Positions 1 through 64,000 of a stretch of DNA of 64,000 nucleotides are shown here, one piece after another (positions within the stretch are counted from its first letter, which is position 1; each line of letters begins with the position of its first letter). The stretch spans positions 9,788 to 73,787 of IMG/VR virus record IMGVR_UViG_3300050500_000054; one strand, written 5' to 3'. Under the pieces are notes generated by a model. That model worked only from the letters and a program-made list of their open reading frames with translations. It searched no databases and was not told where the DNA came from. The translations under genes and the position numbers were made by a program. The DNA is from a virus.

Positions 1-51
1 CACGCCCATAGTAAAGGGATTGACCACAGTGTGGACACGGAATGGCTAGCA

Positions 52-759
52 TTAGATTGGTCTTGGATCGTGTCTTGAAGTCTTACGTTCAGGAACACCT
101 GAGCGGGACCAACGACCACAATCCATACACTGGAATCTGCGATACTTGTTACCTTCAGTCCAGTGGAATCCACGGGATTGAAGCTTGCTGCTACCACAGA
201 CCTTACAGTCACCGTGCTCACGGCGGGGGTGCTGGATGATAAGAGGACGGAGTTTGTTGTAAACTTCCTCTAGTGCCAGAACATCCTTACGGCAGTGGTT
301 GATGACATACTGCAAGGCTTTCTTGTCACCCGAAATAGCCTTAATCCAGATTGGACCCTTCACAGAATCCTTCGCGGTATCTGTTTCAAAGAACTCCTGA
401 ATTGTGACCAGTCGGTTGTTACGTAGCTTCAGACGGTTACGCGATGTTCTCCAAGTATCAATGTGTGCATGTGTTGGAGGAACAGGGGGTAGACCGTGGT
501 AGAGCAGTCGGGTGTTCAGGAATGGGATGTCGAAGAACGTCCCATAGTGAGTTAGCCAACAGTCTGCCTTTAGAAGCCTTTCAGAGATGTCCTTACACAG
601 TTGCTTGTCGTCTGTGCAGTCTTTCTCATAGCGAGGGTAGTCAGCAATACTGATAACCTCGGGCTTTCCCTTCCCGACAATCTTGAATCCGGCACAAAGG
701 ATGATACCGTAGTCCGCATTCAACGACGATGTTTCCAAGTCCCAAGAGAGAATTTCCAC
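52..759 (-). CDS. DEDD-family 3'-5' exonuclease (DnaQ/RNase H-like) with C-terminal C4 zinc ribbon
   Basis: N-terminal 'WDLETSSL' Exo I motif; later 'HNxxFD'-like and 'HCRKD' motifs; C-terminal CKVCG...CMDCG zinc ribbon. Confidence 0.5.
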   Translation of the reverse strand: MEILSWDLETSSLNADYGIILCAGFKIVGKGKPEVISIADYPRYEKDCTDDKQLCKDISERLLKADCWLTHYGTFFDIPFLNTRLLYHGLPPVPPTHAHIDTWRTSRNRLKLRNNRLVTIQEFFETDTAKDSVKGPIWIKAISGDKKALQYVINHCRKDVLALEEVYNKLRPLIIQHPRREHGDCKVCGSSKLQSRGFHWTEGNKYRRFQCMDCGRWSRSGVPERKTSRHDPRPI

Positions 760-822
760 TCAGCCTCCTAGCTAGTTGTTTTCCGGGATGTGCTACGATA
801 CTACCACAATTTGGCCGAATTG

Positions 823-1260
823 TCAACGAGGGAGTTCAATATCCTGAGGATTTCGGAGCTTGTAGAGCTTGTTTTCTACGTCGAATGCCTCGGATTCTAG
901 TAGACCCTGCCCGTAGGGGCTGAATTGCTCCTTAGCAGTAGCTAGGAGGCCTCCTAGAGGTCCTCTAGCCTTGCTCTGGCGGGCATGCTGGTATTCATGT
1001 GCTAGGAGGGTGTGAGGATCCATGCCTTGCATATTGGATGGTTCGTAGCGGATACCCCCTGTGAGAGGGTTGAAACCACCTACAGCATCCCTACCCTTGT
1101 AAATCATTGACTGGAGCCAGTTTGTGGGCTTTACAGGCACATCAGAGATGGAAGGATCCATGATCTGATGGAACGCTACTGCCTGTTGGACCTTTGGATT
1201 CCCCTCATTAGGGTCCCCTGGTTGGAAGATATTACGAAGGTAGTCGAGTGGCCCCGGCAT
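823..1260 (-). CDS. hypothetical protein with HExxH (HEYQH) metallopeptidase-like motif
   Basis: 'LLAHEYQHARQ' zinc-binding-like motif; 145 aa; fits the minus-strand gene string. Confidence 0.3.
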   Translation of the reverse strand: MPGPLDYLRNIFQPGDPNEGNPKVQQAVAFHQIMDPSISDVPVKPTNWLQSMIYKGRDAVGGFNPLTGGIRYEPSNMQGMDPHTLLAHEYQHARQSKARGPLGGLLATAKEQFSPYGQGLLESEAFDVENKLYKLRNPQDIELPR

Positions 1261-1329
1261 CCTTGACCTTCTTACCTAGGAGGTATGTTTGAATAGCGGA
1301 TTTGGCTACGGAGAAGATTGATTTCCAGT

Positions 1330-1899
1330 TCATTTGGCCTCCATGATATGGCACTGGTAGATGTATCGGTGTTCGTCGTGCTTCGGTGCTCCGTGGAGAG
1401 CATTGGGAGTGTTCACGAACGCGACGAAGGTGTTGGGAGCTGTTGGGATGGTGTTGGTGAGCACACAATCACTCTCCCTAAAGTAGATTGTGGAAGATTC
1501 GGCATCCTGCAAACTGGGTCTGTGGGTCTTGTAGAGGCAGAGTTGTCCACCGCCTCCGATGTAGTAGAGGCACGTAATTGCAAAATGTGCTGAATCAAGA
1601 TGGGGTTGCAGCTCATAGCCTGGATATCTTACCATTAAGCGACCATCCGTGACCTTGTAGGACTTGGATTGGTCGATGTAGGTTCCAAAGCGTTCCACCA
1701 ATGCCAGCATGTCTTTACGGTATTGATCAAACTGGATGTTTGTCTTCAGGTTCTTCGCATCAAGGAAGTTTGGGATGATGATGTGAGGAAACGGAAGGAG
1801 GTGGATTGGTGCTTCTAGGATCTTATTTGAGGAACTCTGTGGCATTGAGGTAAGCCTTGAATTTGTCAAGCATGTGTTCATTCTTTTCGTAGTGACCAA
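1330..1899 (-). CDS. 2OG-Fe(II) oxygenase (prolyl-4-hydroxylase-like)
   Basis: HxD...H triad ('PHLDSAH' ... 'ALHGAPKHDEHRY'); start may be an internal Met because the listed start overlaps the upstream HNH gene. Confidence 0.5.
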   Translation of the reverse strand: MVTTKRMNTCLTNSRLTSMPQSSSNKILEAPIHLLPFPHIIIPNFLDAKNLKTNIQFDQYRKDMLALVERFGTYIDQSKSYKVTDGRLMVRYPGYELQPHLDSAHFAITCLYYIGGGGQLCLYKTHRPSLQDAESSTIYFRESDCVLTNTIPTAPNTFVAFVNTPNALHGAPKHDEHRYIYQCHIMEAK

Positions 1900-2284
1900 G
1901 AAACAGATTACACCTTGAGCACAATAAACCTCTAAGATATCCTGTTTGATGACTATGATCTACACATGTTGGTGGAACGTTGCCACAGATTGCACACAGT
2001 CCATTTTGATGATCGTAGATCATCTGGTATCCGTCTGGTGTAAGTCCGTATGCCTGCTTAAGTTTCCAAGCCCTTGCTTTATCTTTATTATTGGAATACC
2101 ACTGCTTACCGTATGCCCGCTTCTTATCTGGATTTCTAGCATACGCTCTGCGTTCTTTGGCAAGTCGTCTAGCCCTAAAATCAGGGTCATTGTGCCACTT
2201 GTCTTTATTGTAGCAGGACTTGCACATACCTTTAGCAAAGTGGCTGCGTTCTGGATGACAGTCGGAATTACGTTTTGGCATCAT
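1823..2284 (-). CDS. HNH endonuclease, endonuclease VII-like
   Basis: 'CAICG...CVDHSHQTGYLRGLLCSRCNLFLG' CxxC...DHxH...CxxCN signature. Confidence 0.7.
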   Translation of the reverse strand: MMPKRNSDCHPERSHFAKGMCKSCYNKDKWHNDPDFRARRLAKERRAYARNPDKKRAYGKQWYSNNKDKARAWKLKQAYGLTPDGYQMIYDHQNGLCAICGNVPPTCVDHSHQTGYLRGLLCSRCNLFLGHYEKNEHMLDKFKAYLNATEFLK

Positions 2285-2763
2285 TTCAAAAACTCAGTGG
2301 CACGATTGATCCATCCAGCGATGAAAGCGGCTTGGGATTTGTTACGGGCTACGATTCGACCGAACATACGGAGACGCTCAACCATGAGGAGGTTGTTAAC
2401 CTCACGAGGATCACGAGCAGCCAAAGCTGCGAGGGTCTGAGGACCTAGTTCACCATCTACATTGACTTTTAACACTCTCTGAAGTGCCTGGATGGCAATT
2501 GCGGGACCAGAATTGACACCGTAGTCCACGAGCTGTGACATGAGGGGGTAGTCAGTAACCTGATGAAACCCTGGACCATTGACATACTTCTTCAAGTAGA
2601 TGTCTCTGGCTTCCTCCTCGGTAACTTTGTTGTCTTTCCATGCTTCAGGGTGATCACGTTCTGTGATTCCCTTGTCGGTGCGACCACCTTTGTCAGCAGG
2701 GTGGTTGACATAACCACCCTCCTTCTTCAAGATGTCATCGATTAGCTTATCTGTGTCTGCCAT
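2281..2763 (-). CDS. endolysin, GH108-type lysozyme with peptidoglycan-binding C-terminal region
   Basis: N-terminal 'KKEGGYVNHPADKGGRTDKGIT' matches the GH108 catalytic motif; last gene of the structural arm next to a holin-like ORF. Confidence 0.7.
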   Translation of the reverse strand: MADTDKLIDDILKKEGGYVNHPADKGGRTDKGITERDHPEAWKDNKVTEEEARDIYLKKYVNGPGFHQVTDYPLMSQLVDYGVNSGPAIAIQALQRVLKVNVDGELGPQTLAALAARDPREVNNLLMVERLRMFGRIVARNKSQAAFIAGWINRATEFLK

Positions 2764-2989
2764 GGCTAGGTTCTCTCATGTAGCCGTTGAGTGCTGTTTC
2801 GATACGTCCGAGGCGCTGATCTAGGAACTCGAATTTAGTCTCGAATAGCTCTTTGATTGAGTCGAGACGTTCATCCTTGACTTTTTCTAGTCCCTGAACG
2901 CGCTGGTTAAGTTTTCCTCCCCAGTAGATGCCACCTACGATTGAAGTGGCAACTACGGGGATAAGAGCGGCGACGATTGCTTCAAGCAT
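2747..2989 (-). CDS. holin or spanin-like small membrane protein
   Basis: 80 aa; N-terminal TM segment (AIVAALIPVVATSIVGGIYWGG) then charged coiled coil; overlaps endolysin start. Confidence 0.4.
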   Translation of the reverse strand: MLEAIVAALIPVVATSIVGGIYWGGKLNQRVQGLEKVKDERLDSIKELFETKFEFLDQRLGRIETALNGYMREPSHGRHR

Positions 2990-5900
2990 TATTCTTCCCT
3001 TTGACGACGACGAGCCTTAGCCCGACGACGAGGGCTTTGTTGTGCTCTTGGCTGGTTAATTGCGTTGGCTTCTTCCATTCCTAGAAGATCACGTAGCGAA
3101 TCCATCTGCAAGAATCCGCGTCCTGGGATCATACCAGCGGGTAGACTTGGATTACCGCGTAGGAGGTTCTCAGTTGCGTTCAGATACTGACTTGGAAGGC
3201 CCACGCTTGGCATAGGCATCTCTGTTAGAGGTGTCTGAAGCATCTTGAACCCAACGTCAATTGCATCATCTCCACGCTGTGCAGCTTGACCACCTACGAA
3301 TCCAGCACCCGCTAGGAGCGCAGTAGGACCGGATAGGTTTGTCACACCACCAGCTAGGAGGCGATTCCAGAATGGATCATCAGGCGCTGCATAACCGGCT
3401 CCGAAACCAATGGCTCCGGCACCAGCACCCATAGCCTGTTGGAGGATCTGGGTTTTGATTGGATCGATCTTATCAGCTGGACGGAGCATCTGAGCGATGC
3501 TTCCGATTCCTGGGATTCTACGGATACCCTGTTCGTTAACGTTGACCAGGGTTTTTAGGAACGGAGCGAGGAAGTTTCCAACAGGAGCTGGCATACCTCT
3601 CTTTACGTTAACGATAGCCCTTCCTGTTGCTGTTTCAGGCTCGTTAGTGAACGTAAAGTTACGCATCTCGTCATTAGAGAAGCCTGCACGCTTACCGAGG
3701 TTACGAATAGCAACGTCGGAAGCCGTTAGAGCAGTTCCAGGCGCAGCAGCGTATGTTTCGATAGGGCCACCGGCATGACCAAGCATCTTACCACCTGAAC
3801 GCTCAGCTTCACCAATAAGCATCTTCGCTTCAGACCATGCGTTTGGTAGCTCATCGAGATAGTTCTTTGGGTTGCTTAGAAGCTCCATAAGAATCTTTCC
3901 ACGAGGATCACCTGTTAGGTGAGCTTCAACGGCACGGATGTAAGCGCTTGAGTAAGGAGCTAGGAAGTTGGCTGCGAAGTTTGGGTTGATCAGCATGTTG
4001 GAACGCATGATCTCTGGTGCAGTATTTACAGCCTGTGTGATGATGTTACGGACACCTTCGGGAGATCCGAGATGCTGCAACACAGAGTCTGCTGTAACGG
4101 ATACCGATGCATCTTGAGTAGCAATGGGTCCAAGTTCTCCGAGCTTCTTGATTAGGGTAGGAGCAAACGCTCCCGCAGCCCCGCCCGCGAGCACGGACAT
4201 GAAAGGATCCCCGAGCGGGTCGGTTGCGCCTCCAATTGCAGCACCGATACCACCCATACCGATACGTGCGAGAGGCATAATTGCAGCCTGACCACGTTCG
4301 GATGATAGGTTGTTCCAGATTGAACCACCTGGACGACCCTTTGCAGCGTCGGCCTTAGCTAGTTCTTCCTCGAGGTTGAATGGCTTAGCAGGAGCGGCAG
4401 GCGCAGTTGGAGGAGCAGGTTGTCCTGCCTCGAATGCAGCCTTGGCTTCTGGAGACTGTTCCGCACCTTCACGTCGAAGTGCCTGTCCAGCTGTCTTATA
4501 GCCTTCCTTAACAGCACCAGCTTGGGTAGGAGGAACATCACCTGTCTTTAGGAGGTTCTTTAGATTACGGTAGTGTTCACCTGAGACATCTGCACGGGTG
4601 CGAGTTAGGGATTCTGGGGAGATCAGCGGTTCTGTAGGTTGCTTTGGCTGACCCATCGTAGCGAAGATGGCGTCAATCTTTTCTCTAAAGCCTGGAGGAG
4701 ATTGAGCACCTTCACGTAGGGCCTCAACTTCAGGCGCACCTGTCCCTACACCAGCCCCAACTGGGCGGTTCATAACCTGCTCAGTGTGGAACTCGTCTAG
4801 GATGTCGTCAGCTAGGGTTGCTGGAGGCGGTCCTGGGAGTCCTGCTGTGCCCATTTCACGGGTTACGGCATCGGCTGCTTCCTGGAAGGGGTTAATTGCC
4901 CCCTGTGGAGCCACTGTAGCCCCTGTAGCGACATCTGATGCAGCGGCTAGGGGTTGGGTAGCCGTCTGGGCCGCACCACGCGTAGAAAGGCGCTGAGCCA
5001 TCTCCTGAGCCATGTCGGCTGGGATGCCCTGAGCGACCAGTTCTTCGGGGGTAATGTGCCCTGTTGGACCTAGGACCTTGGCAAGGGCTTCTACACCCTC
5101 ATCAATCTCGCTAGCACGGGCTGTTCTGGCTAGACCACTTACGAGGTTTCCACCACCTTCGGCAGCATCATCGGCCTCTGCTGGTAGCCAACGACGTGTT
5201 AGTGTTTCAGTTCCACCGGCTACTGGAGCACGGTAGGTTTCTGTGATGCTGTCCTTTGGAACGTATTCGCCACTTTCACGAGCAGCTGTAAGATGTTCTG
5301 AGGCAATTGCGTCCTTTTCAGCCTGAGCAGCAATCTTAGCCTGACGCTCAGCTTCACGGGCAGCTGATGCTTCTGTTCTAGCTGCCTTTTCGGTAGCTCT
5401 AGTTTCGTTTGTGATAGAACGCTGAACGCTTGGGGATGTTAGACCTGATGCGGCATCTTCATGCTGTGGATAGGCTACAGCACCACGAGTGTCCTGACCT
5501 GGGTGAACACCTTCATCAACTAGGCCAGCAACGCCGCCCTTAGCTTTGATGGGTGCTACAGATCCTACACCGATTGTGCTCTTGCCATCAGGTGCAAACG
5601 TTGTTCCACCCTTACGGGCAGTTGGGATAACTTCAAATGTCTCATCAACAGCCTTCGGAGCCTTACCAAGTCCAGGTGCTCCTAGGAATTGTCCTAGCTT
5701 ACCAGCAAGGGCACCAGTTCCGATACCTACGGCAGCCTTGGTTGCTACACCAAGTGGGTCGTCGATGTCAATACCGTCACCTTCTGGATCACGGAGGACA
5801 CTTTCAGCAAGAGGTTGTGCAACAGCCCATGGAGCGGCTGCAACGGCACCCTTAGACAGGCTACCGCCACCGCCGAGAGACTTTGCAATACTCCCGGCCA

Positions 5901-6228
5901 TACCACCGCCAAGTCCACCAAGGATACCAGCTGTTCCGATCTCTGAGAGATCGAAGCCATCTCGGTTTCCATAGGCTTGTTCAACACCCTGAGCAATACC
6001 TTCTGTAACCGCGCTAGCACCGGCACCACGGAGTGGTGTTAGTCCTAGGAGGACTCCGAGCGCACGAATACCTGTAGGACCATATTTTTCAAATAGTCCA
6101 TCCTGTTCTGGCTGCTCGATGGGTTCCAACTCAGGGAGTGGAGCCACATTACGCTGGCGTCGTCTACTTCCGGCACCCATAGGTGCTGGAGTTGGGTTAT
6201 AGGTTGGTTCCCAGTATTGGTTTGGCAT
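2989..6228 (-). CDS. large Gly/Ala-rich virion protein (tape-measure-like or internal/ejection protein)
   Basis: 1079 aa; long Gly/Ala-rich low-complexity tracts; last and largest structural gene before the lysis cassette. Confidence 0.4.
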   Translation of the reverse strand: MPNQYWEPTYNPTPAPMGAGSRRRQRNVAPLPELEPIEQPEQDGLFEKYGPTGIRALGVLLGLTPLRGAGASAVTEGIAQGVEQAYGNRDGFDLSEIGTAGILGGLGGGMAGSIAKSLGGGGSLSKGAVAAAPWAVAQPLAESVLRDPEGDGIDIDDPLGVATKAAVGIGTGALAGKLGQFLGAPGLGKAPKAVDETFEVIPTARKGGTTFAPDGKSTIGVGSVAPIKAKGGVAGLVDEGVHPGQDTRGAVAYPQHEDAASGLTSPSVQRSITNETRATEKAARTEASAAREAERQAKIAAQAEKDAIASEHLTAARESGEYVPKDSITETYRAPVAGGTETLTRRWLPAEADDAAEGGGNLVSGLARTARASEIDEGVEALAKVLGPTGHITPEELVAQGIPADMAQEMAQRLSTRGAAQTATQPLAAASDVATGATVAPQGAINPFQEAADAVTREMGTAGLPGPPPATLADDILDEFHTEQVMNRPVGAGVGTGAPEVEALREGAQSPPGFREKIDAIFATMGQPKQPTEPLISPESLTRTRADVSGEHYRNLKNLLKTGDVPPTQAGAVKEGYKTAGQALRREGAEQSPEAKAAFEAGQPAPPTAPAAPAKPFNLEEELAKADAAKGRPGGSIWNNLSSERGQAAIMPLARIGMGGIGAAIGGATDPLGDPFMSVLAGGAAGAFAPTLIKKLGELGPIATQDASVSVTADSVLQHLGSPEGVRNIITQAVNTAPEIMRSNMLINPNFAANFLAPYSSAYIRAVEAHLTGDPRGKILMELLSNPKNYLDELPNAWSEAKMLIGEAERSGGKMLGHAGGPIETYAAAPGTALTASDVAIRNLGKRAGFSNDEMRNFTFTNEPETATGRAIVNVKRGMPAPVGNFLAPFLKTLVNVNEQGIRRIPGIGSIAQMLRPADKIDPIKTQILQQAMGAGAGAIGFGAGYAAPDDPFWNRLLAGGVTNLSGPTALLAGAGFVGGQAAQRGDDAIDVGFKMLQTPLTEMPMPSVGLPSQYLNATENLLRGNPSLPAGMIPGRGFLQMDSLRDLLGMEEANAINQPRAQQSPRRRAKARRRQREE

Positions 6229-7160
6229 TAACGAACTCCGTTGAGTCCTCTAAGAGCGGGTGAATTTGTAATGGACTGTTCCATTCCACCACCGCCTCGC
6301 TGTCTAAGCTGCTGTAGGTAGTCGAGCAATAGTTGCTGACGCTGCATAGCTTCTGGTGAGTCTGGATCTTCGTTCTCGAATGGTTGTGATAGACCAGGGA
6401 TTTCCTGAAGGAGACGGTTAAGGACTTCACGATCCAAATTTGTCTCAGCTTCATCCACATCAGCTTGATCCATACCCTGCTGACGCTGTAGAGCGTAGAG
6501 AGCCTGTTGGGTCATAGCTGTTCCCTGTGCTACAGATGGATAAGCAGCACGACGGGCTGTTTGCTCTAGACCACCCTGCACTGCTGGGTGCTGGGCTGTC
6601 AGAGCCTTGGAGATTGTTTCCTGGTTGGCGTTACCTAGGATGCGGTTGAAGTCTGAGTCGGCTTCGATATCCTGTAGGGAACTTAGTGCAGCCTTTGACT
6701 GCCAGTTACCTCCGGTGTGAGCCTGTCGGAACATTTCCTCACGGCTACCGAATCCGGCACGCTGGTATTGATCCATCTGAGGTGCTTGACGCCCCTGTAG
6801 ACCTTGTAGAACAGCATCACGATTACCAGCAGATACTCTCTGGCTACCTGGTCCTGCCATCCAGCCTGGAGCCTCAGCATTGGCGTTGAAGCCACTCTGG
6901 TAGTTTCCAAACTTCAGACCTTCAGGCGGCTGTGTGCTCATACCTGATGGTGTGCGTGGTGGTAGGTTAATAGGAACAGGAAGTGTTCTGCTCTGGTCTG
7001 GATAGATACCACCAGGTCCTTGAGGGAGTTCAGGAGGTGTGATACCTTCTAGCTCCTCAGGAGTGACCGTGTTAAGCGATCTACCTACTCCTGGACGGGG
7101 GTCAAGAATTCCGACTGTTCTACCATTTACAATTCTTGCGCCTGATGTTGGATATGGCAT
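6228..7160 (-). CDS. virion structural protein (Gln-rich)
   Basis: 310 aa ORF, start/stop coupled with neighbours in the structural operon. Confidence 0.3.
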   Translation of the reverse strand: MPYPTSGARIVNGRTVGILDPRPGVGRSLNTVTPEELEGITPPELPQGPGGIYPDQSRTLPVPINLPPRTPSGMSTQPPEGLKFGNYQSGFNANAEAPGWMAGPGSQRVSAGNRDAVLQGLQGRQAPQMDQYQRAGFGSREEMFRQAHTGGNWQSKAALSSLQDIEADSDFNRILGNANQETISKALTAQHPAVQGGLEQTARRAAYPSVAQGTAMTQQALYALQRQQGMDQADVDEAETNLDREVLNRLLQEIPGLSQPFENEDPDSPEAMQRQQLLLDYLQQLRQRGGGGMEQSITNSPALRGLNGVR

Positions 7161-7162
7161 TG

Positions 7163-7636
7163 TTATCTCTGTGGCGGTAGGAGGGCACGAAGTCCCCCTA
7201 GTGGTGAACCAATTTGGTTAGAAGGGTTTCTTTCAGCTACGTTCAAGCCAACTGGCTTGCCGCCTTTGAAAGCTACAGATGTGTTGTAGCGCCAATCATT
7301 TGCTTGACGCTCGCCTGTATCATAAGGATTGAAAGTAGGTTGGAAAGGTGCTGGACCTGACCACATACCCTTAGCTGCTCCTACAGAGGAATCAGCCATC
7401 TTGTCAACGCCTTGGTCTGCAAGGGACTGGAACCACGCTGCCATGTTGGGATTGCTCATATGCATTGGCAGCATATTGATTGGCTTGTGGGAATCGTAGT
7501 ATGGATCCTTCTCACGCATGGAAATCTCATAATTATCGTGAGTTTCCCTAGCACGATTTAGAAGATCACCAAACTGTGGGAGTCCACCAGGTTGGATAAT
7601 TCCTGAATATGGAGGTGTTCGTCCGTATGCTGGCAT
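7163..7636 (-). CDS. virion structural protein
   Basis: 157 aa ORF in a tightly packed operon. Confidence 0.3.
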   Translation of the reverse strand: MPAYGRTPPYSGIIQPGGLPQFGDLLNRARETHDNYEISMREKDPYYDSHKPINMLPMHMSNPNMAAWFQSLADQGVDKMADSSVGAAKGMWSGPAPFQPTFNPYDTGERQANDWRYNTSVAFKGGKPVGLNVAERNPSNQIGSPLGGLRALLPPQR

Positions 7637-8160
7637 TAGTAAGCTCTCACTTGCAGTAGTCCTGCTAGGGATGGCGGCATTCGCTGTCCAAGGTTAGATC
7701 GAGGTTGCTGAAACATTGTTCCAACACCCTGTGGAGCACCTTGTGTGGGTTGCTGAACTGGTCCACCAGACATGAGGCCGGATAGGGCTGCATTGCTGGT
7801 TCCAGATGGGCCTTGGTAGGTTGCAATTTGTCCGAGTGGAGCACCGGAACCGGATGCTCCTGAGCCTGTGCCGCCAGTATCTACTGGACCTGCTGGACTT
7901 GCTGGCTGTGATGATGAAGCAGCTGCTAGGCTGGCATTATATGCGGCTGTATCGCGAGCGCTATCAGCACGCTGTCTTGCCATCAATTCTTCGTCATGCC
8001 CAGCCCAGATTCCAGTCTTCTGTGGCGGACCTACATATTGAATAGGTTGGGGCTGTTGTGGTTGCGGTTGCTGCTTAAAGGAAGACGTTGGAGGCGCATT
8101 GATAGGAACAGGCTTTATATAGCTCTCGCCTGGATTCGTACGTGCAGGTACCCAAGCCAT
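7636..8160 (-). CDS. virion structural protein (Pro/Gln/Gly-rich)
   Basis: 174 aa; overlapping start/stop with neighbours. Confidence 0.3.
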   Translation of the reverse strand: MAWVPARTNPGESYIKPVPINAPPTSSFKQQPQPQQPQPIQYVGPPQKTGIWAGHDEELMARQRADSARDTAAYNASLAAASSSQPASPAGPVDTGGTGSGASGSGAPLGQIATYQGPSGTSNAALSGLMSGGPVQQPTQGAPQGVGTMFQQPRSNLGQRMPPSLAGLLQVRAY

Positions 8161-8161
8161 A

Positions 8162-8881
8162 TTAGTATCTCAACCCAGCAATGATTGCATTCTTAAGCGA
8201 AGTCTGGGCATTGAGAGTCTGATCACGCTGAGCAATACGACCAGAGTAGATAGTGTTAGCTCTATCCTGGATTGCCTGTGCATCATTGATGGCCTGACCT
8301 CTAACCACATCCTGTAGGCCACCGGCGGCTCCACCGATGATGTCACCAATGGCTCCGCGTTCGATAGATGAACCTTGTGTGCCACGGCCGGATGATGTGG
8401 ATAGAGTATTTCTCAGTGCTGCGGTAGCGAGTCTTCCAGCCTGTTGCTTGGCGTTGGTAAAGGCTGCTGCTCGTGCGGCATCTGCGGATGCTGCGTCGTA
8501 TTGAACTTCTGGCGCAGATCCTCCACCACTGCTCATGCTTCCAAGTAGTCCTTGGAGTGCAGCATTATTAGCCTTAGAGCGATCAGTTGCATACTGATTC
8601 TGTAGAGCTAGGAGACGTTCCTGCTCATACTGATTTTGGCTGATAGATGGTCCATAAGGATTGAGGGCTGCATTGTTGCCTCCGTAGTTTGGACCTGGAA
8701 CCGTAGCGTTTGGAGCACGCTGATTTCCTGGGTCTGGAACGTTTGGAGGTGCAGTCTGTCCGTATGCATTTGGCTTAGGCTTGGATTTGTAGGATACGAT
8801 TTGGCCGAAGGAGTCGTAAACTGGATCCATTCCAGGAGGTGCAGCTCCAACCCATCCTGATGATACTCCTGCTGCTGGCAT
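8162..8881 (-). CDS. virion structural protein (Gly/Ala/Asn-rich)
   Basis: 239 aa in structural operon. Confidence 0.3.
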   Translation of the reverse strand: MPAAGVSSGWVGAAPPGMDPVYDSFGQIVSYKSKPKPNAYGQTAPPNVPDPGNQRAPNATVPGPNYGGNNAALNPYGPSISQNQYEQERLLALQNQYATDRSKANNAALQGLLGSMSSGGGSAPEVQYDAASADAARAAAFTNAKQQAGRLATAALRNTLSTSSGRGTQGSSIERGAIGDIIGGAAGGLQDVVRGQAINDAQAIQDRANTIYSGRIAQRDQTLNAQTSLKNAIIAGLRY

Positions 8882-8890
8882 GTTTATTCC

Positions 8891-9652
8891 TTAAGGTAGT
8901 GTAGAGTTGATTACGTAGTAGATGAAAGTAATGACTGCCGTGCATGTTGATGCACTGGCATCGCCCTGGTCGTAGACGTTAATAGCAACAGCCTTGTTAC
9001 GTGGGTCACGGCTAGAGTAGCCTGTGTAACCACCGCTAAGGTCAGCGAGATTCCAGGTAATCTTCGTTCTGACGTTATTGTCGTCAGATAGGATTGAAGG
9101 CAGCAACGTGAATCCGCCGAAGTCTGCGTGGTCGTAGTGCAGGGCAATCTCTGTTGATGGCAGAGGACCCGCAATTGTAGTATTAATCTCAGCACTCCAC
9201 TGGAGTGGAACGATAATCTTATCGGCTCCAGGAGCAGCAACTAACTCAATCGGAGTAGTCCCGAACTGTCCAGCACCTGCTGGAGCACCAAGACTCTGCC
9301 ACTCTGCTATAGACAAGCTTCTAGTTACGATATGAACTACTCCAACATCACCAGGGGCGAAACTTCCACTTTGCTCATCAGCACTGAGAATACCGTTTTG
9401 ATCAAGTGTTAGGTTATCGCCAATTCTGATGGATTGAGATGGTCCTCTAGAGTTAGCAAACCTGCCTAGGAGGCGTTGACCGGCTAGAGTGATAGCAGTT
9501 CCCTTATCAAGTCTATTGTAGATGTCCTTGAACATCTCGTTCATTTGGGCAACCATCTCGGCGTTGATTTCACCGCCCAGCTCATAAGGCTGAACAATAC
9601 CATCACCGACAGTGCCCTCTTTATAGGTTTGATATGGATTAACTGTTGGCAT
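8891..9652 (-). CDS. tail/baseplate structural protein
   Basis: 253 aa in structural operon. Confidence 0.3.
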   Translation of the reverse strand: MPTVNPYQTYKEGTVGDGIVQPYELGGEINAEMVAQMNEMFKDIYNRLDKGTAITLAGQRLLGRFANSRGPSQSIRIGDNLTLDQNGILSADEQSGSFAPGDVGVVHIVTRSLSIAEWQSLGAPAGAGQFGTTPIELVAAPGADKIIVPLQWSAEINTTIAGPLPSTEIALHYDHADFGGFTLLPSILSDDNNVRTKITWNLADLSGGYTGYSSRDPRNKAVAINVYDQGDASASTCTAVITFIYYVINSTLP

Positions 9653-11253
9653 TAACGTCTTCCAACTTCATGGAACGGAATTTCGTAGCCGTAGATGCTG
9701 ACACCTTGGTTGACGGTAGCTTCTTGGAAACGAAGTCTAACCATTGGGCCTACACCGAGTCGGCGTAGACGTTCACGACCTGATGTAAGAGCGTGTGAGA
9801 TTGCGGAACCAGCAGAACTGGTAAATCTACCTACCGTTGGAGTGACTGTAAGAGTTCCGCTTGCTTCTACTCGACTGAACATGCTCAGCATACCCCAGAA
9901 GTGTTCGATGTCTGGGTTGTTGGCGTGGTGGAACGGTCCGATTACATCCATATCGATAAGTGTAGATGTACCATCTCGGAACGTAGTTTGGTTGCCGATG
10001 TAGAGGACTCCGTTTGTTCCACCTAGAATAGTAGCTGGAAGTCCTGAGCTATCGTCGCAAGTCATTCCAGCACTTGGAGTGAATAGGTCCGTCTTGTGAG
10101 GGCCATACCAAGTCTTGGCTGTGAGGTTGTATGCTACCCAGCGATCTTCGTTGCTCGATCCAGCCGCAGCCAAGTGAAGCTCATATTGGTTACGAGATTC
10201 GTTATACTTAGCAAAGGCATTAGCAAATCGGGTGCGGTTGAAGTAGGTTCCAGTGTTGAACCACGGCTTTGTAGAATCTTCTGAGATGGATGTTACTGTG
10301 TTGGCCTTTAGTTGATAGACACCATCTGTGCTTAGGAAGTAGACTGCATCGTCGATAGTTACAATGCTATCAGGGGATACACAGCCCTGCTCACTTACCT
10401 GAGTGATAGATACATTCTCAGTTGATGAACCAAGAGAGATCAACCATGTTCCATTGTCACGGAACACAGCTAGTTGATTCTTCATTGGACCGAAGCCCAC
10501 AACTCCTGTAGCTGACTGGCCTACAGGATTGATGTTAAGGCGATGAGGCCATTGGTAAGTTGAGCCATCCTCGGTGAAGAAAATGACATCTTGTAGTCCG
10601 TGACCTTCAGTAGCACCCCAGAGACGATTACGCCATGCTACGATATTCTTCAGGCGTGGAACACCTTCGATGGTAGCGGGAGGGGATGCGAAAGATGAGG
10701 CTAGAAGGGTTAGAAGTTCCAGGCTTTCATCAGCGAGGTTATTAGTAACTGTAACACCTGCTGTATTTCCAGGGATGTCGATTAGGCGGAAGAAGTCTGA
10801 TCCTCCAGCCGCTGTTCGGTAGATGCGGCGGGCATCGATCTCATCCTCAGATACTGGAAGTGGTCCAATTGAGAGGTCGTCGTCCGCTAGGCCAACTGTT
10901 ACGCTAGTTGGGGATAGTGGTGATTCAGCTAGAACCTGTCCATCATCGTCTAGGACTAGGAAGCTTACTCGAACCATATAGTCGCCAGTTAGACCAGTTG
11001 ATGAGCCAGCTGCTAGAGCTGGAGGTTCTACAGGTGCTCTTGGAACGAGAACTCTTACGTTAGCTTCTGCGTCAATAGCGATATTACGTGATGGGGAATT
11101 TACCATCACTACCTGTTCATCTAGGATGGCAAATCGAGGCTTACGAGTTGCTGAGAGCGTAACTCCAGTTGGAAGTGTGAGTTGGGTCCCAACACCTGTA
11201 GATGGATCTACCTTATATAGATTTGTGCCAGATTGTGCTAGGTAAAATGCCAT
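9652..11253 (-). CDS. tail structural protein
   Basis: 533 aa; start/stop coupled (ATGA overlaps) to neighbours. Confidence 0.35.
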   Translation of the reverse strand: MAFYLAQSGTNLYKVDPSTGVGTQLTLPTGVTLSATRKPRFAILDEQVVMVNSPSRNIAIDAEANVRVLVPRAPVEPPALAAGSSTGLTGDYMVRVSFLVLDDDGQVLAESPLSPTSVTVGLADDDLSIGPLPVSEDEIDARRIYRTAAGGSDFFRLIDIPGNTAGVTVTNNLADESLELLTLLASSFASPPATIEGVPRLKNIVAWRNRLWGATEGHGLQDVIFFTEDGSTYQWPHRLNINPVGQSATGVVGFGPMKNQLAVFRDNGTWLISLGSSTENVSITQVSEQGCVSPDSIVTIDDAVYFLSTDGVYQLKANTVTSISEDSTKPWFNTGTYFNRTRFANAFAKYNESRNQYELHLAAAGSSNEDRWVAYNLTAKTWYGPHKTDLFTPSAGMTCDDSSGLPATILGGTNGVLYIGNQTTFRDGTSTLIDMDVIGPFHHANNPDIEHFWGMLSMFSRVEASGTLTVTPTVGRFTSSAGSAISHALTSGRERLRRLGVGPMVRLRFQEATVNQGVSIYGYEIPFHEVGRR

Positions 11254-12623
11254 TAAGTTCGCTCAACGACCTGAACTAGTCGTCCGTTGATATTATCTGT
11301 GGCAACCTTGGTCCAAGTGCCACCGCTCTTACGTAGGATGAAGCCATCGGCTGCACCGGGTGTGCTTGAACGGAAAGTGTAGAAGAGAGCACCACCAAAG
11401 ACACATGGTTGACCTGGGTGGATTGCAAGGCCACCATTGTCTGATGTGGCAACGTTGCGGTCTGTAGTCCAGCTAGAACCATCGAACTTTCGGATTAGTG
11501 TAGTTCCACCAGAGTCGTCATCGGAGTAGACTACAGCATAAAGTTCATCGTTGTAGACAATGAGTGAGCTATAGTAGTCTTCAGTTACAGTTACAACAGT
11601 ATCACTAGATGCGTAAGCACCGCCTGCTGATGCTCGCTTGAAGACAGCAGCATCGTTGGAAGTTGTGCCGCGTAGGCCGAGGTAGAGATCCCCACGGAAG
11701 TCTACGATAGATGAAGCATAGCCTTGGAGGTCGTTCTTGTCGGCTGTCCAGACTGAATCGACTCCAGGGTAGCAACGCATGATGCGTGCAGCACCATTTG
11801 TGGCTACGCCTTGATCAAGTCCAACCCATAGTTGTCCTTGGAACCAGTGGAGACAAACCGGAGCACCTCCACCTTCGTCTGGGTCTACGGCGCTGAATGC
11901 CTCAGCTACTTGGTGCAGAACACCAGTAACGAGGTCTAGACTCAACACGCGGCCACGGAGAGTTCCTGCTGAGTTCGCAGGGTCGTGAACAGCTAGGTAG
12001 AGGATGCCGTCAGCAACTAGCATGTCTGTTACGCTAAATGCATAATGCTGGCTTGTTGCTCGTGATGATCTTGGGATGTCCAAGATGTTGGTATCCGTAG
12101 TCCCATCGAACGTGTGGATGGGCATAGCAGTATTGTTAGCCGGGGTAGAAAGGTCTGATGTGTAGTTGTCGCTGATGTAAATTAGACGATTGACCAGAGC
12201 GGCAGCTCTGCGGACCCCAACGTGGGAGAATGAACCCACTGTTCTGTAGTTGGCAGTATCAGGAGCAGCGTAGTCTAGAGCAGATGTAGCTACCCAGCTT
12301 GTGCCGTTAGTGCTTGTTAGCCAAGTGTCAGTATCAGAGTCTGCATCACCGAGTGAGGCGTAGAGCCTACGGACAATGTTTGAAAGTAGAGGGACGTGAT
12401 GAAGTCCGGTGATGGCGGCTCCACCGTTAAGAGGAGTGCCATTAACGATTGCTAGACCCCCTCGCTTAGAGAGTGCTCCTAGACCACCAGTGTTGGAGTC
12501 TAGGACATACTCAGCATTCTGAAGTTGTGTAGCTTCGTTGTCTTCGAGCTGTAGTGGGTCCTTAGTAAGCTGGACTCCTCCCGCTCCGACATCGTGAACG
12601 CTAACTTTTCCTTCTTCAGACAT
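11253..12623 (-). CDS. tail structural protein
   Basis: 456 aa; beta-rich, Ser/Thr/Gly-rich. Confidence 0.35.
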   Translation of the reverse strand: MSEEGKVSVHDVGAGGVQLTKDPLQLEDNEATQLQNAEYVLDSNTGGLGALSKRGGLAIVNGTPLNGGAAITGLHHVPLLSNIVRRLYASLGDADSDTDTWLTSTNGTSWVATSALDYAAPDTANYRTVGSFSHVGVRRAAALVNRLIYISDNYTSDLSTPANNTAMPIHTFDGTTDTNILDIPRSSRATSQHYAFSVTDMLVADGILYLAVHDPANSAGTLRGRVLSLDLVTGVLHQVAEAFSAVDPDEGGGAPVCLHWFQGQLWVGLDQGVATNGAARIMRCYPGVDSVWTADKNDLQGYASSIVDFRGDLYLGLRGTTSNDAAVFKRASAGGAYASSDTVVTVTEDYYSSLIVYNDELYAVVYSDDDSGGTTLIRKFDGSSWTTDRNVATSDNGGLAIHPGQPCVFGGALFYTFRSSTPGAADGFILRKSGGTWTKVATDNINGRLVQVVERT

Positions 12624-12632
12624 TATCTTCTC

Positions 12633-13349
12633 TTATGACCAATATGCGTCAAATGGGCCATCTACGTAGGTAGGTTCCTGTAGTTGGCGTAGACCTAGGG
12701 ACTGGAGTAGGTGCTGCTTTTCGGTAGCGTAAACGGTAAGCCAGTTTGGGTCTGGAGAACGGTCATCACGCTCCTTAGCGCGAGCGTAGGCTACGGTCCA
12801 AGCGATTAGGGCTTGGTCTGCCTCACCAGGGATTGGAACTGTTCCACCAGCGGCGAGGTCGGCTAGGACTGGAACGTAGACGAATGATAGTAGAACAGCC
12901 GAACGCACCTGGGGAGCTACGTAGATTACTGTAGACCCGCTTCCAGTTGGCGCTCCGGCACCTGTAATAGCGTAGTTGACTACGTTATAATTAGGTTCCA
13001 TGGGGTCAACCGCACGAGCTGACTGGAAGATTGGGTGGTTGTAGTCACGAGGAGCGAAAATTAGCTCACGGTTGGGGCTGTCTCCGCTTACATCTCGTGG
13101 TTCGATTAGGTAGACCTTGTGAACATCAGCTGGAACGCCAGTGAGGGTTGAGCTGTTAGCAGCCATCGAGACGTTGGTGTTATCCACCGTCATGAAGTGT
13201 TCTGCTTTCAGGTCAACGATGTCTCGCCAGCAATCCTTGATACCACGGTTGATGATATCAATTAGCTCGGCAGATGACCAGAACGAGGCTGATGATTCGA
13301 TCAGGTGTCTGCGGGATTGTGTTTCGATAGATGATAGGAGTGTTGCCAT
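12633..13349 (-). CDS. tail structural protein
   Basis: 238 aa in operon. Confidence 0.3.
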   Translation of the reverse strand: MATLLSSIETQSRRHLIESSASFWSSAELIDIINRGIKDCWRDIVDLKAEHFMTVDNTNVSMAANSSTLTGVPADVHKVYLIEPRDVSGDSPNRELIFAPRDYNHPIFQSARAVDPMEPNYNVVNYAITGAGAPTGSGSTVIYVAPQVRSAVLLSFVYVPVLADLAAGGTVPIPGEADQALIAWTVAYARAKERDDRSPDPNWLTVYATEKQHLLQSLGLRQLQEPTYVDGPFDAYWS

Positions 13350-13363
13350 TATTTGCTCTAAGG

Positions 13364-14659
13364 TTACTCAATAAGAAGATCAACACCTACAGCCAGATTT
13401 GTGTTATTTGTCCCTGTAGTCCAATTGCCACCAGCTAGCTTGTCGAACCCTAGCTTCGTATTGGTATCTGGATTAGTTCCGCCTGTTCCGGTGTTGAACG
13501 CTAGAGCAGTTGTCCGTGTGCCAGCATCATCTGAATAAACACCACCCTGTGTCACTGTCTGTTCAAATGTAAACGGTGCTGGAATATTGAAGCGTAGAGT
13601 TGTATTGGGTGTGCCGCCAACACTGCCACCAAACATGCCGAAGTGCAGCGTTAGAGTCTTACCTCGCTGCCTATACCATTCCCATGCCACATCTCCGCTT
13701 TCTACTGTTAGCGTCATCGAACCATTTGCCGTCCAGTCTCCTGCTGCAAATGTGATAGGAATAACAGCTCCAGGTTCAATACACTGGACCCGCCATCTAT
13801 CTGTGGTGTCATCATATACACCAATCATGCGTCCACCGGCTCCAACAATTTGGCCGTGGATGGATGGCGTGATAATACGATATGCAGCGGTAGAGTTATT
13901 ATCCTGATACGCAACTTTAACAGTAGACGATCCAACGTTATCAATGATAACGTAGTCACCAGCCTGTGGAGCAGTACTAGCTACTTGGAATCCACGAATC
14001 ACTAGGGCAGTGGCGTTGTTGCAACGTAGATAGGTTCTACGTGCTGACAGATTCAGGTCGTCCTGGTTTCCTGTAGCAGTAGTAGTTTGTTGAGTAGTAC
14101 TTGGATTTGGAACAGCTGACCAAGATGGATCTGCACCTACACCATTATCAGTAAGCACATTACCAGCTGTGCTCGGCACTAGGGCTGTATAACCGCCAGA
14201 ACCACGATAAATAAGGCTACCTCGTGTAGTTCCCAGTGAGTCAAGTAGACCTCTAATGTGAGTAGTTGTCCACTGCACCAACCCAAGAACCGAGTCGGAT
14301 GCCGTAGAGATCCAACTATCGAGCTTGCCAGTTCCGCTGGCCTTAGGAATAGCGTTGTTTGCGGGAGTAGCAGTTGCGATCTCGTCACTTCCACTGTGTT
14401 GGTGACTGGTTGCATGGGCAAGTGGAGTTTGCCCATCGGCCAGCAGTCCAGACAGACCAGCCACACTGATCTCATCGGCACCGTTGTTCTGATGGTCAGT
14501 AGCGTGTGCTGTCGGGTTCTGATCGTCAGCTAGTAGACCTGAGAGTCCTGCAACGTTGATCTCGTCGCTTCCACCATTTTGGTGCGATGTGGCGTGAGCA
14601 TCTGGCGTTCCACCACTACCACCACCAGGTGGGAATTGGATATCTAGGTTTCCCTGCAT
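13364..14659 (-). CDS. tail fiber protein with tandem HxH fibre repeats
   Basis: three consecutive copies of 'HAT(S/D)HQxxG(S/A)DEIxVAGLSGLLAD' near the N-terminus; Gly/Thr/Asn-rich C-terminus. Confidence 0.5.
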   Translation of the reverse strand: MQGNLDIQFPPGGGSGGTPDAHATSHQNGGSDEINVAGLSGLLADDQNPTAHATDHQNNGADEISVAGLSGLLADGQTPLAHATSHQHSGSDEIATATPANNAIPKASGTGKLDSWISTASDSVLGLVQWTTTHIRGLLDSLGTTRGSLIYRGSGGYTALVPSTAGNVLTDNGVGADPSWSAVPNPSTTQQTTTATGNQDDLNLSARRTYLRCNNATALVIRGFQVASTAPQAGDYVIIDNVGSSTVKVAYQDNNSTAAYRIITPSIHGQIVGAGGRMIGVYDDTTDRWRVQCIEPGAVIPITFAAGDWTANGSMTLTVESGDVAWEWYRQRGKTLTLHFGMFGGSVGGTPNTTLRFNIPAPFTFEQTVTQGGVYSDDAGTRTTALAFNTGTGGTNPDTNTKLGFDKLAGGNWTTGTNNTNLAVGVDLLIE

Positions 14660-14662
14660 GTA

Positions 14663-14932
14663 TTAGTCTCTTGCGAACCAGTTAACAGTTCCAGTCCCGG
14701 ATGCCATCTTGGCATAGATACGGGACAAACTGATGATAGGGACCGTCATTGATGCCCCTGGAGTTAGAACAATTGTTTGGGAGCTTACATCCCCTACGAG
14801 GACATTCGTAGAGTTTGCAGGATCCGCTTGAACCAACGTTTCACGGATAGCATGAGCCGTTGATGAAATCGGAGCGGCGTTGGTGTCAAGATTTGTAGAA
14901 CCGGCAATGAGTCTGCCTGATGTGTATGGCAT
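14663..14932 (-). CDS. small virion-associated protein
   Basis: 89 aa ORF immediately downstream of the tail fiber. Confidence 0.25.
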   Translation of the reverse strand: MPYTSGRLIAGSTNLDTNAAPISSTAHAIRETLVQADPANSTNVLVGDVSSQTIVLTPGASMTVPIISLSRIYAKMASGTGTVNWFARD

Positions 14933-15192
14933 AGGAAGGTTTCTTCGTTGAAGTTAATTGACTCGCCGGGTTGGTAGACTCTGAACATTATTCAATGGAT
15001 GCTGTAAGCTTGTCTGGGAGTGTTCCGGTGAGCCGTAGCATTCCTAGTTTGAGTTCGTAGAACCTATCGGCCCGCACATCTAGGAGGATAATCTTGCGCT
15101 CCTCCTCGGTTTCTGTGTGCATCCAACCGGATGCAGCATCCGAATCTTCCCTGATTGAATACCAGGGGCAGCTTAGATCAATCATGTGACAC

Positions 15193-15783
15193 CTACTTTA
15201 GTAGATGTGGAATTACGTATTCCTTGAAAAGTTCAGCTTTGGTGATGGTTGAAGTGTGGCCTGCACCCTTGATGTGGATGTTTTCATCAGCAAGAGGGTG
15301 GGATCTGGGATTCTGAAACCACTTGAGAGGGTTCCAAGTATCGAACCAGCCCCCTAGGCCGTTCATGTAGTCTCTCCACCAGTCACCATGGAAGTGAACC
15401 CACTGGTAGATATTTACTCTAGCATTAGCGGATACCTTTTTGAGGTCCCTACGGAAGGGTCCGCTGATGTCGAGGAGCTTATGAACCACTAGCCCACGTT
15501 CGGCTGCATAAAGCACAACCTGAAGTCCGTGGGAGTGGGTGATAATGATGCACTCGTCTTCTGGGCCTAGATGGATGGCAGCAAAATCCTTTAGAGCGTA
15601 TGCACTGGCTTTCCAGTTACGAAGGTCATTACTACCGAATCCAATTCCGCCGAGGTCTGTGCTCCAAGGGAAAAATAGAGGCTCGTAGCCAGCCGCTTTG
15701 AGGTCTTCAATAACGCCTTCGTAGCGGCTGTATTTGCTATCATCATCCCAACCCCATGTTCCAGGAATTAGAATTACTTTCAT
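15193..15783 (-). CDS. alpha/beta-hydrolase (lipase/esterase-like)
   Basis: 'IIITHSHG' nucleophile-elbow-like motif and later His/Asp candidates; translationally coupled to the BNR tailspike gene. Confidence 0.45.
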   Translation of the reverse strand: MKVILIPGTWGWDDDSKYSRYEGVIEDLKAAGYEPLFFPWSTDLGGIGFGSNDLRNWKASAYALKDFAAIHLGPEDECIIITHSHGLQVVLYAAERGLVVHKLLDISGPFRRDLKKVSANARVNIYQWVHFHGDWWRDYMNGLGGWFDTWNPLKWFQNPRSHPLADENIHIKGAGHTSTITKAELFKEYVIPHLLK

Positions 15784-17801
15784 TATTTTCTTCTACGTGA
15801 GTCAAGAAGCAGGAAATCTGTTTCGTCGCCGTCGGCAGCCCCACCACTCTGAACAAGGGCGTTGTATGTTCCAAGGAACTGACCACGAAGCAAATCTAGT
15901 GCAAGGCCATATGCATCTGGCTCTGCACCCCACCCAACTAGAGCCGCGTGAATTTCACCAGCGAAGGCTCCAGATGCAGCTGCTCGTAGAAGACATCCAA
16001 TGGCACCGCGATCGAATGTAACAGCACCAGTTGTAATTGAGCTGGATGCTACAACACCATCTACTGTGCGATTAGCGGCAGCTAAAGCTGTCTTGGATAC
16101 CGTAAGAACGTGGAACTCACCATCGTTGCTTCCTGCACTTGCTGCGCTTGGTGTGCTGGTTGCCCCAGCAGTGTCTCTCCACTGTCCTGCCATGACAGTC
16201 TGACCACCATTATTACTAAGAGCTTGGAAGAGTGGGTTATTTGTTCCGCTGTTGCCGATACCAACAAGATTCTGTGCTGTTGTGCCGGTAGATGTTGTCT
16301 TGTAAAGGACAGCTATCCAAATAGGATAGTTAGTCACCTGTGCAGATAATGCAGCTGCTAGCGCATTGATCTGAACATAGTTGGAAGTATCAAAACCATT
16401 CAGGTAAGGTCCAAAGTCCCCGCTATCACCAACATTCCAAGCCGGAGTTCCGACGAATGTCCCATCTCGGTTGTTAGCCAAGTCATCCAATGATGTTCCG
16501 CTTCCTTCATTGATGAGATAGTAAGCTTGGATACCCGGAGGAGCTAGAGAAGCCGTCCATGAAGGTGTTACAGGCTTAGCCTTACGCCAAGGGAACGATG
16601 GGGATACGCGGATTCGTGTAAAGTAGTTAGTAAAGGATGTATAAGTGCCCTCCCACCAGAGGACATCCCCTGGAGATGAACCTCGAGGACAGAAAGGACG
16701 AGCATTGACTGTAGCAGTGTTACCTGATGTATCAGCAACTTTAGCCCATGTGCCGTTCGGAAAGCTGCCAGTATGTGACCACTTCTCGATACGGAAGTCT
16801 CCTGCTCCATACTTAACCGACACATAAACTGAATTAATGTCGTTCGGATCTAGACAGACACCTGGAGAGTAGTATACTTCAGATGCATATAAATAGTTAG
16901 GAGTAGTTCCGGCTGTGGTAATCTCATCCGATTCCCAAGCTGAGCCTGACCAACGTGCCTGATGATAGTGATGAACCTCGTTGCTGTCTGTAAAGGTAGC
17001 GTAGGTAATCACTGGGTTACCATTGAACATGGCAAGGTCCCAGTTCCAAGATTCAGATGTCGCACCGCTGTAGACAAGCGTTACATCAGCTGGTTCTAGA
17101 GGAAGGACAGCATCCCCACCAATAAGAGTTCCATCAGATTTGTAGTATGAACGCGTCCCGTTGGCAGCAACTTCCATATACCAGTGGTAGATACTACACC
17201 CTGTAACTTCGTTTGGGTGTCCCTGTGTGGATACAAAATCTACGCGGTTGGAAGCCGTCTTTTCAGCGATAAGATATGGACGCTCTGAGCCGTTGCGGAA
17301 GAACTCAGTAGAGCTGGCCCAAGTGTCTCCTCGATCTGTAGATGTGCGGAAGTTGAATGGTCCATTAGGATTCCCACGACGGAAGAACCAGTAGCAGGTC
17401 CCAGCTGTATCGCCCATTTGCATGAGGCTAGCATAGGTATCATCATCACTGCCTGAGTTAACCTGAACAGGTGCATCCCATGTACGAATATCGTAGGCGT
17501 TGGCAGAGCGCGCAGAGAAGCCGTCTCCGTTGTGAACGGAGTAAGCTACAAGCACCTCTCCATTGTCCAAAACGATGATAGCTGGATTTACGTGGTCATC
17601 AACCTGGAGAACAGCTGTGCGTGGTGTGCCGTATTGGAAAATTCGATTATTGTAGTCTAGGGATGCTACTGAAATCACTCCAGTTGAGCGCACGAAAGCA
17701 TAGAAAAGTTTCCCAGTTACTGAGGAATAAACTGCTCTAGGATTGTTGAACCATGTCCAAGTGCCGTTAAGTCCAGCAATTGGATCTGCAAGTGCGGCCA
17801 T
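15783..17801 (-). CDS. tailspike/tail fiber with BNR (Asp-box) sialidase-like beta-propeller
   Basis: Asp-box 'STDRGDTW' (SxDxGxTW); 672 aa beta-rich protein in the tail module. Confidence 0.5.
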   Translation of the reverse strand: MAALADPIAGLNGTWTWFNNPRAVYSSVTGKLFYAFVRSTGVISVASLDYNNRIFQYGTPRTAVLQVDDHVNPAIIVLDNGEVLVAYSVHNGDGFSARSANAYDIRTWDAPVQVNSGSDDDTYASLMQMGDTAGTCYWFFRRGNPNGPFNFRTSTDRGDTWASSTEFFRNGSERPYLIAEKTASNRVDFVSTQGHPNEVTGCSIYHWYMEVAANGTRSYYKSDGTLIGGDAVLPLEPADVTLVYSGATSESWNWDLAMFNGNPVITYATFTDSNEVHHYHQARWSGSAWESDEITTAGTTPNYLYASEVYYSPGVCLDPNDINSVYVSVKYGAGDFRIEKWSHTGSFPNGTWAKVADTSGNTATVNARPFCPRGSSPGDVLWWEGTYTSFTNYFTRIRVSPSFPWRKAKPVTPSWTASLAPPGIQAYYLINEGSGTSLDDLANNRDGTFVGTPAWNVGDSGDFGPYLNGFDTSNYVQINALAAALSAQVTNYPIWIAVLYKTTSTGTTAQNLVGIGNSGTNNPLFQALSNNGGQTVMAGQWRDTAGATSTPSAASAGSNDGEFHVLTVSKTALAAANRTVDGVVASSSITTGAVTFDRGAIGCLLRAAASGAFAGEIHAALVGWGAEPDAYGLALDLLRGQFLGTYNALVQSGGAADGDETDFLLLDSRRRK

Positions 17802-17804
17802 TTA

Positions 17805-18209
17805 TTATGCCTTTGACTGTGCTTCTGTCTGAACTGCGTTAGGTCGCTGATAGGCTTCAACAATAACTTGAGCAGCCAAACCAGCACCTGAAATTACCAT
17901 ATCCAGACCCTCACCGGCTGTCAGGATTCGACCCTCTGGGCCGTAGTCCCCAACTAGTTCAATTCCAAGTCCTGGACTTGCTGCTGACTTACCAACTACT
18001 ACTGTTCCAGAATCGTCCTGGAAGGTTAGAGACTGGGCTGCATCGGTTGTAACAGCTAGGAGGATGCGCTGGATGTATAGAGTCCAGTTGGCGTTCTTAG
18101 CTTCAATCAACTCGACTGTGCCTGTGTCAGCTGCGCCAAGCTGATATCTAACCGACTTATCAGTATAGATTGTTCTGTAGAAATCATAACTCTTGGAAAT
18201 TACTGTCAT
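17805..18209 (-). CDS. tail-associated protein
   Basis: 134 aa ORF in operon. Confidence 0.3.
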   Translation of the reverse strand: MTVISKSYDFYRTIYTDKSVRYQLGAADTGTVELIEAKNANWTLYIQRILLAVTTDAAQSLTFQDDSGTVVVGKSAASPGLGIELVGDYGPEGRILTAGEGLDMVISGAGLAAQVIVEAYQRPNAVQTEAQSKA

Positions 18210-18212
18210 GAA

Positions 18213-18818
18213 TTATTCCTCCGGCTTTGTTTCATACCCATAAAGTGTGCCGTCGTAGGAGTCTGGGGATCCAGGCTCGAAGGGTAGTTTGTGGATTTCT
18301 TCTTGGTAGGTTACTTCGATACCACGTCTCTGAGCCTCTTGGACCCAGTAGAAGAAGCATGGACGCTCCCAGGAGTAGGCATCTTTGATGCGCTTCCTGT
18401 CGGTTAGCGCAAAGCCCCATAGTTCAATTCGCTCAAAGCCAAGCATGATGGCGAACGCAATGAACCATGCGACGGAGCAGGTAAAGTAACGATTAGGTTT
18501 CCCGTTGATGGAGAAGTAGTCCTGGATTGCAGGACCTGGAAACTCTACGCTGCCTGGAATGTCTGGTTGGTGTTTCTGGAAGTAGAGAGTATGCCCATCA
18601 CCGTTATCTTGATACCACTTGACACCAGCCGGGTAGGTGGAGTCCATGTGTTTACGAGAATGGAGATTGAACCATCTAGTCCACTCGTTGAGAGCTTGTG
18701 GATGACGGATCTGGTATCCTCTGGGGGCGTTTGAACACCATACTTCCACACCTGGTGGGGCAGGGGGAGTTCGACCAAGATTCTTGGCCATCCCGTAGAT
18801 ACGAACAGTTTTTGGCAT
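18213..18818 (-). CDS. hypothetical structural protein (start revised to an internal Met downstream of the terminator hairpin)
   Basis: ORF track gives 18213..18902 but a strong hairpin terminator sits at 18831-18847; Met 'MPKTVRIYG' at 18818 follows it. Confidence 0.3.
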   Translation of the reverse strand: MPKTVRIYGMAKNLGRTPPAPPGVEVWCSNAPRGYQIRHPQALNEWTRWFNLHSRKHMDSTYPAGVKWYQDNGDGHTLYFQKHQPDIPGSVEFPGPAIQDYFSINGKPNRYFTCSVAWFIAFAIMLGFERIELWGFALTDRKRIKDAYSWERPCFFYWVQEAQRRGIEVTYQEEIHKLPFEPGSPDSYDGTLYGYETKPEE

Positions 18819-18830
18819 GAAGGAAGGGAA

Positions 18831-18847
18831 GGGGGGCAAAGCCCCCC
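18831..18847 (-). terminator. rho-independent terminator-like hairpin (GGGGGGC-AAA-GCCCCCC) followed by a pyrimidine-rich run
   Basis: perfect 7-bp GC stem 7 nt downstream of the stop of gene 18854..19411; minus sense continues TTCCCTTCCTTC. Confidence 0.5.
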
Positions 18848-18853
18848 TGGGTA

Positions 18854-19411
18854 TTACGAACCAGAGAACGGAGTTGCAGGATCGAGCACGCCCGACTGCC
18901 AACCTCTAACGAGCCATAGACCAGTCTTGATGTCTTCGGCTTCGAAGAAGTTACCGATTTCACCACCACCGCCTGTGAAGGCGTCAGTCCATGTATCGGT
19001 TGTTCCGTTAACTGTTGGGAATACACCTGCGAGCGCGGGAGTTGTGTCTCCAGCGTCATCCTGGATTGAGTATCCAGTAAAGGTGTCTGTTCCAGCCGCT
19101 GCCACGGATACTGAGGCTGAAGTTAGGGCTGTTCCGAGAACAACCTTATACTTTACACCTGAACCAGTTGCGGCAGGGAGAACGAAGGCACCACCAGCGA
19201 CAGCATCAATACGAACTGTGCGGTTGCCGTGTGTTGTGGGGGAAAGAGTTGCACCGGCTGTCACTGCAACGACTTCACTTGCGTTTACTGGAACAACAGC
19301 TGAGCCGTTGTTGTAAACGAGTGTTCCGTTGAGGATACCGATACCACCAGCGTTCTGGCGGTTTTCGACTTCAGCAGATGAGGAAACCTTGTCGATGTAT
19401 TTTGTAGCCAT
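18854..19411 (-). CDS. abundant structural protein (tail tube or decoration candidate)
   Basis: 185 aa Gly/Ala/Thr-rich beta protein bracketed by hairpin terminators on both sides. Confidence 0.35.
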   Translation of the reverse strand: MATKYIDKVSSSAEVENRQNAGGIGILNGTLVYNNGSAVVPVNASEVVAVTAGATLSPTTHGNRTVRIDAVAGGAFVLPAATGSGVKYKVVLGTALTSASVSVAAAGTDTFTGYSIQDDAGDTTPALAGVFPTVNGTTDTWTDAFTGGGGEIGNFFEAEDIKTGLWLVRGWQSGVLDPATPFSGS

Positions 19412-19431
19412 TAGGGGTCCTTTTTAGAGAA

Positions 19432-19451
19432 GGGGCAGCCCCTGCCGCCCC
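19432..19451 (-). terminator. rho-independent terminator-like hairpin
   Basis: minus sense GGGGCGGCAG-GGG-CTGCCCC then TTCTCTAAAAAGG; lies between stop of 19462..19968 and start of 18854..19411. Confidence 0.4.
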
Positions 19452-19461
19452 TCCAGGTCAA

Positions 19462-19968
19462 TTAGTTGCCGAGAATTAGGAAGCCGTTTCCAGCGTCCGC
19501 AGCAGCACTCTCTGTTTCACCCTTCGATGTTGTAGTGAAGGACGATACAGCACCAGCTGCTAGAGGCAGACCATTTGGATAGAAGACAATCGCGTAGTCT
19601 CCGGCCTCAAGTAGCGCAAGCACCACTCGACCGTCACCAGCGATTTCTGAGTCCGCATCTGCATCATCAGCTAGGTTGTAGTAAGAGTCAGTAGCCGTTG
19701 CTGTCTTCTTGACGAAGATAGCGTAGACCTGACATGCTGCGTCGATTCCGTGATCTTCACCCTGGCCAGTTGTGGCACCGGCAGCAGTGATTGGAACGAA
19801 CTGTAGGTCAGGGTTTCCCTTGTTTGCAGCCTGGTTCAAGAAGAATGACTTGAACGCATACTGAAGTGATGGGTCGCCTGAGCCTGCTGTAGTTCCAACG
19901 CCAAGTGCGCCTAGGGCGTTCTTGACACGGTTGCGAACGTTGAGAGCATTTTCAAGAGCTAGAGCCAT
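19462..19968 (-). CDS. abundant structural protein (major tail or head decoration candidate)
   Basis: 168 aa, Ala/Gly-rich; terminator hairpin immediately downstream. Confidence 0.35.
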   Translation of the reverse strand: MALALENALNVRNRVKNALGALGVGTTAGSGDPSLQYAFKSFFLNQAANKGNPDLQFVPITAAGATTGQGEDHGIDAACQVYAIFVKKTATATDSYYNLADDADADSEIAGDGRVVLALLEAGDYAIVFYPNGLPLAAGAVSSFTTTSKGETESAAADAGNGFLILGN

Positions 19969-20044
19969 TGTTTGAGTCTCGCCCCATTCCGAGGAGCATC
20001 GGCCAGCGCACGTTAGGTGGGCGCTGGATCACCGTCTTGATGTG

Positions 20045-20536
20045 TTACTTGCCGGGTGCGTCGTGGATAGTTCGGCCGAGGCCAATCTTCTTACGATACA
20101 GATTCCAACCATCCTTCCCGAGGGCCGTCTGGTATTCGTCAATCTCCTGGCGCTTCTTTTCCTCAGCTGCCGCTTCTTGTTTCTGGATGTGATCCATAAC
20201 TTTATCGGCACCACCCTGACGCCAAGGTGCTCGCTCAGCGAGGTCTTGGAACATTAGGGGGTTGTCCCATCTAGCAGTTGCTAGAATGGTTGTGACTGGG
20301 ACGAGGCCGTAGGATGCCAGCATTTGAGTATCTGATTCTTTGAATAGGACATCATTGACGATCTCCGCTGAAAGATTCAGCTTACGACGCTGGGCAAGAC
20401 GGTAGCAGAAGGTCTGACGAGACGGAACCACTACGAGGGAGCTATCAAATTCCCACAGCTGGCGTAGCCAGTAGGCGGGTGGACCTGATAGTCGGAAGGG
20501 ATTCCTATCCTCGATGTAGTTGGGAAGTCTAGACAT
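20045..20536 (-). CDS. head-tail connector/completion protein candidate
   Basis: 163 aa ORF between capsid and tail genes. Confidence 0.3.
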   Translation of the reverse strand: MSRLPNYIEDRNPFRLSGPPAYWLRQLWEFDSSLVVVPSRQTFCYRLAQRRKLNLSAEIVNDVLFKESDTQMLASYGLVPVTTILATARWDNPLMFQDLAERAPWRQGGADKVMDHIQKQEAAAEEKKRQEIDEYQTALGKDGWNLYRKKIGLGRTIHDAPGK

Positions 20537-20925
20537 TAGCTGTTAGGGTTAACGAATCCTTCGCGTCCGTTGTTAAGTGGTAGAGTGCCTGAACCAACTG
20601 TGCGCCCCATCTGGTAGAGGCCATTGTCGCCTCGAACTACCTCTGTTGGTCGTGCGCCAGCTAGCTTGCTGCGATCCCAACGTTCAACGCTCTCTTCAAA
20701 TGATCCAAGGTCGTCTGTCGGGTCGCGGTCTTCTTCAATACCGAGCTTATAAATCATGTCCCCAGTGCGCGGATCTTCGGAACCCATAACTGGATTCTGT
20801 TCCTTGAATTTACGGGCCTGGATTTCTGGGAAAGAGTGCTTACCGGGGGAGATACGATGATGAACACCGTCCCAGACACCTTCTAGAGTGTCGTTGGTGC
20901 GGTTAACGAGTGTAACAAATCTCAT
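20536..20925 (-). CDS. head completion protein candidate (start revised to internal Met MRFVTLV)
   Basis: ORF track start at 21060 overlaps the capsid gene; Met at 20925 removes the overlap. Confidence 0.3.
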   Translation of the reverse strand: MRFVTLVNRTNDTLEGVWDGVHHRISPGKHSFPEIQARKFKEQNPVMGSEDPRTGDMIYKLGIEEDRDPTDDLGSFEESVERWDRSKLAGARPTEVVRGDNGLYQMGRTVGSGTLPLNNGREGFVNPNS

Positions 20926-20996
20926 ACGAATCCTTTTCAACCCTGTGAAGGGTGAGGACCAGAACGGCCCCCACCCAAACACAAGAATTAGACGAA

Positions 20997-22301
20997 TTAC
21001 GAACCAGCTGCGCGGACAACCACGAGTGACTGTCCTGTGATACCGTCTAGGCGGGCGCAATATGCTGGGAATTCCAGGAAGTATTGCTTACGCACACGGT
21101 ATAGAGCCTCGAAGGCGTCACGGGCTGTTGAGCCTGTTCCGACTAGTCGAAGCACCTGGCCGTCCTCGTCTACCCACTTACCTGGCTCAGAAACGTATTC
21201 CTTGAAGCCAGCGTTCTTGATGTCCAAGAACATCATAACGTCTAGAGGGAAGTCGCGGACTGCGCGAACTGGGACGTTACCGAACGGAATGTCACCCTGC
21301 TTGAAGGCCACTGTTCCAGAATCTGGCTTCATCAGGTTCGCACCGCTGTAACGACGGTCAGCATCTGTCAGCTGGATAACCAGGCGACGAACGCTGTGGT
21401 GGCATAGGATAATGTCGATCTGACCGTTTAGCTTCTGATCGACGATATCCGAAACACGCTGCATCAGGTCTGTTGAAAGAGCACCTGTTGAGGCGTTTAC
21501 GTATGAGCTTGCGTATGGCACCTGTGTGCGGTCAGCACCGAAGAAGTTGGCGCGGTAGGTTCCGTCGTCAACAAGGGCCATTAGGCCCCACCATGCGTGC
21601 TCGTATGAGCTGTGGAGAACGTCTGAGACAGCTGTGTTCGCTACCTGGACTAGGTAGTCGTTATCTGCCCAACCTGTTAGGGTTGAGTCGTTCAGGGTGA
21701 TTTCTGATCCAGCACCTGAAACGCCCACGACGCGGCTGACAGTTGTTCGAAGCTGCCCAGTTGCTGGGTTTACAGCTCCTACTGTCATACCAACAGACAC
21801 GAAACGGTTTCCGAAGTTGTCGTTTGTGATACCACCAGGGGCATCTAGAGCAACAACGGGACCTGTAACGTCAGTGTCTAGGAGGGCTAGAACACCACGT
21901 CCATCAGATGAAAGAGCATACTCGTCACGACGAGCGATGTCGTCGATCAGATACTGCATTTCGCTCTTACGAGCTGAAATGAAGGCTCCTTCGCTTGATG
22001 TTGAGTCTGTCATTACCTCGTATGTCATACGGATACGTGCCATCAGCTTGCGCTGATCCACGAACTGACGTGTGTATCCCTGCTGACCGGCGTCAGCAAT
22101 CGCACCGTCTTCCGTAGTGAACATAGGAGACTGGTTACGTGAAGTGTGTGCGAGCTTTACGATCTCGCGCCCCTTGAATGGAGACGATTCAGTCTTGATG
22201 ATGTCTCGAAGGGGATTCTTCTGGTTGACACCCTCGGCAACGCCCTCTTCGAAGACTTCCTTGAAGATTGCGTCCAGGGCCTGCTTGTCTGCACCAGCCA
22301 T
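20997..22301 (-). CDS. major capsid protein candidate (HK97-like by size and position)
   Basis: 434 aa; immediately follows scaffold-like and portal-sized genes; no Cys-rich or enzymatic motifs. Confidence 0.55.
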   Translation of the reverse strand: MAGADKQALDAIFKEVFEEGVAEGVNQKNPLRDIIKTESSPFKGREIVKLAHTSRNQSPMFTTEDGAIADAGQQGYTRQFVDQRKLMARIRMTYEVMTDSTSSEGAFISARKSEMQYLIDDIARRDEYALSSDGRGVLALLDTDVTGPVVALDAPGGITNDNFGNRFVSVGMTVGAVNPATGQLRTTVSRVVGVSGAGSEITLNDSTLTGWADNDYLVQVANTAVSDVLHSSYEHAWWGLMALVDDGTYRANFFGADRTQVPYASSYVNASTGALSTDLMQRVSDIVDQKLNGQIDIILCHHSVRRLVIQLTDADRRYSGANLMKPDSGTVAFKQGDIPFGNVPVRAVRDFPLDVMMFLDIKNAGFKEYVSEPGKWVDEDGQVLRLVGTGSTARDAFEALYRVRKQYFLEFPAYCARLDGITGQSLVVVRAAGS

Positions 22302-22332
22302 TGATTATTACCTACTTGTGTGAGTTTGGGAG

Positions 22333-23163
22333 TTACTTTCTCCCTGTGTTATAGCCTGCCCATGCAGCGGCAGCACGCTCATCAAGGGACTTGAACTGTG
22401 GCTGCTGAGACTGCAAAACTGGTGCTCCTGGCGCAGTGTCCTGAGGTAGGGCTTGGCGGAGTGGACCTGTCTGCTGCTCAACTGTAGCCGCAGCCTGCCG
22501 ACGAACTGGGTCGATGAGGTTGGACGCAAAGCGATCCCAATACTCATCTACAATTGTCGGGTCCTTTGAATAACGCTCGGTCAAAGTTGGACTTGATGCA
22601 ACATAACCGGAGAAGGCTGCTAGGAGAGCTTCCTTACCGTCTTTCGACAGAGGACCTCCTAGAGACTGCTCGGCCTTTGCATACAGACGATCCATCGTCT
22701 GTCGTCCGTAGCTTGTCCAGTAATGCTGGGACTGTTGTTCCAGATCACCTGAACGCTCCTGTAGGGCTGCAATCTGGTCCGCGATGGATTCCAGCTTTGA
22801 CAGTCCTGGGAAGAGTCGGTTGAACTGCGCCTTGACGGCGGCAATTTCAGGATCTTCCTGTGGAGTGACTCCTACGATTGCATGGAGTTGACGTTGAACT
22901 GCTTCATACTGCTGACGCATCTGCTGCTCGCGCTGAGCATACTCAGTCTGAGCTTGGCGGATAGCTGCCGCACGAGTTTCCTCGAGACGACCCTTTAGCC
23001 ATGATGGTTCAACAGGCGGCGTTGTCGGTGCCGCAGACGGTGCCGGTGTTGGTGTCGCTGTTGGCGCAGCGGAAGGAGCCGGTGTCGCAGGCTCTGGCGA
23101 AGGCGTTGGTGTCGCAGGCGCTGCTGCGGGGGTTGCGGATGCTACTGTGCCGTCGAATTCCAT
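22333..23163 (-). CDS. scaffolding protein candidate
   Basis: Pro/Ala/Thr-rich N-terminus (repeated PAPSAAPT) then long charged coiled coil; between portal and capsid. Confidence 0.5.
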   Translation of the reverse strand: MEFDGTVASATPAAAPATPTPSPEPATPAPSAAPTATPTPAPSAAPTTPPVEPSWLKGRLEETRAAAIRQAQTEYAQREQQMRQQYEAVQRQLHAIVGVTPQEDPEIAAVKAQFNRLFPGLSKLESIADQIAALQERSGDLEQQSQHYWTSYGRQTMDRLYAKAEQSLGGPLSKDGKEALLAAFSGYVASSPTLTERYSKDPTIVDEYWDRFASNLIDPVRRQAAATVEQQTGPLRQALPQDTAPGAPVLQSQQPQFKSLDERAAAAWAGYNTGRK

Positions 23164-23278
23164 TCTCTATTACCCTTTGTGTCGCGGTAGGTGCCGCGTT
23201 TAGAGCCGGATGGGTAGGCACTGAAGGAGGTTTGATCCCCTGCCAGTGCCTACATGACACAGGAGATCCAGACGAATG

Positions 23279-25573
23279 TTACTTAGGTGCTCGTTCCCCA
23301 GCGGGGTTCGACTTCTCGATTGTTGGGCTTCCAGAGTTGCTGTTTGAGCGGTCCATACTCTGACCACCACCAGCTGCGCCTTGGCCTCTTACGCCTGGGC
23401 CTGGGGGCGCGGGCGGATTAGGTTGACCGGGCGTTGGAACTCCCATCAGCATTGGCATCATTGCCATGTTTAGTTCTTCGAGGTGAAGTTGGATAACCTG
23501 CTCGACCTCGGGGAACTGTTGCATAGCGTCTCTCATGGTGTCGCCGTTGAGCCACTTGATACGTTCGCCCCAGTGGATCTGAGGATTATACCAAGGCTTG
23601 ACGTTGAGAGGTGGGGGTCCTTCAGGGCTTGCCATCCAACGTTCGAAGGCGTCCTGCATTTGCAGAGCGGCCTGGACATGAACGTCTAGGGATGGAACCA
23701 AGTCGGACAAGCCTAGCTGTGATAGGATTGCGTATTTCTGTTCAGGATCCTCAGGTGTTAGAAGACGGAGCTGGTTGGCGTGCTCAATAGCGGCTCGCTT
23801 ACCTAGACCTGTCTTCGGCATGTCAGTTCCATCCTCGATGTGGATGTTGACGTTGCCTGTTAGAGATGCCTTTTGGAATGTCTCAAACGTGTAGCCGTGG
23901 TTTGGGCTAAGTACTGAGATTACTCGTTCTTGTGGTCCGAACGCTCGCTCTAGTTCGAGAGCTACGTTGAACCAGGTGCGATACATCTCGCCTCTTGCGT
24001 GGAAGGCAGATGTGAATCGAGCCTGTGAACGCTCAACTAGGAGTTGCATAGTTGAGAAGGCGCTGACACCTTGTGGGCGTTGGCCCTTGAGGATGTCGAA
24101 TGTTCCTGATAGTTCTTCGAGGTCCTGCAAGTGCTGTGCGCGAAGCTGGAAGAGGGTTGTTGGAACCTGTTCTCCAGCGATACGCTCAGGCTTGGCAGAG
24201 CCACCAGCGGCAAGTGGATTCCACTTCATCACTAGGCCGGGATCGCCGGTAAAGTGATCTAGACCAGCACCTTCTGGAACTACCCAGACAGGGTTGGCCA
24301 TGCGCTGAACGATCATCTGGATTAGGGAGTCGAGCTGGTTTAGCTGATCCTGCTTCTGGATGAGTGGCGCTAGGGCGCTGCGACCGTATAGACGACCACC
24401 GATTTGCTCGAAGGCTGCGTGTGAGAACGGGAAGAGAGGCATTCCTTCCTTATCCTTGAAGGGGATAGGACCGGGGATTGCTTCTTCTTCAGTTCGTAGG
24501 AGAATTTGATTCTTCTCCCCAATCACTCGCATTACGAGTCCTTCTGGGAACTCGTCAGTTGGCTTCATCCATAGCTCATACTCTGTTACACCTTCAACGG
24601 ACCCGGTTCCAGATGCCCCAAACATTGTGTTGTGGGCAGAGCCGGTTGCGAGGTCGTTGGTGTAGGCGAGAGATTTGAGAATCTGTAGAGAGCGATCTGC
24701 CGGAGTTGTTTCCCAGACGATTCGTGTTAGGAGATCAGGGTGGTTTGCCTCGTAGTAGTGCTTATCGCGCCAGCGGAGGCGGATAATGTATGGGACATCC
24801 TCGAAGTGAGTGATGTTGTGTGGGAAGGCGTATTCGAAGGGCGATAGGGCACGAGTGTGTCCCTTACCGTGGCTTCTCCATTCCCCAGCAGGCTTACCTG
24901 TTAGGGGGTCTGTTGCCTTACCGAATTGTGCTCCACCACATCCTGGGCACATGTTGTTGGCCTCAATGATTGTGGCAGGAGATGAAACCAGTCCGCACAT
25001 CTGGCAGGCTTCGTGGGCGATGAACACGCGGTTGTGGCGCTTGTCCATGTCCCAGGAAATCTGAAGACAGGCGTTTCCAGTTACGATGAACCAGAAGTCA
25101 GCATCACGCATGACTCCTCGCATACGGTGCTCATCGTGGATGAGTGGTGCGAGCTTGTCTACGATCTCTGCTGTTGCTACTGATTGAGGGTTGTGGCCGA
25201 TTGGACGGGCTACAACGCCTAGGTCTACGTCACCGAAGTTAGACTTCAGCGCCTGGACGATTTCAGCGATCTTATTTGTTGTTGGTCGAGGGACGTTCTT
25301 GTTTAGACGCTTATCGACCCATTCACGACGAGTGGGGTGGTAGTAAATCCACTGTCGGTTGATGGTATAGAAGATATCGCGCAGCCATTCACGCTCCCAG
25401 ATCCATCTATTGTCAAACGATTCCTTCTTTAGGCGTTCGAAGATGGTTAGAAGCTTACGATCATCGCTGTAAGGGTCTACTGCATCTGGAGCTTGCGGAA
25501 GGGCATCATCTGTCCCTGTTGCGGACAGACTGTTTGTCATCGTTTGTGATAGTGACTCAAAAGGCTGGGCCAT
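23279..25573 (-). CDS. portal protein candidate
   Basis: 764 aa; directly downstream of the large terminase; Gly/Pro-rich C-terminal tail. Confidence 0.5.
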   Translation of the reverse strand: MAQPFESLSQTMTNSLSATGTDDALPQAPDAVDPYSDDRKLLTIFERLKKESFDNRWIWEREWLRDIFYTINRQWIYYHPTRREWVDKRLNKNVPRPTTNKIAEIVQALKSNFGDVDLGVVARPIGHNPQSVATAEIVDKLAPLIHDEHRMRGVMRDADFWFIVTGNACLQISWDMDKRHNRVFIAHEACQMCGLVSSPATIIEANNMCPGCGGAQFGKATDPLTGKPAGEWRSHGKGHTRALSPFEYAFPHNITHFEDVPYIIRLRWRDKHYYEANHPDLLTRIVWETTPADRSLQILKSLAYTNDLATGSAHNTMFGASGTGSVEGVTEYELWMKPTDEFPEGLVMRVIGEKNQILLRTEEEAIPGPIPFKDKEGMPLFPFSHAAFEQIGGRLYGRSALAPLIQKQDQLNQLDSLIQMIVQRMANPVWVVPEGAGLDHFTGDPGLVMKWNPLAAGGSAKPERIAGEQVPTTLFQLRAQHLQDLEELSGTFDILKGQRPQGVSAFSTMQLLVERSQARFTSAFHARGEMYRTWFNVALELERAFGPQERVISVLSPNHGYTFETFQKASLTGNVNIHIEDGTDMPKTGLGKRAAIEHANQLRLLTPEDPEQKYAILSQLGLSDLVPSLDVHVQAALQMQDAFERWMASPEGPPPLNVKPWYNPQIHWGERIKWLNGDTMRDAMQQFPEVEQVIQLHLEELNMAMMPMLMGVPTPGQPNPPAPPGPGVRGQGAAGGGQSMDRSNSNSGSPTIEKSNPAGERAPK

Positions 25574-25575
25574 CT

Positions 25576-25914
25576 TTACCTATCTGCGTGAGTTGGAAGT
25601 CCGATTGCCTTCGCTAGCTCGTCTCCGATGTCGTCGAAGCCGAATTCGGGAGGAGTGAAAGGCTCGGATGGTGTTCTAATGAGTTCTGGGATCGCTGGAA
25701 GCTTGATTTGGTAAGCTCGTTCGATCAGACCAGCTCTTTCCATCTCTAGCTGGTTAACTTTGGCTCGAAGCCAGTCAAAATTGGTCTTGTCGATGACTGA
25801 TTGGAGCTTTAGGGTGTCTCGTTCGGCCTTTATGACTGTAAGTTCAGCCTTTAGGTCGTCTACAACGGACTTTGAAGCTTGGAGATACTCTACAATTGAC
25901 TTTGGAAGCCACAT
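25576..25914 (-). CDS. hypothetical coiled-coil protein
   Basis: 112 aa between terminase and portal. Confidence 0.25.
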   Translation of the reverse strand: MWLPKSIVEYLQASKSVVDDLKAELTVIKAERDTLKLQSVIDKTNFDWLRAKVNQLEMERAGLIERAYQIKLPAIPELIRTPSEPFTPPEFGFDDIGDELAKAIGLPTHADR

Positions 25915-25972
25915 GAGGTGTTATTTTCCTCCCGAACAACGTTTACAGGGGCGTTTTGGGGACATAAAGGAC

Positions 25973-26269
25973 TTACAGACGGGGCAAGGTCGGCCGGGAC
26001 GGAAGAAATACACCATAAATGAAGGATTTGGTTAGTGATAGCTTCTGTAGGAGGCTATATTTGAACCGTTTAACAACATATCGACGCCAGATGTTGTCCC
26101 ACTTCCATGCCCAAACAATACCCCATACGTGAAGGCTATCATTGGAAGGAAGTCTGTATTGCGGGTTCTGTTTCTGCCATAGTTTGAAGCGTTCTTCACT
26201 CCAAAGCTCTGTAATGACGGTATCCGATGCGATGTCGCGAGGAATAACGGGAACGAATTTGTGATTCAT
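25973..26269 (-). CDS. hypothetical protein (start revised to Met MNHKF just downstream of the TerL stop)
   Basis: ORF track 25973..26374 overlaps TerL; internal Met gives a non-overlapping gene. Confidence 0.25.
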   Translation of the reverse strand: MNHKFVPVIPRDIASDTVITELWSEERFKLWQKQNPQYRLPSNDSLHVWGIVWAWKWDNIWRRYVVKRFKYSLLQKLSLTKSFIYGVFLPSRPTLPRL

Positions 26270-26270
26270 A

Positions 26271-27770
26271 TCAGAGCCAAAAGTCATCCACATAGGTTGG
26301 AGGCTTCTCAGAGTCATCTTGCATCTTCTTTTCGATTGATCGGATGCGTTGGATGGTTGCCTGAGTCTCTCCATCGTAGGCAGAGATGTCTACTTGCTTC
26401 TCTTGAGCCTTTTTCGGCTCCGGAAGCTGCGGCCATGTCATCAAGGCATAGCGAATGCAGTCCGGAAGTTCATCGTCCTTCTTGTAGACGAGTGTTACAC
26501 CGCGATTTTGACCATCTTTGCGAGGATCCGCATAGCGGAGGGCCTGCATTTGCTTGATAGTCTTGGGAACTCGGCTCTCTACGAAGAACAATTGACCGTT
26601 GTGAAGCCAGGAACGGACTCTTTCGATGCCCGATTGCTGGTCATTCTCGGCTTTGTTGCACATAATGCCGTGTTGAGCAAGCTCAATCATCGGCTGGCGT
26701 TCGTTTTTGTTGATGGCCCAGCGTGTTTGGTGGCCACCTTGGAGACGAATGAGTCCATTCTTGTGTTGAATGAACGCTTTGTCTCGTTCTAGATACTCTC
26801 CAACGACCACGAGGCCCTTTTCGGTTGATACGAGCTTGACAGCACCGAAGGGGTGGTCAGCTCCAGTATCGAGTCCGATAGTTGCAGCACGGGTTGGGTC
26901 GATGTTTGGCCATTCAGGGATGAGCTTCTTAACCTGATCATCTGTTCGTAGGATGGCAGGGAGGATCAGATCACCGTAAACAGCTCCCGTGAAGGTAACG
27001 AAGTCGGCTTCGTATTCCTGACGATACATAACGTCAGTCATGGAAGCGCGTTCGCGGGCTAGGAACTCAACTCCATCCTTTGTTTGGAAGAGAGGAGAGT
27101 TGGCTGTCTTAGCTAGAGCAGCCCAGTAGCCTGGTTGTTCGTCTTCAGCGGGCTTGTAGAGTTCTTCGTAGACCCAATCGTAGCCTCGAGGGGATGTTGT
27201 GAAGAATGCAATCCCACGTTTGTCAGCTAGAGATGGGCGGATAACGTCCCAGTGAGCCTTGGTAAGCTCGCAGACCTCATCAATCCACAACCAGTCAAGT
27301 CCCTGTCCTCGTCCTTGGTCAGGATGCTCCAGGGTCTGGAAGTGGATAAGTGAGCCGTTCTTGAGACGTAGGTCGAGAAATTCGGATGACCAGTCTTCAA
27401 CCCAATCTTCTGGAATGAGTTTTTGGAAGGCTGGAATTACGTAGCGGTGGAGCTTAGGGTTGGTAGGAGCACATGCCCATCCTACGCTGTTTGGGATGGT
27501 AGCTTCTTCTACGCCTGCGATGCTGCCGAATCGGGACTTACCGAAACGACGGCCAGCGATAATTGTTAGTCGGTCGAAGGTGCGCTTGCCGTTGATGAGG
27601 CACTTTGGGCAGGATAGACCGGCTGGATTCTCGTAGACTGCTTCGTAACGGAAGGGTCTTCCCTTTTCGTCCTTGCAATATTCACATACACGCTCACGAC
27701 GGGCGGAAAGGAACTTCGCCTGCGTTGGCTGTTGGAAGATTGGGTCGTTGGGGAGGGAGATCCACTTCAT
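26271..27770 (-). CDS. terL: terminase large subunit
   Basis: Walker A 'AGRRFGKSRFG', Walker B 'LDWLWIDEV', C-terminal RNase H-like nuclease region with conserved Asp ('IGLDTGADHPFGAVKL'); 499 aa. Confidence 0.8.
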   Translation of the reverse strand: MKWISLPNDPIFQQPTQAKFLSARRERVCEYCKDEKGRPFRYEAVYENPAGLSCPKCLINGKRTFDRLTIIAGRRFGKSRFGSIAGVEEATIPNSVGWACAPTNPKLHRYVIPAFQKLIPEDWVEDWSSEFLDLRLKNGSLIHFQTLEHPDQGRGQGLDWLWIDEVCELTKAHWDVIRPSLADKRGIAFFTTSPRGYDWVYEELYKPAEDEQPGYWAALAKTANSPLFQTKDGVEFLARERASMTDVMYRQEYEADFVTFTGAVYGDLILPAILRTDDQVKKLIPEWPNIDPTRAATIGLDTGADHPFGAVKLVSTEKGLVVVGEYLERDKAFIQHKNGLIRLQGGHQTRWAINKNERQPMIELAQHGIMCNKAENDQQSGIERVRSWLHNGQLFFVESRVPKTIKQMQALRYADPRKDGQNRGVTLVYKKDDELPDCIRYALMTWPQLPEPKKAQEKQVDISAYDGETQATIQRIRSIEKKMQDDSEKPPTYVDDFWL

Positions 27771-27970
27771 TAGGGTTTAGCGTTCCGTAGTCCTTCTAGT
27801 GAGCGATGGGTGCCACGCTTGTAGCCGCCCTTTTTCTTGAGATACTCTGACCTAGCACTTCCTTCGTTCTCTTGTAGGAACTCATCGAAGTCCATGATGG
27901 ACTCTTTGTACTTATCAAGGTTGGCTGGAAGGCCAAGTTTCTTGAACTCGGCGTCAGACATTCTAGGCAT
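27770..27970 (-). CDS. small hypothetical protein
   Basis: 66 aa ORF translationally coupled to TerL start. Confidence 0.25.
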   Translation of the reverse strand: MPRMSDAEFKKLGLPANLDKYKESIMDFDEFLQENEGSARSEYLKKKGGYKRGTHRSLEGLRNAKP

Positions 27971-27972
27971 TG

Positions 27973-28203
27973 TTAGACTTTATAGCAGACGATATTTGGT
28001 TGGGTTTGCCAGTGAGGCCAGTATCCGCCGTGCCCACAAGTTGGGCAGCGTCCGCAAGTTGGACAGGGAGAGGGATGGACAGGGTAATGCTGGATGAAGC
28101 CAGATGTTTGTGGAGTTGTTGTTACTGTGGATTCGTTTTTGTCTTTGAAGATGTTAGCGATATCCTTCAACATCTCGATCTCATTCTGATTCATCTTCAC
28201 CAC
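27973..28203 (-). CDS. small Cys-rich protein
   Basis: 76 aa with CPTCGRCPTCGHG motif. Confidence 0.25.
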   Translation of the reverse strand: MVKMNQNEIEMLKDIANIFKDKNESTVTTTPQTSGFIQHYPVHPSPCPTCGRCPTCGHGGYWPHWQTQPNIVCYKV

Positions 28204-28843
28204 CTGGAAGCCGAGCGCGGCCTACTACCATTCCTTCTACGACTTTGATGTTATCTGGCAGGGCGGGAGCTTCAATCTTAAGAGCCAACACCATTGGAGG
28301 GTTCTGGTTCTCAACCTTGACAGCTTGGTGGGCCTTGAATAGCCCAATACCCTGTGCTGCTCTGACCGTCATTTCACGGTCTTTCTTTTCGAGCCAGTAT
28401 TTCACGTTATCAACAATCAGTGGGGCGAGTTCGAACTCAAGCCTCTCAGCTGCGTTGTCGAATGTCAGCCACCCCTCACGGGTAGCCTTAGAAACCATTG
28501 AGTGTAGGGATGCTACTGTCATGCCCAGCTTTGGGGCAATCTCAGTGTTTGGCATTCCCTGTGCTCTGAATAGAATCCATTGAGCAACCTTATCACGGCG
28601 CTCCTTGGAAGGTGCTACTAGAACTGGATCGGCGTTTAGCGGACTTTCCGATGGCTTGCCGATGAGGACAGGCTGCCCAACGGGGACCAGCTCTTGCCCT
28701 CCAACTCCTGTTGTCCCATCGTCGGACGCTTCCTGCCGCTTGCGTGCAGCCTTGCAGGCAATACAGTTGCATCCGGGCTTGTGAGAGAGATACCCCGGTC
28801 TGCGTCGAGGTTTTGTTGGATTCTCAGGATTTGGAGTCTGCAC
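28181..28843 (-). CDS. HTH DNA-binding protein, putative terminase small subunit
   Basis: sigma-70 region-4-like HTH 'NTEIAPKLGMTVASLHSMVSKA'; N-terminal CNCIAC; first gene of the late arm upstream of TerL. Confidence 0.4.
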   Translation of the reverse strand: MQTPNPENPTKPRRRPGYLSHKPGCNCIACKAARKRQEASDDGTTGVGGQELVPVGQPVLIGKPSESPLNADPVLVAPSKERRDKVAQWILFRAQGMPNTEIAPKLGMTVASLHSMVSKATREGWLTFDNAAERLEFELAPLIVDNVKYWLEKKDREMTVRAAQGIGLFKAHQAVKVENQNPPMVLALKIEAPALPDNIKVVEGMVVGRARLPGGEDESE

Positions 28844-28919
28844 CAGTGGTCAAAACTTTCAAGTGACGAGGGGCTATAGCTAGGCGTTTCAGGGAGGGCC
28901 GGTTCGGAGGGGGCTAAAG

Positions 28920-28942
28920 CCACCTGTCGGGTGGGTTTTTCG
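28920..28942 (+). terminator. plus-sense intrinsic terminator-like hairpin (CCACC-TGTCG-GGTGG then GTTTTTCG)
   Basis: 5-bp GC-rich stem followed by a T-run; lies between the tRNA array and the late operon. Confidence 0.3.
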
Positions 28943-28963
28943 TGTTCCAAGGTATGCTTTAAG

Positions 28964-29037
28964 TGGAAGACGCTCTGGGAGTCGAACCCAGTTTGGTTGG
29001 GTTGCAGCCAACTGCCGAACCGTCTGGCTCAGCGCCT
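28964..29037 (-). tRNA. tRNA-Cys(GCA): tRNA-Cys (GCA), CCA encoded
   Basis: acceptor AGGCGCT/AGCGTCT, anticodon arm GTTGG-CTGCAAC-CCAAC, T-arm CTGGG-TTCGACT-CCCAG. Confidence 0.7.
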
Positions 29038-29116
29038 GTTGGGAGGGACGAAAGTATTATCGCTCGGTTCAGCGCGGACCTGCCGGAACCGATGGTTTTA
29101 AGTCACACGATAATTT

Positions 29117-29190
29117 TGGTGCGGGTGGAGGGAATCGCACCCCCATCATCCGGGTGGAAGCCGGAGATAATGCTCTTATACGACACCAGC
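29117..29190 (-). tRNA. tRNA-Gly(TCC): tRNA-Gly (TCC), CCA encoded
   Basis: anticodon arm TCCGG-CTTCCAC-CCGGA; T-arm GGGGG-TGCGATT-CCCTC; acceptor with one mismatch. Confidence 0.55.
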
Positions 29191-29195
29191 GTGAA

Positions 29196-29272
29196 TGGCG
29201 GGCCGGGGAGGAGTTGCACCCCCACCTAGCTGTTTTGGAGACAGTAATGCTGCTATTACACTACCAACCCGC
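29196..29272 (-). tRNA. tRNA-Trp(CCA): probable tRNA-Trp (CCA), non-canonical T-arm spacing
   Basis: acceptor GCGGGTT/GGCCCGC (two GU pairs), anticodon arm CTGT-CTCCAAA-ACAG; T-arm region GGGGG-TGCAACT-CCTCC leaves 2 extra nt, so the call is tentative. Confidence 0.35.
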
Positions 29273-29275
29273 GAG

Positions 29276-29349
29276 TGGCGGTCCCAAGGGGAATTGAACC
29301 CCTGCCGCTCGGTAGACAGCCGAGCATTCTTCCACTAAACCATGGAACC
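29276..29349 (-). tRNA. tRNA-Asp(GTC): tRNA-Asp (GTC), CCA encoded
   Basis: acceptor GGTTCCA/TGGGACC, anticodon arm CTCGG-CTGTCTA-CCGAG, T-arm GGGG-TTCAATT-CCCC. Confidence 0.65.
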
Positions 29350-29354
29350 GTATG

Positions 29355-29431
29355 TGGCGCTACGAGCAGGAGTTGAACCTGCAACCTTCTGCTTACAAGG
29401 CAGCTGCTCTGCCAGATTGAGCTACCATAGC
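29355..29431 (-). tRNA. tRNA-Thr(TGT): tRNA-Thr (TGT), CCA encoded
   Basis: D-arm TA-GCTC-AATCTGGCA-GAGC, anticodon loop CTTGTAA, T-arm GCAGG-TTCAACT-CCTGC. Confidence 0.65.
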
Positions 29432-29437
29432 GTAAAA

Positions 29438-29512
29438 TGGCGATGAGTGTTGGAATCGAACCAACGCCTGGAGGGTCAAAGCCTCCGGTCCTACCATTAA
29501 ACGAACTCACAC
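29438..29512 (-). tRNA. tRNA-Gln(TTG): tRNA-Gln (TTG), CCA encoded; 5' boundary approximate
   Basis: anticodon arm GGAGG-CTTTGAC-CCTCC, T-arm GTTGG-TTCGATT-CCAAC; acceptor pairing imperfect. Confidence 0.5.
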
Positions 29513-29519
29513 TTAATAT

Positions 29520-29594
29520 TGGCTGCCCTGCGAGGGTTCGGACCTCGATTACCTGTGTCAGAGACAGGCGTCCTTCCAGTTGAACGAAAGGGCA
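29520..29594 (-). tRNA. tRNA-Gln(CTG): tRNA-Gln (CTG), CCA encoded
   Basis: anticodon arm CCTGT-CTCTGAC-ACAGG, T-arm CGAGG-TCCGAAC-CCTCG, acceptor TGCCCTT/CAGGGCA. Confidence 0.6.
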
Positions 29595-29716
29595 TCATGA
29601 GACTAGAATTTCACTAGTCTGGCGTTGACCTACAGCGCCTAGGTTGTGGTGGGTTCCCACTCTCAGTGTCTCGGACTATCACTAAGTTAGTTTACGTCCT
29701 GTGGGAGTTCCCTATG

Positions 29717-29790
29717 TGGTGGGTTCTGAAGGACTCGAACCTTCATCCATCTGCTTAAAAGGCAGCGATTCTTCGTTGAACTAAGAACCC
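29717..29790 (-). tRNA. tRNA-Lys(TTT): tRNA-Lys (TTT), CCA encoded
   Basis: acceptor GGGTTCT/AGAACCC, anticodon loop CTTTTAA, T-arm GAAGG-TTCGAGT-CCTTC. Confidence 0.65.
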
Positions 29791-29793
29791 GAT

Positions 29794-29871
29794 TGGTAGC
29801 GCATGAGGGAATCGAACCCTCGGCCTCCTGATTGAAAGTCAGGCAAACGTGCCAACACAGTCTGATGCGCC
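29794..29871 (-). tRNA. tRNA-Glu(TTC): tRNA-Glu (TTC), CCA encoded; enlarged D region
   Basis: anticodon arm CCTGA-CTTTCAA-TCAGG, T-arm GAGGG-TTCGATT-CCCTC. Confidence 0.55.
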
Positions 29872-29874
29872 GTA

Positions 29875-29948
29875 TGGTCCAAGGTGATAGAGTCGAACTA
29901 CCACAGCACACTAATCAGGTGTGCGTCCTGCCATTAGACGAACCTTGG
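29875..29948 (-). tRNA. tRNA-Ile(GAT): tRNA-Ile (GAT), CCA encoded
   Basis: anticodon arm CACAC-CTGATTA-GTGTG, T-arm GGTAG-TTCGACT-CTATC, acceptor CCAAGGT/ACCTTGG. Confidence 0.65.
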
Positions 29949-29949
29949 A

Positions 29950-30038
29950 TGGTCGAGAGAGATGGAGTTGCGCCATCGGGGGTTTTAAGACCATCCGTTT
30001 TACAGACGGCTCTCGCCCTACTACGAGCCTACCTCTCG
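29950..30038 (-). tRNA. tRNA-Tyr(GTA): tRNA-Tyr (GTA), type II (long variable arm), CCA encoded
   Basis: acceptor CGAGAGG/TCTCTCG, anticodon loop CTGTAAA, variable arm GGTC-TTAAAA-CC, T-arm GATGG-CGCAACT-CCATC. Confidence 0.55.
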
Positions 30039-30043
30039 ATAAA

Positions 30044-30117
30044 TGGTCCTCTCGGTGGGAATCGAACCCACATTGCCATGCTTAAGAGGCATGTGTTCTG
30101 CGTTGAACTACGAGAGA
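30044..30117 (-). tRNA. tRNA-Lys(CTT): tRNA-Lys (CTT), CCA encoded
   Basis: anticodon arm CATGC-CTCTTAA-GCATG, T-arm GTGGG-TTCGATT-CCCAC. Confidence 0.65.
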
Positions 30118-30121
30118 ATAT

Positions 30122-30196
30122 TGGCTCCCCAGGCAGGGATCGAACCTGCGACTACTCGGTTAACAGCCGAGCGTTCTACCGCTGAACTACCGAGGA
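30122..30196 (-). tRNA. tRNA-Asn(GTT): tRNA-Asn (GTT), CCA encoded
   Basis: D-arm TA-GTTC-AGCGGTAGAAC, anticodon arm CTCGG-CTGTTAA-CCGAG, T-arm GCAGG-TTCGATC-CCTGC. Confidence 0.7.
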
Positions 30197-30204
30197 ACAA
30201 AAAG

Positions 30205-30281
30205 TGGTCTTGCTAGCAGGGGTCGAACCCGCATAGTCCTGTTTAGAAGACAGGTGCCTGATCCATTCGAGCCATAGCAAG
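30205..30281 (-). tRNA. tRNA-Arg(TCT): tRNA-Arg (TCT), CCA encoded
   Basis: anticodon arm CCTGT-CTTCTAA-ACAGG, T-arm GCGGG-TTCGACC-CCTGC, acceptor CTTGCTA/TAGCAAG. Confidence 0.65.
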
Positions 30282-30282
30282 A

Positions 30283-30358
30283 TGGTAGTCCCAAGAGGAG
30301 TCGAACCTCCAACCTGCCCGGTGTAAACGGGATGCTCTGCCAATTGAGCTACAGGACC
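30283..30358 (-). tRNA. tRNA-Val(TAC): tRNA-Val (TAC), CCA encoded
   Basis: D-arm TA-GCTC-AATTGGCAGAGC, anticodon loop TTTACAC, T-arm GGAGG-TTCGACT-CCTCT. Confidence 0.65.
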
Positions 30359-30362
30359 GTAT

Positions 30363-30437
30363 TGGGTGGACTGGCGGGATTCGAACCCGGCTACCGAGCG
30401 TTCACAGCGCCCTCAGCATCCCTTGCTGATCAGTCAA
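30363..30437 (-). tRNA. tRNA-His(GTG): tRNA-His (GTG), CCA encoded
   Basis: D-arm CAGC-AAGGGAT-GCTG, anticodon arm GGGCG-CTGTGAA-CGCTC, T-loop TTCGAAT. Confidence 0.6.
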
Positions 30438-30439
30438 CG

Positions 30440-30524
30440 TGGCGGAGAACCTGGGACTTGAACCCAGAAACCTTTCGGGTCACATGTTTAGCAAACATGC
30501 TCCTCGTCCTGCCGGACGCTCTCC
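30440..30524 (-). tRNA. tRNA-Ser(GCT): tRNA-Ser (GCT), type II, CCA encoded
   Basis: anticodon arm CATGT-TTGCTAA-ACATG, long variable arm TGACCCGAAAGGTTTC, T-arm CTGGG-TTCAAGT-CCCAG. Confidence 0.65.
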
Positions 30525-30525
30525 A

Positions 30526-30602
30526 TGGTCACGGTCGAAGGAGTCGAACCTTCAAGAAACCGCTTTTGAGGCGGTCGTGTCTGCCAGTTGCACCAGACCG
30601 TG
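30526..30602 (-). tRNA. tRNA-Leu(CAA)?: tRNA with anticodon CAA (Leu-type) but type-I architecture (5-nt variable loop), CCA encoded
   Basis: acceptor CACGGTC/GACCGTG, anticodon arm ACCGC-CTCAAAA-GCGGT, variable TTCTT, T-arm GAAGG-TTCGACT-CCTTC, discriminator A. Confidence 0.5.
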
Positions 30603-30662
30603 AGAAACTTGTAGCAGGCATCTCACCTACTTAGTCTACCGCGAGGGTTATTTATGGTCGAA

Positions 30663-30755
30663 ATGGCGGAAAGGGAGGGGATCGAACCCCCAAGGCTTTT
30701 TAAGCTCGCTTGTTTTCAAGACAAGTGCCGTCGCCAGCCGTCGGCTTGCCCATCC
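30663..30755 (-). tRNA. tRNA-Ser(TGA): tRNA-Ser (TGA), type II; 5' boundary approximate
   Basis: anticodon arm CTTGT-CTTGAAA-ACAAG, variable arm GCTT-AAA-AAGC, T-arm GGGGG-TTCGATC-CCCTC. Confidence 0.5.
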
Positions 30756-30756
30756 G

Positions 30757-30831
30757 TGGTCCAGAACTTAGGGATTGCACCTAACTCTCCTCCTTTTCAG
30801 GGAGGCGCTAATCTATCTCAGCTACTTCCGG
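30757..30831 (-). tRNA. tRNA-Phe(GAA): tRNA-Phe (GAA), CCA encoded
   Basis: anticodon arm CCTCC-CTGAAAA-GGAGG, T-arm TTAGG-TGCAATC-CCTAA. Confidence 0.6.
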
Positions 30832-30841
30832 ACGAAATGGA

Positions 30842-30859
30842 GGCCATCTTTCGATGGCC
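30842..30859 (-). terminator. terminator-like hairpin GGCCATC-TTTC-GATGGCC downstream of the intra-array small ORF
   Basis: perfect 7-bp stem 10 nt after the stop of 30869..31150. Confidence 0.4.
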
Positions 30860-30868
30860 CCCAAGGTG

Positions 30869-31150
30869 TTACTCTACAGGTGGTTCGACTGGATTCTGGA
30901 TTGCGTCCAGAGCGTCAGCCGCCGCACCTAGCTGCTGAATAACCGCAGCCTCTTCCTCACCCGAAAGACCACCGTTGGCTAGCTGATCCTTTAGGTCACG
31001 AACTAGCTGTGCAGTCTCTGCGATTTCAGAGAATACGCGATCAAGTGCAGCAGTAAACTCAGCCTGTGTTGCCATTATTCCTCCTAGCAGTCTGTTAGTG
31101 TTAAATTGTGCTACAGCTAGCACAATCAGCAGTAGCACGGCCATCATCAT
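30869..31150 (-). CDS. small membrane-anchored protein embedded in the tRNA array
   Basis: 93 aa; strong SD (GGAGGA, 6 nt) before ATG at 31150; N-terminal TM (MMMAVLLLIVLAVA) then acidic/Ala-rich helix; followed by hairpin. Confidence 0.5.
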   Translation of the reverse strand: MMMAVLLLIVLAVAQFNTNRLLGGIMATQAEFTAALDRVFSEIAETAQLVRDLKDQLANGGLSGEEEAAVIQQLGAAADALDAIQNPVEPPVE

Positions 31151-31212
31151 TCCGGTTCCTCCTAAGACAAACCGATTGACGGATTGGACGAATCACAGCA
31201 GGCGATTCAGAA

Positions 31213-31288
31213 TGGTGCTCCAACGAGGATTTGAACCCCGACTTAGGCGTTCGTAGCGCCTTGACCTGTCCAGTTAGTCGATCAGAGC
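31213..31288 (-). tRNA. tRNA-Arg(ACG): tRNA-Arg (ACG), CCA encoded
   Basis: anticodon arm AGGCG-CTACGAA-CGCCT, T-arm CGGGG-TTCAAAT-CCTCG. Confidence 0.6.
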
Positions 31289-31292
31289 AAAG

Positions 31293-31376
31293 TGGTGCCC
31301 CGCGTAGGAGTCGAACCTACACGTCTTGCGACACTGATTTCTAAGACCAGCGCGTCTGCCATTCCGCCAGCAGGGC
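31293..31376 (-). tRNA. tRNA-Leu(TAG): tRNA-Leu (TAG), type II, CCA encoded
   Basis: anticodon arm CTGGT-CTTAGAA-ATCAG, variable arm TGTCGCAAGACGT, T-arm GTAGG-TTCGACT-CCTAC. Confidence 0.6.
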
Positions 31377-31381
31377 ACAAA

Positions 31382-31456
31382 TGGTGGATTCCAGGGGAAT
31401 CGAACCCCTACTTTCTGCTTGCAAAACAGAAGTGCTCCCTTTATCACTAGGAACCC
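31382..31456 (-). tRNA. tRNA-Ala(TGC): tRNA-Ala (TGC), CCA encoded
   Basis: anticodon arm TCTGT-TTTGCAA-GCAGA, T-arm AGGGG-TTCGATT-CCCCT, acceptor GGGTTCC/GGAATCC. Confidence 0.6.
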
Positions 31457-31457
31457 A

Positions 31458-31532
31458 TGGTAGCGGATTAGGGAGTCGAACCCTACTGTCCCAGCTTATG
31501 AGACTGGCACCTACCCGGTCGGTCTATCCGCA
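31458..31532 (-). tRNA. tRNA-Met(CAT): tRNA-Met (CAT) (elongator, or Ile-lysidine type), CCA encoded
   Basis: anticodon arm CCAGT-CTCATAA-GCTGG; T-arm TAGGG-TTCGACT-CCCTA; 1-72 mismatch but no three consecutive G-C pairs in the anticodon stem, so not an initiator. Confidence 0.55.
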
Positions 31533-31538
31533 ACAAAG

Positions 31539-31617
31539 TGGTCGGGAATGCTGGATTTGAACCAGCGACCCCTCGTTTCCAAAACGAGTGGGAACGGCCA
31601 GACTTCCCCAATTCCCG
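31539..31617 (-). tRNA. tRNA-Pro(TGG): tRNA-Pro (TGG), CCA encoded
   Basis: acceptor CGGGAAT/ATTCCCG exact, anticodon arm CTCGT-TTTGGAA-ACGAG, T-arm GCTGG-TTCAAAT-CCAGC. Confidence 0.6.
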
Positions 31618-31898
31618 ATGGTGGCGCATGTTAACGTCGGTGCGCCAAGACGGATGCTACATCTCTACATCACGAGGCTCAATAAAGACCAGTTGTGTTG
31701 CGCTTCTGTGAGAGGCTCAACTGGTATGCTAAATGGAGCGAGTTATTAACCCAGACTCGCAAGCTGGGAAGATTTGGACCGATTACCCCGGTTTGCCTAT
31801 TGTATCGGTCGCCACTAATTTGCCCAGGTCAGGAGCGGAGGGAAAGGAGGACTCACTGAGCGGTGGCGGGGTTGGTGTTTATAAGTGCCAGTAATTCA

Positions 31899-31927
31899 AT
31901 CCTATCATAGACTTACGAGATTGTCAA
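31899..31927 (-). promoter_or_regulatory. sigma70-like promoter for the tRNA array (TTGACA-17nt-TAGGAT)
   Basis: minus-sense cTTGACAATctcgtaagtctatgaTAGGAT, about 270 nt upstream of the first tRNA (Pro). Confidence 0.55.
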
Positions 31928-31935
31928 GAACTATT

Positions 31936-32259
31936 TTACCCGAAGTGCCATTTTCCCTTAAACCAGACCCACAACTCGTGAACATAAGGGCGACTTTCGC
32001 CGTTGTGGTAGGGCTGGAACTTACCGAAAAGCTGCTTTACTCCGTTGGCGGTCTTGGTCCTCTTAATCTGGATGCACCGAACCTTGTCATCGCCTCGGAC
32101 GGCCATGAGATCCCATGGTCCGTGTGACCCAGCTGCTCTAATCACCGTGTAGCCTTCCTCCTCCAGGAGCTTCTTAGCTTTGTATTCGTAGGCGCGGCCG
32201 GTGATGTAGTTCTTGTTGGGCACGAAGAACAGTCTACCATAGATATCCCGGATTGTCAA
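31936..32259 (-). CDS. Holliday junction resolvase, archaeal Hjc-like
   Basis: 'GRAYEYKAKKLLEEEGYTVIRAAGSHGPWDLMAV' matches the Hjc catalytic core; listed start is a TTG inside the promoter -35 element, so the real start may be GTG at about 32223. Confidence 0.55.
   Translation of the reverse strand: MTIRDIYGRLFFVPNKNYITGRAYEYKAKKLLEEEGYTVIRAAGSHGPWDLMAVRGDDKVRCIQIKRTKTANGVKQLFGKFQPYHNGESRPYVHELWVWFKGKWHFG
32231..32259 (-). promoter_or_regulatory. sigma70-like promoter (TTGACA-17nt-TAGACT) for the Hjc gene
   Basis: same cTTGACAATc -35 box as the other copies; -10 TAGACT. Confidence 0.4.
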
Positions 32260-32342
32260 GTGTCCGTAATTTTACGGCCAGCTCGGAGTCAGGCCGGGTG
32301 GGGCAGTCAAGGCTCCCAAAATGACATAAAAGAGGCAAAATC

Positions 32343-32760
32343 CCGTGACCCAGTTGATTCTAAAGGACTTACGGGATCGGAGGGTCGATTTTGAGGGTCA
32401 AAAATGGCTGTAAGTTGTTGATTCTAAAGGCTGACCCAGGCTTTTGAGTAGTATAAAACCGCTAAATCCCTTGTTTTCAAGCATTTAGGGGCAAGTGGGT
32501 CGCGGGTCAAATTCCCTATATAAGAGTAATAGACCCACCTAGGCATCCAGGACACCCCAACCTGAGGGGTTTGGGGGTGTAGCCTGTTTGGAACATTGTA
32601 AAAGTGGGTCAGAGGTAAGTTGTTGATTCTAAACGAGTTAGGTTTGGTTATTGGAGGATTGGGTCAGGTGGGTCAAGTTGGGAGGCCCACTGTTTTGTTA
32701 GGAAAATGGTCATATTCCTCGTAAGTTGTTGGGTCATAAGGACTTATGCGATAGTCAAGC
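32343..32760 (+). repeat. iteron-like repeat block A: at least 3 copies of GTAAGTTGTTGATTCTAAAG-like 20-mer plus at least 4 GTGGGTCA boxes
   Basis: copies at about 32411, 32611, 32729 (GTAAGTTGTTG...) and a partial copy at 32352; GGGTCA/GTGGGTCA at about 32489, 32530 (rc), 32607, 32661; ORF-poor. Confidence 0.6.
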
Positions 32761-32789
32761 CCTGATTTCAAAATTTTTCTAGCGAGGAC

Positions 32790-33100
32790 CACCCCGGCCC
32801 GGTTGGCATGAGTTTTGAATCTGCCATCCCCCATCCCTGGGGAGGTCGGCATGGTCCTTGCCGAGGGAGAATAGAGGATTGGCATGGTTCTTGGCGAGGC
32901 CTCGCGGAACGCGGGCACGTTCTTTGTATGCGGGCGCGACCGGGCGGGTCGGAAAATCTGACAATCCGTGGTAAACCTTACAAAAGTCTCCCAAAGCGCG
33001 GATTATGAGTGTGCAAAAGCGGGCAAATACGTGCAAAACCGGGAAGGCACGGGCCTTGCGAGCGAGTGCGGTGCGGGCCGGAGTGCGCCACTACTGGCCC
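32790..33100 (+). other. GC-rich non-coding island with short direct repeats, possible ncRNA or foreign insert
   Basis: direct repeats ggcatggtccttgccgagg / ggcatggttcttggcgagg and gtgcaaaagcggg / gtgcaaaaccggg; composition distinct from flanks. Confidence 0.3.
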
Positions 33101-33223
33101 TTACTCAACCGATACGGGCACCTTAGCAGTATCGGCAGGCTCTTTGACAACAGGCGAAACGATCTGCCATGAAGTGCTACCATTGGGCAGAGCGTAAATC
33201 ACGTAGCACAAGGGGAAACTCAA

Positions 33224-33709
33224 ATGCCAAAAGTAGTCGAAGTCATCATCGGTGGTCAGACCATGAAGGTTTCCGAAGAAGTCGCAGCACAGATTGCGGC
33301 GCTTCAGGCGGAGAACCAGAAGCTGGCCCAGGTGGCGGCGGCGCGGACCCGAAAGGCCGGATTCAGCATCGCAACCAACGCGAAAGGCGCGATGCAGATT
33401 TACGGTGCTTTCGATTCGTGGGGCCGATACCCGATCACGGTCCATCCGGATCAGTGGGCTGTCATCAAAGCTCACAGTGCCGAGATCGACGCCTACATCG
33501 CCGACAACAGGGCCGATCTGGTGAAGATGGAGTCGATCATCGCGGACTGGAAAGCCAAGAATCCGCAGCGCGCAAAGACTGGCGCGGCACGGGCGGCAGC
33601 CCCAGTCATGAGCATCGCAGAACGGGCGCGGCAGGCGGCGGCAGCCACCATGCGGGAACGTGATGAGGCCGAGATCACGGAAGAATTGCACCGACAGGCA
33701 GAACGGTAA
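33224..33709 (+). CDS. hypothetical Ala/Arg-rich coiled-coil protein in GC-rich island
   Basis: 161 aa; SD AAGGGGA; GC about 60 percent versus about 50 percent genome background; hairpin cgcaaggt...accttgcg after stop. Confidence 0.45.
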   Translation: MPKVVEVIIGGQTMKVSEEVAAQIAALQAENQKLAQVAAARTRKAGFSIATNAKGAMQIYGAFDSWGRYPITVHPDQWAVIKAHSAEIDAYIADNRADLVKMESIIADWKAKNPQRAKTGAARAAAPVMSIAERARQAAAATMRERDEAEITEELHRQAER

Positions 33710-34122
33710 GCACTCAATCGCAGAGTGACGCAAGGTTCAGAACATCGGACCTTGCGGGAATGCGGCAGGCCGGGTCACAAGCCCCGGCCACGGACACCAA
33801 ACCGATTTTGGGCGGTAACGACGGGTGCTAGGATGGTCCGGCAAGGCCCCTAGCAGGCCCCAGGAGCCACGAACGGGGCACCGGCAAGGGGCAACTACCG
33901 GCCCCCGCGAAAGGCGAGCGAAAGTGGGGCCGCAAACGGGCCGGACGGGTAGCAGGGTTTAGAGCATGTTGAGTGCTGAGTAACAGACTGGACGAATGAG
34001 TTAGCAGACTGGACACTAATGAGACTACAGAGACGGACTAGAGTGCTCTGTAAGCCCACAAGCCAGATAGTTAGCCTGCTAGTCTGTTGCTGAGCACTTG
34101 AGCAAACTGAGGAGGAGCACAA

Positions 34123-34329
34123 TTGGGGAAGAATGCAAGAGCCGTCAACTACACTGCAGTATGCGCTATCTGCGGTGAAATGCTGGACACAAACGAGTCC
34201 AGCGTGGACGATGTGTTCTCTGCTGATGGCATGATGACGCCTGAACTTCATGTTGACATCAATCATGAGTGTTTCACGGCTGTTGCTGTGAATCCATTTG
34301 CTGAGAACATCAACGATAAGGTGCAATAA
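34123..34329 (+). CDS. small hypothetical protein (TTG start in ORF track)
   Basis: 68 aa; preceded by GAGGAGGAG. Confidence 0.3.
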   Translation: MGKNARAVNYTAVCAICGEMLDTNESSVDDVFSADGMMTPELHVDINHECFTAVAVNPFAENINDKVQ

Positions 34330-34508
34330 TGATACTCAGGATCACTATTGCACTCTACACAGTGGGCCTTTGGGTAAGGCAACTACTGTGCAAGCACTCA
34401 GAGCGTATGTTCAGAACTGATGAACAGTCTGTGTATACTGAGTGTTTACACTGTGGTCATACCACTGAGGGCTGGGAGTGCAATGTGGGTATGCGGAGGG
34501 CACAGTGA
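34329..34508 (+). CDS. small Cys/His-containing protein
   Basis: about 59 aa MILRITIALYTVGLW...CLHCGHTTEGWEC; ATG overlaps previous stop; below the ORF-track size cutoff, translated by hand. Confidence 0.25.
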   Translation: MILRITIALYTVGLWVRQLLCKHSERMFRTDEQSVYTECLHCGHTTEGWECNVGMRRAQ

Positions 34509-34657
34509 CCACAAGGTTCTGGCGAACCATTACACAGATTCTGTGTGGTGACTGCCTGAAGCACAGAGACTCTGCCATACTGAACAGACTGTTTGGGAAT
34601 GGTGAACTGACCTGTAACCGCTGTGGCGTCAAGGCCAATAACTGAGAGGATAGGGCA

Positions 34658-34849
34658 ATGTGGAGAGTAATCGTAATGCTCAATAACACAATGGCTGAGA
34701 GCAAGGGTGTATACAGCACATACGCCAAGGCATATGCTGCTGGCGTGGCGTTGGGCAATACCACATGGAAGCTGATCCCTGTGGCCAACTGGCATATGGC
34801 GCATGGCGAACGTCACATGCCCACGAATGCTGTAACTCACAGGTTCTAG
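34658..34849 (+). CDS. small hypothetical protein
   Basis: 63 aa. Confidence 0.25.
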   Translation: MWRVIVMLNNTMAESKGVYSTYAKAYAAGVALGNTTWKLIPVANWHMAHGERHMPTNAVTHRF

Positions 34850-35014
34850 GCCATGTGGGTTCTAGTCACTAGTCGCAGTCAGTATGGTGAGGAGAGCATA
34901 TTCACCTACCCAAGTGCTGAGGCTGCTCTTGCTGCTGCGTATCAGCGGTGTATGCACTGTGAGTGGTGGGCTATTGAGCCTGTCCTAACTGGGGGAAACG
35001 GATTACCGTAGGTC

Positions 35015-35605
35015 ATGGGCTGGAAAGAGACTCTAGAGAACGGTGATACAGTGTTCTGTGCCAAGATGCCTGAGCACATTGCCGAACTGCCATCTGTCAT
35101 ACATTGGAAGAAGTTTGTTGCTGACAGAGGACTCTACATGACTACATACACTCAGAGAGGAGTGCAAGGTAGTAAACAGAACAACGCAATCAAGGGCACT
35201 GAGCAGATTGCCAGGGTAGAGAATGGGCAAGTGGTCATCAACTGCGTAGCCTGTGGTATTGCTGTTGTGGGCAATCACCTGGGCATGAGGCGTATACAGA
35301 TTGGCACACTCGTTAGAATGTCCTATCTGGATAGGATTAGTGCTACTGAGTATGTGAAGAAGTGGAGGAGAGTTCCTGTGCAGTTGAGTGGTCTGGGTTG
35401 TAGAGACTGCCAAGTGCTAATGGACTGTGAACAAGAGCTAGTGAATATCGAGAACAAGAGGCGTGAGGAGTTAGGCAAGCTGATGGCTGAGATAGCTCTA
35501 CAGAACGGCAAGACTGTAAGGCTTCCTGAGCCATTGAAGGCTTACATTGAGGTTGGAGAGCTTGTAAGAGCTGTTCAATTACCCAAAGAGGTGACCAATG
35601 ATTGA
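35015..35605 (+). CDS. hypothetical protein
   Basis: 196 aa, first sizeable gene of the plus-strand early arm. Confidence 0.4.
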   Translation: MGWKETLENGDTVFCAKMPEHIAELPSVIHWKKFVADRGLYMTTYTQRGVQGSKQNNAIKGTEQIARVENGQVVINCVACGIAVVGNHLGMRRIQIGTLVRMSYLDRISATEYVKKWRRVPVQLSGLGCRDCQVLMDCEQELVNIENKRREELGKLMAEIALQNGKTVRLPEPLKAYIEVGELVRAVQLPKEVTND

Positions 35606-35948
35606 GATCCCTGTCGGCAAGAACATCGACACTACCTTCGACATGGCGAGGTTCAGGGCTATGGCTGAGGGCGCTGATGTGCTGGTCATGCGGAAGGACC
35701 GACATGGGACGGACATCCCAATCATGCATTTCAACAAGTTTGGTGACATGGCTGAGGTTCTCGCACCCACGTTGCGTCCTCAGTTCGTGGACCACATCTC
35801 CGAGAAGTGGGTGGATGCTGCTGCTGCACTAAATCAGCGGCATACGACACAGCGGTCGAGGCGTGCTGGTGCCTACTTCAACCTCGGCTCACTGGTTGAA
35901 TGGGCTGGGCAGATGCTGGCGGCTGAGCGGAAAGCGAGGAAGCACTGA
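35598..35948 (+). CDS. hypothetical protein
   Basis: 116 aa; ATGA overlap with the upstream gene. Confidence 0.35.
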   Translation: MIEIPVGKNIDTTFDMARFRAMAEGADVLVMRKDRHGTDIPIMHFNKFGDMAEVLAPTLRPQFVDHISEKWVDAAAALNQRHTTQRSRRAGAYFNLGSLVEWAGQMLAAERKARKH

Positions 35949-36078
35949 TGTTCCACTTGCTGCTATGGTTCCTCGGCTGGTATTTCTACGGCTGGGGAGG
36001 ACTCGCGTTAGTCGTGCTTGCGTCGATTCAGGTAGTGAAGAGGTAAATGCAGCCGCAATGCTGCCTTGAGGTAGTGAA

Positions 36079-36441
36079 GTGAAGCGCAGATTCATGTTCG
36101 AGACAACCAATCGGGAGGTGTTCGCAAAGGCCCTCGGATACATCGCTGAGCTGGCAAAGGTGTATGGCGAGGACGAAATGGACCTGACCATCGCGGGTGA
36201 GGTTCCTGCCGACCAGTCGAGGGCGAAGGTTCGGTATCGTGCCATCGCGGGCAACGATGCACTGAAGGCGCTGGGGAATCGCACGGTCATAGGCACGCTG
36301 TTTGCCCATCTACTCAGTGAGGGGCCTTGCACGGTGCCGGACCTGAGGACGAAGTTCAACTACACCGACAAGTCGGTGCAGTCGGGCCTCCAGAAGCTGA
36401 GGACGATGGCTCTGGTGGAGAGTGAGGAGATCCCGGCGTGA
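36079..36441 (+). CDS. winged-helix DNA-binding protein (putative transcriptional regulator)
   Basis: C-terminal 'TVPDLRTKFNYTDKSVQSGLQKLRTMALVE' wHTH-like segment. Confidence 0.35.
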   Translation: MKRRFMFETTNREVFAKALGYIAELAKVYGEDEMDLTIAGEVPADQSRAKVRYRAIAGNDALKALGNRTVIGTLFAHLLSEGPCTVPDLRTKFNYTDKSVQSGLQKLRTMALVESEEIPA

Positions 36442-36582
36442 AGGCCCTCCTGATGGTCATCTTCATTGCACTGTGGGTTGTGGCGTGTCATGACGCCCCC
36501 ACAAGCCCACTGGCACCAACCATGTGCATCTCAGGGACCAACAGCGATGTGTTTCCTCAGGTGTGGAAGGAGTGCAAGTGAA
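36439..36582 (+). CDS. small lipoprotein-like peptide
   Basis: GTG start; MKALLMVIFIALWVVAC lipobox-like signal; 47 aa; hand-translated. Confidence 0.25.
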
Positions 36583-36777
36583 CAACAACGGAGCTACTGC
36601 TGTGATCGTGAGGCAGGCCGGGTAACGTGAAGGTGACGTTCTACCTGTATGGTGAGGTCACTGAGGAACGCTTCCAGGCTGAGGCCAAGATCGCAGAGCA
36701 TCGGCTGGAACAACTGAAGTAAGTTCTCTGGGTAGGCCACCTTAGGGTGGCCCTCCCTGGGCACTTAACGAGGTGAT

Positions 36778-37230
36778 ATGAAACGCTTGATGTGCAACAT
36801 GAAGTTTCTCATTGACAGAAAGACGTGGTTCAGGGGCAAGAGTATGGGCAGCAGGCTCATTGTGACCCAGAGCACCGTCGAGGACATGAAGGACCATGAC
36901 TCACCCCGTCAAAAGGCAACATCTGAGGACATCGGCAAGATGTGCTGCCTAGGTCAGATCCTCTGCCAGGCTGGTGTGCCGCGTGAGTATCTGGAGGATA
37001 TTGGCTCACCGGCTGCTGCTGCTGGGAAGATGATCGCTCGCGGCAAAGCTCTACCTGAGACTCTCACTAAGCTGATCAGTTTTGGTGTGGGTTACTACAC
37101 TTTCAACAATCTCAATGCTAGTAATGCAATGGCATCCAACGACAGGGTAGGCATAGATGACAGCATCCGTGAGGCTGAAATCACAAAGGACCTGTCCGAG
37201 ATCGGCATCACGGTAGAGTTCATCAACTGA
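36778..37230 (+). CDS. hypothetical protein, paralog A of the EFIN pair (KMCC[LM]G motif)
   Basis: shares DRxxW(F/I)RG...KMCCxG...AGxxRExL...(I/V)xxEFIN-stop with 39428..39790. Confidence 0.45.
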   Translation: MKRLMCNMKFLIDRKTWFRGKSMGSRLIVTQSTVEDMKDHDSPRQKATSEDIGKMCCLGQILCQAGVPREYLEDIGSPAAAAGKMIARGKALPETLTKLISFGVGYYTFNNLNASNAMASNDRVGIDDSIREAEITKDLSEIGITVEFIN

Positions 37231-37237
37231 GGTTCAC

Positions 37238-37489
37238 ATGAACATCCGTCAACTACTTCATCGCTGGTCCTCACCACACAGGCGAGTGCGTGGTGTGAAT
37301 GGCGGTATCAGTATCATCATGCAGCCTGAACCGTCCAATCGTATGGGTCCTCGCTACCGTCGGCGCTGTCAACGTCGCGCTGTGGTCAACGAGGCCAACA
37401 GTCTCAAACTGAGAACTGGATCAGGCTACTTGCCTCCAGCCTCTGGTCTTCGGCGTCCTGAGTTCTGTGCTCCTGAGGTGACGGCATGA
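37238..37489 (+). CDS. small basic protein
   Basis: 83 aa Arg-rich. Confidence 0.25.
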   Translation: MNIRQLLHRWSSPHRRVRGVNGGISIIMQPEPSNRMGPRYRRRCQRRAVVNEANSLKLRTGSGYLPPASGLRRPEFCAPEVTA

Positions 37490-37638
37490 AGGACATCATG
37501 ATTGGCACTGGGACGGGTGCCCTCATCTGGTATTTGGTTGCCATGTTGATTGGCGATCCAATGGGCGTTGCTGTGTTCAGTTCGATCTGTGCTTTCGTCA
37601 TCGGCACCACGCTGATGATGATCCTCACATACAGATGA
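37486..37638 (+). CDS. small two-TM membrane peptide
   Basis: about 50 aa MKDIMIGTGTGALIWYLVAMLIG...; hand-translated. Confidence 0.25.
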   Translation: MKDIMIGTGTGALIWYLVAMLIGDPMGVAVFSSICAFVIGTTLMMILTYR

Positions 37639-37874
37639 TCATGCACTGGCGTCATGGCACTACCGCCTCGAAGGATGTGGTCAAACAACAGCTTGAGTTG
37701 ATGGCCTCGAAGCGCCTCGGTTGTTGTGTGGTCATAACTCGGTGGGTAGGTGTGACTACACCTGTGTATCGGATCCCCAACAATACTGAGGTGTTGGAGA
37801 GAGCGAGGCTGTATGGTTTCGCTGTTGAGGTTGCTCCCGATGATGAGTTCCCGAATGATTCGTTGGGAGGCTGA
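37635..37874 (+). CDS. hypothetical protein
   Basis: 79 aa; overlapping start/stop. Confidence 0.3.
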   Translation: MIMHWRHGTTASKDVVKQQLELMASKRLGCCVVITRWVGVTTPVYRIPNNTEVLERARLYGFAVEVAPDDEFPNDSLGG

Positions 37875-38009
37875 TGTGGCATTCGAGAAGTGTTGCCGCT
37901 GTGGCGAGAAGATGGCGTTCTTGAGGGACCACATGCACAGGTGGTGGTGTTCGAGGTGTTTCATGAACGATGAGTCAATCAGGGAAAAGCTGAGGAAGGC
38001 GATTGGGCT

Positions 38010-38294
38010 ATGAACATATTCATTGAGCGTGCGAAGCGAGGTGCTGAGCTGCTGGATCGAGTAGCTCCTGGCTGGTTCAAGAAGATCGACACATCCACCT
38101 TGAACATGGGTGACTGCTGGCTCTGCGTCCTCGGTCAGGTGTATGGTGGATACGTCGAGGGGCTTTGGGAGATAGACAAACTGAATAGTGTCTACCACGG
38201 CTTCTCTCTGTTCAGCACAGACGAACCACTCTGGGATGACCTCAAGGCTGCATGGCTTCCTGAGATCACCGAGCGACAGGCAAGTAACCTCTAA
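38010..38294 (+). CDS. hypothetical protein
   Basis: 94 aa. Confidence 0.3.
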   Translation: MNIFIERAKRGAELLDRVAPGWFKKIDTSTLNMGDCWLCVLGQVYGGYVEGLWEIDKLNSVYHGFSLFSTDEPLWDDLKAAWLPEITERQASNL

Positions 38295-38305
38295 CAGGAG
38301 ACAAC

Positions 38306-39148
38306 ATGAAACTGAAGCACGCGCTGCTCATCGTCCTCGCGGTCCTCAACACTGCCTGTATCTGGCGTGTCACACCAGACGCAGGTCAGGAGGCTGTCCT
38401 CACACGCAAGCCCTGGTTCTTTGGTAGTGGAGGCGTGGCGAGCACACCTGTGGAGACTGGGAGCAAGTGGATCTTCCAGTCCACCAATGTGGACTACGTG
38501 GGCATGCAGCCTCGCACCCTGGTCACTCACTTCGATGACATGATGTCGAGGGACGGCGTGCCTCTCGACTTCAATGCTGCATTCACCTATCGCGTGAATG
38601 ACAGTGTGTGTATGGTTGAGAAGTTTGGTGTGGCTGAGTACGAGTTCACCAACGCTGGACAGAAACTCTCTTGGCCTACGTGGTTCGGGAACAACCTCTA
38701 CAAACCACTGGAGACTGCCATCAGGCAGGCTGTGAGGAAGCATGGCATGAATGAGACTGCCATCGACACCACGGCCATCACGGATATCGACGCTGAGGTC
38801 ACAGCGCAGCTTATTGCTGAGCTGAAACAGACTGGCCTCTGCATCAATCTGTTGGAGTTCACGGTCGGCAAGGCCAACCCTCCCGATAGCGTGAAGAATC
38901 AGCGCATTGAGACTGCCGCACAGCAGCAGCGTGTGGAGACTGAGAAGCAGCGCAAGTTGGCTGAGGATCAGCGCCGTATGGGTGAGCTGGCGAGGGCTGA
39001 GGCTGACAACGCCTATCGACAGAACATGAACCTCACACCTGAACAGTTCGTCACTCTCCAGGCTATTCAAACACAGCGTGAAGTCTGCCTCAAGGGTGGA
39101 TGCACATTCGTAGCGAATGGTGTGAATGCTGTAGTTGGCGTGAGGTAG
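38306..39148 (+). CDS. SPFH/band-7 (stomatin/HflK/prohibitin-like) membrane protein
   Basis: N-terminal signal/anchor with Cys (LAVLNTAC); SPFH-like core ('TRKPWFFGSGG...DGVPLDFNAAFTYRV'); Gln/Arg/Glu-rich coiled-coil C-terminus. Confidence 0.5.
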   Translation: MKLKHALLIVLAVLNTACIWRVTPDAGQEAVLTRKPWFFGSGGVASTPVETGSKWIFQSTNVDYVGMQPRTLVTHFDDMMSRDGVPLDFNAAFTYRVNDSVCMVEKFGVAEYEFTNAGQKLSWPTWFGNNLYKPLETAIRQAVRKHGMNETAIDTTAITDIDAEVTAQLIAELKQTGLCINLLEFTVGKANPPDSVKNQRIETAAQQQRVETEKQRKLAEDQRRMGELARAEADNAYRQNMNLTPEQFVTLQAIQTQREVCLKGGCTFVANGVNAVVGVR

Positions 39149-39427
39149 GGATCGGATGGAGGTGAGTCATGTAACCCCTTTACATGCCTCGCAATAGGGT
39201 GTGTAGCCCTGTAGGTAGGTCACTGGTGCTGGGAGCACTAGTGATCCTCCTAGAGTGCTTCAACTGAACGGTAACAGGGGCTTGGACCACAATCAACTGA
39301 GCTGAGCTGGTGAGGCACTCTACAGGCGTATACAGACGGCGTAGGGACTATCTGTAGCTGTGCTCAATGCAGTTGTCCTATATCATGAGTAAAAGGACTG
39401 GCCTACGCAATTTTCTGAGGTGTTGTA

Positions 39428-39790
39428 ATGCTTAAGGTCATTGTTGATCGGCTGAAGTGGATCAGGGGTGAGGGTGTAAAAGCGTCGTTCCTCCTGAGGC
39501 CCGGTGATTACAAGATGTGCTGCATGGGATTTGCCTGTGAGGCTGCTGGTATTAGTAGAGAGAATCTCCTGAACAAAAAGGTTGTGACCGATGTAATTGA
39601 CGCGAGATGCGAAATCTCACACCCATTGCACGGGTTCTGCTCTCACTTAATGGTTGATGCCTTCGACAACACGGTTGCTGGTATTATTTACATGATCAAC
39701 GACAACGAGGCATTGACAGACTCCAAGCGTGAGTCCAGACTGATTGAGCTTGGTCGGATGGTAGACATCGACTTTGAGTTCATCAACTGA
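39428..39790 (+). CDS. hypothetical protein, paralog B of the EFIN pair
   Basis: 'DRLKWIRGEG...YKMCCMGFACEAAGISRENL...IDFEFIN'. Confidence 0.45.
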   Translation: MLKVIVDRLKWIRGEGVKASFLLRPGDYKMCCMGFACEAAGISRENLLNKKVVTDVIDARCEISHPLHGFCSHLMVDAFDNTVAGIIYMINDNEALTDSKRESRLIELGRMVDIDFEFIN

Positions 39791-40065
39791 TGCCCAAGGT
39801 CCTCAACATGCGTAACCTCAAAGGTCCTCCTGACTTGCAGGGGATCTATGTAGGTAGGCCCTCAGAGTGGGGCAACCCATTCTCGATTGGTAAGAATGGG
39901 ACGAGGGAAGAGGTCATGCAGCTGTTCAGGACATGGGTCATGCTAGATGCACAGACCCGCCTGAGGGAGAAGGCACGCACTCAACTACGAGGTAAGAACC
40001 TCATCTGCTGGTGCTGGCCTGCCGATTGCCATGCTGCTGTGTGGTTGGAGATAGCCAACTCATGA
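39790..40065 (+). CDS. DUF4326-family protein
   Basis: 'IYVGRPSEWGNPF...LICWCWPADCHA' pattern typical of DUF4326. Confidence 0.5.
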   Translation: MPKVLNMRNLKGPPDLQGIYVGRPSEWGNPFSIGKNGTREEVMQLFRTWVMLDAQTRLREKARTQLRGKNLICWCWPADCHAAVWLEIANS

Positions 40066-40204
40066 AAACAATCCTCATGCTCCACTTCGGCCCTCACGTT
40101 AATTGCATATTAGTGGGCAGTTGGAAGAAGGTGTTTGAACTGCTGAGGGCACTGGACACGCTGCAACGTGCAACGTCTGTCCGTGTGAGGTGGGGAGCTG
40201 AGAT

Positions 40205-40654
40205 ATGATTGAGGTAAAGGGCAACCTGTGGACCTACAGCCCTGTTGATGTTCGTATCATCACTACCAATGGCTTTGTCAAGAAGAATGGCGAGGCTGTG
40301 ATGGGCAGGGGGTGTGCGCTTGAGGCAAAGCAACTATTCCCTGAGATAGCTAAGACACTAGGTGATCACATCACCAAGCAAGGTAACATCCCTGCCATCC
40401 TCATGACTGTCGAGGGTGAGTTTGAAACTTATCAGCTTGTATCTATGCCAGTGAAGCACACTTGGCATGAGGCTGCTGATCCACTGTTGATTGAAACCAG
40501 TGCGAAGATTCTCCGAGCATGGGCTGATTTGAATGACTGGGACACGATTGTGCTCCCTCGCCCAGGCTGTGGAAACGGTCAACTGCGGTGGGAGGACGTG
40601 AGGCCCGTGCTGGAACCCATCCTCGATGACAGGTTCCATGTGATTAGCTTTTGA
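40205..40654 (+). CDS. macro-domain protein (ADP-ribose binding/processing)
   Basis: 'VDVRIITTNGFVKKNGEAVMGRGCALEA' resembles the macro 'DAIVNAANxxLxGGGGVxxAIxxAAG' loop; C-terminal 'IVLPRPGCGNGQL' resembles 'IAFPxISTGxYG'. Confidence 0.45.
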   Translation: MIEVKGNLWTYSPVDVRIITTNGFVKKNGEAVMGRGCALEAKQLFPEIAKTLGDHITKQGNIPAILMTVEGEFETYQLVSMPVKHTWHEAADPLLIETSAKILRAWADLNDWDTIVLPRPGCGNGQLRWEDVRPVLEPILDDRFHVISF

Positions 40655-40774
40655 AAGCGGAGGACCAGGGTAGACAACCCTGATCCCCCAACCCTCACAG
40701 AATGCGAATCACTTGTTCGATGACTGCTTCTGTGAGAGGTGTTCCGTCTACTGGTCGTTACAAGCTGATCCCGG

Positions 40775-41086
40775 TTGAGGAGCGTCGAAATGAAAGACAA
40801 CGGTAAAGTCATCTTCAGTTCGCTCAGTGGCAAGTCTGATGAGGAGGTTGCAGAGAACTCTCCTGTCAAGGATTATGACAAGATCCGAGAAGGAATGATG
40901 GCCTGCCTGATTGTCCTCAATGGTTTTAGTGGTGAGGAGCAGATATCTGTCATGAACTCACTGCTGGGGATGATGACGTTGCAGGTTCCGTTCGGTCCAG
41001 AGAGGGACAAGCTGTTCGCTGCGCTGAGAAATGGCTGTGACAAGCTACTCCTCTCTGAGACTCAGCCGAGTGGGAAGGTGTCATGA
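40775..41086 (+). CDS. hypothetical protein
   Basis: 103 aa. Confidence 0.3.
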   Translation: MRSVEMKDNGKVIFSSLSGKSDEEVAENSPVKDYDKIREGMMACLIVLNGFSGEEQISVMNSLLGMMTLQVPFGPERDKLFAALRNGCDKLLLSETQPSGKVS

Positions 41087-41292
41087 TCGGCCATCTAAGG
41101 CGAGCACAGATAGAGGGCAAGCGTGAAATGCTCATTGATGAGTGTGATCAGTTCATGATAGACCAGAAGAAGCGCATCCTTGGTGAACTCTACGGAGGGC
41201 TGAAAGACACGCGGTTCTACGAAGATGTTGGCCTCGACGTGGACATGAGCTACAAGGAACGCACTGAACTGAATATGGAGGTGAGGCGATGA
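41083..41292 (+). CDS. hypothetical protein
   Basis: 69 aa, ATGA-coupled. Confidence 0.3.
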   Translation: MIGHLRRAQIEGKREMLIDECDQFMIDQKKRILGELYGGLKDTRFYEDVGLDVDMSYKERTELNMEVRR

Positions 41293-41421
41293 AGCTGGTT
41301 CCATTCGTCATTGGTGCTGTCCTATGCTTCATTCATGGCGTCCTCTTCAGCCTCGCTGGCATGGATCCCGTGTTCACTATTCTGAACATAGTAATCCTCG
41401 GTCCTGCCAGTATCTTGCTGT

Positions 41422-41634
41422 ATGAGGGACTCAGTGCCTAACAGTGCAAAGCACTTCCCACTTGGGAACAGACAGGGCAGTGCCCTCCACATCTTCAGGT
41501 GCGTCTACTGCAAGATCCGCATCAACGACCGCATGAAGATTGCTGCACATGAGGCACAGTGCAGTATGAGGGATGCTGTTAAGGCCATGTGGCAACACAG
41601 CATCAACAAGTCGATGAGGAACATCAATGCCTGA
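41422..41634 (+). CDS. small Cys/His protein
   Basis: 70 aa. Confidence 0.25.
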   Translation: MRDSVPNSAKHFPLGNRQGSALHIFRCVYCKIRINDRMKIAAHEAQCSMRDAVKAMWQHSINKSMRNINA

Positions 41635-41836
41635 CCATGCGTATATTGATAACGAGTATGAGGATATCGACATTCCAGTCCTCGACTATCGCATTCGACG
41701 CTCACCCTATACGGGTAACTGGTGGGTAGAGACAGCTGAGAGGAAGCTCCTCATGTTTGTTCCAGATGAGAAGGCTGCTCACGAATACATTGCTGTGCTG
41801 GCTGCGAAGAGGAAGCGAGAGACTGCGAATCAGTAG
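41627..41836 (+). CDS. hypothetical protein
   Basis: 69 aa. Confidence 0.3.
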   Translation: MPDHAYIDNEYEDIDIPVLDYRIRRSPYTGNWWVETAERKLLMFVPDEKAAHEYIAVLAAKRKRETANQ

Positions 41837-41869
41837 GTCGAGGCAGGGACACCTGGGTGGTGCCTCTTC

Positions 41870-42187
41870 TTGGACCTAATGGTCCGCGATCGGTCGGTCT
41901 GTTCACATCTATGGGACTTCGCTGCATGTTGGCCTCAGGGTCCGGCCGGACCTGTAATAGCCACTTGTGGGATGTATCCCATAGCCCTGGGCAGCCGACC
42001 TGTTTTGTTCAACTATGGAGGCTTAGGTATGAAGACGTTCCTCGGACTCTGCACTGCTACGGTGGGACTTGTGATTCTGACACACCCGACAGACTTCAGT
42101 AGTGGACCTGCCCTCATGGTTGCTTTCCTGGGAGGCATCGGCCTCTTCGCTGCTGGTGTTTCTAACGTCCTGGAGGAATGGATTTGA
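41870..42187 (+). CDS. small membrane protein
   Basis: C-terminal two hydrophobic helices; probable real start MKTFLGLC at about 42027. Confidence 0.3.
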   Translation: MDLMVRDRSVCSHLWDFAACWPQGPAGPVIATCGMYPIALGSRPVLFNYGGLGMKTFLGLCTATVGLVILTHPTDFSSGPALMVAFLGGIGLFAAGVSNVLEEWI

Positions 42188-42411
42188 CATCACAAGAACG
42201 TGACCTCGCCCTCATGTGGCTCCACTTGGTAATGCTCGAAGGTGGAGTGCAGATCAACAGCGAGAAGGTTCCAGTGGAGGAAGTGCAGAAGGCCGTTGAG
42301 TCAATCAAACCAGAGGATCCTCCACTCATTATCGAAACAACAGCTGTTCCACCTCCTATGGCTGTGGATCAAGCTGATGGCGTGGCTGAGGAGATTTGCG
42401 GCGCGGAGTAG
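42178..42411 (+). CDS. hypothetical acidic protein
   Basis: 77 aa. Confidence 0.3.
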   Translation: MDLTSQERDLALMWLHLVMLEGGVQINSEKVPVEEVQKAVESIKPEDPPLIIETTAVPPPMAVDQADGVAEEICGAE

Positions 42412-42426
42412 TTAGCGAAGTTGCTA

Positions 42427-42499
42427 GGACAGGTAGCTCAGCGGTAGAGCGCCCAGCTTGAGAGCTGGGAGGTCGGTGGTCCGAATCCACCCTAGTCCT
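42427..42499 (+). tRNA. isolated plus-strand tRNA-like gene with an 8-nt anticodon loop (CUUGAGAG) and an A-A acceptor mismatch
   Basis: canonical D-arm TA-GCTC-AGCGGTA-GAGC, fully paired anticodon stem CCCAG/CTGGG enclosing 8 nt, T-arm GGTGG-TCCGAAT-CCACC, acceptor GGACAGG/CTAGTCC. Confidence 0.4.
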
Positions 42500-42619
42500 A
42501 GCAACAATGTTGGGGGGCAGCTTAACATTCCCAGCGAGGCACTGCACACCTCACAGTGTAGTAGCGGTCGTAGTGTGGAGTTGCCTCCCAACGCCATTTC
42601 CCAATTCGGAGAGGTTAGC

Positions 42620-42916
42620 ATGACTGATGGCGCACGTCGCATTATCAAGAGGGCTGCCGCGATCATCCGTAGACGAGGGTGGTGCAAGAACGTCCTATCG
42701 CGTAATGGCAGGGTCTGTGCTCAGTATGCACTGGGAATTGCTCGTTCAGAGCTTAAGGTGTATTTTGGGGCACATGAAGATGCCATTAACGCTGTTTTAA
42801 GAGGCCTCGACCACAGATATTCCTTCGTGTCACAGTGGAATGATGACCCTGAAACCAAACGTTCTGATGTCCTCCGTCTCCTCGATCGCCTAGGGAGGAA
42901 GAAGCGTGCGTCATAA
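42620..42916 (+). CDS. hypothetical protein (start revised downstream of the tRNA-like gene)
   Basis: ORF 42458..42916 overlaps the tRNA; Met MTDGARRIIK at 42620 follows SD-like GGAGAGG. Confidence 0.35.
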   Translation: MTDGARRIIKRAAAIIRRRGWCKNVLSRNGRVCAQYALGIARSELKVYFGAHEDAINAVLRGLDHRYSFVSQWNDDPETKRSDVLRLLDRLGRKKRAS

Positions 42917-43063
42917 CGGTTACGTTCCTCTCAAGTGCAGGATGTCCTGGTTCGACAGCGAAGGTGCTGAACACTCAATGGGCGTCCTCAATGCGACTGA
43001 GGCACTCAGATGGGCTACCATCCTCAACATCAGCAAGTTCACGGTCAGCGACAGGGTGATGTG

Positions 43064-43240
43064 ATGTTCGACAGAGACGAATTCGTGAAGGATGTCAACG
43101 ATTACCTCGAGGACAACTACGGTGAGGATCCCCTCGAGAAACACGAGGAAGAAGAAGCTGTAGAGTCAGCTCTAGAATCTGGCAACTACAGCATCAAGGA
43201 CATCGCTGAGCACATCCTCGACATCCGGTGGGAGATATGA
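43064..43240 (+). CDS. small acidic protein
   Basis: MFDRDEFVKDVNDYLEDNYGEDPLEKHEEEE...; internal Met of ORF 43010..43240. Confidence 0.3.
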   Translation: MFDRDEFVKDVNDYLEDNYGEDPLEKHEEEEAVESALESGNYSIKDIAEHILDIRWEI

Positions 43241-44220
43241 GAGACACAGTGCCTTCGATGCTCATTCTCAGTGGCCTCCCTGCTAGTGGCAAATCGACCT
43301 ATGCCAAGAAGTGGGTGGCTGAGGAGCCAGGCGGTCGCTATCGCCTGAACTATGACGACCTCCGTCGAGAGATGTATGGCCCAGAGTTTGTGTGGAACCG
43401 TCTCCAGGAGGATCTCATGAAGGTCGAAGCAGTCAAGAGGGTGACTGCTGCGATAAACCTCGGGCATGATGTTGTGATTGACAATTGCAACCTCACCCCG
43501 AGGGTTCGAGATCACTGGCGCAACATTGCCAACAACCTCAGCGTCACCAATGTTGAGGAGCATGAACTGGACGTGCCTGTCAGAGAGTGTGTTCAGCGTG
43601 ACGAGCTGAGAGGTGACAACCGTGTGGGGAGAGCTGTCATTGAGAGGATGGCACTGTTCAATGGGCACATTGACTGGAAGGATCCAGAACAGTATGCCCA
43701 GAACATCAAGTTCGTAGTCGTGGATATGGATGGCACCCTCGCCAGCTGTCAGCATCGGGTGAAGTATCTCGATAAGAACTGGTGCCTCGCATGTGACCGT
43801 GCGAGTGAGCCAAAGTTCATGTCAGACAAGTGTGCTTGGTGTGGGACTGGCAACCTCAGGGGGAAGAAAGACTACCGTGGGTTCTTCGCTGGAGTAGCAC
43901 AGGATCCTCCAATCCCGGAGATTGTGGATCTGGTCCGCCTCCTAAGCATGGAGCACTACATCCTCATCGTCAGCGGTCGTCCCACTAGCGATGCGGGTAT
44001 CAGCACTGAGGAGTGGCTGAAGACAAACAACATCTCTTACAAGCACCTCTTCATGCGTAACGGTGGGGATCATCGTGATGATTTCATCGTCAAGCAGGAG
44101 ATTTGCGACCTCCTCCCAAAGGATCGAATCGCGTTTGTCCTCGACGATAGGGATCAAGTTGTGAAGATGTGGAGGGACAATGGAATCAAGTGCTTGCAGG
44201 TGGCTGATGGAAACTTCTAA
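43228..44220 (+). CDS. pnk: polynucleotide 5'-kinase/3'-phosphatase (T4 Pnk-like bifunctional)
   Basis: N-terminal P-loop 'ILSGLPASGKST'; C-terminal HAD phosphatase motif I 'VVVDMDGTLA' and later 'LDDRD'. Confidence 0.7.
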   Translation: MGDMRDTVPSMLILSGLPASGKSTYAKKWVAEEPGGRYRLNYDDLRREMYGPEFVWNRLQEDLMKVEAVKRVTAAINLGHDVVIDNCNLTPRVRDHWRNIANNLSVTNVEEHELDVPVRECVQRDELRGDNRVGRAVIERMALFNGHIDWKDPEQYAQNIKFVVVDMDGTLASCQHRVKYLDKNWCLACDRASEPKFMSDKCAWCGTGNLRGKKDYRGFFAGVAQDPPIPEIVDLVRLLSMEHYILIVSGRPTSDAGISTEEWLKTNNISYKHLFMRNGGDHRDDFIVKQEICDLLPKDRIAFVLDDRDQVVKMWRDNGIKCLQVADGNF

Positions 44221-44282
44221 GCCTGGCTCGTCCCGCTCCGCGTGGGAAGAGATCCGCGCCCTAATCTACAAGTGGCGAACGA

Positions 44283-44590
44283 TGGCGCTCAACCAGGCGT
44301 CATGGCACACCCCGCTGGGCCGTGGGTACGAGATATGCGCTGACGATCTCGACGCGCTCCTGGCGCGGCACACGCCGGAGGAGATGCCGGAAAGTCTGTG
44401 GGGACCCAATGGCAGGAATGCGATGACCGCCGTGGATTATGCCGAGGGGGATCCCATCCGCTGCATCTGCGGCCACCCAGGCGACACCCCAAGCTGCCCT
44501 GTTGACCACGATCAGATTCAACACGAGCGGGACAAGGGCGATCCGCCCGCCGTCCCAGTGGAGACAAGTGAACCGTATCAGCCACGGTAG
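44283..44590 (+). CDS. hypothetical protein inside GC-rich insert
   Basis: about 102 aa, GC-rich codon usage unlike neighbours; internal Met of ORF 44180..44590. Confidence 0.3.
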
Positions 44591-45017
44591 GAGGACTAAA
44601 GTATTCGTAAAGGTCCTCCACCAAGATCCATGCTGCTACTGTGGTAGCACATCAGGAACCATAGACCATATCGTGCCTCTGCATCCGAGGCGTAAGATTC
44701 AGTGGCAACCCGAGCAACGTCGAAGCTGGCCTAACCTGACTGCTGCTTGTATTCCTTGTAACAAGGCTAAGGGCAATCGTGAATTGGTAGAGTTCCTCGT
44801 TCGACAACGACGACAAGAGGTAAAGAAGGAAATCCATGAGCAAAGTATTAACCCTCAAGCGAACCGTTACCCAGAAAGAATGCCCGTGGCTCGATGCGGA
44901 CCTCCCAGCAGGGGCACAGGTGTGGTCATACGAAGGCTGCACATATGGCTGCACATCTCCAAGTGGTGTCGCCGTCTCCGCGAAAGCTGCGGAGGCACCT
45001 TTCTTCGAGCTTCCTAA
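44580..45017 (+). CDS. HNH endonuclease (start codon uncertain)
   Basis: 'CCYCGSTSGTIDHIVPL...NLTAACIPCNKAKGN' HNH motif; upstream GGTAGGAGGA SD-like but no ATG in frame nearby. Confidence 0.5.
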   Translation, partial: SHGRRTKVFVKVLHQDPCCYCGSTSGTIDHIVPLHPRRKIQWQPEQRRSWPNLTAACIPCNKAKGNRELVEFLVRQRRQEVKKEIHEQSINPQANRYPERMPVARCGPPSRGTGVVIRRLHIWLHISKWCRRLRESCGGTFLRAS

Positions 45018-45029
45018 GGATGCAGTCGA

Positions 45030-45944
45030 ATGAGTAAACCAACCCTCGCTGCCATCGTGGCACGGATGCAGGTTCCTGAGCTGACTGAAGGACACAAGGC
45101 AATCATCAATCGTGCCCTCAAGCAGTATGACACTGCTATCGTCCTCTTGGGAATCAGTGGTGCCCAACAGCCAACCGTAAACAACCCCTACTCGTTCGCT
45201 CAGAGGGTGTCTGTCATTCGGAGGCATGCACCTCACATCCACATCTACCCACTGCTGGACCACCCGAGCAATGAGCAGTGGACGAGGAACCTCGACAGAT
45301 TCCTCAGCCTGACGTTCCCTGGATACGAGGTATCTCTACTCTGTGGTCACAATAGTGGTGCTGAGAATGCCTACAAGGCACATGGAGGTAGATTCACGGT
45401 AGACGCATTCGCTGAGAACAGTGGGCAGCGAGGAACCGCAGTCCGTGAAAGCATCAGAGAGAACAACAGTGTGGACTTCCTCCGTGGTATGGCATATGCT
45501 CTGAACCAGCAATTCCACAACCCGTACCCCACTGTAGATATCGCTCTCATCGAGGGTGAAAGTGTGTGGATGGGGCGGAAGGCTGAGGATCCACACAATC
45601 TGTGGAGATTCCCTGGTGGGTTCGTAGAACCAGGCATGAGCCTCGAAGCCACTGTTCGTAAGGAGGCGTGGGAGGAACTTGGAGTGTCGAACCTGACTGA
45701 TCCAGTCTACCTCGGATCTACGATGATCGATGACTACCGCTACAAAGATTCTCCTGAGAGCATCCTCACCAGCATCTTCGCATGCAGTCAGATGAGTGGT
45801 CCTCGACCGAAGGCTGGAGACGACTTGGACGAAGCCCTTGCCATTCCGCTAGAGAACATCTTCGCTGACCCGAAGAGGTTCGTGATCTCAAACCACATCC
45901 CACTGGTCCATATCATCAAACAGAAAACGGGAGCCGCACTGTGA
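45030..45944 (+). CDS. bifunctional NMN adenylyltransferase / Nudix hydrolase (NadM-Nudix, NatV-like)
   Basis: N-terminal nucleotidyltransferase 'TEGHKAII' (HxGH-like); C-terminal Nudix box 'GGFVEPGMSLEATVRKEAWEELGV'. Confidence 0.65.
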   Translation: MSKPTLAAIVARMQVPELTEGHKAIINRALKQYDTAIVLLGISGAQQPTVNNPYSFAQRVSVIRRHAPHIHIYPLLDHPSNEQWTRNLDRFLSLTFPGYEVSLLCGHNSGAENAYKAHGGRFTVDAFAENSGQRGTAVRESIRENNSVDFLRGMAYALNQQFHNPYPTVDIALIEGESVWMGRKAEDPHNLWRFPGGFVEPGMSLEATVRKEAWEELGVSNLTDPVYLGSTMIDDYRYKDSPESILTSIFACSQMSGPRPKAGDDLDEALAIPLENIFADPKRFVISNHIPLVHIIKQKTGAAL

Positions 45945-47305
45945 CAAACCTCCTCCTGACCGATAGCTACAAGCACAGCCACGCAGAGCAGTATCCTCCT
46001 GGCACCAGCAAGGTCTACTCCTACTTCGAGAGTCGAGGTGGGAAGTATGACGAGACTGTGTTCTTCGGGCTGCAATATCTCCTCAAGAAATACCTCCAGG
46101 GAGCATTCGTCAAGCTCGATGACATCTTCGCTGCTGACAAGATGCTGTCCTCACACTTCGGGAAGAAGTTCGACAAAGCCAAGTGGCTGCACATCGTCGA
46201 GGCACACGCGGGCAGGCTCCCTGTAAGCATCCGTGCGCTGCCTGAGGGAACCGTGTGTGGAAACGGCAACGCGATGATGACGGTAGAGAATACCTGTCCT
46301 CAGTGCTACTGGGTGACGAACTGGATTGAAACACTCCTCGTCCAGACGTGGTATCCCACTACCGTAGCAACACAGTCCCGATACATCCGTAAGATGATCT
46401 TCGACTTCCTCCAGGCCAACGGCACGCCTGAGGGAATCGGGTTCAAACTCCACGACTTCGGCTTCCGTGGTGTGTCCAGTGTCGAGTCAGCTGGCCTGGG
46501 AGGTGCTGCCCATCTGGTGAACTTCTCAGGAACCGACACCTTGGCTGCCCTCTACATCGCCAGTGAATACTACGGTGAGGCATGTGCTGGGTTCAGCATC
46601 CCAGCATCCGAGCACTCTACCATCACAAGCTGGGGCAGGGAGCACGAGGTTGACGCCTTCCGCAACATGCTGGAGAAGTATCCAGAGGGCCTCGTTGCCT
46701 GCGTGAGTGACAGCTTCGACATCTTCAAGGCATGTGACGACCTGTGGGGAACGCAACTGAAGGATCGCATCCTCGCTCGTCCAGGCACTCTTGTCATCCG
46801 TCCTGACAGCGGTGATCCAATCTCCGTCATCATGACGATGCTGAGCATCCTCGGAGAACGGTTCGGGTATGAACTCAACAGCAAGGGATTCAAGTCCCTC
46901 GACCCGCATGTCCGCATCATCCAGGGTGATGGCGTGAATGCAGTCACCATCATGAACATCATCAGTGCCATGCACGACCAGGGCTGGTCGGCTGACAACA
47001 TCGCATTCGGGATGGGTGGAGCACTGTTGCAGGACCTCAACCGCGACACCAACAGGTTCGCATTCAAGTGCTCCTCGGTGACTGTCAACGGGGAGGAACG
47101 CGACGTGTGGAAGGATCCAACCACTGATGCTGGGAAGATCAGCAAGCGTGGGAGGTTGGTGGTTCTGCCTACGGCTCATGGGTTGGCGACATTCCGAGAG
47201 AATGCAGCGAACATCACAGACAACCAGTTGCATGAGGTGTTCCGCGATGGACGGTTGTTGGTGGATCAGAAGTTCTCCGACGTTCGAACGAGAGCGAGGG
47301 GCTGA
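45941..47305 (+). CDS. nadV: nicotinamide phosphoribosyltransferase (NAMPT/NadV)
   Basis: N-terminal 'TDSYKHSHAEQYP' and 'GFRGVSS', 'GTDT' motifs typical of NAMPT; 454 aa; ATGA-coupled to upstream NMNAT gene. Confidence 0.7.
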   Translation: MTNLLLTDSYKHSHAEQYPPGTSKVYSYFESRGGKYDETVFFGLQYLLKKYLQGAFVKLDDIFAADKMLSSHFGKKFDKAKWLHIVEAHAGRLPVSIRALPEGTVCGNGNAMMTVENTCPQCYWVTNWIETLLVQTWYPTTVATQSRYIRKMIFDFLQANGTPEGIGFKLHDFGFRGVSSVESAGLGGAAHLVNFSGTDTLAALYIASEYYGEACAGFSIPASEHSTITSWGREHEVDAFRNMLEKYPEGLVACVSDSFDIFKACDDLWGTQLKDRILARPGTLVIRPDSGDPISVIMTMLSILGERFGYELNSKGFKSLDPHVRIIQGDGVNAVTIMNIISAMHDQGWSADNIAFGMGGALLQDLNRDTNRFAFKCSSVTVNGEERDVWKDPTTDAGKISKRGRLVVLPTAHGLATFRENAANITDNQLHEVFRDGRLLVDQKFSDVRTRARG

Positions 47306-47508
47306 TGACTCCCAAAGAGAAGTATCTGTGTCGTGTTCTTGCTAGGCTGATTGATACCAAGTTCGATGGTGAGGTATACCAATTTGAAGAAGCGAACGAG
47401 GTGGTAGAGAGGTTCATTGAAGTTCACAACGAGGATACGCCTTGTCGCTACGAATACGAATGCGTAATGACAGGCCGGTGCCCTCGTGATCCGGTTTGTA
47501 ACAACTGA
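47305..47508 (+). CDS. small hypothetical protein
   Basis: 67 aa, ATGA-coupled. Confidence 0.3.
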   Translation: MTPKEKYLCRVLARLIDTKFDGEVYQFEEANEVVERFIEVHNEDTPCRYEYECVMTGRCPRDPVCNN

Positions 47509-47517
47509 GGAGTTGAG

Positions 47518-48003
47518 ATGATGACACTACCACTTTCCCTAGTAATTATCCACTTTCTGGGTGATTTCCTCGCCCAGAACGATTGGATGGCGATCCACAA
47601 GTCCAAGCGGTTGGATGCCCTCACGCTCCACGTCTTGGCCTACACGTCTGTCCTCTTTGTGGTCCTCATCTCCTTGGACTACAGGAGTGACTTGGCTCTA
47701 TTGTTCGCTGTGACCACCTTCCTCGCTCACTGGGTGACGGATTTCTTCACGTCCAAGCTGAGTAGGAAGCTGTTCTGGATGACTGGTCCATACACCGGAG
47801 TTACCCAGCTGAGGATGGGACAGCCAGAGAATGTTGAGGGTGCTACTACCATGCACTTCCCAACAGGTGAAACCGTCTACATCGACCACGAGGGCCAAGG
47901 CATACAGTCCCGCCACTGGTTCTTCTGCTGGATTGGATTCGATCAGGTCCTCCACTACGTCCAGCTGGCTGTGACGTATCAGTGGTTGTTTGGAGGCGTG
48001 TGA
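47518..48003 (+). CDS. multi-pass membrane protein (DUF3307-like HxxxDxxxQ motif)
   Basis: 'HFLGDFLAQNDW' and three or more hydrophobic helices. Confidence 0.35.
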   Translation: MMTLPLSLVIIHFLGDFLAQNDWMAIHKSKRLDALTLHVLAYTSVLFVVLISLDYRSDLALLFAVTTFLAHWVTDFFTSKLSRKLFWMTGPYTGVTQLRMGQPENVEGATTMHFPTGETVYIDHEGQGIQSRHWFFCWIGFDQVLHYVQLAVTYQWLFGGV

Positions 48004-48158
48004 TGTTCATGTGCAAGAACTGCCACGACGAGAATGCACACTTCGGATTTTTCAAAAGCATCGGTCCATGTGAAGGCTGCGGTAAGACAGCTGCTTGCAT
48101 TGACTGCCACAACATGAACTGCTGTCCTCGAAAGAAAGAAGCAGGCCAAGAAGACTAA
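48003..48158 (+). CDS. small Cys-rich protein
   Basis: MFMCKNCHDENAHFGFFKSIGPCEGCGKTAACIDCHNMNCCPRKK; about 51 aa; hand-translated. Confidence 0.3.
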   Translation: MFMCKNCHDENAHFGFFKSIGPCEGCGKTAACIDCHNMNCCPRKKEAGQED

Positions 48159-48200
48159 GAAACCGTAACGAAGATTTCCCCCTCGACCCTAGGAGCATCA

Positions 48201-49157
48201 ATGAAACTACGCCACCTCACCCTTCTCGCACTGCTGATCGCAACTCCCGCATCAGGTCAGCAGCTGTTCTGGGATCAGCCATCAATGTCACCATCGGAGG
48301 CCCAGGTAGCAACCTACCACATCCTCCTCAACGGTGCTCAGGCAGCATCACCTCTCATCCAGGTGTGTTCTGCAACCGACGTGACCACTTGTTCAGCTGC
48401 CCTCCCAGGTGCTCAGGCTCCTGGCACCTATCAGCTGGGGCTACGTGTCACAACTCCAACTGGAACTGCCCTCAGCTCAACTATCCCGTGGGTTGTTGGC
48501 AATCAGCAGCCACCTCCTGAACCTGTAAAGCCAACCACACCTGTGCTGACAGCAACAGTGACTGGACCTAACAGTGTGCGCCTCTCTTGGATCGACGTAT
48601 CCAACGGTGCTGGTGGTGTAGCAAGTTATAACCTACGACAGTCACCGCCTCCTCATGCCTGGGGCCTAGGTCCTGGTAGCCCTGTCATCGACCTCGGACT
48701 AGTGGCTGGGTTGAGTGTAGGACAGACACGCACGTTCGATGTAACCACCCTCGCATCTAACACTGTGTACGACTTCCAGATGGTCGCCTACCGTGCTAAC
48801 CCTGCTGGTTCAGCACAGCAATTCAGTGACCTCAGCAATGTGGTGCAGATCAAGACACCTGCTGTAACTACACCACCTGTGCCTCCTGTGGATCCCATCA
48901 CAAAGGCAAGTATCACCAATCGTCGCTGTGACATCACGCTAGTAGTCGAAGTTCCTCTCTCCTACAACGGAGTCGGTAGACTACAGGTTCAACAACTGGT
49001 AGGCTCTACGTGGACGAACGTCAGCTCTCCCATCCAGAGAGCACCGTATAGCCTCACCCGTGACAACATCAACCACGGGACGAAGTTCCGAGGTTCGTGG
49101 TCAAAGACTGGTGCCAATGGGCAACTGTCTCAGGAAGCAACCGTTAATTGCCCATAA
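48201..49157 (+). CDS. secreted beta-rich protein (FN3/Ig-like repeats)
   Basis: signal peptide MKLRHLTLLALLIATPASG; Thr/Pro/Val-rich beta pattern. Confidence 0.4.
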   Translation: MKLRHLTLLALLIATPASGQQLFWDQPSMSPSEAQVATYHILLNGAQAASPLIQVCSATDVTTCSAALPGAQAPGTYQLGLRVTTPTGTALSSTIPWVVGNQQPPPEPVKPTTPVLTATVTGPNSVRLSWIDVSNGAGGVASYNLRQSPPPHAWGLGPGSPVIDLGLVAGLSVGQTRTFDVTTLASNTVYDFQMVAYRANPAGSAQQFSDLSNVVQIKTPAVTTPPVPPVDPITKASITNRRCDITLVVEVPLSYNGVGRLQVQQLVGSTWTNVSSPIQRAPYSLTRDNINHGTKFRGSWSKTGANGQLSQEATVNCP

Positions 49158-49320
49158 TGGGATCAACACCTGGAGCTAACAAGGAGCGAAAGGCTCTGTT
49201 AGACAAGAACAAGGAAATCAATTGCGGCCACTGTCCATACAACCGTGGAGAGAACCGTAAACGAGTCCCTCGTGAACGAGTCGAGAAGTATCGTAAACTC
49301 TACGAAAGGAAGAGGAAACC

Positions 49321-49749
49321 GTGAAAACAATCAACAGCAGCTCAACCATCGCCCGTTTCGCCTATCGTCAGACATGGCCATTCAACGTCCTAGGATGGGA
49401 AGCGAGGATGCCATCTCAGACATCACTCTGCCCTCTGTTCTGGCGCACAGCTGTCGGTAGCCCTGTGATATGGCTGCTGGGTGTGGTTTGCATCGCTACG
49501 CTGATTCCTCTGTTCTATGTGACTACCTACCCTGTTGTAGTGGGTGTGATGGCATTGAAGAAGAAAATCAACAGGGCAAAGCACGCACGCTGGGAGAAAC
49601 TTACAAGCCTCTCTCCAGAGGAATACCGTGCCCGTAAAGAGGCCAGCATCGGTTACAAGCTGGATCAGTTCATGTCCCTCCTCTTCGACTTCGTTGCTGC
49701 GAAGAAGGAAAAGGTCTGCCCAACAATTCGTATCAATTACAAGAAGTAG
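49321..49749 (+). CDS. membrane protein
   Basis: two TM helices then basic tail. Confidence 0.3.
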   Translation: MKTINSSSTIARFAYRQTWPFNVLGWEARMPSQTSLCPLFWRTAVGSPVIWLLGVVCIATLIPLFYVTTYPVVVGVMALKKKINRAKHARWEKLTSLSPEEYRARKEASIGYKLDQFMSLLFDFVAAKKEKVCPTIRINYKK

Positions 49750-49757
49750 GAGAACAC

Positions 49758-49994
49758 ATGAAACTGTTCCTCTTCATGATGTGGATCATTGCGATCCTCG
49801 CAGCCATTAGCTGCACCCCAGTAACTCAGCCATCAGATGCTGTGGACGCACCACGACAACCAAGAAACTCACTTGGTGTTAGATACCTAGGTGATGGAAT
49901 CTACCTCATGGAGACTCCTCATCGTTGCATCTTCACAATCTTTGGTAATGGTATTGCTGTAGTAGACCACAACCCTGCCATTGGATGTCTATAA
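49758..49994 (+). CDS. small lipoprotein
   Basis: signal with lipobox-like 'LAAISC'. Confidence 0.35.
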   Translation: MKLFLFMMWIIAILAAISCTPVTQPSDAVDAPRQPRNSLGVRYLGDGIYLMETPHRCIFTIFGNGIAVVDHNPAIGCL

Positions 49995-50003
49995 GGAGAA
50001 AAC

Positions 50004-50525
50004 ATGGACCGCACAATCTCAATCATCGCTGGCCTCATCATCGCTGCCGCCGTAGTCAAGGGCTGCTCGTCGTCTACGCCTGCGGCTCCGACTCCTCCAT
50101 CCCAGCAAACCGCCGTGGATGCCGTCCCAGCACCTGAGCCGTTCTGCCTCTCCTTCGCTCCGAAGCTGGAGGAACCCAATGTCCAGCAGAGTCAGGCTGG
50201 CCCGAGAGTTGAACTGGAGTATTACCCGATCCTCAACACCGTCACTGGTAAGCTGATCTCCCGCTACGAGGTCCTCTTCCAGCGAATGAGTTTTCAGAAC
50301 GTCTGGGAAGATGTATCCATCCCATACGTCCAAGTTGAGGTCGATCCAAACAGAGACAAGCATTTCATCTCATGGCTGATTCGCAACGACCCTGACGGTG
50401 AGGGACGTGGTGGACCGAATGGCACCTACCGTGCTCTAGTTCGTGCTCACCTGGGTGAGGAATGCCACCCTGCTCGTCGTCTAACTGACTGGGCAACCTC
50501 AGAGACATTCTCGGTAAGCCAATGA
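50004..50525 (+). CDS. lipoprotein
   Basis: 'AAVVKGC' lipobox then Pro/Ala-rich linker. Confidence 0.35.
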   Translation: MDRTISIIAGLIIAAAVVKGCSSSTPAAPTPPSQQTAVDAVPAPEPFCLSFAPKLEEPNVQQSQAGPRVELEYYPILNTVTGKLISRYEVLFQRMSFQNVWEDVSIPYVQVEVDPNRDKHFISWLIRNDPDGEGRGGPNGTYRALVRAHLGEECHPARRLTDWATSETFSVSQ

Positions 50526-51571
50526 CAAGCCCATACGGAACACTACACCTCGTAGCCAAGAACGGAGAAGTCGTGACCAGTTGGCACAGCTATCCATCGA
50601 TCTACAACCTCGGCCACAAGGCTATTGACAAGCTCCTCGACCGCCCTGTTCTGGTAGAGGAGAAAGTCGATGGCAGCCAGTTCAGCTTCGGTTACTTCCC
50701 CGATGCAGAACCCGGCCTCGAACTGAAAGTGAAGTCAAAGGGAGCTATCATCCATGTGGACGCGCCTCCAGCAATGTTCCGCAAAGCTGTGGAAACGGTT
50801 AAGAGGATCGCCACAGAGGTGGGACTACGCAGCGGGTGGACATACCGTGGAGAGGTCCTGGCGAATCCACACCACAACACTCTCGCTTACGATCGTGCGC
50901 CCACTGGGAACATCATCATCTTCGACATCAACACTGGGGAAGAGGCATACCTGGATTACGATTCGAAGGCCGAGGAAGCAAAGCGCCTTGGTCTGGAAGT
51001 CGTCCCGCTCGTGTTTCGAGGTATCGTTCCAAGTATTGAAGCCTTTCGAGAACTGATCGACAAGCCCTCGATCCTTGGCGGTCAGAAGATGGAAGGTGTC
51101 GTGATCAAGCCAGAGGATTACCTCTACTTTGGTCTTGACAAGAAAGTCCTCATGGGCAAGTTCGTGAGTGAAAAGTTCCGTGAGGTCCACGGAGCAAGTT
51201 GGAGGGCAGCGAATCCGACCACTGGAGATATCATCCAGGTTCTCGGAGAACGCTACCGCACCCCTGCACGGTGGAACAAGGCTATTCAGCATCTCGACGA
51301 GGCTGGTAAGCTGGAATACTCCGTGCGGGACATTGGTAAGCTGATTGGTGAGATCGGTCCTGACATCGAGCGTGAGTGCAAGGATGAAATCATGGAAGAC
51401 CTCTATGCCTACGCTCGTAAGCACCTCATCCGTCACTGGACCAGAGGGTTCCCCGAGCACTACAAGGAACTCCTCCTGGAGCGTCAGTTCGAGAAGTATC
51501 AGGAACCCCCAGACATCGCACCTCCTGGGGTGGAAGTGTTTGAACAATTCCCGGAGGAACCCAAGTCATGA
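50522..51571 (+). CDS. RNA ligase (Rnl2/DRB0094-like nucleotidyltransferase)
   Basis: adenylylation motif I 'EEKVDGSQF' (KxDG), downstream 'WTYRGEVL', 'EGVVIK', 'KFVSEKFRE' fit ligase motifs III-V. Confidence 0.6.
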   Translation: MTSPYGTLHLVAKNGEVVTSWHSYPSIYNLGHKAIDKLLDRPVLVEEKVDGSQFSFGYFPDAEPGLELKVKSKGAIIHVDAPPAMFRKAVETVKRIATEVGLRSGWTYRGEVLANPHHNTLAYDRAPTGNIIIFDINTGEEAYLDYDSKAEEAKRLGLEVVPLVFRGIVPSIEAFRELIDKPSILGGQKMEGVVIKPEDYLYFGLDKKVLMGKFVSEKFREVHGASWRAANPTTGDIIQVLGERYRTPARWNKAIQHLDEAGKLEYSVRDIGKLIGEIGPDIERECKDEIMEDLYAYARKHLIRHWTRGFPEHYKELLLERQFEKYQEPPDIAPPGVEVFEQFPEEPKS

Positions 51572-51774
51572 AGCTGAGAGAACTACTGGAACGACTGGAA
51601 GGATACGGACCTGAGACGGAAATCCTCGTTCCCAGTTTCGATCACTCCTACCGAAGCCTCACCGTTGTCGATGGCATCGGTAAGGTGGTCAATCGCGGTG
51701 GTGAGTGGACGGACGAAAACGACAACCTCGAATCCGATGTCAAGAGAGCCGTTGACGGCATCTGCTTGGAGTGA
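51568..51774 (+). CDS. small hypothetical protein
   Basis: 68 aa, ATGA-coupled. Confidence 0.3.
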   Translation: MKLRELLERLEGYGPETEILVPSFDHSYRSLTVVDGIGKVVNRGGEWTDENDNLESDVKRAVDGICLE

Positions 51775-51912
51775 TGATGACACCAGAAGTATCGAACGCG
51801 CTGGCTGATCTGCTCTACACGCTGAACTTCGCCCTGAAGGCTGGGATGGTTGTTTTCCTCCTCGCTTTTCTAGCAGGCGTCATCTCCGGTGCTGTTGGTG
51901 GGGCTGCAGAAG

Positions 51913-52320
51913 ATGGAAAGAAAGGAGACGTTCGTGGCTAACCTCAACCCTGTCAAGGACTGCTGTGGGATTACGGAGATCGGGAATATCTCCATGCATG
52001 AAGATCCAGAGGATGTCCTCAAGGATATCTATCATCGGATCATCAACGGAGTGAACTACGACAACCCAGTCCAATACTCCAGGAAGAGGCGTCCGTTTTT
52101 CCTCTTCTCCGGTGTGACCACTCGGCATGTCATGGATCATGCCTCAAACCGACCTGACAACTACGGTCAGGCGCTGGAGGACTACATCCGTTCTCATGGG
52201 CTGGGTAAGGTCGTCTCCACCACACCCACCAAGAACTGGTCTGGGAATGATCTCAAGGTGTGGATCTGGACTGCTGATCTGTTTGCTCTGGAGATGTGGG
52301 GAAAGGAACGAGGACTCTGA
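51913..52320 (+). CDS. hypothetical protein
   Basis: internal Met MERKETFVANLNP of ORF 51889..52320. Confidence 0.3.
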   Translation: MERKETFVANLNPVKDCCGITEIGNISMHEDPEDVLKDIYHRIINGVNYDNPVQYSRKRRPFFLFSGVTTRHVMDHASNRPDNYGQALEDYIRSHGLGKVVSTTPTKNWSGNDLKVWIWTADLFALEMWGKERGL

Positions 52321-52571
52321 TGTATACCAAGACTGTCACAAACTTCAACACATGGCACAAGTATAAAGTGCCGTGGTGGAGGTTCGGACCATTCGCAGTC
52401 CAACTTGGCAATAGCAGCTGTGTAAACGGACAGTTCGTTACTACCTACGCCTCACCTGGTGATGAGGTAGCCAGGGTGCTGGGTTACTACATGTGTGACT
52501 GGCGCTACAGGAAACTCAATGATCCATACGTCAAGATGGGTCATGAGGAAACCGGAATACTTCCACGATAG
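52320..52571 (+). CDS. hypothetical protein
   Basis: about 84 aa MYTKTVTNFNTWHKYKVPWW... Confidence 0.3.
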   Translation: MYTKTVTNFNTWHKYKVPWWRFGPFAVQLGNSSCVNGQFVTTYASPGDEVARVLGYYMCDWRYRKLNDPYVKMGHEETGILPR

Positions 52572-52579
52572 GAGTCACG

Positions 52580-52948
52580 ATGCACAAGATTTTCGTATAC
52601 GGCACTCTCATGGCAGGCTGTGGCAATCACCGCCTCCTGAAGGACTCGAAGTTCCTCCAGGGCGGCCGAACGCTACCGCACTTCACAATGATCTCCCTCG
52701 GTGGGTTCCCTGGTGTCCTCCCAGACGGCAAGAATGCCATCGAAGGTGAGGTCTACGAGGTATCCGATCAGGACCTCATCCATCTGGATCAACTGGAAGG
52801 GCATCCAGACTGGTATCGTAGAACGCCGACACGACTGCAAGACGGCACGGAGGTGGAAATTTACCTCTACCCGGAAGCACCGCCTCGGGTTCATGTAATC
52901 GAATCAGGCAGTTGGAGACAGTATCGAGGAGGAGTGCATGGCCGTTAG
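52580..52948 (+). CDS. gamma-glutamyl cyclotransferase-like (AIG2/GGCT fold)
   Basis: 'KIFVYGTLMAGCGNHRLL' (YGTL...G) plus catalytic Glu candidate 'IEGEVYEV'. Confidence 0.6.
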   Translation: MHKIFVYGTLMAGCGNHRLLKDSKFLQGGRTLPHFTMISLGGFPGVLPDGKNAIEGEVYEVSDQDLIHLDQLEGHPDWYRRTPTRLQDGTEVEIYLYPEAPPRVHVIESGSWRQYRGGVHGR

Positions 52949-54146
52949 CAAACCCATGATGATCTACAGCGATAACGCCACTATCGGCTGTGATCCAGAA
53001 GTATTCGCCAGAGACAAGGAGGGCACGGTTGTGGCATCCGATGTCCTCATCCCTGCGAAGGGACTGTTAGTGGATGGAGGTTACGGTCTAGCATCTGTGG
53101 TTCGTGATGGTGTTCAGATTGAACTGCACCCTTCACCGACCTCGTGCCGAGCAAATGTCAGCAATAGTCTCCAGAAGTGCTTCAGGACACTTGCCAAGGC
53201 GGCCACTGAGAAGGGCCTCCAAATCTCCTTCGATCAGGTCGTGACACTGGACAAGAAGGCACTCGCTGGGATGTCTGAGGATGCTCAGCGCCTCCGGTGT
53301 CTCCCAAGCTTCAACGCCTACAACGCTGTCGGTCAGACAGTGGATGGCAAGAAGTATCGGAAGCGTAGTGGTGCTGGTCATATCCACGTCGGGTCCGGTG
53401 TTTTCGGTCCTGACAAGACTTACATCGATCACAACAAGGGCATCAAGGCATTCGACATGCTTGTTGGCATCCCTGCTGTCCTCTGCGATCGTGATCCAGG
53501 TGCTGCGGAACGTCGTAAGGTGTATGGCCTGGCTGGTGAATATCGCCTCCCAAGTCACGGTGTGGAATACCGCACCTTGTCGAACTTCTGGCTTCGCAAC
53601 TATGCCCTGTTCAGCCTCTTCGCTGGGATGGCAAAGATTGCACATGGGGTGGCGATAACTGAATACTACGTCAAGCGGCATGCATACATCTTCAAGGCAA
53701 CTGGGATGTATGACCGCTACCACGACAGGCCGATGGAAATCCTCATGGACGGTGTGGATGAGATGGACTTGCAGGATGCCATCAACCACAACGACTTTGA
53801 CCTCGCCCTGAAAATCTACGATAAGCACGTAGAGCCATTCCTCAAGACCGTAAAGTCTGAGTATGGCATCATGGGACAGCGGCAGTTTTCTCCGTCGAGT
53901 GGAAACCTCGACGAGTTCCGTCACTTTTTCACGAAGATCAAGGAAGAGGGCCTCGGTTACTGGTTCAAGGAAGAACCACTTCAGCACTGGCTTACGAAGC
54001 GTGAAGGGCACGGCACCGGATGGGAGGATGGCTTTGTACCCACAATCCGTGCTGACATGGCAGCTACGAAGAAGAAAATCATCAAGGTCGGAGCCAACGT
54101 GGCGAGGCTCCGAGATGCTCGTGGTCGATTCGCCAAAGTTGCATAG
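52938..54146 (+). CDS. glutamine-synthetase-like carboxylate-amine ligase (GCS2/YbdK-type amidoligase)
   Basis: N-terminal 'IGCDPEVF' (GxExE-like) and central 'GAGHIHVGSG' matching the YbdK 'GxHVHVG' motif. Confidence 0.5.
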   Translation: MAVSKPMMIYSDNATIGCDPEVFARDKEGTVVASDVLIPAKGLLVDGGYGLASVVRDGVQIELHPSPTSCRANVSNSLQKCFRTLAKAATEKGLQISFDQVVTLDKKALAGMSEDAQRLRCLPSFNAYNAVGQTVDGKKYRKRSGAGHIHVGSGVFGPDKTYIDHNKGIKAFDMLVGIPAVLCDRDPGAAERRKVYGLAGEYRLPSHGVEYRTLSNFWLRNYALFSLFAGMAKIAHGVAITEYYVKRHAYIFKATGMYDRYHDRPMEILMDGVDEMDLQDAINHNDFDLALKIYDKHVEPFLKTVKSEYGIMGQRQFSPSSGNLDEFRHFFTKIKEEGLGYWFKEEPLQHWLTKREGHGTGWEDGFVPTIRADMAATKKKIIKVGANVARLRDARGRFAKVA

Positions 54147-54155
54147 GGAGGTCAG

Positions 54156-54650
54156 ATGGAAACAAACGTAGTTGCAGAGGGTGGAGATGTGGTTATCTCC
54201 ACACGCCTTCGACGCACCAAAGATGGTCTGATGGTGAATGTCAAGGTTTCCCCAGAGGTGGAGGAACTATTCCGCACCTGGGGTGGGGCACGGACGGAGG
54301 AGTGTAAGCTCTATGGCAGGATGTGGAAGCCTGTCACTGAGACTCAGCAGCTCCAGCTGTGGCGATGCTTCCAGACGCATCACAACACCGGAGGACACTC
54401 ATCAACCCCAATCTTCTGGAAGGGCGGACGGCTGCCTATGGAGGATGGAATTGTTGACATCTCGTTCATTCGACTCGTAGGAGCGAGCAACCCTGAGGGA
54501 GTTACCTTCTACGTAGATACCCTCATTGGCTACTCTGAACTTGATTCCGTCGCGGATAAGATCAAGACAGCCACTGGATGGTTCTATGGCGAATTCGTCA
54601 AGCCTGTGGAACTGAAGATTGACGTGCAACTGTTGAATGGAGGACGCTAG
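54156..54650 (+). CDS. hypothetical protein within the amidoligase cluster
   Basis: 164 aa, ATG 8 nt after previous stop. Confidence 0.3.
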   Translation: METNVVAEGGDVVISTRLRRTKDGLMVNVKVSPEVEELFRTWGGARTEECKLYGRMWKPVTETQQLQLWRCFQTHHNTGGHSSTPIFWKGGRLPMEDGIVDISFIRLVGASNPEGVTFYVDTLIGYSELDSVADKIKTATGWFYGEFVKPVELKIDVQLLNGGR

Positions 54651-54655
54651 TTGCC

Positions 54656-55423
54656 ATGCCGAAGAATCGTGTCAAGAATGTAGGTGTTGAACTGGAGGGT
54701 GGTTGGATTAAGCCTCCCCAGCCACTACAGCGAGATGGTAGCCTGAAATTCCACGACATCGTGCATTACGAGGCAGGTCGTGGACTTGCTGGACCTGCTC
54801 CTGCTGTAGCTGCATTCAAGAAGCTCTACGTCACTGGTGCAGTGTTGGAGGAACACAAGATCCCTCAGGTAGGTGAGATCGTCAGTCCAATTCTGGAAGT
54901 TCCAGAAGTGGAGGACTACATCAGGACCAACTACCCTAATATCGTAAACGAAACCTGTGGCCTCCACGTCCACATGAGCTTCAAATACAAGCTGAACTAC
55001 CAGCGGCTGATGACGGAGGACTACACTCGGAAGATGGTAGTAGGGCTGATTGACTGGGCGAAGAGGAATGACCTCCCGAAGGATCACCCTCTCTGGCCAC
55101 GGTTGATGAAGCCAAACCACAACCACTGTGCTCATGTTTACCTCGGTGATAACCAGGTGACTATCGCCGGAAAGGATTACAACAGTCGAGGAACCAACTA
55201 CAGCCGGTATACAGCAATCAACTACTGTTGGGCACAGCACAAGACAGTCGAGTGTCGCCTACTCAGTATGTTTGACACGGCTGACCAAGCGGTGAGTGCG
55301 GTGGGTGAGGTGATTCGTATCACGAACCTCTTCCTCAGCAAGATCAAGAGTCGGGAGAAGAAGTTCAGTGTGGTGATCAAGCGCGGTGCAACCCTTGTGG
55401 ATCACCGTCGGATTCGAGTTTGA
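54656..55423 (+). CDS. second GS-like amidoligase (Amidoligase_2-type)
   Basis: N-terminal 'VGVELEGGW' (GxExE) and 'CGLHVHMSF' (HxH) motifs. Confidence 0.45.
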   Translation: MPKNRVKNVGVELEGGWIKPPQPLQRDGSLKFHDIVHYEAGRGLAGPAPAVAAFKKLYVTGAVLEEHKIPQVGEIVSPILEVPEVEDYIRTNYPNIVNETCGLHVHMSFKYKLNYQRLMTEDYTRKMVVGLIDWAKRNDLPKDHPLWPRLMKPNHNHCAHVYLGDNQVTIAGKDYNSRGTNYSRYTAINYCWAQHKTVECRLLSMFDTADQAVSAVGEVIRITNLFLSKIKSREKKFSVVIKRGATLVDHRRIRV

Positions 55424-55436
55424 GAGGAGACTGTCA

Positions 55437-56660
55437 ATGTGTGTGATTCTCGTAGCGCGTAAGGACATTCGGCCGTCGGAGGAAATGATCCAGTTGTCGT
55501 GGGATGCCAATCCACAGGGTGCTGGTGCAGCATGGAAGGATCCTGAGGGGCTGGTGAACTGGCGGAAGGGAATGACGCTGGAAGAGGTGCAGGAACTGAA
55601 CAAGAAGCTGCCCTTCCCGTATGTTCTACACTTCCGTGTGGCATCTGCTGGAATGCTGAAGATCCCTGGCCTCAACCACCCGTTCCCGGTGGAGAAAGAT
55701 GCGTCGATCTCCACTGTGGGTCGATTCGTCGGTGATGTCGTGTTCCACAATGGCCACTGGGCCAGCTGGAAGCACGAAATGAAGGACCTCGCTGCTAAGG
55801 GTGGTTGGAAGATCCCGGAGGATCCGTGGTCTGACAGTCGTGCAATGGCCTGGGTTGCGAGCCAGATCGGTGTCGGATTCCTCGAATTGCTCGATGAGAA
55901 GATCGTCCGTTTCGGTCCTGATGGTGTCCATATCATGGGTCATATGGGTCACGGTGGGTGGGACGAGGTGGATGGGATCCTCGTGTCGAATAGGGGGTGG
56001 GAAAAAAGAGTCACTCACTCGAACTATACGACGCCTCCTGCGTCCATGTGTGGGGTAGAGAGGGCCGGGGGTACCTCTCGCAACACGACCTTTCAGAGAT
56101 CGACAGGAGAGCTTGCTCAAACAGAAGGAAGCGAGGGAAATCAGCAAAAAGCAGTACAAGCGACGAATCAAGCTGCTACGGGCGGAGATCAAAACGGCCA
56201 AGAAACGGTAGACACTTACGAGAACGAGGAACTCCAGAAGTGGCTTCGGGATCATCCTCACAACGCTCACAGACGGCATGTGGCGTTGAATGAGGAGAAG
56301 TGCCAGGTGTGCTTCACAAAGGCTGCAAACGTGTTCGATGGTCCGAATCAGAGATTCGGCCGTTGCTGGAGCTGCTATGATCGGCAGAAGAAGGCTCCGA
56401 TCATCGAGGCAGCTATCGTGGTTCCTGCTAGTGTGGCGATTGCAGCGAAGTATCACCGCTGTGAGCAGTGCAAGATCAACAGTGCTGCAACACAGTTGAC
56501 AGACGGGAGCAAGAAGAGGATCTGTGGAACCTGCTGGAGGCAGTTGGGGAAGCCGGATGTGGAATACAACGGTATGAAGATCACAGAAGGCAACAACAAC
56601 ACAGAGTTGGAACGTCGCAGGGCTGATGCAGCACGAGGTATCAGTCGAGTGGTTGGGTAG
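55437..56660 (+). CDS. class-II (Ntn) glutamine amidotransferase-like protein with C-terminal zinc ribbons
   Basis: start 'MCVILVA' (Cys2 nucleophile after Met removal) with SD GAGAGGAGA; C-terminus has four CxxC pairs. Confidence 0.5.
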   Translation: MCVILVARKDIRPSEEMIQLSWDANPQGAGAAWKDPEGLVNWRKGMTLEEVQELNKKLPFPYVLHFRVASAGMLKIPGLNHPFPVEKDASISTVGRFVGDVVFHNGHWASWKHEMKDLAAKGGWKIPEDPWSDSRAMAWVASQIGVGFLELLDEKIVRFGPDGVHIMGHMGHGGWDEVDGILVSNRGWEKRVTHSNYTTPPASMCGVERAGGTSRNTTFQRSTGELAQTEGSEGNQQKAVQATNQAATGGDQNGQETVDTYENEELQKWLRDHPHNAHRRHVALNEEKCQVCFTKAANVFDGPNQRFGRCWSCYDRQKKAPIIEAAIVVPASVAIAAKYHRCEQCKINSAATQLTDGSKKRICGTCWRQLGKPDVEYNGMKITEGNNNTELERRRADAARGISRVVG

Positions 56661-56668
56661 GAGGAACA

Positions 56669-57517
56669 GTGATCAGAATCGACGAACAGGAAGCAGGAGT
56701 CATCAAAGCTCTCCTCATCGCACGAGGGGATCAGTATGACTTGGATCTGGTAGAGAAGATGGACCAGAGGCGGAAGTTCAACGACGAGACACTTCTGGAT
56801 GTTCTGGTCAAGCTGGTCAGTGGTCGGTTTGTCACCAATAGGGTGAGTAACGCCACTGTCAAGGCGCTCAGAGGTGCGCTGTTGACTCCGAAGGAGTTGG
56901 TGGAGGCGATAGCACAGGATGAGAGCTTCAAGTGTGCAGGATGTGCTCAGGAGCTGTCTGAGGCAGAGATGGTCAGCGTGGATGGCACGTTGCTCTACTG
57001 TGCCGCCTGTGTGAGTCCTCTCACCGTGCGTTGCCCAGGTCACGGTAAGCCTATTGCACTTCCAGAAGGTGCAATTAAGCGAATCGTGAGGAAGACAATC
57101 AAGGAGTGTGCTCAGTGTGCTAATCCTGAGAGGACACCTGCTCCTGAGGTTCAGGATGGTCCTGATAACAGAGAGCCGCCCGTGTTTAACGCTGCACCTG
57201 GATTTGGTGGCTGGTTGGGAGTAGGCACGCCAGCACCGCTTGATGAAGGATTGCGGGATGCAATAGAGCGGCAGAATCGGTTGGATGAGGAGTTCTTCAG
57301 ACGTGAACAGGAACGTGAGGAGCTGAGACGTAGGGTTGTCATTGGTGGCAGGCGTATGGGTCGTGGTGCGCGTGATCATGCGGAGCCTGAGCCTCAGACG
57401 CTTCGTCCTCCAGATCGTGCATGGGCTACCATCGCAATGCAGCATCGTACAGAACCATTGGCCTACGATATTGAAACCCCGGAGCCAGCAGCACAGCCGC
57501 CGGAGGAGCGAGAGTAA
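56669..57517 (+). CDS. zinc-ribbon protein (CAGCAQ...CAAC, CPGHG, CAQC)
   Basis: 282 aa with central Cys cluster and Arg/Glu-rich C-terminus. Confidence 0.3.
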   Translation: MIRIDEQEAGVIKALLIARGDQYDLDLVEKMDQRRKFNDETLLDVLVKLVSGRFVTNRVSNATVKALRGALLTPKELVEAIAQDESFKCAGCAQELSEAEMVSVDGTLLYCAACVSPLTVRCPGHGKPIALPEGAIKRIVRKTIKECAQCANPERTPAPEVQDGPDNREPPVFNAAPGFGGWLGVGTPAPLDEGLRDAIERQNRLDEEFFRREQEREELRRRVVIGGRRMGRGARDHAEPEPQTLRPPDRAWATIAMQHRTEPLAYDIETPEPAAQPPEERE

Positions 57518-57912
57518 TGCGGATAGAGCAGTTCGATCAGATCCTCAACTCTCGAACAGTTCCTCCGAATGAGTTGATGGAGCAAAACCTGGATGAACTT
57601 GAGAAGCGTGTAGAGGAATATCTCAAGGAGGCAAAGAAGAGGGAAGCGGAGGAGGAGCAGGAGGATCTCCAACAGATCAGGGAAGGCAAGGAGAAGGACG
57701 AGTTCGAGGATGACTTCTTCGATCCAGAGGATTTCTACGAAGCCCTGGATCTGTTGGAGAGTTGTGCAAAGGTCCTGAAGAAGCTCATGAGTGATGATCC
57801 GAATGAGGAATATCCGCCAGCGTTCCTGAACAAGCTGTCGAACCTCTCTACGGATTGTTACTCGTTCGTCAATCGTTTCATCGTCAACAAGGATGAGGAG
57901 TCAGAGGTATGA
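57517..57912 (+). CDS. acidic coiled-coil protein
   Basis: 131 aa, Glu/Asp-rich. Confidence 0.3.
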   Translation: MRIEQFDQILNSRTVPPNELMEQNLDELEKRVEEYLKEAKKREAEEEQEDLQQIREGKEKDEFEDDFFDPEDFYEALDLLESCAKVLKKLMSDDPNEEYPPAFLNKLSNLSTDCYSFVNRFIVNKDEESEV

Positions 57913-58796
57913 TCTACGTATTTCGTCAGGCCAGCAGCAAGGGTGCTCGTGAGTTGTCGGAGAGTATCGCATGGGGACGACGGGCACGGAATGAGGATCT
58001 CCTCCGCCGTCGGGTGAAGGCTGGGGATCTGGTCATCGCGTGGGGCGATCATGTGAACCTACCGGATGGCGTGTTGGCGTTGAACAACGTCCCTCTCTCG
58101 AACAAGTTCACGGATGCGGAGAAGCTGAAGGCTGCCGGTGTGCCTACGGTGGAAGTGTCGAGGGTGATGCCTCAGCCAGTTCGCCAGACGGCTCCTCCTG
58201 ATCCTGCGCTGAACGCATTCGCTCGGTTGCTCAACACTGTAGACCTCCGTGGTTTGGGCCACAGGAGTTTGGAGGTAATCCGACAGATCACTGATGTTCA
58301 GGAAAGGATCAACACCTATCTGGAAGCTGTTGCTCAGCCTGCTCCTGTTGCTCCGCCTCCACAGGTAGTGGGCGAGTGGGTTGGCCGTAACAACAACCAC
58401 GTCGGTGGGAATGATCTCCTCAATCCACCCCGTCTGCCTGACTTCTACGTGAAGAAGGAAGTCCTGAAGGGTGAGGTTCGTATCCACAGCTTCCTCGGCA
58501 AGTCAATTCGAGCGGGTGTGAAGGCTCCTCGTGAAGGTGTCGAGCAGCATCCGTGGGTGCGGAGTTTTGACGGAGGTTGGCGTATCGTGTATGACAACTT
58601 CAAGTCAAAGGGTGCCCAGCGTGAACTCGCAGCGAAGGCTGTGGAGGCACTTGGGTTGCAGTTCGGTGCAGTGGACATCGGGATCAAGGAGGATGGCAGT
58701 CTGATCGTGCTGGAAGTGAACAGAGCGCCCGGTCTTGAAGGTGGGACGGTTACGGCCTATGCGGGTGCAATTCAGCAGCATCTGGAGACGGTATGA
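57909..58796 (+). CDS. ATP-grasp ligase (RimK/GshB-like)
   Basis: C-terminal 'FGAVDIGIKEDGSLIVLEVNRAPGLEG' is the classic ATP-grasp Mg/ATP-binding segment. Confidence 0.6.
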   Translation: MIYVFRQASSKGARELSESIAWGRRARNEDLLRRRVKAGDLVIAWGDHVNLPDGVLALNNVPLSNKFTDAEKLKAAGVPTVEVSRVMPQPVRQTAPPDPALNAFARLLNTVDLRGLGHRSLEVIRQITDVQERINTYLEAVAQPAPVAPPPQVVGEWVGRNNNHVGGNDLLNPPRLPDFYVKKEVLKGEVRIHSFLGKSIRAGVKAPREGVEQHPWVRSFDGGWRIVYDNFKSKGAQRELAAKAVEALGLQFGAVDIGIKEDGSLIVLEVNRAPGLEGGTVTAYAGAIQQHLETV

Positions 58797-58951
58797 ACGA
58801 GTCCAAGACGAGGAAGATTCGTCAGTGTTGGGAGTGTGGAGGCAAAAGCCTCCGCACTGCCGCAGAGTTGATGGACCATGCGAAGGTCTGTAAACGCGTG
58901 AAGGCGCTGGGGTTGGAGGTTCCTCAGATTGTCCTCACGGATGGAGATCAG
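58793..58951 (+). CDS. small zinc-ribbon protein
   Basis: MNESKTRKIRQCWECGGKS...CKRVK; about 52 aa; hand-translated. Confidence 0.25.
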
Positions 58952-58953
58952 CA

Positions 58954-59172
58954 GTGAGAGCATTCCGGTTAGTGCGGAAAGAGGATGTTTCAGGAGTGTC
59001 TGGAACTGGAGTTGTTGCGGAGGGAGTGGAGTTCCATGATGGACAGGTTGCAGTGAGCTGGTATGGACGCTATCACTGCGTTAGTATTTGGCCGTCTATC
59101 AAGGATGTAGAGGCCATTCATGGGCATGAAGGCAGGACCACTGTAGAGTGGGCAGAGAGGGAGATGTCATAA
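58954..59172 (+). CDS. hypothetical protein
   Basis: 72 aa. Confidence 0.3.
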   Translation: MRAFRLVRKEDVSGVSGTGVVAEGVEFHDGQVAVSWYGRYHCVSIWPSIKDVEAIHGHEGRTTVEWAEREMS

Positions 59173-59369
59173 TGGCAGAGGTTGATATCACGCTTTCAAA
59201 GCTGAAGTATCGTAACCCAGACTCACGCCTGAACAAGCGTCAGTTTGACCCGCCTGAGGGGACGTATACCTTCCAAGGTGGGAAGTTCGGTGCCAAGAGC
59301 AGCAACCAGGGCACCAAGTCCAAGAAGAAGACCATCGCGCCTCGTAAGCGGGCGTATGGGCCGTTCTGA
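59172..59369 (+). CDS. small basic protein
   Basis: MAEVDITLSK...; internal Met of ORF 59148..59369. Confidence 0.3.
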   Translation: MAEVDITLSKLKYRNPDSRLNKRQFDPPEGTYTFQGGKFGAKSSNQGTKSKKKTIAPRKRAYGPF

Positions 59370-59566
59370 TGACAACCAAGAAACAACTCCTCCATATAGC
59401 AGGACAGATTGATGCATTGATGAGGACTTTGGATGCCATGAACAAAGATGCCCAGAACGTATTTGGTGATTATTCCATCTCTGGGCAACACGAGACAGGT
59501 AACATCATCGTTATCTTGGGAGGCTGTGCTAGACGGCTAACCAAACTGGCAGGAGTCATCAAGTGA
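59369..59566 (+). CDS. hypothetical protein
   Basis: 65 aa, ATGA-coupled. Confidence 0.3.
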   Translation: MTTKKQLLHIAGQIDALMRTLDAMNKDAQNVFGDYSISGQHETGNIIVILGGCARRLTKLAGVIK

Positions 59567-59811
59567 CACTAGAGCAGATCCTCCGAATGCAAGGTCAGGG
59601 GCACTATAAGCCTCAGGAAACAAAGGACTTGACAGTCGTGTGGAGTGGTGGTGAATTGCTTCCAGACCGAGAGGAACACACCGACACGCGATACGAAAGT
59701 GCGGAACCCTACGGGGACGATGAGGATGCACGACCGAAGCGTAAATACACCTTGACAGGGCGTTACAAGAAGGAGGGCACAGATGGCGACGGACTACGTG
59801 AAGATGCTTAA
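59563..59811 (+). CDS. hypothetical protein
   Basis: 82 aa. Confidence 0.3.
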   Translation: MTLEQILRMQGQGHYKPQETKDLTVVWSGGELLPDREEHTDTRYESAEPYGDDEDARPKRKYTLTGRYKKEGTDGDGLREDA

Positions 59812-59919
59812 GGATCTTGAGGACCGCTTGATTGAGCGGATTGATGCTCTACAGGAAGCTCTTGCAGAACAGCATGAGGAGTTCAACGATAGACTGGATC
59901 GGATGGAGAGGGAAATCTA

Positions 59920-60137
59920 TGCCGACCGTGAAACTTACGATTAGAGAGCGGTGGAGGGACCTCCAGTGCTGGTGGAAAGAACACCAGTGGGTGAAGGTAG
60001 GCCCATCTGGGAGGCGCTACTGTAGGCGCTGTGGGCTAGCACAGAAGCGAGTGTTCATTGCTAAGGTAGGCAAGGCTGGAATCTACTTCAAGTATAAGGA
60101 CATGGGTAGGCTCCAGATACCCCGTAGGAAGCCCTAG
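59920..60137 (+). CDS. small basic Cys-containing protein
   Basis: MPTVKLTIRERWRDLQCWW...CRRCG; internal Met of ORF 59832..60137. Confidence 0.3.
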
Positions 60138-60289
60138 AATGCCCCAGGATCGATTTTCTTTCCTCGCCTATGGGTCAGGCCGCCCTCGGGACGGCACGGC
60201 CCCTAGAGCGGGGGGCAAGGCTGGAGCGCCAAGCGGAAGCCGCAGGCTCCGCCTCCCTACGTTAGGGTGGGTTACTTACTCTTTATTAG

Positions 60290-60440
60290 TAGAATTGACC
60301 CACCCACTGCAATTTGAGGTAAACCCTTTGGAATCAGTGATTTACAGTGGGTCATGCGTTTTTTGTGAGAATCTGCCCTCGACCCTTTAGAATCAACGAC
60401 TTACGGTGGGTCATGGGGTGGGTCATTGGGGTTTTTGAGG
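60290..60440 (+). repeat. iteron-like repeat block B (inverted relative to block A): 2 copies of the 20-mer in reverse orientation plus 4 GTGGGTCA boxes
   Basis: 'ctttagaatcaacgacttac' and 'ctttggaatcagtgatttacag' are rc of the GTAAGT(T/C)GTTGATTCTAAAG repeat; cagtgggtca, cggtgggtcatggggtgggtca, and rc gcagtgggtgggtcaa. Confidence 0.6.
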
Positions 60441-60466
60441 TTTTTGGAACTTGACAATCTGGGAGG

Positions 60467-60770
60467 AATGTGCATGAGAATCGAAATTGCCATCACGATT
60501 CATCACGAGAGCGGGAAGGAGAACCTGAAGCAGATGAGGGATAAGTATCTAAACTTCAGGGACCATGTGGAGGACATGCAATTGGCGGGGTGGCTACCCC
60601 GAGGGACCATTGACTGGACCCTCAGGGCAAAAGGCGTGAGTGTGAATGTTACCCGACCTCCTAAGTCTGCTGAAACCATCGGGCCAGTTGTTCCTCCTGG
60701 CGATTCTCGACAGGGTGTTCTTCTACTCCCTTCGGGACGGCCAGACGATAGCCAGCCCTACGGAGTATAG
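60467..60770 (+). CDS. possible small protein convergent with and overlapping the helicase gene 3' end
   Basis: ATG preceded by GGAGGA; about 100 aa; overlaps the C-terminus of the minus-strand gene by about 110 nt, so the call is doubtful. Confidence 0.2.
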
Positions 60771-61620
60771 ACCTTGCAGCCTCAGGTGACTTCCCAATGA
60801 GAGGAGCCAGTGCTCTGGCTTTGGCCCTGTCTCCCACCAGGTCGTCATTGTTTAGAATAGAATCAATGGCTGCCCGGTATTCGTCAGGATCTGGCATCCA
60901 CAGGAGGGCATCGTCGCAATCCTGCCGGATCATCTTGATGCTTCCCTCTTCGATATTGCGTCCAGCGTAGTAGAGTCTAGACTTGGTTAGGCGCAAGATC
61001 GCATCCATCTCACCAACGACTGCTGTTGAGCCTCGGTGGTCAGCCATGATATCCTTATCCATGTCTGGAGAAGGTTTCTTATCGTGGCTAATGACTAGGA
61101 CTGCTGCCGGGTGACAGGCCGACACCAGATTCGTCATCACATTCGACATCACAGTTGAGGAATTCTCGTCCCCACTGTGTAGCTTTCGGATAGTGTCAAT
61201 AATTACCAGCACTGGCCGATGAGGCTGGATAATTGAGTGTAGGTAATGCACATGCCCTGGTTGGAGGATGTCAAATGGAAACTTCTCCAGAGTGGTCATG
61301 TCAGCTAGGAGGATCTTCTCATCCGGAAGCTTGAGGCCAAACTTCCTAAGAGCGTCGAACCTCAACGCCCACGTCGTTCCGGGCGTATCTAGCTGCAAAT
61401 AAAGGACTTTACCCGGCTGTCCGACTGGGAAGCCCATCCAATCCGTCCCCGTGGCAACGGCCTCGGCGAGCTGGATTGCCAGCGCCGACTTGCCAACTTT
61501 TGGAGGAGAATAAAGGAGTCCCTTCCCCGAGGCCGGAATCAAAGGCTCGATCAGCCAAGTTTCGGGTCCTCTTGGGAGGGTAAGGTAGGTAGAAACGGGA
61601 ATGAAACCAGGAAATGACAT
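60661..61620 (-). CDS. RecA-fold replicative helicase/loader (AAA_25, RepA-like) with C-terminal HTH
   Basis: Walker A 'SPPKVGKSALAIQLAEA', Walker B 'LVIIDTIRKL'; C-terminal 'GDRAKARALAPLIGKSPEAARSILRRAGY' HTH-like. Confidence 0.6.
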   Translation of the reverse strand: MSFPGFIPVSTYLTLPRGPETWLIEPLIPASGKGLLYSPPKVGKSALAIQLAEAVATGTDWMGFPVGQPGKVLYLQLDTPGTTWALRFDALRKFGLKLPDEKILLADMTTLEKFPFDILQPGHVHYLHSIIQPHRPVLVIIDTIRKLHSGDENSSTVMSNVMTNLVSACHPAAVLVISHDKKPSPDMDKDIMADHRGSTAVVGEMDAILRLTKSRLYYAGRNIEEGSIKMIRQDCDDALLWMPDPDEYRAAIDSILNNDDLVGDRAKARALAPLIGKSPEAARSILRRAGYRLAVPKGVEEHPVENRQEEQLARWFQQT

Positions 61621-61716
61621 ATACCTCCACTGAATTTGCGTTCTGCCGGAATGGTATGAACGCGGGAGGCCGAAACCCCTGCACGGCCGTTGGGTAATTA
61701 TTTGAATGGATTTCAG

Positions 61717-61746
61717 ATCCTACCACGAGGAAAGGGAGATTGTCAA
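61717..61746 (-). promoter_or_regulatory. sigma70-like promoter (TTGACA-18nt-TAGGAT) for the helicase gene
   Basis: cTTGACAATc box conserved with the tRNA-array promoter; about 95 nt upstream of the helicase ATG. Confidence 0.45.
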
Positions 61747-61944
61747 GTGATAAGTGAGAAAACCCTAAAGAAAATCATCGAACACGTTTGGAAGCATGGA
61801 TGGGAGGATGGTTATTATAATGGTGGCGAACATGATTGTCGGATGTTCGAACCTTCAGCTAAGAGGCATTGGAAGTTCTCAGAAAAACACATGGTAGCTG
61901 TAGCTCATAAGATTATGAGAATGGAGGCGAAGGATGCACACTGA
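61747..61944 (+). CDS. small hypothetical protein (GTG start)
   Basis: SD GAGGAAAGGGAG then GTG; VISEKTLKKIIEHVWKHGWEDG... Confidence 0.3.
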   Translation: MISEKTLKKIIEHVWKHGWEDGYYNGGEHDCRMFEPSAKRHWKFSEKHMVAVAHKIMRMEAKDAH

Positions 61945-62188
61945 ATGTAAATTGGACCTAGAGATGTGGCATGAATACACAGTGCCTGCCCGTAAGATGG
62001 TGCTATCCTCTAGGATCCAGGTTGATGAGAAGCGCAAAGGTAATATGATTTGCAGGACGTATGCCGATCCTGGTGATGTGATCATGCGGAGGCGTCGTGT
62101 CAGATCAAGCTGGGGCGGTGATATTGATTATGAGTGGGAATACCAGACTGTAGAGGCTTACAAAGAATGGCTTAACAATCCATTCTAA
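61934..62188 (+). CDS. hypothetical protein
   Basis: 84 aa. Confidence 0.3.
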   Translation: MHTECKLDLEMWHEYTVPARKMVLSSRIQVDEKRKGNMICRTYADPGDVIMRRRRVRSSWGGDIDYEWEYQTVEAYKEWLNNPF

Positions 62189-62272
62189 CACTCCCTACCC
62201 AAAGGGAACGCACGCGCACGCCTGTGCGCGGAAACGGGGGTTCGCGGGCGAGCGAAACCTCTGCGAATCGGG

Positions 62273-62301
62273 TTGACAATCCGCCATTTTCGTGGTAGGA
62301 T
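62273..62301 (+). promoter_or_regulatory. sigma70-like promoter TTGACA-17nt-TAGGAT
   Basis: gTTGACAATccgccattttcgtggTAGGAT; precedes two tiny hydrophobic peptides (62372..62449, 62446..62547); upstream 7-bp palindrome cgcgcac-gcct-gtgcgcg. Confidence 0.5.
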
Positions 62302-62534
62302 CTAAAAACTCGCCCACATTTTCAATTTTTCTTAACAATTTACCACCTTTTCAAGAGGAGGGAGGAACTCCTATGGCCCTAATCGGCTTTCTGTTCCTAC
62401 TCGCTGCCTTCCTGCCTCTCATTCTTCTTATGGGAGGCGAACGGGAATGACAGGAGCGATGGTGTTAGCGGTCCTCATGGCCTTTGTGCTACTGATGATC
62501 GGAACTGTGATTTCTCGTTTCGGAGGGGACGACG

Positions 62535-62723
62535 ATGGATACTGCTAATAACAGACTAGAAGTTGAACGCATCCGAGGTAGGATGGACCAGAAGATTTAC
62601 ACTCTGGAGGATATGAGGATTCTATTGAGGATCTGTGACGAACAGGTAATCGAGTTGGAGGGATTGCGTGAGCACATGAACAACCTGTATGAACTCTCAG
62701 AGGAAACACGAATTGGACACTAA
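62535..62723 (+). CDS. small hypothetical protein
   Basis: 62 aa. Confidence 0.25.
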   Translation: MDTANNRLEVERIRGRMDQKIYTLEDMRILLRICDEQVIELEGLREHMNNLYELSEETRIGH

Positions 62724-63786
62724 GCTACGCTTCTACTCTCAATCCTCAGTCGTTCAAGACTGGAAGTGCCCTAGATCCTTCTACTGGGGCTACGAATACG
62801 GTGGCACTGGCCTAAGTGGCACTACCCAACAGCTAGAGCTCCTCATCGGACAGATTCTACACGACGGCCTAGCAGCTATCGCTAAGGGCTTGGATATCAA
62901 CGAGATAGCGCCTCTTGGTGCTAAGCAGTTGAAGGATGCCATTATGGCTGCAACTGTCAGTGAGCCTGATGCTGAGCACTTCGCTAATGAACAGGCCGCA
63001 CTGGTAGAGGGTCTATTGCGTGGTTACGTCCGTGCTGTGTGGCCTATCTTTCAGAAGCAGTATCCTGAGATCCTCCATGTCGAGAAGGAGATGATCTACA
63101 AACACGGCAATGGGCTGGTGTTCATGTGTAAGCCTGACCTTGTGGTTCGTGACCATGAGGGTGCCCTGTGGTATGTGGAGTATAAGTCTACGTCTAGCAA
63201 CAAGGATCAGTGGATTAACTCTTGGGCTACAGCTATTCAGTTGCACTCTGCATCTAGAGCCATTCGTGAGACGATTGGTGAGGACATCACAGGTGTGATT
63301 GTTCAGGGCCTGTATAAGGGCTATGTGAGCTATGGCAAGCAGGGTAGTCCGTTCTGCTATGGCTACTACAAGCAGGGTAATCCTCCCTTCACCCAGAACC
63401 AGTGGCAATACAACTATGTCGCTGGGTGGAAGAAGTTCCCCATCTGGGAACGCGAGGGTGGAGTGGAGAAGTGGGTTGCTGAGATGCCGGAAGCCCTTTT
63501 GGCAGAACAGTTTCCACAGGCACCACCTATCTTTGTGAGGGAGCACCTTGTGGATGCTTTCTTCAATCAACAGGAACATAGACAACAAAGGATTGCAAAC
63601 GCTGGTGCTATCACTGTTACTAGTCTGGACGATGTTTTTCCGCAGAGGTTCGACCAGTGTCAGCCATCCTTCGGTAAGCCCTGTCAGTTCAGGCAGTTGT
63701 GTCATGGGAACGTATCTGACCCATTGACGCATGGGTTTGTGCAGAGGACTACTGAGCATAGGGAGGCGTATGAGAAGTTGGCATAG
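62689..63786 (+). CDS. PD-(D/E)xK nuclease with C-terminal 4-Cys cluster (Cas4/RecB-family-like)
   Basis: 'CKPDLVVRD...WYVEYKST' (D...ExK) and 'C-x5-C...C-x5-C' (CQPSFGKPCQFRQLC) Fe-S-type cluster. Confidence 0.5.
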   Translation: MNSQRKHELDTKLRFYSQSSVVQDWKCPRSFYWGYEYGGTGLSGTTQQLELLIGQILHDGLAAIAKGLDINEIAPLGAKQLKDAIMAATVSEPDAEHFANEQAALVEGLLRGYVRAVWPIFQKQYPEILHVEKEMIYKHGNGLVFMCKPDLVVRDHEGALWYVEYKSTSSNKDQWINSWATAIQLHSASRAIRETIGEDITGVIVQGLYKGYVSYGKQGSPFCYGYYKQGNPPFTQNQWQYNYVAGWKKFPIWEREGGVEKWVAEMPEALLAEQFPQAPPIFVREHLVDAFFNQQEHRQQRIANAGAITVTSLDDVFPQRFDQCQPSFGKPCQFRQLCHGNVSDPLTHGFVQRTTEHREAYEKLA

Positions 63787-64000
63787 GCATTGGAAGGTGC
63801 TCCCGTTGGGCATACCTTTGGTAGCTGGTCTTATTACATTAGCGGTCTACCAGCCATTTATCATACCGATAGGTGGATTATTCCTCTACCTGCTGTGGGC
63901 ACTCAATTTGTTTTTCGATTACATTGGGGCTTGACAATGGTAATCTCAGAACTCAATCGGCGTCCCTACAGCGGTAGTTCGTTCCAAACTGGTGATGACA

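Follow-up and report, generated by a model that had tools for sequence, protein, structure and literature searches.

Introduction

Does a pair of overlapping genes on the plus strand of a 77-kb uncultured phage encode a route by which NAD+ could be rebuilt from nicotinamide during infection, and would such a route counter the defences of the host? The genes lie in a window of 64,000 nucleotides taken from IMG/VR record IMGVR_UViG_3300050500_000054, and the contig is that of a phage, with genes for TerL, a portal and a major head protein. The natural reference is phage KVP40, in which the pathway formed by NadV and NatV, named NARP2 by Osterman et al., restores NAD+ and cancels type I Thoeris and DSR2 (bioRxiv 10.1101/2024.02.11.579819); aRES was later found to be cancelled by KVP40 NARP2 as well (10.64898/2026.01.28.702374). 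These reports agree with a preliminary description of the locus, in which the KVP40 pair was said to rebuild NAD+ and to offset defences such as Thoeris and DSR. As argued below, the pair in the present phage is most probably a NARP2-type NAD+ salvage module.

Organization of the natV-nadV Pair

The genes and their junctions are arranged as follows.

45030–45944, plus strand: open reading frame A (ORF A), natV-like gene, ATG start, 304 amino acids
45941–47305, plus strand: open reading frame B (ORF B), nadV gene, GTG start, 454 amino acids
45941–45944, plus strand: 4-nt GTGA stop/start overlap of natV and nadV, read directly in the sequence
47305–47508, plus strand: Cys-rich ORF of 67 amino acids, starting with an ATG that overlaps the nadV stop by one base (TGATG)

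At the junction (...GCA CTG TGA), the GTG of nadV occupies 45941–45943 and the TGA of natV 45942–45944; GGGAG at 45929–45933 stands 7 nt upstream of the former, and AAGGA precedes the start codon of natV by 9 nt. Since the two cistrons overlap in this GTGA, they would therefore be co-transcribed, and because such an overlap is a signature of translational coupling, natV and nadV are probably coupled in translation, as the preliminary description had proposed for two genes at these same positions. The 67-amino-acid ORF is possibly a third cistron of the module, although its membership is uncertain; it has no Pfam or PHROG match, and related loci show no homologue of it. Scans of 42–52 kb for promoters and terminators returned counts at chance level; a hairpin at 44974–44996 lies in the scanned region.

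Megablast of 43000–48200 against GenBank phages gave zero matches, so that the region is without a close cultured relative. The near relatives of the natV region come from two other samples only, with a difference of 1 nt in ~3.8 kb, and ORF A is intact and identical in all three samples.

NadV as a Nicotinamide Phosphoribosyltransferase

Read from its sequence, ORF B is a canonical nicotinamide phosphoribosyltransferase (Nampt/NadV). It scores 597.3 bits against NCBIfam NF006629 (cutoff 405), 198.8 bits (1.5e-58) against Pfam NAPRTase (PF04095) and 115.6 bits (1.3e-33) against Pfam NAMPT_N (PF18127), matches PHROG 448 at 1.8e-159 and PDB NAMPT at 2.3e-146, and shares 49% identity with rat NAMPT across 449 columns. 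The N-terminal motif TDSYKHSH, quoted in the preliminary description, occupies residues 7–14. When the Nampt catalytic and binding residues (human/rat numbering; PMC3665594) are compared between ORF B and rat NAMPT 2g95, the catalytic Y18, F193, D219, H247, D279 and D313 are all the same, as are the binding residues D16, R196, R311, G353, D354, G383 and G384; the loss of catalytic or PRPP/NMN-binding residues, which would have spoken against the original assignment, is thus not seen. R40, H191, E246, R392, K400, K415 and K423 are conserved with rat NAMPT in addition, and His225 of ORF B is the counterpart of human His247, the autophosphorylated histidine. NadV is changed at just 3 of 118 conserved columns, which equals the median of 43 relatives. 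In the comparison with rat NAMPT, the sole change noted is Ser275 to Ala, at a position that is absent from the published residue list used above.

NatV as a Divergent NadM-Nudix Protein

ORF A is a remote NadM-Nudix relative, that is, a putative NMN adenylyltransferase/Nudix fusion, with the following parts.

Residues ~1–160 of ORF A, plus strand: NadM-type NMN adenylyltransferase (NMNAT) domain, by profile and fold
Residues ~166–304 of ORF A, plus strand: Nudix hydrolase domain, by Pfam, profile and fold
45060–45095, plus strand: ATP-binding loop ARMQVPELTEGH, residues 11–22 of ORF A, in alignments A1 and A2
45432–45446, plus strand: GTAVR, residues 135–139 of ORF A, SxTxxR-type second NMNAT motif, by alignment
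45615–45686, plus strand: Nudix box GGFVEPGMSLEATVRKEAWEELGV, residues 196–219 of ORF A, by alignment

The Nudix domain is recognized by Pfam (2.6e-14), an assignment that, like the Pfam assignments of ORF B, goes far past what chance would give. The NMNAT half has no Pfam match at E≤0.01, the cytidylyltransferase domain going unseen, and its assignment came from profile and fold evidence. A profile built for ORF A from 15 sequences (A2) matches PDB 2qjt (2e-29) and 2qjo (1.5e-24) in both domains; taken separately, the N- and C-terminal domains match 2qjt at 3.5e-12 and 6.5e-14, and NrtR 3gz8 is also among the best matches. In Foldseek, an AF2 model of ORF A (pLDDT 83) finds NadM-Nudix proteins as its top six matches at E ~1e-17, nine orders of magnitude ahead, with alignments of 338–355 columns to 2qjt, 2r5w and 2qjo at 1e-17 to 3e-15; pLDDT is 48–64 over residues 131–170, the GTAVR motif included. 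Against the NCBIfam NMNAT/Nudix (PRK05379) models, the best score is 51.3 bits (NF003786, cutoff 397), far below each of the cutoffs of these models, which run from 354 to 449. ORF A is a member of a divergent short subfamily, which is not captured by the NCBIfam NadM-Nudix models. The identities first proposed for the two proteins, Nampt and NMNAT-Nudix, are thereby upheld.

The loop ARMQVPELTEGH carries the (H/T)xGH signature as TEGH (residues 19–22) with a 2-residue insertion relative to the canonical GRFQPFHxGH; the insertion is subfamily-wide, the motif reading GRFQVxxLHxGH in ~40 related loci. R12, Q14 and H22 are kept and are 96–99% conserved among relatives (H22 96%). GTAVR is aligned with TEFR/TAIR in 2qjt/2qjo, and its R139 is invariant in 155 relatives; W84, Y115, R237 and H289 are kept as well. 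The Nudix box is found where the preliminary description had quoted it, but is not fully canonical when compared with GX5EX7REUXEEXGU: the glycines and the three glutamates of REUXEE (E212, E215 and E216, invariant or 99% conserved in relatives) are present, whereas the X5E glutamate is Met and the arginine, found at position 211 in 96% of relatives, is Lys. The loss of glutamates that would have refuted the original claim is therefore absent.

Proposed Pathway and Role

In the proposed scheme, NadV would convert nicotinamide and host PRPP to NMN by means of a conserved catalytic core, the autophosphorylated His225 included, and the N-terminal NadM-type domain of NatV would then join NMN and ATP into NAD+. 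The NAD+ pool may thus be sustained during infection, also under depletion by host TIR, SIR2, SEFIR or RES effectors. We infer these activities and the anti-defence role from family membership, residues, gene order and the example of KVP40, the anti-defence role being wholly a transfer from that phage. Among phages, those that carry NadM have NadV in each case (PMC9503650).

There is a lesser but real chance that the pair serves as an auxiliary module of general metabolism, providing NAD+ for phage replication whichever defences the host has, with an incidental anti-defence effect. NARP2 lifts NAD+ in defence-free cells too, and the salvage pathway was described before its link to defence (bioRxiv 10.1101/2024.02.11.579819); medium and jumbo phages often carry NadV (22–33%; PMC9503650), and the contig is rich in nucleotide-metabolism genes, namely those for ThyX, dCMP deaminase, MazG and a nucleoside deoxyribosyltransferase. 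However, NARP2 expression is metabolically costly and toxic (bioRxiv 10.1101/2024.02.11.579819; 10.64898/2026.01.28.702374), a burden that points to a strong selective advantage, and natV-nadV stands among candidate counter-defence genes, outside the nucleotide-metabolism block. The auxiliary-metabolism and anti-defence readings are mutually compatible.

Comparison with Known Systems

The KVP40 system (NadV KVP40.0264 and NatV KVP40.0162) has the same two enzyme types as the present NARP2-type pair, a Nampt and a NadM-type NMNAT-Nudix protein, and the expected chemistry, from nicotinamide, PRPP and ATP to NAD+, would be the same. ORF B and KVP40 NadV are 44% identical. ORF A is more remote: BLASTP finds 27% identity to KVP40 NatV over 75 amino acids (E=0.002), whereas the comparison at profile level (hhalign) reaches a probability of 98.9% and E=1.8e-17 across both domains. 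Overall, ORF A is ~20% identical to KVP40 NatV and 37 residues shorter (304 against 341), and differs by the 2-residue HxGH-loop insertion, a Thr for the first His and a Lys for the Nudix Arg. The two genes overlap in the 77-kb phage, but in KVP40, a T4-like jumbo phage, they lie 43 kb apart (natV at 94507–95532, nadV at 138214–139707). The earlier statement that the same pair exists in KVP40 thus holds for enzyme content and fails for the operon, and for NatV the relationship is a distant one.

Bacterial NadM-Nudix proteins (Francisella tularensis 2QJT/2R5W; Synechocystis slr0787 2QJO) are the best profile and fold matches to both domains of ORF A and share its domain order and motifs, whereas ~45 residues of the helical region that follows SxTxxR and precedes the Nudix domain in these proteins are missing from ORF A. 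Also related is a short subfamily from uncultured and large phages (Tunturiibacter phage Tunturi_5 gp218-gp217; huge phages LR756500-504), whose proteins of ~300 amino acids have the GRFQVxxLHxGH motif and the natV-then-nadV order; identity of ORF A to this subfamily is only 27–38%, with ORF A the most deviant at conserved positions. NARP1 (Adps plus Namat, the latter a Nampt homologue) and NARP3 (NadR plus PnuC) are, like natV-nadV, phage systems that rebuild NAD+ against NADase defences. Unlike them, the present phage has no Adps, Namat clamp, NadR or PnuC, and its module would use PRPP and nicotinamide, whereas NARP1 and NARP3 use ADPR or nicotinamide riboside.

Synteny in Related Loci

The short NadM-Nudix subfamily comprises 1,723 cluster representatives at E≤1e-30. 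A Nampt gene lies downstream of the NatV relative on the same strand in 48 of 66 IMG/VR loci, directly adjacent in 27, and the natV-then-nadV order recurs in Tunturi_5, in huge phages LR756502 and LR756504 and in two metagenome contigs. In one locus (L007), the genes downstream of the NatV homologue that flank a LAGLIDADG ORF were considered as a split Nampt and rejected, BLASTP showing no similarity. Counted from natV, DUF3307 recurs as a neighbour in 24 related loci. It was set aside as a third module component, for in the reverse direction natV lies within 6 kb in just 26 of 80 DUF3307 loci, there are many near-duplicates among the loci, and natV is absent from the DUF3307 relatives that are closest.

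Divergence of NatV and Alternative Readings

The NMNAT and Nudix activities of ORF A are predicted, and are less certain than the Nampt activity of ORF B, because ORF A is an outlier in its own subfamily: it is changed at 19 of 57 conserved columns, the highest count among 53 relatives (median 2, next worst 7). Its changes include YGSRDS to LCGHNS after beta-4, F13M, R151L, Lys for Arg211 and Met at Gx5E. HxGH begins with Thr in place of His, a substitution that the superfamily signature permits; an H16A mutant of archaeal NMNAT reportedly retains only a few percent of activity.

It is unlikely, on balance, that the NMNAT half is impaired or repurposed, so that the main activity of ORF A is that of a Nudix hydrolase and the NMN supplied by Nampt is turned into NAD+ by enzymes of the host (NadR, NadM, or PncC with NadD and NadE). 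Such a reading draws on the extreme position of NatV beside a typical NadV, on the concentration of its deviations in the NMNAT domain, the conserved beta-4 loop motif included, and on the cytidylyltransferase domain missed by Pfam. Yet every strictly invariant residue is kept, and likewise R12, H22 and R139, which reportedly bind ATP in archaeal NMNAT (Saridakis and Pai 2003). At R107 and D108, positions conserved within the subfamily, FtNadM and syNadM have Ile/Arg and Lys; because both of these enzymes are experimentally active, the two positions are not universal catalytic residues; moreover, ORF A is maintained intact and unchanged across the three samples, and its tight coupling to nadV is retained.

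Improbable to a similar degree is a catalytically weakened Nudix half that, having lost its Glu-Arg pair, serves as an ADPR-binding or regulatory module and not as a hydrolase. Non-catalytic ADPR-binding Nudix domains exist, with NrtR 3gz8 among the best profile matches; the Gx5E position is Met, and Arg211, so widely kept, is Lys, the one other exception seen being an Ala in L006. Against this, the three metal-binding glutamates are present, as are G196, G197, D235 and R237, all of them invariant, and Arg to Lys is a conservative change with an Arg directly before the Lys (RKE). More broadly, and with a somewhat smaller chance still, NatV may stand outside the usual constraints of its family beside a typical Nampt partner, with one activity lost or changed: the result could be a Nampt-plus-Nudix module dependent on host adenylyltransferases, or a protein whose Nudix or NMNAT domain has been redirected towards other molecules derived from ADP-ribose, e.g., immune signals.

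With regard to NadV, ORF B looks Nampt-like and without the adenine-clamp aromatics of Namat, because Ala361 and Asp365 occupy the positions of clamp residues F392 and Y396, as mapped by inference from the F392G and Y396K swaps (PMC12774641). That ORF B is a NARP1-type Namat, joining nicotinamide to ADPR-pyrophosphate, is highly improbable: the two enzymes are homologous and KVP40 Nampt has weak activity on ADPR-PP, but ORF B is without the clamp aromatics and is 49% identical to vertebrate Nampt, as against 36% between Namat and Nampt, no Adps/Prs-like gene was found in gene calls covering the contig, and coupling to an Nmnat gene is a hallmark of the Nampt clade (bioRxiv 10.1101/2024.02.11.579819).

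Neighbourhood and Significance

The NARP2-type pair lies in a block with the following neighbours.

43228–44220: Pnkp gene, by Pfam and PHROG
44439–45017: intact HNH ORF, by Pfam and PHROG
40205–40654: macro gene, below the Pfam cutoff, with a PDB match to DarG/TARG1 macrodomains (5m3i, E=2.6e-8)

The accessory context drawn in the preliminary description stands for Pnkp and for the HNH gene; the supposed HNH-associated GC-rich insert (44200–44600, 0.63) is a separate 136-amino-acid ORF, with no homologues found, and the macro gene is recognized by its DarG/TARG1 match. Together with DUF4326, an RNA ligase and an Acb5 match, which the block also holds, Pnkp and the DarG/TARG1-like macrodomain are candidate counter-defence genes.

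Rebuilding of NAD+ by phage NARP2 is already described, and the understanding of the pathway is unchanged by this natV-nadV pair, which provides a further and fairly divergent instance of phage NAD+ rebuilding against NADase-based immunity. The short NadM-Nudix/Nampt operon emerges as a widespread syntenic module in uncultured phages, and its subfamily is missed by the curated NadM-Nudix models, a gap of consequence for annotation pipelines and for anti-defence gene surveys; the block that surrounds natV-nadV is a plausible place in which to seek further counter-defence genes.

Gene pair, junctions and source contig

The two genes under study and the small ORF that follows them are arranged as follows:

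45030-45944, plus strand: natV (ORF A), ATG start, 304 aa, NadM-type NMNAT-Nudix fusion
45941-47305, plus strand: nadV (ORF B), GTG start, 454 aa, nicotinamide phosphoribosyltransferase (Nampt)
47305-47508, plus strand: 67-aa Cys-rich ORF, whose ATG shares one base with the nadV stop (TGATG)

Both ORFs lie exactly where the preliminary description had placed them, and the three motifs quoted in it were all found. Read directly from the sequence, natV and nadV overlap by GTGA at their stop and start codons; AAGGA precedes the natV ATG at 9 nt upstream, and GGGAG precedes the nadV GTG at 7 nt upstream.

The window comes from a 76.8-kb metagenome contig (ENA ERZ27257655 k141_4192334), clearly of phage origin: its minus strand encodes the large terminase, the portal and the major head protein at 21-28 kb, and a plus-strand block of small and accessory genes starts at about 29.8 kb. 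A second contig, from another sample, bridges both ends of the 76.8-kb contig, which therefore probably represents a complete, circularly permuted genome. Three samples share the natV-nadV locus, differing by one nucleotide across about 3.8 kb; therefore, the sequence is not an assembly artefact. A search for a close cultured relative found none.

NadV as a canonical Nampt

ORF B is matched by Pfam NAMPT_N (1.3e-33) and NAPRTase (1.5e-58), by NCBIfam NF006629 (597 bits, cutoff 405) and by PHROG 448 (1.8e-159). Among solved structures, human, rat and Xanthomonas NAMPT match it best, with E-values down to 2.3e-146, and the identity with the rat enzyme is 49% across 449 aligned positions. In the alignment, the catalytic residues (Tyr18, Phe193, Asp219, His247, Asp279 and Asp313) and the binding residues (Asp16, Arg196, Arg311, Gly353, Asp354, Gly383 and Gly384) defined for Nampt (PMC3665594) are all identical, and Arg40, His191, Glu246, Arg392, Lys400, Lys415 and Lys423 are also kept. 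The loss of PRPP-binding residues, named beforehand as a sign against the salvage reading, was thus not seen. Judged by its sequence, ORF B is a canonical Nampt, and Nampt function is very likely.

Namat, the related enzyme of NARP1, is 36% identical to Nampt in its SpbetaL1 form and carries an aromatic clamp of F392 and Y396, which its authors swapped to the human G and K (PMC12774641). The equivalent positions of ORF B are Ala361 and Asp365, and no Prs/Adps-like gene occurs among the gene calls covering the contig, so that both the Adps and the Namat clamp of NARP1 are absent; the NadR/PnuC of NARP3 are likewise not at the locus, which is neither NARP1 nor NARP3.

NatV as a remote NadM-Nudix relative

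Pfam recognizes only the Nudix half of ORF A (2.6e-14), the curated NCBIfam models of bifunctional NMNAT/Nudix proteins score no higher than 51 bits (cutoffs 354-449), and its homologues are at best 30-38% identical. A profile built from 15 homologues, without any canonical NadM-Nudix protein, nevertheless returned as top matches two solved NadM-Nudix proteins with both domains covered, 2qjt (2e-29; N-domain 3.5e-12, C-domain 6.5e-14) and 2qjo (1.5e-24), followed by archaeal NMNATs over the N-domain (1e-8 to 1e-6). An AlphaFold2 model (pLDDT 83, pTM 0.50) gave NadM-Nudix chains as the best six Foldseek matches (1.4e-17 to 2.7e-15, 338-355 columns), with single-domain Nudix proteins as runners-up (1.6e-8). 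KVP40 NatV is marginal in pairwise comparison (27% over 75 residues, E=0.002), whereas its alignment to the profile extends over 275 columns at a probability of 98.9%. Although remote, the relationship of ORF A to NadM-Nudix proteins is genuine. The subfamily to which ORF A belongs is a large one, with 1,723 cluster representatives at E<=1e-30 in a library of 1.8 billion proteins. It differs from canonical NadM-Nudix in that about 45 helical residues following the second NMNAT motif and preceding the Nudix domain are missing and the ATP loop is extended by 2 inserted residues (GRFQVxxLHxGH versus GRFQPFHxGH).

The ATP loop of ORF A reads ARMQVPELTEGH. Arg12, Gln14 and His22, 96-99% conserved among relatives, are kept; Thr19 stands in place of the first His, a substitution also present in several relatives and compatible with the (H/T)xGH superfamily signature. 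Arg139, which is invariant, lies within GTAVR. In the Nudix box, GGFVEPGMSLEATVRKEAWEELGV, the invariant metal-binding E212, E215 and E216 and both glycines are retained, including all three REx2EE glutamates whose loss would have spoken against the salvage proposal; the Glu of Gx5E is Met, and the REUxEE Arg, 96% conserved at its position, is Lys.

Compared with 53 non-redundant relatives at columns at least 85% conserved, ORF A is changed at 19 of 57 (median 2, next worst 7), making NatV the most deviant of its subfamily; the adjoining Nampt, compared over the same loci, is typical, with changes at 3 of 118 conserved columns, the median of 43 non-redundant phage relatives. Against 155 cluster representatives, ORF A is off at 16 of 56 columns (median 2). 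The changes concentrate in the NMNAT half (YGSRDS to LCGHNS after beta-4, F13M, R151L), with R211K and W271A in the Nudix half, and all strictly invariant positions are retained. The subfamily-conserved Arg107 and Asp108 are not universal catalytic residues, since the experimentally active Francisella and Synechocystis enzymes have Ile or Arg and Lys, respectively, at these positions. We read the deviations as accelerated divergence, which lowers, and does not remove, confidence in the predicted NMNAT and Nudix activities. Close relatives of ORF A are nearly identical in sequence, and relaxed constraint and adaptation are both candidate causes. NatV function is likely, with a real caveat.

Conserved gene order

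Of 66 IMG/VR loci with a NatV relative, obtained by one peptide pattern, 48 have a gene for a Nampt of at least 36% identity in the same orientation, no more than about 1.3 kb downstream, and in 27 of these it directly adjoins; in 12 the Nampt-like gene is much more divergent, and 6 have none within 4 kb. The divergent genes (in loci L018, L023, L034-L036, L040, L042-L044, L046, L051 and L071) share 25-28% identity with the window Nampt, and the four scanned (L023, L034, L040 and L042) score 128-160 bits with NF006629 (cutoff 405). Tunturiibacter phage Tunturi_5 (gp218-gp217), the huge phages LR756502 and LR756504 and another two metagenome contigs likewise have natV followed by nadV. The earlier statement that the same pair exists in KVP40 holds for gene content and fails for operon structure: there, natV (94507-95532) and nadV (138214-139707) are 43 kb apart, whereas the genes overlap here.

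Neighbouring genes

Further genes of the plus-strand block are listed below:

39790-40065, plus strand: DUF4326 gene, in the accessory block
40205-40654, plus strand: macrodomain gene, 149 aa, matching DarG and TARG1/OARD1
43228-44220, plus strand: Pnkp, T4-type polynucleotide kinase/phosphatase
44439-45017, plus strand: intact HNH endonuclease (CxxC...DH...N...CxxC), start likely GTG at 44568
47518-48003, plus strand: DUF3307 membrane protein
50522-51571, plus strand: RNA ligase
58954-59172, plus strand: 72-aa ORF with a precomputed Pfam match to the Acb5 family (PF26761)

The macrodomain gene lies just downstream of the DUF4326 gene; its product falls below the Pfam Macro cutoff (E=0.005) and matches the DarG and TARG1/OARD1 macrodomains in PDB (5m3i, E=2.6e-8). 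DUF4326 was placed by Iyer et al. in the rhodanese-phosphatase superfamily and linked to ADPr processing, with ADPr-linked phosphates as its proposed targets, and the two genes are a candidate anti-DarT or ADPr-processing pair. Pnkp and the RNA ligase lie on the same strand, 6 kb apart. A polynucleotide kinase/phosphatase with an RNA ligase is the classical RNA-repair pair against anticodon nucleases. Acb5 is, judged by its name, an anti-CBASS family; the 72-aa ORF has no NCBIfam match. The block fits, circumstantially, an accessory or counter-defence island.

The HNH endonuclease lies directly 5' of natV and in its frame; public gene calls give instead a 65-aa ORF (44836-45033) overlapping the HNH tail. 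The GC-rich stretch at 44200-44600 (0.63) corresponds to a 136-aa ORF of its own, for which no homologues were found. The DUF3307 protein has invariant His, Asp and Gln in helices and a 41-residue insertion. In 24 related viral loci, a homologue precedes natV by no more than 4 kb; a tie to NAD+ salvage is unproven because natV is within 6 kb in only 26 of 80 DUF3307 loci, many of them near-duplicates. A cluster at 52580-58796 (plus strand), with a GGACT-like cyclotransferase, a phiEco32-like COOH-NH2 ligase and amidoligase-like and ATP-grasp-like proteins, looks like a putative module for the modification of peptides or amide bonds. On the contig outside the window (L154, 16824-20047), the gene for DNA polymerase A appears split: a UDG-domain protein (613 aa), an Endonuclease_7 ORF (124 aa) and a DNA_pol_A fragment (330 aa) are arranged in tandem, near ThyX, dCMP deaminase, MazG and dGTP_diPhyd_N genes.

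Proposed NAD+ reconstitution

The gene content, Nampt plus Nmnat, is identical to that of NARP2, the phage NAD+ reconstitution pathway of Osterman et al. (10.1101/2024.02.11.579819). Nampt would convert nicotinamide and PRPP to NMN, which Nmnat would adenylylate to NAD+, and the Nudix domain would probably recycle ADP-ribose to AMP and ribose-5-phosphate, a role that we propose on the basis of PMC3680494. The KVP40 NARP2 genes abolish type I Thoeris and DSR2 defence and raise NAD+ during infection; the pathway occurs in about 1.1% of sequenced phages, and 94% of those with the NARP2 Nampt clade also encode Nmnat (10.1101/2024.02.11.579819). Moreover, NARP2, unlike NARP1, cancels the RES-domain system aRES (10.64898/2026.01.28.702374), and Iyer et al. 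had earlier catalogued NadV and NadM in phages and proposed a counter-NADase role (PMC9503650). For the natV-nadV pair, we infer an anti-defence role by homology only. The NAD+ salvage interpretation of the preliminary description is supported with minor corrections, Nampt and NadM-Nudix being the NARP2 gene content, and the locus is a rather divergent further example of an already known NARP2-type system.

Follow-up and report, generated by a model that had tools for sequence, protein, structure and literature searches.

A divergent, expanded phage amidoligase cassette with three ligases and non-enzymatic partner proteins in an uncultured phage lineage

The window analysed here is a 64,000-nt stretch of virus record IMGVR_UViG_3300050500_000054 (IMG/VR), in which positions 52580-58796 hold eight co-oriented, closely packed ORFs (Table 1). 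The successive junctions from ORF1 to ORF8 measure -11, +9, +5, +13, +8, -1 and -4 nt, which bears out an earlier sequence-only reading of eight consecutive, mostly start/stop-coupled genes; its gene count and order stand as well, but ORF3 was missing from the products that it named. Three of the genes encode ATP-dependent carboxylate-amine ligases (PF14395 GCS-like, Amidoligase_2 GS-like and RimK-like ATP-grasp), and catalytic residues are kept in all five enzymes, that is, in these ligases, the amidotransferase and the cyclotransferase. The genes are linked as had been proposed, but the boundaries of the single unit do not hold. Tight coupling runs on 3′ of ORF8 into 58793-58957 and then 58954-59172, and at the limits of the 52580-58796 block no promoter or terminator signal exceeds chance expectation, so that the block belongs to a longer + strand unit.

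Table 1. Genes of the cassette and a possible accessory gene, in window coordinates
Feature	Coordinates	Strand	Assignment
ORF1	52580..52948	+	gamma-glutamylamine cyclotransferase (GGACT/AIG2-like), 122 aa
ORF2	52938..54146	+	phiEco32-type COOH-NH2 ligase (GCS/GS-like carboxylate-amine ligase), long 402-aa form
ORF3 (O3)	54156..54650	+	uncharacterised 164-aa protein
ORF4	54656..55423	+	compact divergent Amidoligase_2 (GS-like) enzyme, 255 aa
ORF5	55437..56660	+	class-II (Cys-Ntn) glutamine amidotransferase with two zinc ribbons, 407 aa
ORF6 (O6)	56669..57517	+	zinc-ribbon protein, non-enzymatic; helical N-domain, disordered Pro/Glu/Arg-rich tail
ORF7 (O7)	57517..57912	+	small acidic helical protein, pI 4.2
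ORF8	57909..58796	+	RimK/R2K-like ATP-grasp ligase, 295 aa
O9, possible accessory gene	51889..52320	+	small protein, invariant Cys in N-terminal CCGxxEL motif

ORF1 is the GGCT-fold enzyme that it had been taken for, matching Pfam GGACT (PF06094, 7e-28) and phrog_2520 (1e-23), with E. coli YtfP and human GGACT (3JUB) as its top PDB sequence matches. It retains the YGTL motif and Glu73 of LDxxE; YGxL and D70/E73 of LDxxE are invariant across 10 relatives. ORF2, earlier described as a YbdK/GCS2-like ligase with a GxDxE N-terminus, matches COOH-NH2_lig (PF14395) at 2.6e-11 and 43.7 bits, above the Pfam cut-off of 25, as well as phrog_3815 (3.5e-33). Its invariant residues are G17-x-D19-P-E21, E62, H148, D173, R203 and E210-x-R212. 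A tblastn search with ORF2 finds COOH-NH2 ligases in 305 phage records at no more than 32% identity, the hosts including Pseudomonas, E. coli and Vibrio.

ORF3 has no match in Pfam, PHROG or PDB, and its AlphaFold model is unusable (pLDDT 47). Its family forms 931 representative clusters in a library of 1.84 billion proteins, the members of which nearly always adjoin the amidoligase start. Only R20 and G24 are invariant, and ORF3 is probably a non-catalytic partner of the amidoligase. The assignment of ORF4 as a second GS-like amidoligase is secured at family level. Alone it matches Amidoligase_2 (PF12224) weakly, with 18.9 bits under a cut-off of 22; 16 of 25 family members match the same model (best 2.3e-29), and against the profile built from its own family ORF4 scores about 5e-68 to 2e-71. 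The invariant residues are E12-x-E14, D27, S29, E74, G102-x-H104, N189 and E199-x-R201.

ORF5 starts at Met-Cys at 55437 rather than at the GTG at 55386, and public gene calls likewise use the 407-aa Met-Cys start. It consists of an amidotransferase domain (55437-56006), a low-confidence linker, two zinc ribbons of the form CxxC...CxxC (about 56301-56534), as the CxxC knuckles of the sequence-only reading had indicated, and a conserved C-terminal tail that relatives sometimes encode as a separate mini-ORF. A fused synthase domain is absent. ORF5 itself has no direct match to the Pfam amidotransferase models; GATase_6 or GATase_4 is matched by 9 of 38 relatives, and 124 metagenomic homologues were found. 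The class-II catalytic residues are all invariant. Invariant or near-invariant positions are C2, N25, G28, G30, H65, R67, H81-P-F83, H104-N-G106 and D133, including the glutamyl-binding residues Arg67, Asn105-Gly106 and Asp133. The AlphaFold model of the N-domain (pLDDT >90) retrieves with Foldseek the glutaminase domains of GlmS, PurF, GFAT and EgtC (E about 1e-5, probability 1.0), in agreement with the proposed Ntn-type enzyme.

ORF6 has no family match in Pfam or PHROG searches. Its nine relatives all lie within extended cassettes and share invariant M1, R3, E76, C89-x2-C92, C111-x2-C114 and C147-x2-C150, so that its CxxC pairs fit the separate Zn-ribbon protein proposed. ORF7, the predicted acidic protein, is translationally coupled to ORF8. 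Its relatives all have a pI of 4.1-4.4, a common DFWEAxxLL motif and acidic yet variable C-termini (e.g., ...EEEEE in locus L006); no residue is invariant, and none at the C-terminus is conserved. In the window, L004-L006 and L008-L012, the gene for the basic ATP-grasp is immediately preceded by a small acidic ORF; in L014 this ORF lies one ORF further 5′. ORF8 matches phrog_2599 (7e-25) and TIGR00768 (1.5e-8); alone it is under the Pfam cut-off, and Pfam RimK is matched by 11 of 16 family members. The family profile recovers RimK and Ddl structures in PDB (7e-8), the best relatives being RimK and LysX, and the similarity to RimK is restricted to the C-terminal half. Invariant K66, E189, R191, D256 and E269-x-N271 include the D...ExN motif, consistent with the RimK/GshB-like ligase claimed. 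Tests at profile, family or structure level thus recovered each of the GS-like, Ntn, ATP-grasp and GGCT folds. O9 has no match in Pfam and none credible in PDB. In 12 loci, one or two copies lie no more than 8 kb from the cassette, some of them inside it, and all 12 loci carry components beyond the core pair; by association O9 is a possible accessory gene.

A census of related cassettes comprises 88 loci. The amidoligase lies directly 5′ of the amidotransferase in 83 of 85 loci; L019 and L084 have a PF14395-type ligase in its position. The amidoligase-amidotransferase pair is the invariant core of the cassette. Most carriers hold this pair only, and the remaining enzymes are accessories that differ among lineages. 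The eight-gene order is the same in metagenomic contigs that are only 30-50% identical, which shows that the linkage is not due to chance.

The amidoligase gene set was reportedly defined by comparative genomics by Iyer et al. in 2009. The same enzymes in the same order are found in annotated phages of four lineages (LUZ24-like, phiEco32-like, Bjorn and Zobellviridae), as in the gene table of UFV-P2 (PMC3890496), and the set is not new in kind. Five families are common to the window and the phiEco32, LUZ24, RIO-1 and Bjorn cassettes: PF14395 ligase, Amidoligase_2, class-II amidotransferase, ATP-grasp and GGCT/AIG2. The order is also common (ligase, protein of ~160-210 aa, amidoligase, amidotransferase, small protein(s), ATP-grasp; PMC3890496), and these cassettes are likewise positioned among early or replication genes. 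In contrast, identity to ORF2 does not exceed 32%, and neither ORF4 nor ORF5 has a tblastn match in isolated phages. The amidotransferase of the window is short and carries zinc ribbons, whereas theirs has 486-667 aa; the amidoligase is compact (255 versus 330-590 aa), the PF14395 ligase long (402 versus 263-315 aa), and the cyclotransferase gene comes first, at the 5′ end. Homologues of O3, O6 and O7 are not detectable in LUZ24-, phiEco32- or Zobellviridae-type cassettes. OM43-phage-type marine phages (PMC10580990) likewise encode a member of the ORF4 family immediately before one of the ORF5 family, without PF14395 ligase, ATP-grasp, cyclotransferase, O6 or O7, and many carry an upstream TAGT-like glycosyltransferase. 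The published descriptions (PMC5498523, PMC10580990, PMC3890496, PMC10945688) agree with the earlier statement that the cassette is a comparative-genomics prediction with no assigned product, and our literature search found no experimental product, target or biochemical data for any member. Two independently evolved lines of one Pseudomonas phage each gained missense changes in the amidoligase gene as well as in the amidotransferase gene (PMC11450229).

The arm that holds the cassette has many counter-defence genes (tRNA repair, NAD+ salvage, Acb5), and PNKP, RNA ligase, NAMPT, NUDIX and Acb5 are the neighbours. Judged by gene neighbourhood alone, this setting points to a role in host takeover or counter-defence and away from general metabolism. 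In L007 a Peptidase_M19 dipeptidase gene is found close to the cassette.

Two known systems share part of this enzymology. In ergothioneine biosynthesis, EgtA is a GCS-type carboxylate-amine ligase and EgtC a stand-alone class-II Ntn domain that hydrolyses a gamma-glutamyl amide and does not donate ammonia. The window has the same ligase and Ntn pairing, and ORF5 has EgtC (4ZFJ-4ZFL) among its top structural matches, but identity is about 14% and there are no EgtB, EgtD or EgtE homologues. Since EgtC, the closest stand-alone structural analogue, is a hydrolase, the ORF4-ORF5 pair could by analogy be a ligase plus a hydrolase. In butirosin synthesis the ATP-grasp enzyme BtrJ adds a gamma-glutamyl group, which the GGCT-fold BtrG later removes as 5-oxoproline, and an acidic carrier protein is involved. 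The window shares an ATP-grasp, a GGCT-fold enzyme and an acidic protein with this pathway; the resemblance is in logic only, and an acyl-carrier-protein fold, a PLP enzyme and aminoglycoside genes are absent.

We consider it rather probable that the cassette uses ATP and glutamine for the amide ligation and tailoring of a gamma-glutamyl-type conjugate on a putative substrate. The genes would be co-expressed during infection within the long + strand unit. The amidotransferase, binding a free glutamyl moiety (glutamine or a gamma-glutamyl amide), would act in complex with the adjoining GS-like ligase, which would form an acyl-phosphate, so that the pair would turn a carboxylate into an amide with glutamine nitrogen. 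The other two ligases would attach further amide-linked units, probably glutamyl-type, and the cyclotransferase would take off a gamma-glutamyl unit as 5-oxoproline. The net outcome would be a small gamma-glutamyl-type peptide conjugate made and tailored on the substrate, with O3, zinc-ribbon O6 and acidic O7 probably serving as scaffolds, carriers or regulators in the window lineage. Counting against this proposal are the sub-threshold Pfam scores of ORF4 and ORF8 taken singly, an EgtC-like amidotransferase that has no synthase domain fused to it, and a block that neither promoter nor terminator sets apart as an operon of its own.

Alternatively, the enzymes may act after infection on cytoplasmic peptidoglycan precursors, whose stem peptide (L-Ala, gamma-D-Glu, mDAP, D-Ala-D-Ala) they would rebuild or amidate, with the possible effect of keeping out superinfecting phages or of tuning lysis. 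A gamma-glutamyl bond is part of such stem peptides, glutamine-dependent enzymes (MurT/GatD, LtsA) amidate them, and the ATP-grasp family profile matches D-Ala-D-Ala ligases almost as well as RimK. A homologous set was named a hypothetical 'peptidoglycan modification cassette' (PMC5498523), and this paper and PMC10580990 state the idea citing Iyer 2009 and Hardies 2013. We regard it as a minority possibility, as the ligases include no Mur-type enzyme, most carriers hold the core pair only, and the zinc-ribbon and acidic partners have no obvious role in precursor chemistry. Carriers also infect hosts that differ in stem-peptide chemistry, for they include phages of Pseudomonas, E. coli and Vibrio as well as OM43 phages and mycobacteriophage Marvin (PMC10580990).

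Somewhat less likely is the modification of a protein carboxylate by the RimK-like ATP-grasp and GS-like ligases, which would be akin to RimK on S6, LysX on LysW, or pupylation. O7, O6, the amidotransferase tail (conserved and at times a separate mini-ORF) or a host protein could be the target. As in the RimK and LysX systems, the ATP-grasp lies beside a small protein that is very acidic, its C-terminus included, an arrangement repeated in L004-L006 and L008-L012. Phage R2K ATP-grasp relatives have been predicted to modify host proteins (PMC4431377). However, O7 lacks a conserved terminus, unlike LysW (EDWGE) or Pup (GGQ/GGE), and has no zinc ribbon, the window contains no lysine or arginine biosynthesis genes, O3, O6 and O7 go undetected in the other cassette types, and GGACT enzymes act on free gamma-glutamyl amines.

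The ligases might also attach a group derived from an amino acid to a base of DNA or tRNA, or amidate a carboxylated base; this appears decidedly improbable. Points in favour are the zinc ribbons of ORF5 and ORF6, which could bind nucleic acid, the position of the cassette after tRNA-repair genes in a phage with 23 tRNAs, and a TAGT-like (TET-associated-glycosyltransferase-like) gene 2-6 genes upstream in about 41 minimal amidoligase-amidotransferase loci. That gene is absent from the window and from the extended cassettes L004-L012, in the other loci its linkage may come merely from genome order being conserved in a single phage family, and no hydroxymethylase, TET/JBP, base kinase or transglycosylase was found among the window ORFs scanned.

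Raised glutamine/glutamate or glutathione-like turnover feeding phage replication, an auxiliary nitrogen or gamma-glutamyl-cycle metabolism proposed for a homologous set (PMC10945688), deserves little credence. The GCS-like ligase, GshB-like ATP-grasp and cyclotransferase do parallel glutathione synthesis and breakdown, and the dipeptidase of L007 would fit. The enzymes are, however, far diverged from housekeeping families (no NCBIfam equivalog match; no tblastn match of ORF4 or ORF5 in isolated phages), the neighbours are counter-defence and RNA-repair genes, and non-enzymatic partners are unexpected in bulk metabolism. That the genes are independent, adjacent morons is already disfavoured and can be given almost no weight, for although operon-delimiting signals were not found and accessory content varies by lineage, order is kept at identities of 32% or less, the core pair is adjacent in 83/85 loci, start and stop codons are coupled, and evolved phage lines show parallel changes in the two core genes (PMC11450229).

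The novelty of the cassette was overstated, since the ligase is present in 305 phage records, including laboratory-grown phiEco32- and LUZ24-type phages, and the set has been noted repeatedly since 2009. The block at 52580-58796 is a divergent, expanded member of the phiEco32-, LUZ24-, RIO-1- and Bjorn-type phage amidoligase cassette, and it contributes a divergent variant, not a new system. Three points from the census are new: the amidoligase-amidotransferase pair forms the invariant core, the other enzymes are accessories, and in this uncultured phage lineage of ~77 kb the cassette is joined by three non-enzymatic partners and by a family of small proteins with a cysteine.

The gene block at 52580-58796 is a divergent, expanded variant of a phage cassette that comparative genomics has flagged since 2009. 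The block consists of eight packed, co-oriented genes, as the sequence-only reading had proposed, and the ORF coordinates and the short junctions between them (-11, +9, +5, +13, +8, -1 and -4 nt) confirm this arrangement. Its GC content of 0.53-0.54 is the same as that of the surroundings. The further claim that the genes form one unit stands as far as the tight junctions go and fails at the boundary. Two small ORFs further 3′ are coupled to the block equally tightly, inside it a consensus scan turned up neither promoter-like nor terminator-like sites above shuffled expectation, and the first + strand terminator-like site in that scan lies at 60264. Since the tight coupling continues and internal promoter or terminator signals are lacking, the block is part of a longer + strand unit and is not a self-contained operon.

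The block links genes for five enzymes whose active-site residues are intact: three ATP-dependent carboxylate-amine ligases, a Cys-Ntn enzyme and a gamma-glutamylamine cyclotransferase. ORF1 is a GGACT/AIG2-like cyclotransferase (Pfam, 7e-28) for which YtfP and human GGACT are the best matches in a PDB sequence search; the YGxL motif, here YGTL, and the catalytic Glu within LDxxE are both invariant. ORF2 is a phiEco32-type COOH-NH2 ligase that scores 43.7 bits against PF14395 (gathering cut-off 25) and matches phrog_3815 at 3.5e-33. Its GCS-like metal and phosphate ligands D19, E21, E62, H148, E210 and R212 are invariant, and a PDB profile search with ORF2 alone gave no match. ORF4 on its own scores 18.9 bits against Amidoligase_2 (PF12224), below the cut-off of 22. 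Its membership follows from its match, at about 1e-68 to 1e-71, to a family profile built by iteration and taking in 88 relatives, from the relatives that match PF12224 themselves (16 of 25 sampled, best 2.3e-29) and from the GS-like residues, the ExE, GxH and ExR positions (E12, E14, H104, E199, R201) being invariant in the family. PDB profile searches with the amidoligase family returned noise only. ORF8 is a RimK/R2K-like ATP-grasp ligase (phrog_2599, 7e-25; TIGR00768, 1.5e-8). Alone it falls just under the Pfam RimK cut-off (19.2, cut-off 21); its family profile matches RimK and Ddl structures at about 1e-7 (RimK 7e-8), and the Lys/Glu/Arg nucleotide ligands and the D...ExN metal motif are invariant.

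The amidotransferase ORF5 starts with Met-Cys at 55437, and the same start in 35 of 38 relatives places the Cys nucleophile right after the initiator Met. Cys2 is conserved together with the glutamine-binding and oxyanion residues Arg67, Asn105-Gly106 and Asp133, the latter three sites being invariant; GATase_6 or GATase_4 is matched by 9/38 relatives. The N-domain is modeled by AlphaFold with pLDDT >90, and Foldseek retrieves the glutaminase domains of GlmS, PurF and GFAT as well as the stand-alone hydrolase EgtC (E about 1e-5, probability 1.0). The matches to GlmS, PurF and EgtC place this domain in the four-layer Ntn fold. The C-terminal half contains two CxxC...CxxC zinc ribbons, which show no similarity to ORF6, and a conserved tail. 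There are 124 metagenomic homologues of ORF5. Searches of isolated phages by tblastn gave no match with either ORF5 or ORF4, and a scan of bacterial and archaeal genomes found no relatives of the amidotransferase family, which therefore has no host or cellular context there. The tail at the extreme C-terminus (56616-56660) has the form (R/K)-G-I-x-x-(V/I)-G-x-(L/M), and two related loci carry it as a separate mini-ORF after the amidotransferase gene (L011, 9119-9307; L014, 8927-9085). The tail may serve for docking or as the substrate of a ligase.

These profile, family-level and structure matches recover the folds that the sequence-only reading had proposed, namely a GGCT-fold enzyme, a first GS-fold/GCS2-like ligase, a second GS-like amidoligase, a RimK/GshB-like ATP-grasp ligase and an Ntn amidotransferase with a Met-Cys start and four CxxC, and support its interpretation of the genes as an enzyme set. 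Its separate Zn-ribbon protein and acidic protein correspond to ORF6 and ORF7; ORF3 was omitted from its gene list.

ORF3 almost always abuts the amidoligase start. Its family is large and uncharacterised, comprises 931 representative clusters and shows no catalytic-looking invariant residues; the AlphaFold model of ORF3, from 7 sequences, reaches a pLDDT of 47. ORF6 is, by its residue pattern in relatives, a non-enzymatic zinc-ribbon protein. A (W/Y/F)-D-I-E-(T/A)-P motif recurs in its disordered, otherwise unconserved tail (57370-57390, with equivalents in the related loci L004 and L007). ORF7 is a small acidic helical protein with a pI of 4.2, and throughout the window's lineage a protein of pI 4.1-4.4 is encoded directly 5′ of the basic ATP-grasp gene. 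Its C-terminus is acidic and not conserved (...ESEV, ...KEEQ, ...GDEG, ...EEEEE). In another small-protein family, O9, an N-terminal CCGxxEL motif holds an invariant Cys, and a C-terminal motif reads LGxV...WxWxP. In 12 loci, all of which have components beyond the core pair of amidoligase and amidotransferase, O9 is present as one or two copies, either close to the cassette or within it. The O9 family has no Pfam or PDB match, and PDB profile searches with the ORF3 and O9 families gave noise only.

Two known carrier and tagging systems offer points of comparison for the small proteins. In the LysW/LysX system the carrier is a small zinc ribbon with a conserved C-terminal Glu (EDWGE); ORF6 has zinc ribbons but an unconserved C-terminus, and a reading of ORF7 as a LysW-like carrier is not supported, because it has neither Cys pairs nor a conserved terminus. 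The tag in Pup/PafA systems is small and disordered and terminates in GGQ or GGE; a reading of ORF7 as a Pup-like tag is not supported either, because its termini vary.

The core gene pair is found in many marine viral contigs. In a census of loci, iterated profiles for all eight proteins were run on the six-frame ORFs of 88 sources, with four related metagenomic contigs and 80 viral contigs encoding ORF5 relatives as input. ORF5 has no fused synthase domain, and a GS-like ligase gene, the amidoligase directly upstream, adjoins the amidotransferase gene in 83/85 loci. A PF14395-type ligase occupies the amidoligase's position in L019 and L084, so that the conserved unit is "GS-like ligase plus Ntn amidotransferase"; as this substitution shows, one GS-like partner of the amidotransferase can be exchanged for another. 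Only the core pair is present in 60 loci. The full eight-gene order is found in the window and in four contigs, and is near-complete in four more. One of the related loci, L007, is missing the cyclotransferase beside the cassette and has a Peptidase_M19 dipeptidase and the ATP-grasp gene together upstream (1392-2288); this dipeptidase family, like the cyclotransferase, belongs to the gamma-glutamyl cycle. In minimal-pair loci the amidoligase is repeatedly preceded, at a distance of 2-6 genes, by a gene resembling TET-associated glycosyltransferases (PF20691, E 7e-7). The window lacks this gene. Its recurrence could hint at DNA modification or just result from conservation of genome order within a single phage family.

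The cassette is a sizeable phage enzymatic gene set, its COOH-NH2 ligase alone being found in 305 phage records, all matched by ORF2 in tblastn at identities of ≤32%. They include the BASEL phages Bas86 and Bas87, and for three of them the annotated surroundings were inspected, namely a Zobellviridae phage, Pseudomonas phage Bjorn and Escherichia phage EK010 (Gordonclarkvirinae). The window, too, combines the genes of the phiEco32/LUZ24 cassette: PF14395 ligase, Amidoligase_2, class-II amidotransferase, ATP-grasp and GGCT/AIG2. They share one strand, and the ligase is followed by an unknown protein, the amidoligase, the amidotransferase, small protein(s) and the ATP-grasp; in order they depart from the reference cassettes only in where the cyclotransferase gene sits. 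All three inspected phages have a COOH-NH2 ligase followed by an unknown protein of 180-210 aa and then the amidoligase. Amidotransferase, small protein(s) and ATP-grasp come next in Bjorn and EK010, with the cyclotransferase 3′ of ATP-grasp in Bjorn, whereas in the Zobellviridae phage amidotransferase-type genes precede the ligase and ATP-grasp comes immediately after the amidoligase. The LUZ24-like phage UFV-P2 has the same order as Bjorn, according to its gene table (PMC3890496).

A blastn search of the phage collection with the block returned no match, and PADLOC matched no defence-system family. Pairwise BLASTP between ORF3 or ORF5 and the proteins at the corresponding positions in Bjorn and T5S1 produced no significant hit, hhalign of the ORF3 profile against the Bjorn, EK010 and T5S1 analogues detected no homology, and ORF3, ORF6 and ORF7 have no detectable homologues in the LUZ24, phiEco32 and Zobellviridae versions.

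The set has been named a seven-gene "peptidoglycan modification cassette" in phiEco32, 7-11, PA11, tf, MR299-2, LUZ24, PaP3, RIO-1 and CW02, with superinfection exclusion as the hypothesis (PMC5498523), and further speculative readings have been offered (PMC10580990, PMC10945688). One indirect functional datum comes from a Pseudomonas phage in which both genes, amidoligase and amidotransferase, gained missense changes in each of two independently evolved lines (PMC11450229). The literature searched gave no experimental product or target for any cassette member, which agrees with the earlier statement that none has been assigned.

The source phage is uncultured, has a genome of about 77 kb with 23 tRNA genes, and encodes a terminase that shares only 22-26% identity with the terminases of T5-like and Vibrio phages. 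The NUDIX and NAMPT genes overlap by 4 nt and look like a phage NAD+ salvage pair, of a type reported to counter NAD+-depleting defences. The second of the small ORFs 3′ of the block is translationally coupled to the genes following ATP-grasp, and its product is 57% identical to a related-contig protein annotated Acb5 (PF26761). The same + arm neighbours (tRNA repair, NAD+ salvage, a weak Macro domain, Acb5) recur in related contigs. The association with these neighbours alone favours host takeover or counter-defence as the role of the cassette. The window shows that its lineage has recruited non-enzymatic partner proteins in an arm full of counter-defence genes. A Ro60/TROVE protein is encoded beside RNA-repair/tRNA genes in related contigs (L004, 1389-3020). 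At 42426-42500 (+) ARAGORN also calls a tRNA-like gene whose anticodon has four bases (tgag); it lies on the strand opposite the main tRNA array and overlaps the start of a DUF6197 ORF.

Features of the block, its surroundings and related loci (window coordinates unless a locus is named)
Feature	Location	Strand
Main tRNA array	28964-31617	-
SPFH/Band-7 protein (early arm)	38306-39148	+
DUF4326 protein (early arm)	39790-40065	+
Weak Macro-domain protein (early arm)	40205-40654	+
PNKP (polynucleotide kinase-phosphatase) and RNA ligase, tRNA/RNA repair	43228-44220 and 50522-51571	+
NUDIX-domain protein	45030-45944	+
NAMPT (NAD+ salvage)	45941-47305	+
O9 family, window copy	51889-52320	+
O9 family, other examples	L012 6345-6872; L007 10267-10686	
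ORF1	52580-52948	+
ORF2	52938-54146	+
ORF3	54156-54650	+
ORF4	54656-55423	+
ORF5	55437-56660	+
ORF6	56669-57517	+
ORF7	57517-57912	+
ORF8	57909-58796	+
Small ORF	58793-58957	
Acb5-family anti-CBASS nuclease homologue, 72 aa, two genes 3′ of ATP-grasp	58954-59172	+
Glycosyltransferase-like gene upstream of minimal pair	L022, L028, L041, L051 and about 37 other viral loci	

From its residues, the ORF5 pocket is predicted to bind the free alpha-amino and alpha-carboxylate groups of a glutamyl unit. In the minimal pair the GS-like ligase would make an acyl-phosphate and the adjoining amidotransferase would feed it glutamine-derived ammonia, for a net conversion of carboxylate to amide. In fuller versions the extra ligases would append amide-linked units, probably of the glutamyl type, and the cyclotransferase would strip a gamma-glutamyl unit as 5-oxoproline. 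The amidotransferase could instead be a gamma-glutamyl amidohydrolase like EgtC, which is among the best structural matches of ORF5; however, a ligase paired solely with an enzyme that hydrolyses the bond it makes would be futile, and for this reason the carboxylate-to-amide reading is preferred for the minimal pair. Rival candidates for the substrate of such chemistry are peptidoglycan precursors, proteins acting as carrier or target, bases of nucleic acids and small metabolites. It is improbable that in the window's lineage the system conjugates protein, with the RimK-like ATP-grasp and the two GS-like ligases building a chain of glutamyl units or a peptide chain on a carrier or target that the phage encodes (the acidic ORF7, the zinc-ribbon ORF6 and the conserved amidotransferase tail would be candidates), and the Ntn amidotransferase and cyclotransferase editing or releasing the chain to yield a product that neutralises host defence or takes over a host machine. 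If true, this would be, to our knowledge, the first virus-encoded non-ribosomal peptide-tagging system.

What the cassette does is a real and long-standing question, and the window sharpens it by revealing an invariant core pair, an interchangeable GS-like partner and recruited non-enzymatic partners. The uncultured metagenomic instance adds no testability to that of the cultured carriers, which are already as testable: LUZ24, phiEco32, Bas86 and Bas87 are culturable and allow concrete, cheap experiments. Should the product be a defence-countering metabolite or a protein tag, the cassette would represent a new class of phage-host chemistry.
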